Shown here in pieces: positions 1 through 64,000 of a DNA stretch of 64,000 nt. The position numbers and the translations under genes were made by a program. Positions within the stretch are counted from its first letter, which is position 1. Each line of letters opens with the position of its first letter. Below the pieces are notes generated by a model, which did no database searches, was not told the DNA's origin, and worked only from the letters and a program-made list of their open reading frames with translations. Origin of the DNA: Gracilinanus agilis (taxonomy: Eukaryota); NCBI RefSeq assembly GCF_016433145.1, contig NC_058131.1, positions 27,770,992 through 27,834,991 on the forward strand. Direction: 5' to 3'.

Positions 1-562
1 CTATGAAGAATCCATCATCTTCCCTTAAAAAAATGTTCACTCACTCATCTATTTCCAGACCAGCAGGACTGTGTATGTTGGGAGCATGCATGTGATAATA
101 TGATGTGGGGTATCATGGTTAAAGTAAACAGAAAGAGATGCTCTGCCCCATGGGGAAATGTGAATGTGACCCTGGATCATCCCTGGCATGATGTCTTCTT
201 TGTTCTGATTCCACATAATATCTGGTCTAACCTGGAGTTCATGTAGGATCCAACGTTTGCCCTCCTACAACACAGAACCTCCTCATGAATAAGCTTTCCC
301 TAATAAAATCTATTTGATTCTGATGCGGAACAGGCCCCTTTTTCTTTGGCATCACAATAACTTCTCATGAAGATGGGAGGGTCCCTCAGGATAGGTATAA
401 TCAAACAGAACCACCCAAAACTCATTGTAGACTTCTCCCACTCACCATCATTTTTTCAGGGATCATTCTTGATGGATCCTCAATGAAATAATCAAGGGTT
501 CATTTTAGTACCTTGAGATGTCCTTAATCCAAGACTGGAGATTTGAGTTTATTGAGGATACC
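1..562 (-). mobile_element. Ancient CR1/L3 LINE, RT region (3' portion of the element split by the ATG5 retrocopy)
   Basis: Minus-strand remnants LNKLKSPVLD*GHLKVL and GIRTKKTSCQG resemble the CR1 RT motifs KSPGPDxLHPRVL and GFxKxRSCxTN. Paralogous copies at ~38560-39150 and ~52350-52948. Confidence 0.6.
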
Positions 563-1623
563 TGTTATCATGAAATAAGGTAAATAATCTGAGCAGGTCA
601 AAGAAACGCAGTTTGGGTCAAAGGAATGATAAAGCGGATATTAGGGGATTATAAAGTGATTGGGGGAGGAACGAAGGAATGGGAAGGTATTTAGGAGATA
701 AAGGAAATGGGGTATGTAGGAGAGGCAGCTCAAACAGGTTTATTCCCAGAGGCTTGAGACAGGATACAGGGAGGAAACCAGGGCCAGCAAGAAATGTTAG
801 GTTTGGCTGGAGAGTTTCTCTTGTTAGTTTCAAAGTCTCTTTTGGGAGGGGTCGAGGAGGCTCCTCCCTGCCAGTCAAACTGATGCTGGAGGAAGTCTGG
901 GGGAGGTACTTCCTGCCAAGATGAATGCCCGAGTTTTCTTAAGAAATAAAAGAAAAATGATCCCTTCCCCTTGAGCCCTTGTCTTAATTTTGGACACAAT
1001 GACTCACCTCAGGGTTTGAACAGGTAACAAGGGGATTTATTCATACCAGGGTCAGTCAGGAGGGGGGAGGGGTTCAGGGTTTTCTAACTGCTGCTAGGGA
1101 GAAGGTGAGGGTGGGGGATGGGTCGTGGAGAGGTTAGACAGAGAGTCCGGCTCTCCCAGTCAGGAAGATTTGACTGCCTTTTAAGTAAGTCTTTATCAAA
1201 CTTAGGGGTAACTTATTTGAGGATACTCCAATTATGTAAAAAAAAAAAACTAAAATCACTATGTTCAATCACCAAGCCCTCCCTTCCAACCAGAACCCAA
1301 AGGAAAATCAGGGAAGGGGAGGGATGGAGATGGGAGATCAGGGAGAGGTCCAGAGAAATGAGATAGGTCCAAATTTCCCCAAAACAAAATAAGCACAGGC
1401 CAAAGCCGAAGCAATTAGGCCAAAGCCGAAAGGCCAAAGCAAAAGCCTCCAGCCACAGCGAAAGCCAGAAGGCAAAAGCCCCGTCCGTCCGTCCGTTGGA
1501 ACTTCACCTCTATTTATAGCTTTAAGTTCTGACTTTCTGAACATTCTAAGATGTTTAACTGACTTTTTTTGACTGTTAGAAATTACAGAAGCAAAAAGTT
1601 TCTGTTAGCCACCTTGCATTACA
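563..1623 (-). mobile_element. Solo LTR, 4-bp TSD TACC
   Basis: TG..CA termini (TGTTATC..GCATTACA on +), TACC at 559-562 and 1624-1627; empty sites in other units (~39135, ~52935); TATA-like (~1510) and AATAAA (~1035) on the - strand. Confidence 0.85.
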
Positions 1624-1648
1624 TACCTGAAATGTCTCTAGTCAACTT

Positions 1649-4158
<2,510 letters not shown>

Positions 4159-4551
4159 CTCTAGTCAACTTATTACATGGGATTCAACATTTTGTTGACC
4201 ACTTCCATGCTTTATCTCTATGTTCTAAAACCATTTTTCCTGGGAGACACAACAGAAGTATTTTCATATTATTTGAAGTTAGAATTATGTAAAAAAAAGG
4301 ACACAGTCTAAGCCATTACAAATCTGCAGTGCACATCTGAACTATGTGAGTACTTCACAGGATTCTTTATTCACATTGATTGGGATCTAACTGTATTTCT
4401 GTCTTGTAATATTACTCCATTCGCTCTAAGAAGTGGTCCTCCTCTTTGAGCTTTCTCTTGTTTCAAATGTAGCTTTACAAAGCACAAAGCTGTTCATGAT
4501 TGTCCTGTAAAAAATAAAAAGGTGGTTTGGCCAAAGTTGTAATCATATATA

Positions 4552-4572
4552 ATGAGAGAGAGAGAGAGAAGA

Positions 4573-4637
<65 letters not shown>
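4552..4637. repeat. (GA)n microsatellite
   Basis: Direct reading; much shorter in the paralog at ~26830. Confidence 0.95.
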
Positions 4638-4640
<3 letters not shown>

Positions 4641-4812
4641 AGACAAGAAGAGAGAAGCCCATTGTGGTCATCTCCATGTTACACTTCCACTTGCCCAGCA
4701 TCATCCCAGGAAGTCAGTCTTTTCCAGAACAGAAGTAAAAAAAGCTCTCTCCTTCCAACACTCAAATTTTAAACCCCACTAGCTCATCTCTCCTTGCTGG
4801 ACATTGCATTTT

Positions 4813-4989
4813 TTTAAACCCTTGACTTCTTTGTATTGACTTATAGGTGGAAGATTGGTAAGGGTAGGCAATGGGGGTCAAGTGACTTGCCCAGGGTCAC
4901 ACAGCTGGGAAGTGTCTGAGGCCAGATTTGAACCTAGGACCTCCTGTCTCTAGGCCTGGCTCTCAATCCACTGAGCTACCCAGCTGCCC
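4813..4989 (-). mobile_element. Opossum-type tRNA-derived SINE (SINE1_Mdo-like), 16-bp TSD
   Basis: CTGGACATTGCATTTT at 4797-4812 and 4990-5005; absent from the paralogous unit (~27025). Confidence 0.88.
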
Positions 4990-5919
4990 CTGGACATTGC
5001 ATTTTGATGCTCACAGTGACATACCTGGATATCATATTAGATATGGCATTACTCTCAACATCCATCAATAGGGTGCCTAAGGATGATGGTATTTTACTTC
5101 ACAGGGTCCCAAGAATATGTCTAAGCTTAGCCACCCTAAAATAATTCTTAGATGTCATTAATACTTTTTTTTTCTATTCATAATTAGTTATCATATTCAT
5201 TCATCTTTTATAAATGTCTTTGGAAAAGCTAATTTTGTAGTTGAACATCCTGAGTGGCAACATTAATATTTCAAACAGCTTCTCTCCTTTTCTTTTTTTA
5301 ATCAATATTGCTTGTATTTGTTCTAGAGTACATGGCATCTGTCTTGATTGAAATTCCCTAGTAGAATTGGTGGCCTTGAGATGCTATGTGTTGTTTCTCT
5401 TAAATCATTGACATTCATTCTTTCAAAATCTATGGTACAATCTGAAATGCCAAATTTTCATTTCTTTATCGATCATAAACTCTATGAAAATGTTGTTACT
5501 ACCTCTCATTATTCTCATCAATTCTTCATCAACAATCAGTTTCTCCTCATCATTCTAGTCAGAATAGGGGACTTAGAAGAGGTTCCTTTGACCTTTTAAA
5601 GAAGTTATTAGTAAGGCAAATTTTCTCATCTGTTATGATTTTGGAAGAAGGATGTCCAATATCCTGAAAATGCTCCCATCAATAGCATATTGTGATGTTG
5701 TGTCATATTTATAATCTATTTCCCAAACACAATATCTATTTCCTGTTTCCAACTCTGTGATCTGCGGTATAGTCCCACTATAGTTTTGCCTGTGATTCTC
5801 TTTCCATTGGTCATTAATCAAATGCTCCCAAGTTTGCTCCAAATTGTAAATTTATCGTAAGATTTCACCTTCTAAGTTTTCAGGGCTATACTATCACTTC
5901 TTTTATCTATTTTTTCTTT

Positions 5920-6082
5920 TTTTTTTTTAAATTTTAAACCCTTAACTTCTGGGTATTGATTTTTATAGGTGGAAGATTGGTAAGGGTAGGCAATGGGGGT
6001 CAAGTGACTTGCCCAGGGTCACACAGCTGGGAAGTGTCTGAGGCCGGATTTGAACCTAGGACCTCCTGTCTCTAGGCCTGGC
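5920..6082 (-). mobile_element. SINE1_Mdo-like, 5' truncated
   Basis: Core ..GTGACTTGCCCAGGGTCACACAGCTGGGAAGTGTCTGAGG..; flanking CTATTTTTTCTTTT repeat. Confidence 0.82.
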
Positions 6083-7941
6083 TTTACTATTTTTTCTTTT
6101 TAATTAGATTGGCCTTCCATTAGAGATTCCAAGAATGAATTACATCCCTCAGAGACTCATGGATATCATACTATTTATAAGATTTAGAGCCTATAAAGAA
6201 TTTAGTAATCATCTAGTTCATCCTTATAATGTGATTTATTGTATAAATTGAGACTTCTAAAGAGTAAGCAACTTGCCTAGTATAAATGAGACAATAAGTA
6301 CCAGAGGTAGCATCAGGATAATTATTTCTATTCAAAATCCAACCTTATTTACAAGTGGCTATAAGGTCTTGGTACAATAGGATGGTCCATAGAGGGGCAG
6401 CATAAACAGGGACCTTAGACAAGGAGTCTCTTGCGCTAGGGTTCTGTACCAGAAAGGTAATGAGGGGAGTTTCTAAGTTTTCCCAGGAGTCCACAGAGAT
6501 CAAAACAGATTTTTAGGGGCTGATGGTCCTCTATGAAAATGGTGGTAGCCAGGTTTTTGTCTGGGGGTTGGGAGGGAATGAGCAAGTGATTGTAAGCACA
6601 GGACCAAGGAGAGAGAAGGGGGGCAGAGTGGTGTCTGTGTTGGCAATGCAGCTCTCTTCTGTTGTGAAGGAAGTCCTACTGTGTGACCTCGAGGGTTCTG
6701 TCCCCAGGCTGTTGCCTTGGTCCCTGCTGATAAACAAGCATATAAATGAACTTTAACCAATATCAATTCTCTCTCCACTTGTAGCAGAGTCAAACCTTTG
6801 ACTCAGTGTCAGGTAAGGGAATATAGTAGGAGCAAAGGAATTTTCCTGTCTATAGTTTGGTTGAAAAACTTCTACACAATGGGAGTACAAGGTCCTATGC
6901 CATCCTCCCCACCCCTCCTTCAAATATCTAAGGGAACAGGAGTGATGGTTTCAGTCTTCTGTAGCTTCTTCATAGCTGATAAGGGGTGCAGAATCCCTGG
7001 GAGGAGGAGGGGAGGGCATGGGCATGGGGTCTGCGGGGTCCTGTCCATAGCAAAGGTGTAGGTCTAAAGGCTGGGAGATTTGAAGGGCGTGTCTGGCAAT
7101 CCTATGACAGGGCTGACAGGTCACCAGGGGGAGCATCAGTCTCCAAGGCAGAAGTATGGAAAATGGGCCAGCACCAGATATCTTAGCCAACAGACTCCAT
7201 CTCCTGAAAACATCCTCTGACAGGAATTTACCCTTTTAGGGAATTTGATTCTGGAGTTGTTTGCAGAGTTGACATGTGATGTTTCTGTTAAAGAATATTC
7301 TTTCGGAAAGCCCACATTTACATAGTAACAATATGTCAAAGATGAATTTCTGTACCCCAGATCTTAGAAATCCAGAAAACTTTGGGTTATTTTTCAAAAC
7401 TCAAGAGCCAAACTTTAATTGTGGCAAATCAAGGCTGCATATACAAGCCATTTATTAATAACTCTACCTAGTTCTCAAAGTATGTTCCCTAAAAATTTGA
7501 TAATTTTCAATAATTAACCTAATAGGTTGTTTGGGGAAATGGAAACCTGTATTCTTATTCAATTTGCCTTATGTGCTGAGTATGGGAATTTATCACAAAA
7601 GAGAAGGCAGACAGGGAAAACATTTCCTCACATCCCAAGGGACACATAGTGAGGGGCTTCACACCGTGGCTGGCTCATGGCATTGTTGTCTCATTCAAGG
7701 TTTAGCAGCCCAGATGGTCAGAAAAGTTCAATCCAACTTCAGCCCTCGAATCACTTCTCTAACCATCATAGGTCATTCTGTCTTATTTGTAGTTCATCAC
7801 CATTGGATCTCAGAAGCCTTCTTTTCCCTTAAAGACAAGTCTTTCCCATTACAGCTCAGAGAAATTCTACTTATCAGCAGTCTAGAAACAATTTTTCATA
7901 CTCTCAAACAAGCCTTTCACATCCCTACAAGGCTGATCACT

Positions 7942-7944
<3 letters not shown>

Positions 7945-7993
<49 letters not shown>
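7945..7993. repeat. (CA)n microsatellite
   Basis: Direct reading. Confidence 0.95.
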
Positions 7994-7996
<3 letters not shown>

Positions 7997-8239
7997 TTTG
8001 GTAATAAGGAACACAAGTGCTTAATTGAGTAGCTCCATAGTAAATATAAATAAGGGCTGTATCATCTCCTGGATCTAGGCCTAAGACAAGACCAAACAGG
8101 AATCTTTTCAGGGTAACCTTCCAGAGAAATTCCAGAAGCATTTGTGATTGATTTTTCCAAAACCACATAAATCAATTTTAGAAATATCCCTAGGTCAAAG
8201 ATCCAATTATAAAAGCAGCATTTCTATCTGTTCTGTTTC

Positions 8240-8243
<4 letters not shown>

Positions 8244-8317
<74 letters not shown>
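8244..8317. repeat. (CT)n microsatellite
   Basis: Direct reading. Confidence 0.95.
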
Positions 8318-8319
<2 letters not shown>

Positions 8320-10329
8320 CAAACCTGCATAAGCAAGTTTTATGGACCCCAGATCAAAGGTCCTCCTTCTTCCACATTCAAACACAACATACTCCTTCAC
8401 CTTCTTTGATTTGCTTTTACCATCATAAAAATGAACATTCCATTTCGTATAAATACTGTGTCTCTAGTATAGTGCTCATCAGTTATAAATTTTAGGTCAT
8501 ATTAGCAGTAATTCCCATAACAGTCATAAAATTGTGAGCAAGTGTTGTTCATCCATATGCCATTTTTAAAATCCTGCCTGTTTCTGGTCTACTATATGCA
8601 ATATATATGTTAAAACAGGTCAATATTGAATGAAAATATCAACTAATATCTGGGGGTCTCTCAAGTTACATTCTCAAGATTTGTGTGAGGCAACTCATCA
8701 ATTATATATTACTCAACACATTTTATAATTTTGGACATGGAAAGTTTGCATTAAGATTCCATAGCTTCAAACAAGCCATCTGGTGGACACAGCTGGCAAT
8801 TTTACTTCTTTGAACAGCTCCTTAAAATATTCAAATTATACAATTAAAAGATGCTTATCTGTTGTCAACTCTGAGGACATACTCATGTCCTTTGTTGGTA
8901 TTTCAGTTCCTAAATATCATTGTGGGACAATTATAAATACTATGTTCTCCTTCCTGGCTGAAGACGGGGCTAAATTATTTTTGAAACACATCCAAGTCCA
9001 AAGCAGTTTTTCTGAGGGCTGCATGGCTTGATATCTTTCCATGCCCTTTAACTCTTTAGTTACTATACTCATAAAATTTGCATGATTATTTTAAAAACCT
9101 GATAATCACTTGAAATTGGATATTAATTAAAAACTTCACAACTTCCAAAATAACTTTGATTAAAATCCCTTAACAATGTTTCCTACACACCAATTTTCCT
9201 TACAAACCTCTGCTCAAAAAAGAATAAAACTGCTAGTCTTGCCTCTTTATATCTTAGGACAATTCTACATACCTGATTAAATATTTCTTTCATATTCTGA
9301 ACTACCATTCTTATATCTTATATCCATTAACTATCTCACACATCATCTGGCTTCTCCTCTTAACTTTTAGTATAAATAGAGGGAGAGGTGACTACTATTA
9401 ACTTATATTAATAATCTACTACCAAGTCCTATTTGATTTCAGGACTGGTAAAATTTCCTTTGTGAATTAATTATATACAATTTGCATAAAAATTAATTTT
9501 CTATCCAGCATACATTTATACAATTTGTATACACCCAATATAGCATTGTAACAAACTATATGTGAGTACTTGCTAATCCTTTCAATTCATACCACATATT
9601 TTAAAAATAATTTATAAATCCTAATCAAGTACAACTCTGTATAGTCCAAATACCAAATTCTAAATACCTGTGTAAATTCACCTTACAGATCACCAAATTT
9701 AAACTCCTAAAATGTCAATGCTATTAGGTAATCAATTGTTGCTATTTTTAGACAATACAGGAAATAAAGCAACATTTCTTTTTATAAAAAATCCAAAATT
9801 AAATCTTAGAAAACATTCTCCACAATTCACTACAACCTTATCCTAATTGGAATTTATATTTATCTAGATCTTATGAAAACAATTTAGCCAGAATAGCGTT
9901 TTGCCTTTGAAAAATAAAATTCCTTCTAGGCTACAAGCTGGCTATAAATCACCTTCAAACAGTTCTCAAATTCACATTACAAAACAAAGTTGTAACCAGG
10001 AGTTTCTGTGCTCAATAAAATCTGGCTAACATTTCACCTTAACTGACAAACAATTATCACAATAAATGAAATTAAATCATAGCATACAACCATCCTTAAA
10101 TTTAATCTTAAGTGAAATATATCTCAAATTTTGGAGTAAAATCTCCCTTTTTCTGATCTGAATTTTTCTCCTTCCCCCTTGGGGGCCCATCCAAAGAAGA
10201 AAGAAGAAAATCCATTAAAGAGATATTTGCTTATATCCTCTGCTGAGGATTTTTGACTGTGGGAAGGAACTTTTAAATCCCTCCTACTCAGATTTTCTCT
10301 CTTTGCTTAGAAATTTTAATATCATTTCT

Positions 10330-11118
10330 GCTATGCAAAATGGAAAGCAGGATGATTGACACTCAGTAGTTTAGAATTTGGAGCCACCAAGTTTGCCATG
10401 AGCCAGCAAGGGACAGACAATTGAGGGCTGACTATATATAAAGCTGAAATTTGAACAAGAAGCGCTCTCAATTTGGAGAAGGGGATTTCTGGTGGGAGGT
10501 TGGTTGGGATCTTGGGTAGGCCAAATCAATCCAGGATACCTGCATTCACTATCACATCCTCACCTGCTGTGTGAAGCTGTGCTGTATATCCTAGTCGATT
10601 GATCATCAAGGAAGAAGCAACATCAATTCCATAAAATAATCTGGTTCAAGTCAAGCAGCCTGGCTAGCCAGGTTGCAACTGAGGAGATGAATCTCTCCAG
10701 CTGATAAGCTCAACCTGATTACCTTCAATTGACAACACCTGATCTTTAGTAATTTAGATAAGCTTTCCTTCACCCCTCTTTCCCTTAGTCCAGTGGTTTC
10801 CAAACTCTTTTGGCCTCCCGCCCCCTTTCCAGAAAAAATATGACTTATCCCCCTGGAAATTAATTTTTTAAAATTTTAATAGCAATTAATAGGAAAGATA
10901 AATGCACCTGCGTCCATCACCACCTCCCTGGATCACTGCAGCACCCAGCAGGGGGCGGTGGCGCCCACTTTGGGAATCACTGCCCTTAGTACCTATTACC
11001 CTTTCCCTAAGTTTATTGTTATTAATTTCTAAACTTACTTAGGTGATTGTCATCATTACCTTAAGGATCAATAACATAGCCTTGGGAATCTGAGGGAAGA
11101 GGGATTACCCAAATTACA
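10330..11118 (+). mobile_element. LTR-like segment nested in the ERV (left end uncertain)
   Basis: TATATATAAAG at ~10433, ends ..AAATTACA; no TSD confirmed. Confidence 0.3.
10791..10982. mobile_element. Non-autonomous hAT MITE
   Basis: TIRs CAGTGGTTTCCAAA / TTTGGGAATCACTG; 8-bp repeat CCCTTAGT at 10782-10789 and 10983-10990. Confidence 0.8.
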
Positions 11119-13325
11119 GTTAAGTCAAGGTCAATAGCATCATCCATCAGCTTTGAAGCCAGGATAAGCAATCACAGAAGTTGTGTGATCCAACCCACAG
11201 CCTCTTTATTTGATCACTTATTCCTGGGACGCTGTTATGTTGGGGCTGGATGTTTAGTTTAGCTACAAATATTCCTGTGGTGTTCATCTAGGGATTCCAC
11301 TCTCACTCAGCTTCAGGCGCTCATATCATCAGAGGACCTTGGGCCATCTTATCATCAATATTACAGTCCCATCTCAGCAACATAACAAAACCTGCTGCTG
11401 GAACAAGCACAGCTTTTCCAAGAATGACCATAAATCTGCACCCATCCCAGGTCCTACCTGACATAAGGGCAGTTGGGAGGTCATGACTGTTTTCTTTTCA
11501 GGCTGATTTATGGCCATTTTTCCTTGAGCCTGACTGAAATCCTGGGTATAAGGATAAGGGGTGCCCTGCCCAGTATGAAACAGGCTAGTTGTGGAAGGGG
11601 CCCCTGTTGGGAGGAGGGGTACAGAGGGCTTAATGGGGGTGCCAATGGTGAACATGGGGATCTGGAGAAGAGGATGGGGAGGGTGGGGAGGATGCGGGGT
11701 ATAGGTTCCCCATTGACATAGGGGGTTGGCTCTTTCAGGGTCTCCTTGGAGCACAGGAGGAGGAGGATTGTTCTCCAGGAGACCTGCTCTTATCTCCTCA
11801 GGAGAGTGGGTTGGCTAGCACAGCAGCCTTTGATTTAGTAGCTGAAAAATTTTAAGAATACATATTAGTGGGGTCTGATAGTCCAATGTTGAGGACTGAC
11901 CCATTATAGTAAATCACACAAAGACAAGGTTCCAACAGACATCCACAAGACACACATTAATTACGCACTCATCCACTTGAGCCTTTATAGCGACCTGAAG
12001 TTCCAAGAGACATTTCAATATGGAACCGGGCTGGGGGCTTAATGCTGTGTCCAGTGGCTCACCAGCCTTGACTGGATCCAGATTCTCAGAATAGATCTCT
12101 GGAGTGAAAACAGATCTTTTATGCCAATATCAGCACTCCTAGGCACAGAGCCTCCTAGCTCTGAGAGCGAATACCAGAACAGAGCTCCCAGGTAACAACC
12201 TGGGGAGTGAAAACAGCACTCCCAGAATACCCTTAGAGCAGTACCAGAACTCCAGGTTAACAACACCTTAAGGCAAACTAGATCATAACTCTAGAGCAGA
12301 ACAGATTACCGAACAGATGGCTCCAATAGCTATCAAAATTTGTCCAGGATCTCAAATACCAGAAGCAGGCATGGGCTCCGGAGAAGCCACCATTCACTTT
12401 CTCAGCAAAAAAAAAAAAAAACAAAACAAAACACCCTCAAAGGGGATAAGGGTTTGAGACTCCTTCACAGGCTCCAACTTAGCGAGCCCAGATATCTCTC
12501 CCCAACCCAAGCACACTCGCTCTTTCACAGCAGCCCTCTCCTAAGTCCTTACCTCCCAGTTCTGGTCCTCAAGATCTCGCTGGGGGGCTCCATCTGAAGT
12601 GAGGTACCTCAGATGACAAGTCCAGACACCCAGGAGTTCAATTAATGGAACCAATAATTATTTATTAATCTATTGATTAATAAACATACCTAGCTGGCCA
12701 GGACAACCTTCCTAGTGAAGGCTGCCCCGAACTGAAATGAAAATGCAGTTTTTAAAGGGTTCAAGATACAAAGAAAATGTTCATAAATGATATATAACCT
12801 TGAGGAACCAGCAGGAACCCTTATCGTTGTCTGGAAGTTATTTTTGCTCAGTAGAGTGGGCTTTGGGACTTCCCCTGTATATCTTATCCTGGACTGTGAA
12901 GTAGTAAAGGGAGTCACCTTCTCATGGATCTTGACTGAGACAACCTTCACAGAAAAAGCTCATTTCTGATTTTTACTTTTCCCCGGGGAAAAATAGGTTT
13001 TGCTGGACAATGACTTAGTTTACCTCACTTCTAGTGCTTGGCACAAGGTAGATACTATATAAATGTTTATTTCTTTCTCTTTCTTTTCTTTTCCCTTTTT
13101 CTTCCTCCCTGTGTCCTCCTTCATCCTAGAAGCTTCCTGAGTCTGTTTCCCTTCCCATTAGCCCAGAGAGTGCAAATTATGTCTCTTATATTAGACTCAG
13201 AGCTTTTAGATGGATGAAACCTGGGTCCTGAAACCATACTGGTAGCCAAGAGCTGCTGGAGGACTTGTTTTCCTACACAGCTCCATAATCTCTATCTGCT
13301 CCTCCTCTCAGTTCCCTAGACTCAC

Positions 13326-13409
13326 CTGTCTAAGTCTTCCTTAGAGCTAACATGCTAGGATAAGCAGCCAGGACAGGAGCGATCCTTTCCACATTTTCTA
13401 ACTCTCCAT
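13326..13409 (-). pseudogene. Decayed leader exon of an inverted, divergent paralog of the array genes
   Basis: Minus strand gives MES*KMWKGSLLSWLLILA/LALRKT*T followed by G|GTGAGTCTAG, versus MECQRSWRWLFLAGIFIMEVFALRKTQA followed by G|GTAAGTCTAG (gene 2). 84 nt vs 85 nt, two stops, one frameshift. Flanking promoter and intron motifs also align. Confidence 0.75.
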
Positions 13410-13610
13410 CTTGTTTACCAGAAGGCTCTGGGAATTGTTTTTTTTTTTTTTAAATACAAAGGAGTTTGTGGAAGCAACAGTTCCTCAATCATTTTCTCCA
13501 GGGAAAGTCTAAAAGGGAAATAAGGTCCCTCCCTGTACACACAATGTCTCCTATGCCTCACTCTCATCCCTTTTAGAATTCTTTCTGCCAAGGTACTGTT
13601 CTTTTAACAT

Positions 13611-13817
13611 TGTTACTATTTGGTTGAGTTGTGTACAACTCTTTAGGACCCCATTTGGGGTTTTCTTGGCAAAGATACTGGAGGGGTTTGTCATTTTCTT
13701 TTCCAGCTCACTTTACAGATAAGGAAACTGAGGCAAATAAGGCCTGAAGACTGATTTGAACTCAGGTCTTCCTAACTAGACCTGATGCTCCATCTCTTGT
13801 GCCATTTGGCTGCCCCT
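13611..13817 (-). mobile_element. MAR1/MIR-type marsupial SINE
   Basis: GACCCCATTTGGGGTTTTCTTGGCAAAGATACTGG and ACAGATAAGGAAACTGAGGC cores. Confidence 0.75.
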
Positions 13818-14029
13818 CTTAGGATTACCGGCTGGCAAATATAATGCTAGGGAGAACCTGTCCCAGAAAAGTAGGCATAAAATTGGAAGGAAAATGGAGA
13901 CTGTCATGAAACTTTTACTGACTCCTTTAGAAACTGTCCATTCTGATTTTTCACAGATACTGAAACATCTGTGGAATCATTGCAGATAGCATTATGGGCA
14001 TGCATTCAAAAAGGCACCTATTGACTTTC

Positions 14030-14430
14030 CAAAGGCCAAACTAAAACTAATTGTCTTTCTCCCCAAATTCTCCCCTCTTCCCACACTTACTATTCCTGCA
14101 GAAAGTGTTCCCATCCTCCCAGACCCCCATCTGGCAGTCTCACTGTCAATCTGGATGCCTTTCTGTCTTTACCTCACATGTTCCATCTGTTTTCAGTTCA
14201 GGTCATTTCTACCTTCTCTATATATCATATGAATCAACTTTTCTCTTCCTTACATCCACAACTCTTGACAGGCCCTTCTCATCTCTCACCTAGTTGATTA
14301 CAATAGCCTTTTCATTCACTCCTCTACCTAAAATCTCTCCCCACTATATTCCACCCTCCATATAACTTCCTAATACAAATTGATTTTCCCTATGCTCAGG
14401 TCTCACTATGTGACTTCTCTGTTTAACAAA
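14030..14430 (+). mobile_element. Ancient L2 fragment (repeated in each unit, e.g. ~43550-43930, ~57780-58150)
   Basis: CATCTCTCACCTAGTTGATTACAATAGCC resembles the L2 ORF2 3' consensus; boundaries approximate. Confidence 0.45.
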
Positions 14431-15154
14431 ATCCTGGACCTTCCTATGATCTAACTAATCAAGACATACAAAATAAACACACACAACAGACAGGAAGCTC
14501 AGATGTGATGATGGACGTATCTGGGGTTATTGTTATTACTGAGTTCGATGAGAAATCTGAGATGGAAGAGATCACTTTCCTGGGAAAGAATGGAGCTCAG
14601 GGAAAGTTTCATGGAGTTGGGGGAAATATATTGGATGGAGATTGAGGATACATGCATTTCAGGTACTTGGATGAGGAAGTGGGATCAAAAGCAGAACAGG
14701 GATGAGTCAGGGTGAGGGAAAGGGAAATAGAATAGTATTAAGTGAAATTGCCATAGAAATCACATTTCAGTAGAATACCACAAAGCCCTCCATTAAGGAA
14801 GGCCTCCAACATCTTAAGTGAAACCTTTGCCATAAAATGATGGAAGGACATGGACAAGAGTCATACAAGATGGTTAGGAATGGACAGGCTAAGATAAAAT
14901 CATTAAAATGATCACCAGAATTGATGAGATCACAAAATAACTTGAATATTTAAGACAGGATCATGCATTTATACATATTCAGTCACAATGATGAGTGACA
15001 GAAGATTTTGGGTTTTGTTTTAATTAGAGGTAGTTTCTTTTTGAACAATCACGTCATCTTTCAGCGCAGTATGAAATGTAAAGGATAATTTTTTTAAATG
15101 ACTCTTTTGGAAGGATTTTCTTTATATTTAAGGTCATGCTGGTAAATATTTATC

Positions 15155-16554
15155 AATTAACTCTCAAAAATATGTACAGTTTCCAGTTTCATTTGCACTC
15201 TTAACCTTTTCTCCAACAATTTGTTAAGTCTAGACAATCTAAAAATAATCAAGTCCTGCTTTGTGTGCACCAGTTTCAGAGATACGAAGGCTCTCACTGA
15301 GAATGTAACAATGGGCTTGCTTTCCCAGTAAGATGGTTCCAGTCCAGCGTACTCTTGCTTATACCAAAGATTCACAAGTCTAGGTACTGTCTATCTGTCC
15401 ATTTTGAATGAGGAGTGACATCACCAAAGTAGCATAAAAGGAAAGTTTTACAGTCAGTGATGTGAAGCTTGAATTGGAAAAGGGATTGAAATGGAAGTAG
15501 GAAGACAAGTTAGGAGCCTATTCTAATAATTATGTGGGAAGAGACAAGAATTTGGAGAAAGGAGATTGAAGTAGGTGATTGAGGGAAAAGCCTGGAAGCA
15601 AGAGATATTGTGTAAGTAGAAGGAGTAAGTATCTGTCACCTAATTGGCTATATGAGGTTATGAAGAGGAAAGAAGAACATAAGACTCTAAATTATAAGCC
15701 TTTCAGACCGAGAAGATGAGAATCAATTGATAAACACTTATCACTGCTGTTCGGTCATGTCATCTATTTTTGACTCTCCACAATCCAATTTGAGATTTTC
15801 TTGGCAGAGATATTGGAGTACTTGGTCATTTCCTTCTCTAGTTTGTTTTCAAGATGAGGAAACTCAGGCCAGCAGGAGCTAATTGACTTACCCAGGATCA
15901 CATTTGACCAGGGTCTGATGCCAGATGTGAACTCAGCAAAAGGAGTCTTCCTGACATCAGGTCTGGCATTTCTCCATCTTGCCACCTAGCTGCCATACTA
16001 TGTGTCAGGCATTCTTCTAAATGCTAGAAATTAGGGAGAGGGGCAAGGAATGCTTTGGGAGAAAGATTAATTAAGACTTCACTTTAAGGCAGAGTGAAGT
16101 TTTGTTCATGGTGGGACAAATGGAGAAATTTCCACAAGAGAGTTATGAATAGAGGACTTTGAGCTCTGGGAAATTGAATGTATAACCAAGACTTCCAGGG
16201 TCACATGCATGGAGATTGATAACTGAAGCCCAGGGATAAAGGTAAGTTAACACTTTCCAGAACCAGTGCCCTTAGGTCCAAATCCCAGGGAAGGGAATAG
16301 ACTCAGACTCAGGGATGAACAAGGATGTTACACCTCCCAGTCATAATGATAATGATAAAAGCCAGACACACAGATGGTGAGCCTACAAACACTGCAATAT
16401 GCCACCCAGGATTCAGTGCCCTGGTCCTGGCAGTCATCCAGGGGCCACATTGGGCTTGATTATTTTTAGGTTGTCTAGACTTAACAAGTTGTTGGAGAAA
16501 AGGGTAAGAGTGCAGATGAAACTGGAAACTGTACATATTTTTTGAGAGTTAATT
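15155..16554. repeat. ~102-bp inverted repeat pair (15155-15256 and 16452-16554)
   Basis: By-hand alignment: 5 substitutions and 1 indel; both arms absent upstream of genes 2-4. Confidence 0.88.
15740..15995 (-). mobile_element. MAR1/MIR-type marsupial SINE (older)
   Basis: TTTTCTTGGCAGAGATATTGGAG, GATGAGGAAACTCAGG, CCACCTAGCTGCC. Confidence 0.65.
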
Positions 16555-17118
16555 AATTAATAATTAATCAGCATGGAAAGGCAATGTGGAATAGGATCAA
16601 GAATATCAACAGACCTAACATTAGTATGGCTTCTCTTTGAATTCTTCCTTAGACTTTTGCTAGTTTCACTCTAGGAAAGTACTTTAACCTCTCTTGGACT
16701 CAGTTTCCTTGTCTGAAAAATGAGGATGGATAATAGTGCCTGTTTGTGCCCCACAGGATTATTGTGACAAACAAGTGAGATAATAATAAACGGGAAGTCC
16801 TTTGCCTACCTTAGAAGGTTGTATTCACTGTTATTATTATTATTAAGGGCATATTTTCAGACAGGTAGCTCCATTAAAAACCGCCCCATAAAATCAGGGG
16901 GTCCCTGAGAGCAGGATAAAAGGAGCAATGGGGCCTCTTCCTATTTCTCCCCTTCAGAATGAAATCTCCCTTCAGATAGAATAATGTCTAGGTCCAACTA
17001 ACACTTAGGAATGACAACTGGATGGTTGGCACTGAAACAACCAGTCCATCTTGGGGCTTGCCAGAAAGTACCTGATGATGACTGTGCTCTGAGGTGCTCT
17101 CGTCTCACCACAGACTCT

Positions 17119-17135
17119 GTTTCACTTCCTCTCTT
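17119..17135 (-). promoter_or_regulatory. PU.1/Ets-IRF composite element, gene 1
   Basis: AAGAGAGGAAGTGAAAC on the - strand, 255 nt upstream of the ATG; identical in all four genes. Confidence 0.6.
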
Positions 17136-17373
17136 ATGTCTGCTGAGCAGGGAACGTTTCAGCCTGGTAGCAGGCATCTTAGATGACATTGAGAAGAGGG
17201 CAGGGTCTAAGCAGAGCCAACCCCATCCTGGGTAGGGTTAGAGGATAAAAAGCCATGTTATATAGATGGGAGACCTCAGTTCCCTTTTAGGTGCTGCCTG
17301 AGGCTGTGTGGCATCTAAAGCTTCCCCAGCTGTGGTGTGCTTGATGAAGCCAGGCAGTCCCCTTCCGTGGGCT

Positions 17374-20300
17374 ATGGAGTGTCAAAGGAGCTGGAGATGG
17401 CTCTTTTTAGCTGGGATTTTCATTATGGAAGTATTTGCCTTGAGAAAGACACAGGCAGGTAAGTTTTGAAAGAAGGGAGTTCAGTAGACAGTGTAGAGAC
17501 AATGGAACTTTTGGTCTGTTGGGGAAAACTTATTCATTCCCTTCAAAAGGCTTGGGGTAAAGCAGTCAGTTAACAAACATTTATTCAGTATATTTGTTAA
17601 TTAATTATTAGTAAGCATATCTTTAAGCATAATTTTTGGTGTACTCCAGAGAAAATGCAAGGTACTGGGGATACCACCCACCACCAAAACAACAACAACA
17701 ACAACAACAACAACAAAAACAGAAAAAACATAGTCGCTACCTAAAAGGAGCTCATGCTCTAAAAGGGAGAGAGAACATGAAAATTAAAAAATAACAAGAT
17801 ATATCTAAAGGAGATGAAAAATAACAGAAAAAATCTAACAATTGTAGCCCATGATGGAATGTTTGGTGTGAAGGATGGTAAATGGGCCAATTTGACTGAA
17901 ATTTTAAATGCATGAAGGAGAGGACTAGGAATAGAACCTAGAAAGGAAGATGGGAATCAGAATAGGAATGACTTTAAATGCCATTAGCTGCCAAAGTTTG
18001 TATTTCATCATAGAAGAAGTAGGGAACCACTAAAGTTCTTTGGAGATACAGTGTAGTGTGCTTTAGGAATAGAAAACTGGGGAGGACTAATTGGAGAAGG
18101 GAGAATTCAAAAGAAGGAAGCCCATTTAGGAGGAAATTGCCAAAATCCTGGTGAGGGGGAATAAGGGCCTGAAGTAGGGTGAGGGATGTGTGAATGGAAA
18201 GAAAAAAAGAGAAATTTGAGAGAGGAGCTGAAGGTAAATTATTTGGGCTTGGCCAATGGTCAGATATTGGGGAAGGAGAGAAAAGGGGAAGATTTGAGAA
18301 TTGATCTGAGATTACAAACTTGGATGATTAGGATATTTGTGCTGTTGCTGGAAAAAATAGAAAGTAAGTGAGAAGCATGGGTTTAGAAAGAAGTGAATGA
18401 CTTACATTTTTGACATACTGAGTTTCAAATATCTACAAGCAATCTAATTGGAGAGGTCTGAAAGGAAAGGTTTTTAAATAAGCATCTACTAATCCTCTAT
18501 TATGCAGTAGATACTGTAATAAAACCCTATAAATACCTCCTTTCAGTACCAATAGAACCCTAAGGGGTCAGTGTCTTTACTATTCTCATTTTATGGATAA
18601 GGAAACTCAGGTTTAAAGAGCTTTCGTGATTTATTTGCCCAGGCTCATACAACTTAAATGTCCAAAAACAGATTTGAACTACAAACCCTGCACTCTATCC
18701 ACTGCACAAATTAGATGATAGTCTTGGAGCTCAAAAGAAAGAGTCTAAGAGTTGGATATGTAAATTTTGGAGTCATCTGTTTAGTTACATTTAATAAGGG
18801 TGGGAGAAAGAGAAAGGGAAAAGAAATGGCTGAGAGGAGGCTCTGGTTCTCTGGTATCCCCAAACCTGAAACATTATTTTCTCTTCTTCTCTTCCTTCCT
18901 ATAATTCAGTCCACCACAGACATGAGATTCAATTCATCACAGTGGGTACAGGCCACTCTATCTTGGAACTAAGCGAATTTAGCCTCATAGATGATGTTGA
19001 AGTGGCATCTTATAACAAAGGACAGAAGCAAATTACTATCAAGATACCCTGGATCTCCAAAGTACTGGGAGTCAATTATCTCACACAGGTGCATGATTTA
19101 TTGGTGAAGCATGAACCACATTTCCTCTGGCTACTCCAATTCTTAGCACAACATGACATCAACGATGATAGTAAGTTAGATCAACTAATTTTCCCCCATC
19201 CTGTTTTTCAACATATTTTATTTCTCTCCCAAGCCCAGCACATCAAAGGATCCCAGTAGATCATATAACTGAGACAAATTTCTTTGGTCCCAACCCACTC
19301 TATCCTTCTCTGGAGAAAGAGCTATGAAGGATCCAGCCCTGGCCCTTAGGCTTGTATCATCCATGTTTCTGTGATGCAGTTTGAACATGGATGATACAGG
19401 CTTCACCCAGTTGGATTAACATCCAGGATCCCCATCTCCTATTATCCTTTTAAGATATTTCTACCTTCTGCCAGTGAATTTAATTTCTTAATCAATAAAT
19501 CTAAACTCTGAGAATAAAGTCCTGCGCTCACCTACAGTCATGGAAGTTAAAAAAGTGCTGCAGTCCATCCTAGTTACCGATCTCTCTCTTCATCTAGATT
19601 TCAGACATTAGTTCTAGCACCACCTCCTTTCATTATCTTTTACTCCTGCAATTACAACACACAACAGATACACCAAAGCAGTAATTTTCTGGGTTTTGTT
19701 TGAAAGGAAAGAAAATACCCAAATTCAGATATAAATTGTCCATAGATCTTTAAGAGCAAAAAAGTGCACTAAAAATTTGGGGATGCACCACATAACATAA
19801 CAGTTCAAACTGTACATAGTAGAAATGGACATAGACCCAGGATGAAGAGAATGTAAGTCCGAAGTTAGTCTACCCTACCTGAGTTTCCTGTGATTCTCTG
19901 GAGACAGTCTGACTTGATTGTGAGCCACAAGATAATTTAACCTAAACCATAACCCAATGTTTTTAAAAAGGGAAAATCCTTTTCATACATCTCCCCCAAA
20001 GATGGGCTCCTCCTTTGGGTTCCCTGTCCTCTTTCCACCCATAAAAACCCAACTCTGTGTTCCTCCACAGGAAACCACACAGCCCAAAACCTGATAGAAT
20101 GTGAAGTGGACAATAATATCACAGTAAAGAGTCACATTCATTTAATTTTGGATGGGGAGGAAAGTTCCCGGATAGATGAAGAGGTTGGGCATTGGGAGAA
20201 CATAAAGCCTGAAGCCAAGCAATACCAATACATTCTGGAGAGTCCCTTCTGGACCAATCTAAGGAAAAGCTACATGAAGCTATATTGTGTTGACTTGATG

Positions 20301-21972
20301 AAGAAAATCGTTGGGTATTCAAGCTTAAGGGATAATGGTGAGTGTTTTCTTCTTCCCATCTCCTCCTTAAAGGTCTAGGTCACCTCCAAAATTCTGTGCA
20401 GTCATTGGAGTCCCAGAGAAAGGGGCAGGCAGTAACCCCACCTTCTGATCATAGCCCCAGTTGACAATGGGAAAATTTGTTTTAAATGTAAGAAAGCTTG
20501 AATAAGGTTCTATCTTTTTTCCTTCTTTTCTTTTTCTTACTTTTTCATTTCTTTTTCCCCATATTTCCTCCTTTCTTTCCCACTTTCCTTCCTTCTCTCT
20601 CTTTTCATCTATCCTTATTTCCTTTCATTTTTCTCTGCTTTCTTTTCTTTTGTCTTCCTTTTTCTGTTATTTCAGTCCTTTCCTTCCTTCCTTTTCTCCT
20701 TTCTTACCTTTTCTTTCCTTTCTCCTTTCTGTCTCCCTTCCATTCTTTCCTTCTTTCTTTTTTCTATTCCTCAAGTTAAAGTCTTCCTCCCATGACTCAT
20801 AAAGACAAGAGGGTGACCCTAAGAGTTAAAAATCATAGCAGGTAAATACACACTCTGAAACAATCTCTCCAGCTGAGAAATCTATGCTCATAGGCCCAGT
20901 GATGATGAACTACATATCTGCTGTTTACAGTCTAGCCAAATTTAGAACATCAGCACCAGTAATGTTTTACTTTTATTTGGAGAGGAAGTGACAGAGATAC
21001 ATGAAGGATAGCCTCGTAAGCATGGTAGGTATGCAATCTTCATGATCAGTAGTGTCCCCACTGATTCAATCATGGATCATAGAAGCCTAAGCTTCTTAAA
21101 GATGGTTTGGAAAGCTGTTGGTGATACGTTTGTCAAAAACAACTGATGGTGACTCAGTAACCTAGCATTAATCTAGCACTCTTTGAGGTGTCCAGGGAGA
21201 TACACAAGAATAAAAGCTACTCTCAAGGACCTGATGAATCCATTGGGCACAACAGCATAGGAGATGTGGGAATAAGGAATCTGAGAACATTAATGAAGAT
21301 AAAGATAAAATGGAAGCATCAAACACTGACTAAGATTGTGACATGAGACCTTCCTTCTTGATCTCTCCTCCTAGTGGCCCCAGAGGTGGTCGTATCTCAA
21401 CATGTCAGTCCAGAAGGCAGCATCATTCTCTCCTGCATTGCCACAGGTTTCTACCCTCGCTCCATCATCATGCACTGGGAAAAGAATGGGAAGCTGGGGA
21501 TATGGGGAAATGAGAGTTCCAGTGGCACCCTGCCCAATATGGATTCCACCTTCTACCTCAAAGTTACCTTAGAGCTCCCACCAGAGGACTCAGGTGCAGG
21601 TTATAGCTGTGTGGTAGAACACAGTGAGCTGAAGAGTCCTGCTATATATTCAGGTCAGTGTTTTAGCTACACACTCTCATCACATCCCAAGAAAATGGGC
21701 CCCAGAATATAATTCTATTATCTCCCCACTTCTTTCATTGAATGCACACTCACTTACATTCTACTCTTTGTGTAGTCCCTAGAAAGTCCACTAGGAAGAA
21801 GCCTTGGATTCTTGCACTGGGCATCATATTGGCTGTCATCCTACTGCTGAGCTGTGCTGGTGTCTTCATCAAATGGAAGATAAGGAAGACAGTATGCATG
21901 CAAGAATTGAGAAGTGACAGGAAGATTTTGGATTGGGAGCACCCACGAAGACAGGAGATAATGCTATCATAG
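17374..21972 (+). CDS. Non-classical MHC class I heavy chain, gene 1 (probable marsupial UT family), 362 aa if the TM exon reads to the first stop
   Basis: Exons 17374-17458 (leader MECQRSWRWLFLAGIFIMEVFALRKTQA), 18910-19170 (alpha1 VHHRHEIQF..), 20071-20337 (alpha2 with C101/C164 pair), 21375-21653 (alpha3 C1-set: LSC..GFYP..W..YSCVVEH), 21776-21972 (TM ILALGIILAVILLLSCAGVFI + tail). All introns GT-AG and phase 1, the canonical class I layout; no stops or frameshifts. UT assignment is inferred from marsupial context, tandem array and strong divergence from classical class I. Confidence 0.9.
17560..18440 (-). mobile_element. Ancient L2 fragments in intron 1 (shared by all four genes)
   Basis: AACAAACATTTATT..GTACTGGGGATAC..GGAGCTCATGCTCTA resembles the L2 3' end; boundaries approximate. 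Confidence 0.45.
17687..17716. repeat. (AAC)n microsatellite in gene 1 intron 1
   Basis: Direct reading; (AAT)n at the equivalent site in gene 3. Confidence 0.9.
19353..19398. other. Perfect 15-bp stem hairpin in gene 1 intron 2
   Basis: TGTATCATCCATGTT (19353-19367) / AACATGGATGATACA (19384-19398), flanked by AGGCTT direct repeats. Confidence 0.85.
20500..20775. repeat. Polypyrimidine low-complexity tract in intron 3 (also ~35975-36225, ~49785-50000, ~63100-63345)
   Basis: T/C-rich tract at the same position in all four genes. Confidence 0.85.
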
Positions 21973-23064
21973 CAACCTCAATAACTGACTGTAAAAAAAT
22001 GTTTTGAGACGAGAATCCCAGAATATTAGGGTCAAAGTATTACACAAAGCCTATGAAATCCAAACCTCACTTGATTAAAAAAAAAAAAACTCCTCAATAT
22101 CATCCTAGCAATTCACTCTCTCCAAACCTCAGTCAGCTTATCTGTAAAAGGGAGATGTTAATGGCACTTGCATCACAGAAATAGTCACATAAAGTTCCAG
22201 TCAAACCTTTAAGTGCTGTGGAAATATTGGTAATCATTATGACTCTATTAATGCAGTTAGAGACCACTTTTTTTAAGCTGTCATGCCAAGGTCAAGTCAT
22301 GCTCCTGGTTTCTATGAAGTTTTCAGTCCATTAAAATATCCAGGTCTTTATTATTACAGAAAATATTTTATTGGTTTGTGCATGTGTATCCATTTTACAC
22401 AACTATAGTATTTAAATTTTATATTTATTTCAATCTGATCCAATGCAATCCAATAAGAATTTTTCAAGGACCTATTAGTGTTTTGCTAGACTCTTGTAAC
22501 ACAAAGACCAAAGCAAAATAGTCCCTGCTCTCATAGAGCTTACATTCTATTGGAGTAACTCCTATAAAATTTCATCTTTTTGTATTCTGCCCATTATTCT
22601 ACCCTTTAAAAATCTTTTGGGACCTTGCTTCATCCCCTGGTGTTATTTATATTTTTGATGACATTAGCTACCCCTCCTGGATTGGAGTCATCTCCACATT
22701 TGATGTACATGTCATCTATGGCTTCATTCAAGCCATCACAAAGCATGGTAGCTCTTAGTGAAGAAATTTCTCTTGCTAGACACTCACAAATTGGTCAATC
22801 ATTTCTTTCAATTCATTAGAGTAAATATTTATTAAATACTTGCTATGCTCAAATTAATAGATAGCATGAGTTATAGAATAGAGACTCTGTCCTGAAGTTA
22901 GAAAGACCTGGATTCAAGTCTCACATATTAGCTGTGTGACCTTGAACAAGTCATACTGAGAGCATCAGGTAACTCTGTATGACTAAATTATAGAAAGTGA
23001 AAATCTTCACTGATAGAGGGAGTTCCTCAAAGGGATTTCCCTATATTCATGATAGCACATATCA

Positions 23065-23899
<835 letters not shown>

Positions 23900-23948
23900 A
23901 ATTGGATAATGCCATGTCAGTGGTGTGCCTTTATATTCAAATCATATC

Positions 23949-26074
23949 TGTAACATGGATAATCTTAAGTGGGTTGAACTGCCTCACAGAACTCCACAGG
24001 AGAGGGGGCAGTTGGGGCAGTTAAGAATGTGAAAGCAAGACACCCAGCTTGGCAAGATGACTCTTTGGGGGGACAGTAGCTGAGCTTATCTATAACCCAG
24101 AGAGCAGGGTGGTTCATTGCTGAATACTCCTTACAGACTCTAACCAGACTGTTTTCCAAAGGCTGTGAGCACTGTGACAAAACCTTGTAAGCAGTGTCCC
24201 AGCCAATCCCTAGCCAATTACAGATCTACAATCAAGACCATCTCGGACTTGTTATTTTTAGATTTTGAGATAGTTTAGATTGTGCTGGAGTTTAGGGAGA
24301 AATAGTTTTTATTCAGGGGCTTTCCCCTTTGGGGGAATAGTTTCTCTGACAGCACTTTTGAAAATCTTAGATAGATTTTACCTCACCCTCAAACTTAGTC
24401 CTTTTCCCTCCTTCCCAGGTTCCATGAATTAACAAATCCCACCTCTTTTTAAGAGTGTGTGGGAGTAATACAAAAACCCAGGACAATTCTGAGAAATTTA
24501 TGGTAAAGAACACTACCCACATCCAGAGGAAGGACTGCAGGAGAGGAAACATATAAGAAAAACAGCTGCTTGAACACACGGGTTGGGGTAGACATGATTG
24601 AGGATGTGGACTCGAAACTACCACACCAATGCAACCACCAACAATTTGGAAATAGGTCTTGATCAAGGACACATGATAAAACCAGTGGAAATGTGTGTCG
24701 GCCATGGGTGGGGGGAAGGTGCGGGGGGTGAAGGGGAAAGTAGGAGCATGAATCATGTAACCATGATAAAAATGATTATTAATAAATGTTTAAAATTTTA
24801 AAAAAAAAGAGTGTGTGGGAGCGAGGTGTTGTGTTTCAGGTTATATAGCGTAATTCATGCTTTACCTAAGCCAAATATCCATCTTGTCAGATCCTGAGAG
24901 TAGTTGAGATCCAATGATCAAGAAAGTTGCTTGAAGACATCCTGAGTATTTTACCTATCTTGGGCTTAGTGTTATAATTATGGGAGGTCTCTTGTATCTA
25001 TTTGAGATGGTAGAAATGATGTACAGAGAGGAATAAGATGACACTTCTCCTTTTTAACAGTTGCCCAGACAGGATCCTCAGGTCAAAAGAGGTTTATCCT
25101 TTAGGACCCACCTGGGGTTAATTGATATATTGATTTGGGCTCTTCAGCTAGGATAAGACTGTGTTGTCTCCCTTCCCAAACAAGCTTTGAAATTGATTTA
25201 GGAAGGTACTTTAAACTTTATATATTAAACAGGAAGGATAAGGGTAAAGGACTGTGGTATAGGAGACCCTACTTTAATTGTTACTAATGAAACTCTCAAC
25301 TGCTGGCAAATGAAGAATCAGTGTAGCTTCCCTCTGGTTCAGCCTGGCCAGGACTAAACCAGAGTAGGTGAACTGCTGGGAAATCTTCAGCTTCTTCTTC
25401 TGTAGATCTTCAGCCTTAACAGTTGAGTTATATCCGCCCTTTCCACCCTCTTCTTCGTCTCCTGCCCACTTCCCGGATCCCTCCCGGGCCCTGGGAAACC
25501 TAGATATCTAGATGATGAAACTCCCAATATCTAGGGGCAGCAGACACCAAGGTGGTGGCCAGGTACAGGTTGGACGGTATCTCAAGTACAGGAAGAGTTT
25601 GCAGAGAGATGTTTGCACCCTCTCACTCGAAGACCAGGATCCACTGATCTCCAGCTTCAGCACAGGTCAGAGACCCAGAATCTCTCCTCAGGGTTCTCAA
25701 CTGCCCTCTCCTGCCTCTCGCATGCCTCCCTGGGAACATTCTATCCAACCGACTTATTTGTCAATCAAAGGTGAACTTCAAGCTCCCAGAGATTCAATAT
25801 AACATTAGGGAATAAGCCTCAAACAGTGGAGGTTGTCAATTTCTGTGGGGTTATTCCCTTTTTGCCAGCCAATTTAGCCCAGTGAAAGATAGATCAGATA
25901 GCCATTATTTTTGGACAGAAAAGGATTCTGTTAATAACAGTTATCAGAAGCTGCAACTGCCAAAGGAGGGGGTGGAGAAAGAATTCCATTCACTCATTCC
26001 CCTCCCCTTGCTAGAAATTCTACAGCCAGGGGCTTGAAGCCTGCTGAGACAACATTGCTAACTGGACTCTAACA
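23949..26074 (-). mobile_element. Long LTR-type element (~1.77 kb without the nested L1), 4-bp TSD TATC, inside ATG5 copy B
   Basis: TGTAACA..CTCTAACA termini; TATC at 23945-23948 and 26075-26078; ATG5 resumes exactly; GGGCGG-ATATAA promoter-like motif at ~25425-25440 on the - strand. Confidence 0.8.
24466..24806 (+). mobile_element. 5'-truncated L1 (3' UTR), 15-bp TSD
   Basis: AAGAGTGTGTGGGAG at 24451-24465 and 24807-24821; TTTTT/AAGA target; AATAAA and A-tail. Confidence 0.88.
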
Positions 26075-28779
26075 TATCTCACTAATGCCTTCTTGTCTCA
26101 TAACTTCTGAAAGTGCTTTTTCACTTTGTCAGTAACCAACGTCAAGTAACTTATTCTAAGGTAAGAGCAAATAATGAGGTTCTGCTTCTTTTTCAGTTAT
26201 CAGATCTGGATAGAGTGTAAAATGGGTTGGTATTCATCCAAAGCACCCATCCCAAAGCACATCATTGTCAGCTGTCATTCTTCCCATGGATAAGGCAGCA
26301 CATATAGGCTAAATTTTTTTTTTTTTTGGATTAAAGATACACTGAGACCCTGCCTGGTGAGGGCTCGAACAGGCATGGAGGTAGAGAGGTCCCCCTCCCG
26401 CCAGGTGCCACTTTCATACTTGGGCCCTCCCCTCTAGTCAAATTCTTTCATGGGGTCCAACATTTTATCAATCACTTCCATGCCTTATCTCTATGTTCTA
26501 AAACCATTTTTCATGGGAGACACAACAGAAGCATTTTCATATTATTTGAAGTTAGAATTATGTAACAAAAAGGGCACTTAGTCCAGCCCATTAGAAATAT
26601 GCAGTGCACATCTGAACTATGTGACTACTTGATTGGATTCCTTATTCACACTGATTGGAACCTAGTTGTATTTCTGTCTTCTCTTAATATTGCTCAATTC
26701 ACTCTAAGAAGTAGTCCTCCTCTGTGAGCTTTCTCTTGTATCAACTGTAGCTTTACAAAACTCAAAGCTCTTCATGATTGTCCTGTGAAAAATAAAAAGG
26801 TGGTTTGGCCAGAGTTATAATCATATATAATGAGAGGGAGAGAGAGAGAAGAAAGAGAGAGGAGAGACAAGGAGATAGATTCAGCCCATTGTGGTCACCT
26901 CCGTGTTGTCCTCCCACTTGCCCAGCATCATCCCAGGGAGTCAGTCTTTTCAGAACGGAAGTAAAAAAAGCTCTCTCTTTCCAACACTCAAATTTTAAAC
27001 CCCACTAGCTCATCTATCCTTTCTGGACATTGCACTTTGAAGCTCACAGTGACACCAGCAGATGCTGGACCATTAGATATGACATTACTCTGCAACACCC
27101 AGAATTGGGGTGCCTCTGGATGGAGGTATTTTACTTCACACAGGCCCAAGATATGTCTAAGCTCAGTCATCCTAAAATAATTCTTAGATATCATTAACAT
27201 TTTTTCTATTCATACTTAGTTATCGTATTCATTCATCTTTTATAAATGTCTTTGGAAAAGCTAATATGGTAGTTGAACATCCTGAGTGGCAACATTTATA
27301 TTTTAAACAGTTTCTCTCCTTTTCTTCTTTATCAATATTGTTTGTATTTGTTCTAGAGCACATGTCATCTCTCTTGATTGAAATTCCCTAGTAGAATTGC
27401 TGGCCATGAGATGCTGCCCTATTGTTTTTCTAAAATTATTGACATTCGCTCTTTCAAAATTTATGGCACAATCTGAAACTCCAAATTTTCATTTCTTTAT
27501 CAATCATGAACTCTATGAAAATGTTGTCACTACCTCCCATTATCTTCATCAATTCTACACCAATAATCAGTTTCTCCTTATCTCTCCAGTCAGAATAGGG
27601 GACTTGGAAGAGGTTCCTTTGACCTTTTAAAGAAGTTATCAGTAAGGCAAAATTTCTTATCTGCTATGATTTTGGCAGAAGGATCTCCAACCTCCTGAAA
27701 AAATCTCCCATCATTAGCATATCATGATGTCATGTCATATTTAAAATCTATTTCCCAAACACAATATCTATTTCCTGTTTCTGACTGAGTGACCTATAGT
27801 ATAGTTCCACCATAGTATTGCTGTGCTTCTCCTTCCATTGGTCATTAATCAAATGCTCCCAAGTTTGCTCCAAATTGTAAATTTCATCATAAGATTTCAC
27901 CTTCTAAGTTTTCAGGGTTATACTATCATTTCTTTTATCTATTTTTTCCTTTTTAATTAGACTGGCCTTCCATTTGAGATTCCAAGCATGAATCACATCC
28001 CTCAAAGGCTCGTGGATATCATACTATATATAAGATTTAGAGCCTATAGAGAATTTAGTAATAATCTAGTTCATCCTTATACTGTGATTTATTATATAAA
28101 ATGAGGCTTTGAAAGAGTAAGCAATTTGTTTAGTGTAAAAAAGACAATAAGCACCAGAGGTAGCATCGGGATAATTATTTCTACTCAAAATCCAATGTTA
28201 TTTATACCAAAGTGGCTATAAGGTCTAATTTTCCCACTTGTGTGTTTTTCCTGACCTGAGAAATTCAAGAATTCTTATTTCCTCTATCTCTACTATCCCC
28301 ACCAGCATGGTAGATACCTAAGTTGGGCATGGACATAGATAAATAGTAGAGATTGCCCACAGATTTGAATAGATCAAGTGGAAGTCTTTCTCATGTCCCT
28401 CCTACTCTTTCACAAGAAAATTGTTATATAACAATACCATTGATATCTCTAATTCTTTATATTTTCTCTAATTTTTATATATAATATTTAGCACACTTGA
28501 ACATACTCATCTGAGACCACTGGTTTGATTATTTCTTCTCTTGCTGGATATTGGCTTCTGTAAAACACTGGATATTTACTTCTTCATGTCTGCTAGTGTC
28601 TGCACCTTCTGAATTGGGGAAATGTATGTTGGTGTTTTTCTCCTTTCTCCTCCAGTGTCCACCTACAGTCCCTTTGATCTGATTATTGAGGCTCCCAGTT
28701 ACTGTCTTTCAATAGACCTCTTTAGATATAATCCATTCTTAGTCAAGAGTCTGTTGTTTCTATACCTGAATCTGGGATC

Positions 28780-29190
28780 CAGAAATTCCAGTCTTGTTCT
28801 TCTGCATTTCTCTTCTCATGCAGTAGCAATCAAAATACTAAAAACAGTGTCACTCAGAATAATCAGGGATGGTTATCAAAGAGGAGAGAAGACTTAGGTA
28901 GGACTCAATATTGCTTAAATATGTGGAATACAGAAAAGGGATCTGATTTGTTCTTGTTTTCAGAAGATAGAAAGAATGAAAAACAATGGGTAAAGTTTAT
29001 AGAAACACACATGTGGGTTGCTCACAAACAGTAGAGACTGACTCAACAAACAGTAAATTCTGCATTGCTAGAGATCTCCAAAAAGAGACTAGATGACTGT
29101 TGAGGAGCAATTTTGTAGAGAGAAATTCAGTTTAGCTATGGGTGAAGTAGATGCTCTCTATGGTCTTTTCCACTTCTAAGATTCCATGAG
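28780..29190 (+). mobile_element. L3/CR1 3' end fragment
   Basis: Ends GGTCTTTTCCACTTCTAAGATTCCATGA, like the L3/MIR3 terminus; CCTAAGTCTTCTCT core on the - strand. Confidence 0.5.
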
Positions 29191-29737
29191 CACATCGATA
29201 CACAGAGCATTTCGATTTCTGGATGAGTTCATCTTGGTCTTAATAAATCGTCCTATCTAAAATCAAGCCTCTAGCCATGGTTTGATAGTCATTATGAATT
29301 CCCTAACTGAGCCTTGTCATATTTATATGACACCATAAAGTTCTACATGAAGTGAAGCGTTATTGTTTGTCTGATGTCTCATTGGGATCTGGAGGTGGCC
29401 TGTAGTTCCTAGATGTTAAAGAAGGAGGGTGCAAGCTCTAGCAGGTTCTGCCAAGCTGGATAGGCCACAAGCATGACCACAGTGACATTTTGTACTTATG
29501 TTTTTTGAGTTCTATTTTGGATAAATGGGGTATCTCATCACCAAGAGACCAGGTGAGAATTTCCTCTGGTCTCAGCAATTCATGAAAAGTCTGTCTTCTA
29601 AGGCAAGAAGGGACTGTGCCCACATTGATGACACGTCTGACTTACCGAGTTATTCTCATTGTTATTTTGTTCCCCTCTTTTTATTAAAGTTTAAAAAGAA
29701 ATTATCTTGAGAACAACTGGCAAAAATAGTTTATTCT

Positions 29738-29915
29738 TGGGAGAAGCTAAGTGGCTCAGTGGATTGAAAGCCTGGGTTCAAGTGTGATCTCAGACTCTTC
29801 CTCTCTGCGTATGACCCTGGGCAAGTCACTTAACCCACATTGCCTAGCCCTTACAGCTCTTCTGCCTTGGAACCAATAAACAGTATTGATTCTAAGATGG
29901 AAGGTCAAATGTTTA
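29738..29915 (+). mobile_element. SINE1_Mdo-like (older)
   Basis: GCTCAGTGGATTGA..GACCCTGGGCAAGTCACTTAACC..GATGGAAGGT. Confidence 0.7.
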
Positions 29916-30021
29916 CAAGAATATATTATTCTTTGTATTTAATAGTTTCTATACAAGTGACAAAAACCACTTCATTTGATAGTTGAATGAAGGTAGTAGG
30001 GTGTCACTCCATCTCCTAGAT

Positions 30022-30216
30022 GAGTGGTTCCCAAACTTTTTTGGCCTACCACCCCCTTTCCAGAAAAAATATTACTTAGCACCCCCTGTCACATACTATC
30101 ACTGCCCCCTTACAGTTATTCACCGCCCCCAAATGCACCTGTGGTCATCACCGCCCCAGCCCTGGATTGCTGGAGCACCCACCAGGGGGCAGTGGCGCCC
30201 ACTTTGGAAATCATTA
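30022..30216. mobile_element. Non-autonomous hAT MITE, same terminal family as 10791-10982
   Basis: Shares both ends (GTGGTTCCCAAACTTTTTTGGCCTACC.. and ..CAGGGGGCAGTGGCGCCCACTTTGG) with a different interior; TSD decayed. Confidence 0.72.
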
Positions 30217-32680
30217 TAAATTGAGTCAATATTTGTCACAATTCCAATAGCCAGCAATGTGACAGAAATGACAGTTATTATATGTTAGAGGAGATGAAAA
30301 TTCATCTCCTCTGCTAGGCCTTCTTATTTTCAAAGTTTCTTACTCAGTGTTGCTTAGAAGCTAAGATTTATCATAATGGCATCAATTAAAATATTACATT
30401 TAAATTTTTATGAATCAGTGGTATATCCAGTAATCATGGACAATTTTTAAACTGTGGAAATGCCGTAGCCTTTTGCTTACTATTTATTGATTCAGTTCTC
30501 AAGGATTTGTTGAGGTTTCTATCTGCAGTATGTAGATTTCTCATTTTTCTGTCCATAAAAGACAGAGAGCAGCTAATGCTCCCATTTTGTTGATGTGGTT
30601 GTCATCTTATTCTCTCTTTTCTAGGGGAGTTTATGAAGAAATTATCCTGGGACAAATCACCATCCTTCTATCGTTCTATTATTATTGTTGTTATTTTCAA
30701 TATTATTATGCATATTATTAACATTAATAAGAAATTTAGTTGCAACTGTTTCAAGAAAGGTTTCTGGGGTACCTGGCAGGGAGAGCACATAGGTCAAATA
30801 GATTCTAAAATTGAGGAGCCTTAGTCATATTTAGGATTTCAGATTCTGAGATCCGAAGTGACCCTGCTTGAAATCAGGAAGTCAAATGAAATGTCTTCTC
30901 AAGTCTCACTTCTCAGCAGTGTGCGGATTCTCTGAAAATTTCTCTACTTGTTTAGGAAAAACCATGAAGTACAATGAATGAAGGTATAAACGTGTCACTT
31001 CAGCTTCTCAACATTGAGTCAATACTTAGCACAATTCCAGTAGTAGAATACAAAAGATAATAGTGAAGGATGTGAGTTGGGATGAGTAGGAAGAAAATCA
31101 AGGAAAATCAGCTCCTTTGGGAAGCAGCAAATATATATAGGTTTGTCTCAGTGTTAGTCATTTCAGAACTCTCATTAACATGGTGAATGGCTGGATTGGT
31201 ATGGGATGTGAGGAAGATCAACCTGAAGAGTTTGATTAACAGGTAATAACTCCATCCTCCGTACAACTTCCTAATACAAATTGATTTTCCCAATGCTCAG
31301 GTCCCACTATGTGACTTCTCTGTTTAACAAAATCCTGGACCTTCCTATGATCTAACTAATCAGGACCTACAAAATAAGCACACAATAGACAACAGGAACC
31401 TTAGGTGAGATGATGGGAGCATCTGGGGTTGTCGTTATTGCAGAGCTTGATGAGAAATCAGAGGAAGAAGAGCTCACGTTCCTGGAGTTCAGGGGAAGTT
31501 TAGGGGAGGTAGGGGCATTTGACTTATATCTTAAAAAAGGGAACTAGAATGGATGGAGTTTGAGGATCCATGTATTTTAGGCACGTGGATGAGGAAGTGG
31601 GATGAAAAGCAGAGTTAGGATAAGTCAGAATGAGAAAAGGGGAAACCAGATAGAATACAGTAGAATTGCCAAGGTATGTGGAAATCACATTTCAGTAAAA
31701 TACCACAAAGCCCTCCATTAAAGGAAGGCCTCCAACACCTTGAGGGGAACCTTTGCCATAAAGTGTTGGAAGCATGTGGTCAAGAGTCATACAGGGTGGT
31801 TAGATTATGATCAAATCATTAAAAAGAGCCCCAGAATGGATGAGATCACAAATTAATTTGACCATCTGAGACAGGATTGTGCATTTATACATTCACAGTC
31901 ACCATGATGAGTGACAGAAGATTTTAGGCTTTATTTTAATTAGAGGTGGGTTCTACTTAAACAATCTTGTCACCTTTTAGTACAGGCAATGAAAACTAGT
32001 CACAGTCACAATAATAAAAGCCAGACACACAGATGGCCAGCATACAAACACTGCGATATGCCACCCAAGATTCAGTGGCCGGGTTCTGGCAGTCATCCTG
32101 GGGCCACGTTGAGAGGAAATCACAATTAATCAGCATGGAAAGGCAATGTGGAATAGGATCAAGAATGTCAACAGACCTAGTGTTAGTATGACTTCTCTTT
32201 GAATTCTTCTTTAGACTTCACCCTGAGAGTCTTTTTTCTTGAGAAGTAATTTAACCTCTCTTGGACTCAGTTTCCTCATCTGGAAAATGAGGATGAACAA
32301 TAGTACCTACTCCTGCACCACAGCAATATTGTGACAATCAAGTGAGATAATAATAAATGTGAAGGCCTCTGCCACCTTAATAGGGTATATTCACGGTTGT
32401 TTCTGTTAATAGCATATTTTCAGATAGGTAGCTCCATTAAAAACTGCCCCATAAAATCAGGGGCTCCCTGAGATCCAGACGAAAGGAGAAATGGGACCAC
32501 TTCCCTATTTCTCCCCTCAGGAATGAAAACTCCTAGTGTTCCCCTTCAGATATAACAATTTCTAGAATTTAGGAATGACAACAGGAAGGCTGACCTTGAA
32601 ACAACCAGTCAATGTCAGGGCCTCCCAGAAAGAGCCTGATGGTGACTGTGCTCGGAGGCTCTCTCCCCTCACCTCTGACT

Positions 32681-32697
32681 GTTTCACTTCCTCTCTT
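32681..32697 (-). promoter_or_regulatory. PU.1/Ets-IRF composite element, gene 2
   Basis: GTTTCACTTCCTCTCTT, 255 nt upstream of the ATG. Confidence 0.6.
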
Positions 32698-32935
32698 ACA
32701 TCTGCTAAGCCAGGAAAGTTTCAGCCTGTTAACAGGCATCTTAGATGACAATGAGAGCAGGGCAGGGTCTAAGCAGACCCAACCCCATCCTGGGTAGACC
32801 TAGAGGATAAAAAGCCATGTTACATACATAGGAGACCTCAGTTCCCTTTTAGGTACTGCCTGAGGCTGTGGGACATCTAAAGCTTCCCCAGCTGTGGTGT
32901 GCTTGATGAAGCCAGGTAGCGCCACTCTGTAGAAC

Positions 32936-35900
32936 ATGGAGTGTAGAAGGAGCTGGAGATGGTTCTTCTCAGCCGGGTTTCTCATTATGGAAGTATTTGC
33001 CTTGAGAAAGACACAGGCAGGTAAGTCTAGAGAGAAGAGGGTTCAGTAGACAGTGTAGAGACAATGGAGCTTTGGGTCTGATGGGGAAAACTTATTCATT
33101 CCCTTCGAAGAGCAGACAGTCCGTCAAAAATATTTAATAAGCATATTTGTTGGTTAATTATTATTAAGCATATTATTAAGCATAAAAGCATACTAAGCAT
33201 AACTGTTATAGTACAGGAAAAATGCTACATACTGGGGACACCATGACCAAAAAAAATAATAATGAAATGAAACATAGTCTCCGCCTAAAAGGAGCTCATG
33301 CTCTAAAAGGAAGAGGCAACACGTAAATAAATATAACATCTAGAGGAGATGAAATGTAACTTTGGAAGGGAAAACAATAGTGACCTCAGGGTTGAATAAA
33401 TGTTTGGTGTGCAGGATGGTAAGTGGGACAATTTAACAAAAATGTTGAGTGTATGAAAATAGACTAAAAAGGAAGACTGAATCAGAATGTGAATGACTTT
33501 AAAGGCCATTAGCTGCCAAAGATTGCATTTTATCCTAGAGGCAGTAGGGAAGCACTAAAGTTCTTTGGAGATGGAGTGTAGTGTGCTTTGGGAATAGGAA
33601 AATGGGAAGATTGGGGAGGACTGATTGGAGACGGAAAAATTCAAAAGAAGGAAATCCATTGAGGAGTAAATTGCCAAAATCCTGGTGAGAGGGAATGAGG
33701 GTTGAACTAGAGGGTGGGATGTGTGAATGAAAAGAAAAAGAGAGAGATTTGAGAGAGGAGCAGGAGGTGGAATTAGTTGGGCTTGGCTGCTGATCAGATA
33801 TTGGGGAAGGACAGAAAGAGGTAGGATATGAGAAAGGATCTGAGATTGAAAATATAGATGATTAGAATATTAGTGCGGTTCTTGACAAAAATAGAAAGTT
33901 AGTGAGAAGCAGAGGTTTAGAGAGAAGCTAATGACATATTTTTGACATACTGAGTTTCAAATACCTAAAAGCAATCTAATTGGAGATGTCTAAAAGGAAA
34001 GAGTTTTTAATAAGCATTTATTAATCCCTTATTATGCAGCAGGTACTGTAATAAGTCCCTTATAAATACCTCCTTTGAGTACCAATAGAATCCTAAGGAG
34101 TCAGTGTATTTATTATTCTCATTTTATGGATAAGGAAACTCAGGTTTAAAGAGCTTACGTGATTTATTTACCCAGGATCATACAGTGCAAATGTCTGAGT
34201 CTAGATTGGAACTCATCTTTATAACAACAATTCCAGCCCTCTATCCACTGCACCAACTAGTGGATAATAAATAGGCTCAAAAGAAAGAGACTAAGAGTTG
34301 GATATATAAATTTTGGAGTCATCTGTTAAACTACATTTAATATGGGTGGGAAACAGAGAAAGGGGAAAAATGGCTGAGGAGACTCTGGTCCTCTGGTATC
34401 CCCAAACCTGAAACACCATTTTCTCTTCTTCTCTTCCTTCCTATAATTCAGTCCACCACAGGCATGAGCTTCAGTCCACCACAGTGGGTACAATCCACTC
34501 TGTCTTGGAACTAAGTGCAATTACCCTCATAGATGATGTTGAAGTGGCATCTTATAATAAAGGACAGAAGCAAATTACTATCAAGATACCCTGGATCCCC
34601 AAAGTACTGGGAGAAAATTATCTTACTCAGAGCCATAATTCACTGGTGAAACACGAGCAAGATTTCCTCTGGCCAATACAGTTCTTAGCACAGCATGACA
34701 TCAACCATGATAGTAAGTTAGATCAGCTCATTTTCCCCCATCCTGTTTTTCAACGTACTTTGTCTGTTTCTCTCCCAAGATCCAAGGATCCCAGTAGATC
34801 GTACCACTGAGGCAAATTTCTTTGGTCTCAACCCTCTCTATCCTTCTCTCAGGAAAGAGCTATGAAGGATCCAGCCCTGGGCCAAAGGTTTCACCCAGTT
34901 GGATTAACATCCAGGATCACCATCTCCTATTATCCTTTTAAGAGACTTCTACCTTCTGCCCAGTGACTTTCACTGCCTGCCAAAATTTCTTAATCAATAA
35001 ACCTGAACATAAAGGCCCGTGCTCTCCTTCAGTCCCAGAGGTTAGAAATGTCCATCCTAGTTACTGATCTCTCTCTTCTTCTGGATTTCAGACATTAGTT
35101 CTAGCACCAGCTCCTTTCATTATCTTTTACTCCTGCAATTACACACAACAGAACCACCTCAACAACAAGGCTCTATTTTCTGGGGGGTTTTGAAAGGAAA
35201 GAGAATACCCAAATTCAGATATAAATTTTATGTAGACCTTAAAAAGCAAAAAAATGCACTAAGAATTTGGGAATGCACTGCATAATATGACAGTTCAAAC
35301 TGGATGAAGTAGAAATGGACATAGACCAAGAATGAAGAGAATCTAACTCCAAAGTTATTGTCTACTCTACCTGAATTTCCTGTGATTCTCTGGAGACAAT
35401 TTGCCCAAACTATAAGTAACCCCCAATGTTTTTAAAAAAGGAAAATCCCCTTTCTACATCTCCTCCACAGATGGGTTCCTCTTTTGGATTCTCTGTCCCC
35501 TTTTCAACTAGAGGAGCCCAACTCTATGTTCCTCCACAGGAAACCACACAGTCCAGCTTCTGGCAGAATGTGAAGTGTACAATGACATCACAGTAAAGAG
35601 TCACATCCATTTAATTTGGAATGGAGAGGAAAGTTACAGGCTAGATGAAGAGGTTGGACATTGGGAGAACATAAATCCTGAAGTCAAGCAATACCCATAC
35701 ATTCTGCAGAGTCCCCTCTGGACCAATCTAACAAAATACTACATGAAGGTATATTGTGTTGACTTGATGAGGAAAATCGTTGGATATTCAAGCTTAAAAG
35801 AAAATGGTGAGTGTTTTCTTCTTTCATCTCCTCCTTAAAGGTCTAGGTCACCTCCATAATTCAATGCAGTCACTGGAGTCCCAGAGAAAGAGGCAGGAAC

Positions 35901-37368
35901 CCTACCTTCTGATCATAGCCCCAGTTGACAATGGCAAAATTTATTTTAAATGTGAGAAACTTTGAATTATGTTCTTTCTTTTTTCCTTCTTCTTTTTCTT
36001 ACTTTCTTATTTTCGTTTTTCTTTTCCATATTTCCTTCTTTTCTCCCACTTTCTTTCCTTCTCTCTCTTTTCATCTATCCTTTTTCCTTTCTTTTTTCTC
36101 TACTTTCCTTTCTTTTTCCTTCTTTTTCCTGTTATTTCAGTCCATCCTTTCCTTCCTTCCTTACCCTTTTCTTTCTCCTTTCTTTCTCCCTTCCATTTTG
36201 TCCATCTTTCTTTTTGTCTGTTCCTCAAGTTAAAATCTTCCTCCTATGACTCATCAAGGTTAGGAGTTCAAAAATTGTGGCAGGTAAATACATACTCTAA
36301 AATTATCACTTAGGCTGAGAAATCTATGCTCACAGGCCCAGGAATGATGAACTATGTATCTGCTGTGTAAAGAGCAGACTAGCCAGATTTAGAACATCAG
36401 CAGCAGGAGACTGGCCACCAGTAATGTTTTACTTTTATTTGGGGAGGAAGTGACAGAGATACATGAAGTATAGCTTAGTATGCATGGTGGGTATACAATC
36501 TTCATGATCAGTAGTACCCCCACTGATTCAATCATGGGTCACAGAAGATTAAGCTTCTTGAAGATGATTTAGAAAGCCTTTGTGACAAGTATGTCAAAAT
36601 CAGTTGATGGTGACTCAGTAATTAGTGTTAACCTAGCACTCTTTGAGGTGTCCAGAGAGATATGTAGGAATAAAAGCTACTCTCAAGGACCTGATGCATC
36701 CATTGGGTATCATAGCAGAGGAGATGTGGGAATAAGGAATCTGAGAACATTAATGAAGATAAAGATAAAATGGAAGCATCAAACACTGACTAAGATTGTG
36801 ACATGAGACCTTCTTTCTTGATCTCTTCTTGTAGTGGCCCCAGAGGTGGCTGTATCTCAACATGTCAGTCCAGAAGGCAGCATCATTCTCTCCTGCATTG
36901 CCACAGGTTTCTACCCTCGCTCCATCATCATGCACTGGGAAAAGAATGGGAAGCTGGGGATATGGGGAAATGAGAGTTCCAGTGGCACCCTGCCCAATAT
37001 GGATTCCACCTTCTACCTCAAAGTTACCTTAGAACTCCCACCAGAAGACTCAGGTGCAGGTTATGCCTGTGTGGTAGAACACAGTGAGCTGAAGAGTCCT
37101 GCTATGTATTCAGGTCAGTGTTTCAGCCAAATACTCTCATCACATCCCTAGGAATCTGGGCACCAGAATATAGTTCCATTCTCTCTCCACTTCTTTCATT
37201 GAATGCATACTCACTTACATTCTACTCTTTATTTCTATAGTCCCTAGAAAGCCCACTATGAACAAGCCTTGGATTCTTGTACTGGGCATCATATTGGCTG
37301 TCATCCTACTGCTGAGCTGTGCTGGGGTCTTCATCAAATGGAAGATGAGGAAGACAGTATCCATGTAA
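32936..37368 (+). CDS. Non-classical MHC class I heavy chain, gene 2 (probable UT family), 339 aa
   Basis: Exons 32936-33020, 34452-34712, 35540-35806, 36835-37113, 37241-37368 (85/261/267/279/128 nt); GT-AG, phase 1; open frame ending KWKMRKTVSM*. Confidence 0.9.
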
Positions 37369-39163
37369 GAAGAGAAAAGTGACAGGAAGATTTTTGATTG
37401 GGAACACCCAAGAAGACAAAAGATATTGCTATCATGGCAACCTGATAGTAAGAAAATGTTTTGAGAAGAGAATCCCAGAATATCAGGGTCAAAGTAGTAC
37501 ACAAAGTCTATGAAATTCAAATCTTACCTGGTCAAAAAACTCCTCAATATCATCCTGGCAAGTCAATCTCCAAGCCTCAGTCAGCTTATTTGAGAAAATG
37601 GGATATTAATGGTACTTGCATCACAGTAATATTCACAGAAAGTGCCAGTCAAACCTTTAAGTGCTATGGAAATATTGGTAATCGTTATGACTCTATTAAT
37701 GCAATTAGAGACCACTTTTTTAAAACTGTCATGCCAAGACCAAATCACATTCCTGATTTCTATGAAGTTTTCAGTCCATTAAAATACCCAGGACTTTATA
37801 AGTATAAAAAGTATTTTATTGGCGTGTGCATGTGTGCATTTTACACAACTGTAGTATTTAAATTTTATACATATTTCAATCTAATCCAATGCAATCCAAC
37901 AAGAATTTGACAAGGACCTATTAATGTTTTGCTAGACTCTTGTAACACAAGGACCAAAGGAAAATAGTCTCTGCTCTCATAGAGCTTACATTCTATTGGA
38001 GTAATTCCTATCAAACTTCATCGTCTTATATTCTGCCCATTGTTCTACCATTTAAGAATCTTTTGAGATTATGCCTCATCCCCCGATTTTATTTATATAT
38101 TTGATGACAATAGCTATCCCTCCTGGATTGGAGTCATCTCCAGATTTGATTGTCATCTATGGCTTCATCTAAGCCATCACAAACATGGTAGCTCTTAGTG
38201 AAGAAACTTCTCTTGCTAGACACTCACAAATCAGTCAATCATTTCTTTCAACTCATTAGAGTAAATATTCATTAAATATTTGCTATGCTTAAATTAATAG
38301 ATAGCATGGTTTATAGAATAAAGACTCTGTCATGAAGTTAAGAAGACCTGGATTCAAGTCTCACATATTGACTGTGTGACCTTGAACAAGTCACATGCAG
38401 AGCCTCAGGTAACTTTCTATGACTAAATTATAGAAAGTGAAAATCTTCACTGATAGAGGGAGTTCCTCACTGAGATTTCTCTATACTCATGTTAGCATAT
38501 GTCAAGATCCCTAAAAAAAGGCAGAGGGAGATGGATTTATTGTCTTAATAACATTTAATAGAATCATGTTGATAAATGAAGTTCAGCTCTCTGCCTTCTA
38601 TGAAAATCCATCATCTTCCCTTAAAAAAATGTTCACTCACTCATCTATTTCCAGACCAGTAAGACTGTGTATGTTGGGCGCATGAGAGTGATAATGGGAT
38701 GTGAGGTATCATGGTTAAAGTAAACAGAAAAGGCAGCTCTATCTCATGGGGAAATGTGAATGTGACCCTGGATCATCCCTGGCATGACGTCTTCTTTGTT
38801 CTGATTCCACATAATATCTGTTCTAACCTGGGGTTCATGTAGGGATCCAACATTGGCCTGCTACAACACAGAACCTCCTCATGAATAAGCTTTTCCTAAT
38901 AAAATCAATTTGATACTGATCTGAAATGGGCCCCTTTTTCTTTGGTATCATAATAACTTCTCGTTAAGATGGAATGGTCCCTCAGGATAGGTATAATCAA
39001 AATAGAACCACCCAAAACTCATTATAGACTTCTCCCACTCACCATTATTTTTCAGGGATCATTCTTGGTGGCTTCTCAATCTTTTCAGTACCTTGAGATG
39101 TTCTTTATCCAAGACTGGAGACTTGCGCTCATTGAGGGTACCCAAAACATCTCTAGTCAACTT

Positions 39164-40827
<1,664 letters not shown>

Positions 40828-43290
40828 GGTCAGGGGAAGAGGGTTATTAGGGTTCTCTATCTAATGACACTGAGCAATGGCAAGTCCTTCAGCCATGGGT
40901 AAAGCCGGGCTGACCTGGATTTTCCTATGCTAACTAATTCTAGGCTAAATCTCAAAAAGAGCAAGTCTCTAGTTGGCACAGGTGAGGAGTTTGTCTTCAG
41001 GACTGATCCAGCCTATCCTCAGGGTAAACTCTTCAGGTAAACTGACAGCTTGATCCCTCCACGCAGGTCTTCTTTATTCATGAACAGGAGCAATGGCAGA
41101 GATTTAGTAGTTGTCTGGGTAAGGTAGGAATCTCTCAGGAATGGGTTTGATTTTCAGTCTTGGAGCTGGATCAGGAGCTGCTCTCTCCCCTCACAGTCTA
41201 AGAGCAATCCCCTCCCTCCCTCTGACATTCCAATGTTCTCCCAGAAGCCCCTCCTCTCTCTTCTCTGTTTCACCACATGCCATTTCATGCTCTTGCAAAA
41301 TTCCCTTCCCTCAGTCATTGAGCTTTTTGCCTTCCTCTCCAATTTTTAATACATTTTAATAATTTATTAGTGTGCAATTTATCAATTTCATTTTTTGTCA
41401 ATTCCTGCCTTATCCCCCAAAATTTTGATGTACAATATAGATAAATTACATTGTAATTTTAGCTAACACTTTTTAAAACATTTCAAAACATATAAAAGGT
41501 TCTCCTTTATTCCCTCTTTTGCTATTTTAGTTCTTGAATTCCAATGAATAATAATTAGAAACTTTTTTTCTTTCCTCTTGCTGAAGAGACTTTTGTGCTC
41601 TTCTGATTAGAATTGGAACTTTGTCAGAGACAAGCTGGATTTCATTGGAGCAGACTATAGAGTGGTAGACTAGACAATTTTCTACCTCATTCCTACATTT
41701 CCCTCTTTTTACTATCTCTATTTTAATTAAACTTAAATTGTAAACGCTACTAATAGCCTCATAATTTAATTTTTAATTATCACAATTGGCAACCACCCTT
41801 TTTAACTATTACAGTTCCAAACTCTGAATACCTGTTCCATTCTACATTTGCAGGTTAACAAATTTAAAACTTCTTTAACATACTCATTTGTAAACCAAAA
41901 TTTTAGATCATACAGAAGTTTCTCCATATTACATTACCATTTCTTTCAGAAATCTGGTACTAATTCCTATACAGATTACATTCGTTTTATTACACTTTAT
42001 CTTCATTTAAGCAGTTAGGACAGTCTTATTGGGGGTTTGCTACCCATCTGCTTTTTTAAAATAAAAAAATCCTTCTTTCTGCATTAGGCTGGCTATTAAT
42101 TACTTTTAGAGAAAATGTTATATTCCCCATTTTCAGTTGACTCAGATATTTTAGGTATGTGCAGTCATTCAAATCTGTAACCATTACTTATCTCAAATCC
42201 TAATGAGAATAGGCAATACTTTCACCATTAAGTTTTGTACAGAATCAAACATCTGAAATTTTACACAATTTGATAAACAATTTTAACACTAACAATTATT
42301 TCACACAAGTACATTTCAGAATCATTCATGATTTCCAAAATCATATGTATATATATATATATATACACATATATATCTTTAAAATTAATCCTAATTAAAA
42401 ATACAATCAAATCATGAGATCAAATCTTCCTTCTCTTCCTTTTTTTCACTTAGATGTTCTTAAAGTTTAAGAGGTTCAAAAGTTCATGTTTCCTTTTAAA
42501 TCTCTCGAACACAGTTTCTGATCTGTCTGGATGTGGGAAGCCAATAGGAGAAACAGAGTCTTAAATAGATAAAAATCTGAGGCTCCTCTTTTAACCCCTT
42601 TTGTGATCCTTGTGATTTCTTGTTGAAAAGTATTGTGGCCTTATTGAAGAGCTTTAGGTTCCTAGCAGGCCAGAATTTAAAAGGTTAACACTCTCCCTCT
42701 TTGGCCAGGAATGCAGCTGCCTGGTACAGCCAAGGCCAAAACCTTAGCAGGGGCAATTCAACCCTGAGAAAAATATTCCCCAACTTGGCTTTCTGATAAG
42801 AACCCCGTCAAAATTCAGCCTTGGCCTTGGTCTGTTCTGAAGCCAATGAGACCTTTTGTGTTTTGATATGACATAATTTATAACTTCTGTGCATCTGCAA
42901 AGTTTGGGGGGGGGTTCTTTTGTGTGAAATGAGTCTTGAAATATATATAATAAACTCAATGCTCCTAGAGATAGAACAATAGCATGAGCTGATGAAAAGA
43001 TCTTCCATGTCCATCATTTCCTTATCAACTAAACTGTCCTTATCAGATTATCAGAGATGATAAAGAGATCTTGAGGTCTGTACCCCACTTTCCTGAATGA
43101 TGGGGGACAGAGAGAGGCAGATTTCTTTTAAACCAATCCCTCTTTTTTTGTGCACACAACACAACATGGTCACAAAGGACAACACAGATAACATTTAACA
43201 TAAACATTTGAATTTGGGATCATCTAATGTATTTACTTTTTCTTAACATTTTGGGACAGAGTGTTTAAAAATCTTCTTGCTATGTGTTGG
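40828..43290. mobile_element. LTR/ERV-derived block shared with 55610-57660
   Basis: TATAAAAGG at ~41492; LTR-like end ..TTATCACA followed by AT and a partial tRNA-Arg-like PBS TGGCAACCAC (41787-41796; 56621-56630 in the other copy); AT-rich interior. Confidence 0.45.
42532..43076 (+). mobile_element. Solo LTR, 6-bp TSD TCTG(G/T)A
   Basis: Reverse-complement match of both ends to 23335-23899; TSD at 42526-42531 and 43077-43082; empty site at ~57440. Confidence 0.8.
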
Positions 43291-43408
43291 CTGAAACATT
43301 TACTGACTCCTTTAGATGCCGTCCATTCTGATTTTTCACAGATACTGAAACATCTGTGGTATCACTGCAGATAGCATTATGGGCATGCATTCAAAAAGGC
43401 ACCTATTG

Positions 43409-43524
43409 GCCTCAGCCACTTCCCAGCTGTGTGACCCTGGGCAAGTCACTTGACCCCCATTGCCCACCCTTACCACTCTTCCACCTATGAGACAATACAC
43501 CGAAGTACAAGGGTTTTTAAAAAA
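43409..43524 (+). mobile_element. SINE1_Mdo-like, 5' truncated, 16-bp TSD
   Basis: AAAAAGGCACCTATTG at 43393-43408 and 43525-43540; empty in the other units. Confidence 0.85.
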
Positions 43525-44910
43525 AAAAAGGCACCTATTGACTTTCCAAAGGCCAAAGTAAAACCAATTGTCTTTCTCCCCAAATTCTGCCCTCTTTCCA
43601 CACTCATTATTCCTACTGAAGGTGTTTCCATCCTCCCAGACCCTCATCTGGCAGGTTCACTGTGATTCTGGACACTTTACTGTCATTCACCTCACATGTC
43701 CCATCTGTTGTCAGTTCACATCATTTCTGCCTTCTCTATATATCATATAAATCAACTTCTCTCTTCCCTACATCCACAACTCCTCTACCGGCCCTTCTCA
43801 TTTCTCACCTAGATGATTACAATAACTTTTTCATTCACTCCTACCCAAAGTCTCTCCCCACTATCTTCCATCCTCCATACAACTTCCTAATACAAATTGA
43901 TTTTCCCAATGCCCAGGTCTCATTATGTAACTGATTTGTTTAACAAATTCCTGGGCACTCCTATTATCTAACTAATCAGGACATACAAAATAAGCACACA
44001 ATAGACAGACAGGAATCTTAGGTGAGATGATGGGAGCATCTGGGGTTGTCCTTATTGCAGAGCTCATTGAGAAATAGGAGGAAGAAGAGATCACTTTCCT
44101 GGGAAGGGCTGGAGTTCAGGAGAAGTTTAGGGGAGGTAGTGACATCTGAGTTATATCTTAAAAAAGGGAACTACATTGGATGGAGTTTGAGGATATATGT
44201 ATTTTAGGCACATGGATGAGGAAGTGGGATGAAAAGCAGAGTTAGGATAAGTCAGAGTGAGAAAAGGGGAAACCAGATAGAATACAGTGGAATTGCCAAG
44301 GTATATAGAAATCACATTTCAGTAAAATACCACAAAGCCCTCCATTAAGGAAGGCCTCCAACACCTTGAGGGCAACCTTTGCCATAAAGTGTTGGAAGCA
44401 CATGGTCAAGAGTCATACAGGGTGGTTAGGTTATGATCAAATCATTAAAATGAGCACCAGAATGGATGAGATCACAAATTAATTTGAATATTTGAGGCAG
44501 GATCATGCATTTATACATATACAGTCACAATGATGAGTGACAGAAGATTTTTGCGTTTGTTTTAATTAGAGGTGGGTTCTGTTTAAACAATCTTGTCATC
44601 TTTTAGTACATGCAATGAAAACTAGTCACAATCACAGTAATAAAAAACAGACACACAAATACAGCAATATACCACCTAAGATTCAGTGCCTAGGTCCTGG
44701 CAGTCATCCAGGGGGCTCATTGAGAGGAAATCACAATTAATCAGCATGGAAAGGCAATGTGGAATAGGATCAAGAATGTCAACAGACCTAGCATTAGTAT
44801 GACTTCTCTTTGAATTTTTCCTTAGACTTCACCCTGAGAGTCTTTTTTCTTGAGAAGTAATTTAACCTCTCTTGGACTCAGTTTTCTTATCTTAAAAATG
44901 AGGATGAATA

Positions 44911-45105
44911 GGGGGCAGCTGGGTGGCTCAGTGGATTGAGAGCCAGACCTAGAGGAGGGAGGTCCTAGGTTCAAATCTGACCTCAGACACTTCTCAGCTG
45001 TGTGACCCTGGGCAAGTCACTTGACCCCCATTGCCTACCCTTACCACTCTTCTGCCTTGGAGCCAATACACAGTATTGACTCCAAGATGGAAGGTAAGGG
45101 TTAAA
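44911..45105 (+). mobile_element. SINE1_Mdo-like, full length, 17-bp TSD
   Basis: AAAAATGAGGATGAATA at 44894-44910 and 45106-45122. Confidence 0.88.
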
Positions 45106-45471
45106 AAAAATGAGGATGAATAATAGTACCTACTTCAATACCACAGTAATATTGTGACAATCAAGTGAGATAATAATAAATGTGAAGTCCTTTGCCAATG
45201 TTAGAAGGGTATATTCACTGTTATTTAACAGAAATAACATTAACAGAATAGCATATTTTCAGACAGGTAGCTCCATTAAAAACTGCCCCATAAAAGCAGG
45301 GGTTCCCTGAGAGCAGAATGAAAGGAGAAATGGGGCCTCTTCCTTATCTCTCTCCTCCAGGAGGAAGTATCTCTGGTGTTTTCTTTCATATATAACAATT
45401 TCTAGGTTCAGCTAACACTTCTGAATGACAACTGGATGGTTGGCACTGAAACAACCAGTCCATCTCTGGAC

Positions 45472-46385
45472 TGTAGGATTAGGTAAACTGTAAGATGTCA
45501 GAGGTCAGTAGCAATGAAGTCTCCCTAATCCTTGGTCTTTAGAGAAACACACACACACAGGCAGGCTTGACTGAATGGGAGGGGCTGGAGCTTGTGGAAG
45601 TGCTCCTTCACCTCCCCCCTCCCATTTAGCAGTTGGAAATCAGTTAACAGTTTGGTAATGGTGGACAATCTGGCTTGATAACTTCTTGGCCAAAATGGTA
45701 AGTAGGGAAAGGCGAAACTCCTTATGACGATATCTTTCTCTGAATTATTTCCCTGCAGGATGATAGAATTGGTGAAGCTTGATGTCTTAGAAACTCACTG
45801 GCTCAGAGGCTAGGATCAATTTCAGAGCTACAAGTAGGAGGAACTTGGCTTATGGAGGTTGTGAGTATATCCCCAAAATATCTATATCCAGACAATGTTC
45901 CTAGTTGATAAAGGTTTAATGGTATCAGGAAATGGGAAGGGGGAATTAGGATTGATAGGTAAGGAAAAACTACCTAAACAGGTATGTCAAAAGCAGCCCC
46001 TCCCCTCAAAAGGGGAAATGTATCTTAATTGGCTGATCTCTCTAAGCCTCTAAATATTCTTCTTCTAAACCTAGATAGCTAAACTAAGGTAGTCTGTGGT
46101 ATTGTTTGAAGGTCTAACAAAAGTAAAACAGCTTTGGCTGTCAGAGACTGAATGGCTCAGCTCAGAGCTTTGCCCCTCTGCTCAGATCCAAGAGCAGAGA
46201 CAGCACTCAGATCAGGATCAGGACCCAGGACCCAAGACCTAGGACCCAAGACTCTGCAAGCAGGATGATCTGCCTTTTTATACCAGGACTCCAACTGTCT
46301 TTAACTGCCCCCTCTCTTAGAGTTCTGGGGGGCACTATGGAATTCTGTGCTGCAGCTTGAACCCCTCTCAGCAATACGGATCCCA
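45472..46385 (-). mobile_element. Solo LTR in the gene 3 proximal upstream region, 6-bp TSD C(T/C)GGAC
   Basis: TGTAGGAT..GATCCCA termini; TSD at 45466-45471 and 46386-46391; absent in genes 1, 2 and 4; TATAAAAA on the - strand at ~46277. Confidence 0.82.
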
Positions 46386-46452
46386 CCGGACCTTCCAGAA
46401 AGAGCCTAATGGTGACTGTGCTCAGAGGCACTTTCCCCTCACCACAGACTCT

Positions 46453-46469
46453 GTTTCACTTCCTCTCTT
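46453..46469 (-). promoter_or_regulatory. PU.1/Ets-IRF composite element, gene 3
   Basis: GTTTCACTTCCTCTCTT, ~60 nt downstream of the LTR insertion. Confidence 0.6.
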
Positions 46470-46700
46470 ATGTCTGCTGAGCAGGGAAAGTTTCAGCCTA
46501 CCAACAGGCATCTTAGATGACAATGAGATCAAGGAAGGGTCTAAGCAGAACCAAACTCTTTCTGAGTAGGGTTAGAGGATAAAAAGCTACATTATATATA
46601 TATAGGAGACCTCAGTTCCCTTTTAGGTACTGCCTGAGGCTGTGGGACATCTAAAGCTTCCCCAGCTGTGGTGTGTTTGATGAAGCCAGGTAGCCCCCTT

Positions 46701-49700
46701 ATGAGGTCCACTGGGTGTCAAAGGAGCTGGAGATGGTTCTTCTCAGCCGGGATTTTCATTATGGAAGTATTTGCCTTGAGAAAGACACAGGCAGGTAAGT
46801 CTAGAGAGAAGGGGGTTCAGTAGACAGTGTAGAGACAATGGAGCTTTGGGTCTGATGGGGGAAAGTTATTCATTCCCTTCGAAGAGCAGGCAGTCTGTCA
46901 AAAAATATTTATTAAGCATACTTGTTGATTAATTATTATTAAGCATAAAAGCATATTAAGCATAACTCTTATACTCCAGCAAAAATGTGAGGTACTGGGG
47001 ATACCACCAGCCACCAAAATAATAATAATAATAATAATATAGTCCTTGCATAAAGGAGCTCATGCTCTAAAAGGAAGAGACAATATATAAATAAACAAAT
47101 AACAAGATACATTTAGAGGAGCTGAAATGTAACTTTGGAAGGGAAAACTCTAATGATTGTGGCCCCGGGATTGAATGTTTGGTGTGAAGGATGGTAAGTG
47201 GGTCAATTTAATGAAAATGTTGAATGAAGGGGGGGGGGGGGGTTAAGAAAATAGCCTAGAAAGGAAGACTGGAATCAGAATGTGAATAACTTTAAACGTC
47301 ATTAGCTGCCAAAGTTTGCATTTTATCCTAGAGGCAGTAGGGAAGCACTAAAGTTTTTTGGAGATGGAGTGTGGTGTGCTCTGAGAATAGAAAATGGGAA
47401 GATTGGGGAGGACTGATTGGAGAGAGGAGAATTCAAAAGAAGGAAACCCATTGAGGAGCAAATTGCCAAAATCCTGGTGCGAGGGAATGAGGGCCTGAAC
47501 TAGGGTGGAGGAGAGAAAGAGAGAGATTTGAGAGGGGAGACAGAGGTGAATTTAGTTCGGCTTGGATGCTGGTCACATATTGGGAAAGGACAGAGAGAGG
47601 GAAGATTTGAGAATGGATCTGAGATTGCAAATATAGATGATTAGAATATTAGTGCAGTTCTTAACAAAAATAGAAAGTAAGTGAGAAACAGAGGTTTAGG
47701 GAGAAGCTAATGACTTACATTTTTGACATACTGAGTTTCAAATACCTAGAAGCAATCAAATTGGAGAGGTCTGAAAGGAAATGGCTTTTTAATAAGCATT
47801 TATTAATCCTCTATTATGCAGCAGGTACTGTAGTGAGCCCCTTATAAATACTTCCTTCGAGTACCAATAGAAACCTAAGAGGTCAATGTCTTTATTATTC
47901 TCATTTTATGGATAAGGAAACTCAGGTTTAAAGAGCTTTCATGATTTACTTGCCCAGAATCAAACAGCTTAAATGTCTGAGGCTAGATTTGAACTCGAGT
48001 CTTTATAACTACAAGCCTAGCACTCTATCCGCTGTGCCAACTAGCTGATAATAATTAGACTCAAAAGAAAGAGACTAAGAGTTGGATATATAAATTTTGG
48101 AGTGACTTTTTAAATTACATTTAATAGGGGTGGGAAACAGAGAAAGGGCACAGAAATGACTGAGAGGAGGCTCTGGTCCTCTGGTATCCCCTAACCTGAA
48201 ACATCATTTTCTCTTCTTCTCTTCCTTCCTATAATTCAGTCCACCACAGACATGAGCTTCAGTTCACCACAGTGGGTACAATCCACTCTGTCTTGGAACT
48301 AAGTGCAATTAGCCTCATAGATGATGTTGAAGTGGTATCTTATAACAAAGGACAGAAGCAAATTACTATCAAGATACCCTGGATCTCCATAGTACTGGGA
48401 AAAATTCATCTTACCCAGTGGTATAATTTACTGGTGAAATATGAGAAAGATTTCCTCTGGCCAATCCAATTTTTAGCACGGCATGACATCAACCATGATA
48501 GTAAGTCAAATCAACTCATTTCCCCCCCAGCCTGTTTTCCCACATACTTTGTCTGTTTCTCTCCTGAGCCCAGCAGATTCAAGGATCTCAGTAGATCATA
48601 CCATTGAGACAAATTTCTTTGGTCTCATCCCACTGTATCCTTCTCTGGAGAAAGAGCTATGAAGGATCCAGCCCTGGGCCAAAGGTTTCACCCAGTTGGA
48701 TTAACATCCAGGATCATCATCTCCTATAATCCTCTTAAGAGAGTTCTACTTTCTGCCCAGCGACTTTCACTGCTTGCCAAAATTTCTTAATCAATAAATG
48801 TGAACTTCAGAGAATCAAGTCCCGTGCTCTCCTTCAGTCCCAGAGGTTAGAAATATGCTACAGTCCATCCTAGTTACTGATCTCTCTCTTCATCTGGATT
48901 TCAGACATTAGTTCTAGCACCAACTCCTTTCATTATCTTTTATTCCTGCAATTACAAACAACAGAACCACCTCAACAACAAGGTTCTATTATCTGGGGAG
49001 TTTTGAAAGGAAAGAGAATACCCAAATTCAGATATAAATTGATGTAGATCTTAAAAAGCAGAACAGCGCACTGAGAATTTGGGAATGCACTGCATAATAT
49101 AACAGTTCAAACTGGATGGAGTAGAAATGGACATACACCCAGAATGAAGAGAACCTAACTCCCTAGTTAGTCTACCCTACCTGAATTTCCTTTGATTCTC
49201 TGAAGACAGTTTGTTCAAACTATAAATAACCCCCAATGTTTTAAAAAAAAAAAAAAAGGAAAGTCCTCTTTCTACATCTCCCCCACAGAGGGGCTCCTCT
49301 TTTGGGTTCCCTGTCCCCTTTTCACCCAGAAGAACTCTATGTTCCTCCACAGGACACCACACAGCCCAGCTCCTGGCAGAATGTGAAGTGGACAATGACA
49401 TCACAGTAAAGAGTCACATCCATTTAATTTGGAATGGGGAGGAAAGTTACCGGATAGATGAAGAGGTTGGACATTGGGAGAACATAAATCCTGAAGCCAA
49501 GGAATACCCATATATTCTGCAGAGTCCTCTCTGGACCAATCTAACAAAATACTACATGAAGGTATATTGTGTTGACTTGATGAGGAAAATCATTGGGTAT
49601 TCAAGCTTAAGGGATAATGGTGAGTGTTACCTTATTCCCATCTCCTCCTGAAAGGTCTAGGTCACCTCCACAATTCTGTATAGTCACTGGAGTCTCAGAG

Positions 49701-51155
49701 AAAGAGGCAGGAATCCTACCTTCAGATCATAGCCCCAATTGTCAATGGGAAAATTTGTTTTAAATGTGAGAAAGTATGAGTTAGGTTATTTCTTTTTTCC
49801 ATATTTCCTTCTTTCTTTCACACTTTCCTTCCTTCTCTCCATTTCCTTTTTTCCTTTCTTTTTTCTCTACTTTCATTTCTGTTTCCTTCTTTTTTCTGTT
49901 ATTTCAGTACTTTCTTTCCTTCCTTCTTTTCCTCCTTCTTGCCTTTTTATTTCTCCTTTCTTTCTCCCTTCCATTCTTTCCTCCTTTCTTTTTTCTTATC
50001 CTCAAGTTAAAGTCTTTCTCCCATCACTCATCGAGGCAAGACAATGACTCCTAGAGTTCAAAAACCATGGCAGGTAAATACATACTCTAAAATGATCTCC
50101 TTGGCTGAGAAATCTATGTTTACAGTCATGGGGATAAAGAACTATGTATTTTCTGTGTAAAGAGCAGTCTAGCTAAATTTAGAACATCAGCAGCAGGCAG
50201 TTTGCCACCAATAATGTTTTACTTTTTGAGGGGGAGGAAGTGACAGAGATACATGAAGGATAGCCTAGTAAGCATGATGGGTATTCAATCTACATGATCA
50301 GGAGTATCCCCACTGATTCAATCATGGGTGACAGAAGACTAAGTTTCTTGAAGATGGTTTAGAAAGCTGTTGGTGATAAGTTTGTCAAAACCAACAGATG
50401 GTGACTCAGTAACTAGACGTTAACTTAGCACTCTTTCAGGTGTCCAGGCATATACACAGGAATAAAAGGTACTCTCAAGGACCTCATAGATCCATTGGGC
50501 ACCACAGCATAGGAGATGGTGCAATGAGGAATCTGAGAGTATTCATGAAGGTAAAGATAATGGAAGCATCAAACATTGACTAAAGATTGTGACATGAGAC
50601 ATTCTTGATCTCTCCTCCTAGTGGCTCCTGAGGTGGCTGTATCTCAACATGTCAGTCCAGAAGGCAGCATCATTCTCTCCTGCATTGCCACAGGTTTCTA
50701 CCCTCGCTCCATCATCATGCACTGGGAAAAGAATGGGAAGCTGGGGATATGGGGAAATGAGAGTTCCAGTGGCACCCTGCCCAATATGGATTCTACCTTC
50801 TACCTCAAAGTTACCTTAGAACTCTCACCAGAGGACTCAGGTGCAGGTTATACCTGTGTGGTAGAACACAGTGAGCTGAAGAGTCCTGGTATATATTCAG
50901 GTCAGTGTTTTAGCCACACACTCTCATCACATCCCTAAGAAACTGGGCCCCAGAATATAGTTCCATTCTCTCCCCACTTCTTTCATTGAATGCACACTCA
51001 CTTGCATTCTATTCTTTATTTCAATAGTCCCTAGTAAGCCCACTATAAACAAGCCTTGGATTCTTGCACTGGGCATCATGTTGGCTGTCATCCTACTGCT
51101 GAGCTGTGCTGGGGTCTTCATCAAATGGAAGATGAGGAAGACAGTACGAATGTAA
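46701..51155 (+). CDS. Non-classical MHC class I heavy chain, gene 3 (probable UT family), 342 aa
   Basis: Exons 46701-46794 (in-frame ATG 9 nt upstream of the lost shared ATG), 48240-48500, 49353-49619, 50622-50900, 51028-51155; GT-AG, phase 1; open frame ending KWKMRKTVRM*. Confidence 0.87.
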
Positions 51156-52961
51156 GAAGAGAGAAGTGACAGGAAGATTTTGGATTGGGAGCACCAAGGA
51201 GACAGGAGATATTGCTATCATGGCAACCTCAATAACTGATTGTAAGAAAATGTTTTAAGTAGATAATTCCAAAATCTTAGGGTCAAAGTAGTACACAAAG
51301 TCTATGAAATCCCAACCTTACCTGATCAAAAAACTCCTCAATAACATCATGGCAAGTCAATCTCTTCAAGCCCAGTCAGCTTACCTGGGAAAATAGGATA
51401 TTAATGGCATGTGCATCACAGTAATATTCACATAATGTGCCAGTCAAACCTTTAAGTGCTATGGAAATATTGGTAATTGTTATGCCTCTATTAATGCAAT
51501 TAGAGACCACTTTTTAAAAACTGTCATGCCAAGACCAAATCACATTCCTGATTTCTATGAAGTTTTCAGTCCATTAAAATACCCAGGACTTTATGATTAC
51601 AGAAAATATTTTATTGGTGTGTGCATGTGTGCATTTTACACAACTGTAGTATTTAAATTTTATACATATTTCAATCTAATCCAATGCAATCCAACAAGAA
51701 TTTGACAAGGACCTATTAATGTTTTGCTAGACTCTTGTAACACAAGGAGCAAAGGAAAATAGTCTCTGCTCTCATAGAGCTTACATTCTATTGGGGTAAC
51801 TCCTGTAAAATTTCATCTTTTTGTATTCTGCCCATTGTTCTACCCTTTAAAAATCTTTCGGGATCTTGTCTCATTCCCTGGTGTTATTTATATTTTTGAT
51901 GACATTAACTACCCGTCCTGGATTGGAGTCATCTCCAGATTTGATGGACATGTCATCTATGGCTTCATCCAAGCCATCACAAATATGGTAGCTCTTAGTG
52001 AAGAAACTTCTCTTGCTAGACACTCAAAAATTGGTCAATCATCTCTTACAATTCATTAGAGTAAATATTTATTAAATACTTGCTATGCTCAAATGAATAG
52101 ATAGCTTGTTATATATAATGGAGACTCTGTCCTGAAGTTAGGAAGATCTGGATTCGAGTCTCAGATATTTGTTGTTTGACCTTGAACAAGTCATAGTCAG
52201 AGCCTTAGGTAACTCTCTTAGACTAAATTATAAGAAGTGTAAATCTTCGCTGATAGAAGGAGTTCCTCACTGAGATTTCTTTATACTTATGATAGCACAT
52301 GTCGAGACCCCCCAAAAATGCTGAGAGGGAAGTATTATATGCCATTACAGTTCATAGAATCATGTTGATAAATGAAGTTCAGCTCACTGCCTTCTATGAA
52401 GAATCCATCATCTTCCCTTAAAAAAATGTTCAGCCACTCATCTATTTCCAGACCAGCAGGACTGTGTATGTTGGGAGCATGAGTGTGATAATATGATGTG
52501 GGGTATCGTGGTTAAAGTAAACAGAAAGAGATGCTTTGTCCCATGGGGAAATGTGAACGTGACCCTGGATCATCCCTGGCATGATGTCTTCTTTGTTCTG
52601 ATTCCACATGATATCTGGTCTAACCTGGGGTTCATGTATGGATCCACCATTTGTCCTGCTACAGCAGAGAACCTCCTCATGAATAAGCTTTCCCTAATAA
52701 AATCTATTTGATTCTGATCTAGAACAGGCCCCTTTTTCTTTGGTATCACCATAACTTCTCATTAAGATGGAATGGCCCCTCAGGATGGGTATAATCAAAA
52801 CAGAACCACCCAAAACTCATTATAGACTTCTCCCACTCACCATTATTTTTCAGGGATCATTCTTGGTGGCTCCTCAATCTTTTCAGTACCTTGAGATGCT
52901 CTTTATCCAAGACTGGAGACTTGCGCTCTTTGAGGGTACCCCAAACATCTCTAGTCAACTT

Positions 52962-54230
<1,269 letters not shown>

Positions 54231-54444
54231 TAAGAGGGACTTAAACCTTTTTTCTTAAATGACAAAAAATCCTACACATTGCAGTTGAGAGAAAACCTGT
54301 TCTCTTAATGTTTCAATTTCATTCTTTTAAAATCCATAATTTCAAACAAGCTTCCTGTTTTTTGCTTATTATTCTAATGGTTTCTAAAAAGTCTTACTTC
54401 AAGTTTATCTAAAAACTAAATATACTTCTTAAAAATTCTCTACA

Positions 54445-54545
54445 TTGGCTATGGGGGGAGGTGTATTGGGGGGTTTGGGGGAGAGGGAAAGAACATGAAA
54501 CATGTAACTATGGGAAAATATTCAAAATAAAAATTAAAAAATTTT
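54445..54545 (+). mobile_element. L1 3' end fragment
   Basis: G-rich tract, GAACATGAAACATGTAACTATGG, AATAAA and A-tail. Confidence 0.55.
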
Positions 54546-55137
54546 TAAAACTTTTTCTGCAATAACTGCTAATTCTGTATGGTCTTTATTCTATACCTAT
54601 TTATATTGGCCTTACTGTGGTTGTCAAAACATTTGTCTTCCTATCTCAAATTCTAATTAAAATTAGTTTATCCCTAAGAAGCATCTGCTAATAGTGGAAT
54701 CTTTTCCAATAAATAATCAGATTAGTTTGTGGTCAGTATATTCCTTTCCATTCACTCCACAAGCTTCTGCCAGAGCTTGACCTTCCCCTTATCTGCTTAG
54801 TGAAAAAGAGAAGGGGGAAATTAGCCACGGTAGAGGTTTAGTCTTTTTTAAATAGGAGGGAGACCCCTGAGTTGTAATATTGATGGATGATCAGGTTTTT
54901 GCTTCCACATGATCTGACAAGGTATCTCCCTCTTGGACCAAGATGTCTGCTCTCCCTGTTCTGGACCAGTACAATTCTGCTGAGAAGGTAAATAAAGCCC
55001 CTGAGCAGAGATAAAGGAAGAACTTAGGAGAATGGTATAAATGTTTGGCTAGGGTTTTGCTGCACATAGCTTCTCCAAGGTGTCCTGTGCTGGGAGAAAA
55101 TCTCTCTCCAGGATAAACCCTTCTCACAACAATCATC

Positions 55138-55355
55138 TCCTCCTCGTCCTCCTCGTCCTCCTCGTCCTCCTCGTCCTCCTCGTCCTCCTTGTCCTCCTGG
55201 TCCTCGTCCTCGTCCTCCTCGTCCTCCTCGTCCTCCTCGTCCTCCTCGTCCTCCTCGTCCTCCTCGTCCTCGTCCTCCTCGTCCTCCTCGTCCTCCTCGT
55301 CCTCGTCCTCCTCGTCCTCCTCGTCCTCCTCGTCCTCCTCGTCCTCCTCGTCCTC
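55138..55355. repeat. (TCCTCCTCG)n compound tandem repeat running into an assembly gap
   Basis: Direct reading; Ns follow at 55356. Confidence 0.95.
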
Positions 55356-55560
55356 NNNNNNNNNNNNNNNNNNNNNNNNNNNNNNNNNNNNNNNNNNNNN
55401 NNNNNNNNNNNNNNNNNNNNNNNNNNNNNNNNNNNNNNNNNNNNNNNNNNNNNNNNNNNNNNNNNNNNNNNNNNNNNNNNNNNNNNNNNNNNNNNNNNNN
55501 NNNNNNNNNNNNNNNNNNNNNNNNNNNNNNNNNNNNNNNNNNNNNNNNNNNNNNNNNNNN
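55356..55560. other. Assembly gap (205 N)
   Basis: Direct reading. Confidence 0.99.
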
Positions 55561-55609
55561 CTTTCCTGTATATTTTATGATTATTTATTGAAATAAAGGA
55601 TCACAAGGG

Positions 55610-57660
55610 AAAGGTCAGGGGAAGAGGGTTATTAGGGTTCTCTATCTAATGACATCAATCAATGGCAAGTTCTTCAACCTGGCTAAAGCCCCGCTGACCT
55701 GGAAATCCCTCTCTGTCAGATGTTTCTTTTCCTATGCTAATTAATTCTAGGCTAAATCTCAAAAAGAGCAAGTCTCTAGATGGTAGTTGGCACAGGTGAG
55801 AGGTCTGTCTTTCGGACTAATCCAGCCTACCCTCAGGGAAACTGACAGCTCAATCAGTGCACACAGGTCTTCTTTATTTGTTAACAGGAGCAATGGCGGG
55901 AATTCTGTAGTTGTCAGGGTAAGGTAGGAATCTCTCAGGAATGCGTTTGATTTCCAGTCTTGGAGCTGGAACAGAAGCTGCCCTCTCCCCTCAGAGTTGA
56001 AGAGCAATCCCCTCCCTCCCTCTGACATTCCGTTGTTCTCCCTCTCCTCTCCCTCCCCTCCTCTCAAGGTTTGAACTGCTTCCTCCTCTCTCTTCTCTGT
56101 TTCACCACATTCCATTTCATGCTCTTGCAAAATTCCCTTCCCTGTCTTTGAGTTTTTTTGCCTTCCTCTCCAATTTTTTAATACATTTTTAACACTTCAT
56201 TAGTGGGCAATTAATCAATTTCATTTTATGTCAATTCCTGCCTTATCTCCCTCCCCCCCAAAATTCTGATATATAATACAGATAAATCACTCTGTAATTT
56301 TAGCTAACTCTTTTTAACATATTTCAAAACTTATAAAAGGTTCTCCTTTATTCCCTCTTTTGCTATTTTAGTTCTTGAATTCCAATGAATAATTAGAAAC
56401 TTTTTTTCTTTCATCTCGCTAAAGAGATTCTTGTGCTCTTCTGACTTGAGAAACTTTATGAGAGGCAAGCTGGATTTCATTGGAGCAGACTCTAAAGTGG
56501 TGGACAAGGCAATTTACTACCTCCTTCCTACATTTCCCTCTTTTTACTATCTCTATTTTAATTAAACTAAATTGTTAAAGCTACTAACAACCGCATAATA
56601 TAATTTTTAATTATTACAATTGGCAACCACCCTTTTTAACTATTTCAATTCCAAACTCTTAATACTTGGTCCATTCCACATTCGCAGATTAACAAATTTA
56701 AACCTTCTTTAACATACTCATTTGAAAACCAAAAATTTAGACCATACAGAAATTTCTCCATATTGCAATTCTTTCAGAAATCTGGTACTAATTCCTATAT
56801 ACATCAAGTTTATTTTATTACACTTTATCTTCATTTAAGCAGTTAGGACAGCTCTTATTAGGGGGTTGCTACCCATCTGCTTCTTTAAAGAAAAAAAAAT
56901 CCTTTTTTCTGCACCAGGCTGGCTATTAATTACTTCTATTTTTATTTTTTTTATAACCCTCACCTTCCATCTTGGAGTCAATGGGGGTTATTAATTATTT
57001 TTAGAGAAAACATTATATTCCCCATTTTCAGTTGACTCAGATATTTTAGGTATGTGCAATCATTCAAATCTGTAACCATTATTCATCTCAGATCCTAGCA
57101 AGAATAGACAATTCTTTCACCATTAAGTTTTGTACAGAATCAAATTTATCTAAAATTTTATACAACTTGATAAACAATTTTTACACTAAATTAACTATTT
57201 CACACAAGTACATTTCAGAATCATTCATGGTTTCCAAAATCATATATATATATGCATATATATGTATGTATATATAAACACACACATATATATCTTTAAA
57301 ATTAATCCTAATTAAAAATACAATCAAATTGTGGGATCAAATTTTCCTTCTCTTCCTTTTTTTTCGCTTAGATGTCATTAAAGTTTAAGAGGTTCAAAAA
57401 TTCATGTTTTTTTAAAACTGTCAAACAAAGTTTCTGATCTGTCTGTACCCCACTTTCCTGAATGATGGGGGACAGAGAGAGACAAATTTCCTTTAAACCA
57501 ATCCCTCTTTTTTGTGGACACAACATGGTCACAAAGGACAACACGGATAACATTTAACATAAACATTTGAATTTGGGATCATCTAATGTGTTTTACTTTT
57601 TCTTAACATTTTGGGATACGGTGCTTAAAAATCTTCTTGCTGTGTGTTGGCTGAAACATT
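55610..57660. mobile_element. Paralogous copy of the 40828-43290 LTR/ERV-derived block
   Basis: Colinear similarity to 40828-43290 but lacking the 545-bp LTR. Confidence 0.45.
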
Positions 57661-59514
57661 TACTGACTCCTTTAGATGCCGTCCATTCTGATTTTTGACA
57701 GATACTGAAACATCTGTGGGATCACTGCAGATAGAATTATGGGCATGCATTCAAAAAGGTACCTATTGACTTTCCAAAGGCCAAAGTAAAACAATTGTCT
57801 TTCTCCCCAAATTCTGCCCTCTTCCCACACTCACTATTCCTGCTAAAGGTGTTCCCATCCTCCCAGACCCACATCTGGCAGCCTCACTGTCATTCTGGAC
57901 ACCTTACTGTCATTCACCTCACATCTGTTGTCAGGTCACGTCATTTCTACCTTCTCTATATATCATATAAATCAACTTCTCTCTTCCTTACATCCACAAC
58001 TCCTCTAAATGGTTCTTATCTCTCACCTGGATGATTACAATAGCCATTTCATTCACTCCTACCTAAAATCTCTCCCCACTATACTCCATCCTCCAAACAA
58101 CTTCCTAATACAAATTGATTTTCCCTATGCTCAGGTCCCACTATGTGACTTCTCTGTTTGACAAAATCCTGGACCTTCCTATGATCTAACTAATCAGGAC
58201 ATACAAAATAAGCACACAATGGACAGTCAAGAACCTTAGGTGAGATGATGAGAGCACCTGGGGTTGTCAGAGAGAGAAATCAAAGGAAGAAGAGATCACA
58301 TTCCTGGAGTTCAGGGGAAGTTTAGGGGAGGTAGGGGCATCTGAGTTATATCTTAAAAAAGGGAACTAGATTGGATGGAGTTTGAGGATCCATGTATTTT
58401 AGGCACGTGGATGAGGAAGTGGGATGAAAAGCAGAGTTAGGATAAGTCAGAGTGAGAAAAGGGGAAACCAGATAGAATACAGTGGAATTGCCAAGGTATA
58501 TAGAAATCACATTTCAGTAAAATACCACAAAGCCCTCCATTAAGGAAGGCCTCCAACACCTTGAGGGCAACCTTTGCCATAAAGTGATGGAAGCATGTGG
58601 TCAAGAGTCATACAGGGTGGTTAGGTTATGATCAAATCATTAAAATGAGCACCAGAATGGATGAGATCACAAATTAATTTGAACATCTGAGACAGGATTG
58701 TGCATTTATACATACACAGTCACCATGATGAGTGACAGAAGATTTTTGGCTTTATTTTAATTAGAGGTGGGTTCTGTTTAAACAATTTTGTCACCTTTTA
58801 GTACAGGCAATGAAAACTAGTCACAGTCACAATAATAAAAGCCAGACACACAGATGGTGAGCATACAAACACTGCGATATGCCACCCAAGATTCAGTGGC
58901 CAGGTTCTGGCAGTCATCGAGGGGCCAAGTTGAGAGGAAATCACAATTAATCAGCATGGAAAGGCAATGTGGAATAGGATCAAGAATGTCAACAGACCTA
59001 GTGTTAGTATGACTTCTCTTTGAATTCTTCCTTAGACTTCATCCTGAGTGTCTTTATTCTTGAGAAGTAATTTAACCTCTCTTGGACTCAGTTTCCTTAT
59101 CTGAAAAACAAGGATGAATAATAGTACCTACTTCAACACCACAGCAATATTGTGACAATCAAATGAGATAATAATAAATGTGAAGTCCTTTGCCAACGTT
59201 AGAAGGGTATATTCATGGTTATTTCTGTTAATAATATTTCTGTTTCAGACAGGTAGCTCCATTAAAAACTACCCCATAAAATCAGGGGCTCCCAGATAGC
59301 AGAATGAAAAGAGAAATGAGGCCTCTTCCCTATTTCCTCCAGGAGGAAGTCTCCCTGGTGTTTTCTTTCAGACATAACCATTTCTAGATTCAACTAACAC
59401 TTGGGAATGGCAACTGGATGGTTGGCACTGAAACAACCAGTCCATCTCAGGGCCTCCCAGAAAGAGCCTAATGGTGACTGTGCTCAGAGGCTCTCTCCCC
59501 TCACCACAGACTCT

Positions 59515-59531
59515 GTTTCACTTCCTCTCTT
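59515..59531 (-). promoter_or_regulatory. PU.1/Ets-IRF composite element, gene 4
   Basis: GTTTCACTTCCTCTCTT, 255 nt upstream of the ATG. Confidence 0.6.
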
Positions 59532-59769
59532 ATATCTGCTAAGCAGGGAAAGTTTCAGCCTGGTAACAGGCATCTTAGATGACATTGAGAAGAGGGCAGG
59601 GTCTAAGCAGATGCAACCCCATCCTGGGTAGACTTAGGGGATGAAAAGCCATGTTACATACATAGGAGACCTCAGTTTCCTTTTAGGTACTGCCTGAGGC
59701 TTTGTGACATTTAAAGCTTCCCCAGCTGTGGTGTGCTTGATGAAGCCAGGTAGCACCACTCTGTAGAAC

Positions 59770-62700
59770 ATGGGGTGTCAGAGGAGATGGAGATGGTTCT
59801 TTTTAGCTGGGTTTCTCATTATGGAAGTATTTGCCTTGAGAAAGACACAGGCAGGTAAGTCTAAAGAGAAGAGGGTTCTGTAGACAGTGTAGAGACAATG
59901 GAGCTTTGGATCTGATGGGGGAAAGTTATTCATTCCCTTCAAATAGCAGACAGTCTGTCAAAAATATTTAATAAGCATATTTGTTGGTTAATTATTATTA
60001 AGCATATTATTAAGCATAAAAGCATACTAAGCATAACTGTTATGGAAAATAACATGTTACAGGGAAAATGCGAGGTACAGAGGATACCACCACCAAAAAA
60101 TATAATAATGAAATGAAACATAGTCTCCGCCTAAAAGGAGCTCACGCTCTAAAAGGAAGAGACAACATGTAAATAAATATAACAAGACACATCTAGAGGA
60201 GATGAAATGTAACTTTGAAAGGGAAAACAATTGTGGTCTCAGGGTTGAATGAATGTTTGGTGTGCAGGATGGTAAGTGGGACAATTTAACGAAAATGTTG
60301 ACTGTATGAAGGGAAAGACTATGAAAATAGCCTAGAAAGGAAGACTGAATCAGAATGTGAATGACTTTAAATGTCATTAGCTGCCAAAGTTTGTATTTTA
60401 TCCTAGAGGTTATTCCTACTATTCCTAGGAGGGAACTACTAAAGTTTTTTGGAGATGGAGTATAGTGTGCTCTGGGAATAGGAATATAGGAAGATTGGGA
60501 AGGATTGATTAGAGAGGGGAGAATTCAAAAGAAGGAAACCCATTGATGAGGAAATTGCCAAAATCCTGGTGAGAGGGAATGAGGGGTTGAACTAGGGTGG
60601 GGAATGTATGAATGGAGAGAAAGAGAGAGATTTGAGAGAGGAGATGGAGGTAGATTTAGTTGGGCTTGGCTGCTGATCAGATATTGGGGAAAGATAGCAA
60701 GAGGGAAGATTTGAGAATGGATCTGAGATTGCAAATATAGAAGATTAGAATATTAGTACTGTTCTTGATAAAATAGAAAGTAAGTGAGAAACAGAGGTTT
60801 AGGGAGAAGTTAATGACTTACATTTTTGACATACTGAGTTTCAAATACCTAGAAGCAATCTAATTGGAGAGGTCTGAAAGAAAAGGGTTTTTTAATAAGC
60901 ATTTATTAATCCCCTATTATGCAGCAGGTACTATAGTGAGTCCCTTATAAATACTTCTTTCGAGTACCAATAGAAATCTAAGAGATCAATGTCATTATTA
61001 TTCTCATTTTATGGATAAGGAAACTCAGGTCAAAAGAGCTTAAGCGGTTTATTTGCCAAAGATCATACAGCTTAAATGTCTAAGGCTAGATTTGAACTCA
61101 AGTCTTTATAAGAACAAACTCATCCCTCTATCCACTGCACCAACTAGCTGATAATATCTGGCTCAAAAGAAAGAGACTAAGAGTTGGATATGTAAATTTT
61201 AGAGTGATTTTTTAAATTATATTTAATAGGGGTGGGAAACAGAGAAAGGGCAAAGAAATGACTGAGAGGAGGCTCTGGTCCTCTGGTATCCCCAAACCTG
61301 AAACATCATTTTCTCTTCTTCTCTTCCTTCCTATAATTCAGTCCACCACAGGCATGAGCTTCAGTTCACCACAGTGGGTACAATCCACTCTGTCTTGGAA
61401 CTAAGTGCAATTACCCTCATAGATGATGTTGAAGTGGCATCTTATAATAAAGGACAGAAGCAAATTACTATCAAGATACCCTGGATCTCCAAAGTAATAG
61501 GAGTCAATTCTCTTACCCAGTGGCATAATTTACTGGTGAAATATGAGAAAGATTTCCTCTGGCCAATCCAATTCTTAGCACAGCATGACATCAACTACAA
61601 TCGTAAGTTATATCAGCTCATTTCCCCCCATTCTGTTTTTCAGAATACTTTGTCTGCTTCTCTCCCAAGCCCAGGAGATCCAAGGACCCCAGTAGATCAT
61701 ACCACTGAGACAAATTTCTTTGGTCCTATCCTATTGTATCCTTCTCTGGAGAAAGAGCTATGAAGGATCCAGCCCTGGGCCAAAGGTTTCACCCAGTTGG
61801 ATTAACATCCAGGATCACCATCTCCTATTATTCTTTTAAGAGATTTCTGCCTTCTGCCCAGTGACTTTCATTGCTTGCCAAAATTTCTTAATCAATAAAT
61901 GTGAACTTCAGAGAATCAAGTCCCGTGCTCTCCTTCAGTCCCAGAGGTTAGAAACGTGCTACAGTCCATCCTAGTTATTGATCTCTCTCTTCATCTGGAT
62001 TTCAGACATTAGTTCTAGCACCAACTCCTTCCATTATCTTTTACTCTGCAATTACACACAACAGAACCACCTCAACAACAAGACTCTGTTATCTGGGTTT
62101 TTTTTTGAAAAGAAAGAGAATACCCAAATTCAGATATAAATTGTATGTAAAGCTTAAAAAGTAAAAAAGTGTGCTAAGAATTTAGAGATGCACTGCATAA
62201 CATAACAGTTCAAACTGGATGGAGTAGAAATGGACATAGACCAAGAATGAAAAGAACCTAACTCCCAAGTTGGTCTACCCTACCTGAATTTTCTGTGACT
62301 CTCTGGAGAAAGTCTGCTCAAACCATAAGTAACCCCCAATGTTTTTTTTAAAAACCCCTATCTTCCGCCTTGGAGTCAATACTGTGTATTGGATCCAAGG
62401 CAGAAGAGTCGTAAGGGTAGGCAATGGGGGCCAAGTGACTTGCCCAGGGTCACCCAGCTGGAAAGTGTTGGAGATCAGATTTGAACCTAGGGCCCACCCC
62501 CGTCTCTAGGCCTGGCTCTCAATCCACTGAGATACCCAGTTGCCCTACCCCAGTGTTATGAAAAAAAGAAAATCCTCTTTCTACATCTCCCCCATGGATG
62601 GGCTTCTCTTTTGGATTCCCTGTCCCCTTTTCAACCAGAGGAGCCCAATTCTATGTTCCTCCGCAGGAAACCACACAGGCCAGCTCTTGGCAGAATGTGA

Positions 62701-62933
62701 AGTGGACAATGACATCACAGTAAAGAGTCACATCCATTTAATTTGGAATGGGGAGGAAACTTACTGGATAAATGAAGAGGTTGGGCACTGGGAGAAACTA
62801 AATCCTGAAGTCAAGCAATACCCATACATTCTGCAGAGTCCTCTCTGGACCAATCTAACGAAATACTACATGAAGGTATATTGTGCTGACTTGATGAGGA
62901 AAATCATTGGGTATTCAAGCTTAAGGGAAAATG
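59770..62933 (+). CDS. Non-classical MHC class I heavy chain, gene 4 (probable UT family), partial: leader, alpha1, alpha2
   Basis: Exons 59770-59854, 61342-61602, 62667-62933, open and GT-AG. Intron 3 follows the paralogs to 63815, then an N at 63818 and unrelated sequence; alpha3/TM exons are not in the window. Confidence 0.85.
62342..62546 (-). mobile_element. SINE1_Mdo-like in gene 4 intron 2
   Basis: Full SINE body; degenerate TSD (ACCCCCAATGTT / ACCCCAGTGTT); absent in genes 1-3. Confidence 0.82.
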
Positions 62934-64000
62934 GTGAGTGTTTCCTTCTTCCCATCTCCTCCTAAAAGCTCTAGGTCACCTCCACAATCCTGTGCAGTCA
63001 CCGGAGTTCCAGAGAAAGAGACAGGAACCCCACCTTCTGATCATAGCCCCAGCTGACAATGGGAAAATTTGTTTTAAATGTGAGAAAGTTTGAATTAGGT
63101 TCTCTCTTTTTTCCTTCTTTTCTTTTTCTTACTTATTTTCTTTTTTCTTTTCCATATTTCCTTCTTTCTTTCCCACTTTCCTTCCTTCTCTCTCTTTTCA
63201 TCTATCATTTTTTCCTTTCTTTTTTCCTTCTTTTTTCCTTTATTTCAATCCTTTCTTTCCTTACCTATTTTCCTCTTCCTTACCTTTTTTGGTTCTTCTT
63301 TCTTTCTCCCTTCCATTCTTTCCTTATTTCTTTTTTCTATTCCTCAAGTTAAAGTCTTCCTCCCATGACTCATCAAGGAAGGAGGATGACCCTAGGAGTT
63401 CAAAAATCATGGCAGGTATACACATACTCTAAAGAGATCTCCCAGGCTGAGAAATTTATTTTCACTGTCCCGGGGATGATGAACTATGTATCTGCTGGGC
63501 AAAGAGCAATCTAGCCAGATTTAGAACATCAGCAGCAGGAGGTTGGCCACCAGTAATGTTTTACTTTTATTTGGGGTGGAAATGACAGAGATATATGAAG
63601 GATAGCCTAGTAAGCATTTTGGGTATTCAGTCTTCATGATCAGGAATACCCCCACTGATTCAATCATGGATCACAGAGGAATACACTTCTTGAAGATGGT
63701 TTAGAAAGCTGCTGGTGATGTTTGTCAAAACCAACAGATGGTGACTCACTAACTAGTGTTAACCTAGCATTCTTTGAGGTGTCCAGAGATACACAGAAAT
63801 AAAAGCTACTCTCAATGNGTGAGGATAGGAGGGCCTTTTGCTGGGAGGTAGCAGTGTCAGGGGAGAGAAGAATGTGATCAGCAGTGCCAATGCTATGGAG
63901 AGATCAAGACTCCTATAGAGTAACCTAGAAAAAATGGAGGCAAGGAAGTCTGGGACCATGAAAAGGAACTTTCAAGGGCAGGAGCACCATGGCCATGAGC

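Follow-up and report, generated by a model that had tools for sequence, protein, structure and literature searches.

An inverted, decayed relic of a UT gene start upstream of a tandem array of MHC class I-like genes in Gracilinanus agilis

Organization of the locus

The window considered here is a stretch of 64,000 nucleotides of the Gracilinanus agilis genome (RefSeq assembly GCF_016433145.1, contig NC_058131.1), whose positions are numbered from its first letter. It contains four UT (MHC class I-like) genes arranged in tandem on the plus strand, with leader ATG positions at 17374, 32936, 46710 and 59770, and exons for alpha1, alpha2, alpha3 (C1-set) and the transmembrane region (TM) are present in each of them. 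In gene 3, the canonical leader ATG has been lost, positions 46710-46715 reading ACTGGG where the other genes have ATGGAG or ATGGGG. All four genes carry an IRF/RUNX-like promoter block (ACCACAG...GTTTCACTTCC) at about -268 to -240. At the left edge of the window, positions 1-6369 correspond to the 3' flank of another plus-strand gene located before the window.

UT genes are MHC class I-like and make up a family known from marsupials and monotremes (Papenfuss et al., 2015, PMC4509613; Krasnec et al., 2016, PMC5101759). Three observations place genes 1-4 within this family. The core of the forward primers published for exon 2 of ModoUT5/UT6 (Table 1, PMC5101759) is matched exactly about 45 nt upstream of the alpha1 exon in all four genes. 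A profile made from the four alpha2 exons and run against 1.8 billion representative proteins returned 17 proteins, and those looked up were all marsupial or platypus class I-like proteins, including one from Monodelphis deposited as 'MHC class I antigen'. Finally, the leader and alpha3 of gene 1 are 100% identical to the G. agilis RefSeq model P0057. Together, the primer-core matches, the alpha2 search and the identity to P0057 identify genes 1-4 as the G. agilis equivalents of UT3-6, a group within the UT family of marsupials (PMC4509613, PMC5101759). Regarding the start of translation, P0057 begins at an in-frame ATG at 17344, 30 nt upstream of the 17374 ATG of gene 1 (region 17344-17457), giving a leader of 38 residues (MKPGSPLPWA-MECQ...); the relic described below has no counterpart of this upstream ATG.

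Several other features of the array were recorded along the way. Unit 3 has a second copy of the family upstream region (-450 to -300) at 45326-45472 (75.8 bits, E 2e-23), which precedes the copy next to gene 3 by ~0.9 kb; an insertion has therefore split or duplicated the promoter-distal region of this unit. Upstream of gene 1, in the spacer, two inverted repeats (15135-15256 and 16452-16575), 91% identical, lie on either side of an insert specific to unit 1 (~15064-16339) and are probably two oppositely oriented SINE copies. The spacer between genes 3 and 4 contains an assembly gap (N run, 55356-55560) within a long CTG/GCT-type trinucleotide repeat (55080-55600).

A decayed gene start on the minus strand

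In the spacer between the upstream UT gene and the first of the four UT3-6-type genes, the minus strand from 13909 to 13276 is collinear with UT gene positions -268 to intron +55. This inverted relic, which is absent from the annotation, is located ~3.4 kb upstream of the promoter of gene 1 and ~4 kb upstream of gene 1 itself, and is directed away from it. An earlier note on this DNA had described here a hidden inverted paralog, with decayed promoter, leader exon and intron start, and had given it an extent of 12960-13910; the extent had to be reduced to 13276-13909, as 12960-13275 has no alignment to the family.

At its 5' end (~-268), the relic starts with a decayed promoter module of the IRF (ISRE/ETS-IRF) and RUNX-like type (13849-13909, minus strand; columns 183-247 of the family profile presented in the next section). 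This 61-nt block, which begins at minus 13909, aligns without gaps to genes 1, 3 and 4 with 40-41 identities out of 61, the next best match in the window reaching 32/61. The 24/34-nt ungapped match to the PU.1-IRF region, first reported in the earlier note, was recovered with the same count, and the longer block also includes a decayed RUNX-like half. Both halves are mutated, the RUNX-like ACCACA having become ATGACA and the GTTTCACTTCC core ATTTTCCTTCC.

Downstream of this module, a 204-bp SINE is inserted in the relic promoter in the same orientation as the relic (13616-13819, minus strand). Using nhmmer, it matches a copy at 15999-15747 (E 4e-14), by which its limits were set, and four shorter copies in the window; we take it to be a MIR/MAR1-type element. 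The core-promoter motif (GACCT..TTCCCTTTTAG) follows at 13529-13499 of the minus strand, at the distance from the ATG seen in the genes (~90-120 nt upstream). For the block to which it belongs (-110 to -1), no other non-self match in the window scores better (7.6 bits, E 0.18), and both strand and distance are as expected. The IRF block and the core motif are 316 nt apart in the relic and 112 nt apart without the SINE, for 101 nt in the genes, so that the prediction of a family-like distance after removal of the SINE held true.

The leader (signal-peptide) exon relic occupies 13326-13409 of the minus strand (84 nt). Its ATG is kept (13409-13407), its last base is at 13326 and it is followed by a consensus donor GT at 13325-13324, which is the phase-1 donor position of the family, as had been proposed. 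A residue-for-residue alignment of this exon with the family leader (MES*KMWK..LALRKT*T) had also been claimed: its position is right, though the exon measures 84 nt against 85 nt in the genes and a switch of frame after codon 19 is needed to maintain the alignment. Intron 1 is represented by 13276-13325 (minus strand), its initial ~50 nt with the donor (GTGAGT). This segment includes the motif TAGAGA..ATGGAGCT, which is identical at 16 of 19 positions and bears out the alignment of the intron start. The best-preserved parts of the relic are the ATG context, the consensus donor CAG/GTGAGT and the core-promoter motif. With a leader of ~28 codons ending at a phase-1 donor and the promoter layout of the family, both present in spite of degenerate motifs, the segment has the make-up of a UT pseudogene fragment.

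Strength of the similarity

A family profile was built from the four genes, from -450 to +300, and run unfiltered against the window on both strands. It retrieved the minus strand from 13529 to 13276 with 15.9 bits (E 2.9e-5), the next non-self match having -0.9 bits; beyond the gene starts, the relic and the partial promoter duplicate at 45326-45472 were the only notable matches. The search that had been suggested, with a profile of family exon 1 plus promoter, is hence positive. As a control, 150 windows were shuffled in 500-base blocks with dinucleotides preserved, and the best of them scored 9.0 bits, well under the relic. When the SINE was excised in silico, the score of the relic rose from 15.9 to 27-31 bits, with one continuous alignment over profile columns 183-590.

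The leader exon deserves caution. In comparison with genes 1-4, the exon-only block has 38 ungapped identities out of 85, chance matches in the window reach 38-44, and an exon-only profile leaves the relic unranked. The leader match to the neighboring genes, being at background, is therefore no evidence by itself, and this is the one observation that speaks for a chance similarity. The exon taken together with the first 70 nt of the intron reaches 18.5 bits (E 5e-5). Moreover, the IRF/RUNX, core-promoter and exon plus intron-start blocks are collinear on one strand at the spacing of the family, and each of them is the best non-self match in the window. Used reciprocally as a query, the relic aligns over its whole length with the four gene starts (E 1e-12 to 3e-14), and no other match in the window has E <0.39. 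Finally, an independent leader profile made without any sequence of the window also picks the relic leader (see below). With three ordered blocks, shuffled scores below that of the relic and these two further searches, coincidence is ruled out as an explanation. One weak exon-like match, on the plus strand at 30277-30333, lacks ATG, donor and leader-like frame and was dropped as a chance match.

Another way to account for the similarity would be that the relic is a copy of a dispersed repeat which also supplied the promoter and first exon of the UT genes. As regards known repeats, only the internal 204 bp correspond to a SINE, and the remainder has no copies in the 64-kb window other than the four gene starts. 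In addition, the exon encodes a UT-type signal peptide common to marsupials and platypus, which indicates that it has long been a component of a gene and did not come from a mobile element of recent date. Given the search of these 64 kb, this origin is very improbable. The three other spacers of the window contain no counterpart of the relic either, so that, at the scale of the 64 kb, the earlier statement that it survives only in this unit stands.

A dead start without a gene body

With X at the breaks, the relic leader reads MESxKMWKGSLLSWLLILAxLALRKTxT. Its lesions are a TAG at codon 4 (13400-13398), a 1-nt deletion after codon 19 and, in the shifted frame, a TAG at codon 27 (13332-13330); the unshifted frame has further stops at 13349-13347 and 13343-13341. 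Both TAG stops fall at positions occupied by glutamine in the family. Regarding what would make a functional UT member, the relic has neither alpha1-alpha3 exons nor an open reading frame. Two TAG stops and a frameshift, together with degenerate IRF/RUNX sites, the SINE within its promoter and the lack of downstream exons, make it, as far as its sequence tells, a dead gene start. Because promoter and intron sequences flank the exon, the relic is a duplicated copy and not a retrotransposed one; a processed pseudogene, which was also considered, is excluded by the presence of the promoter and of the intron start, collinear with the exon.

Residual use of the relic might nevertheless be imagined: it could provide a non-coding transcript, divergent or antisense, with its promoter and first exon, or influence gene 1 through what is left of an IRF/ETS-binding element. 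The ATG context, the donor CAG/GTGAGT and the core-promoter motif being the best-kept parts would be in line with such a role. However, the IRF and RUNX-like cores are mutated, the SINE separates the upstream module from the core promoter, and the overall identity is close to what is expected from unconstrained decay. We consequently regard present use as quite improbable.

Remnants of the gene body were looked for in three ways. Besides tblastn, the DNA was searched with a profile of the entire 6-kb gene, and all 5079 stop-free six-frame pieces were searched with a profile built from 32 full-length UT proteins. Outside genes 1-4, none of alpha1, alpha2, alpha3 or TM was found, including on either strand of 1-13300, and the rest of the gene was equally missing up to 13950. 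Compared with the leader, the alpha3 exon has greater length and stronger conservation, yet it is absent, which implies that the gene body is physically missing and not merely decayed.

This result bears on the alternative of a complete inverted UT gene, once standing head-to-head with the array, whose body from intron 1 onward was later deleted or replaced by insertions. The stretch from the relic to the flank of the upstream gene (6369-13276) is 7 kb long, more than twice the other spacers, and differs from them in sequence, so that there has been turnover in that region. In line with this alternative, the relic also fades past intron +55 with no recognizable second junction. Against a complete gene, alpha3 should have outlasted the leader, and both strands of 1-13300 are devoid of any trace of alpha1, alpha2, alpha3 or TM; moreover, the sharp junction on the promoter side, described hereafter, requires at least one rearrangement break within the 5' region of the gene. 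A complete inverted gene is thus possible, but we consider it doubtful. The earlier reading of the relic as an older, inverted copy is supported: the inversion is observed and the leader core supports its age (see below). Only a 5' fragment is present, so that a whole paralog is unproven.

The junction and the surrounding spacer

Position 13907 (equivalent to 43292 and 57652) is the point where the homology of unit 1 to units 3 and 4 begins. To the left of it, units 3 and 4 still match each other and unit 1 does not, the loss being sharp in the three-unit alignment. The relic alignment ends at this same breakpoint, with ~3 nt (TGA/TCA) common to both alignments, so that self-comparison and the three-unit alignment place the junction between the relic 5' end and the start of unit homology at 13907-13909. 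As the relic 5' end coincides with a sharp breakpoint of unit homology, it was presumably cut at ~-268 by a rearrangement junction. On the other side, beyond intron +55, the relic passes gradually into unalignable sequence.

The spacer bearing the relic (6369-13907) is 7.5 kb long, more than twice the size of the other three, and is unrelated to them save for a weak match of ~190 bp. This match, between 10792-10979 and 30023-30213 (73%, plus strand), is the sole similarity of the gene 0-1 spacer to the gene 1-2 spacer and may be what is left of an ancestral spacer or an old repeat shared by both. Between the relic and the flank of the upstream gene, the minus strand at 11370-12750 had the appearance of what we presumed to be a retroviral leader and gag start (MGQSS..., a proline-rich stretch, PLCQVGPG...W.F). 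This candidate remnant (11.2-12.75 kb, minus) was rejected, as neither an LTR pair nor any Pfam or PDB hit was found for it.

Age of the relic

Over ~403 aligned columns, the relic is equidistant from genes 1-4, with 52-54% identity to each of them (Kimura ~0.78), whereas the genes are 88-93% identical to one another (Kimura distance 0.08-0.14). That the genes differ far less among themselves than the relic does from them, as proposed earlier, is thereby confirmed. As a dead copy drifts while live promoters are constrained, divergence alone cannot fix the order of events, and the leader peptide has to be considered.

Leaders of Monodelphis, Dromiciops, Trichosurus, Notamacropus, Petaurus, Phascolarctos, Sarcophilus, Sminthopsis and platypus were used for comparison. 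A leader profile built from UT proteins of other loci and species, and devoid of any window sequence, matched the central stop-free piece of the relic, 13397-13350 (minus strand), with 14.5 bits (E 0.006 among 5079 six-frame pieces), for 16.4 bits for the gene 1 leader. The relic ranked after the four real leaders and a piece of gene 3 intron 1 (47491-47607); these E-values are rough, since this probably spurious match is of similar strength. The intron piece (RGDRGEFSSAWMLV; E 0.004) has neither an ATG nor an ALRKTQA-type end and is probably due to chance. The intron around it (also ~18078-18386, 33608-33920 and 60492-60803) is 79-87% conserved among the four genes, and the piece is no more conserved than intron 1.

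When the leaders are aligned in register across 28 positions, the relic has W7, the length of 28 residues and ALRKT in common with the UT3-7-type clade. Its hydrophobic core, SWLLIL, is kept in nearly all other marsupial UT leaders (Monodelphis, Dromiciops, wallaby, possum, devil), while the leaders of genes 1-4 have in common a derived core, AG[IF][FL]IMEV, at its place. Identity of the relic leader is best with a wallaby leader (13/25) and, at 10/25, not much lower with gene 1; against 30 UT leaders compared in register, it is 9-13/25 for 26 and 3-7 for the other four. Placing the relic in a tree by its leader was given up, 28 residues being too few and the ranking flat (mostly 9-13/25). Regarding the core motif, a recent copy of genes 1-4 would need to have reverted to the ancestral sequence; it is simpler that the relic split off before the present leader of the four genes arose. 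We thus infer that it likely predates the local four-gene amplification.

Origin and significance of the relic

Taken together, these observations are very probably explained by a non-processed, truncated and inverted 5'-end pseudogene fragment of a UT gene, produced by a rearrangement that preceded the amplification and now drifting neutrally without function. Its source would have been the 5' end of a UT gene, comprising the promoter from ~-268, the leader exon of 28 codons, the donor and ~50 nt of intron 1. During the growth of the cluster, an old rearrangement would have left this first 0.4 kb of a gene inverted beside the present unit 1, either by an inverted partial duplication or by an inversion with one break at ~-268 of the promoter, and the junction still visible at 13907-13909 would be its trace. 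Since then, the relic would have undergone neutral drift, with no present function to be expected.

More far-reaching interpretations can be envisioned. The relic and the 13907-13909 junction might together be the scar of the rearrangement that founded the UT3-6 sub-array, through an inverted duplication at the edge of its first unit, or the start and donor of the relic might drive a divergent non-coding transcript influencing gene 1. We deem this unlikely; if true, the relic would regulate, or provide a dated marker for, a class I cluster that is specific to marsupials and located at an evolutionary chromosome breakpoint. Under the preferred reading of a functionless pseudogene fragment, it is a small, datable marker of the growth of the UT cluster, which suggests that a UT gene start with an ancestral-type leader sat inverted at this place before its neighbors amplified and changed their signal peptide. 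Should the relic occur at the equivalent position in other didelphids such as Monodelphis, the orthology of the UT7/UT6 boundary would be anchored by it, which would help to order the duplications. It has no evident bearing on the function of UT proteins. The published searches for UT genes used models of the alpha1, alpha2, Ig and C-terminal domains (PMC4509613), and a fragment limited to a leader is consequently undetectable by such surveys.

In comparison with the UT family itself (ModoUT3-6 group), the relic has the same promoter module, 28-codon leader, phase-1 donor and intron start. It differs by its inverted orientation, by its stops and frameshift, by its low identity (52-54%) and by the lack of alpha1, alpha2, alpha3 and TM. 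The IRF/RUNX block of the UT genes is the outermost aligned part of the relic; there, both halves of it are mutated and a SINE lies between the block and the core promoter.

Finally, the human MHC contains short, truncated, non-processed HLA class I pseudogene fragments among its tandem units, which are non-functional and mark the history of duplication. The relic is likewise non-processed, partial, non-functional and left among tandem duplication units, and it is in this respect an ordinary pseudogene fragment, a known kind of object in class I regions. The HLA fragments belong to the classical MHC of a placental mammal, whereas the relic is part of the UT cluster, a cluster with no linkage to the MHC, and consists of a promoter and leader end only, inverted and located at a unit boundary.
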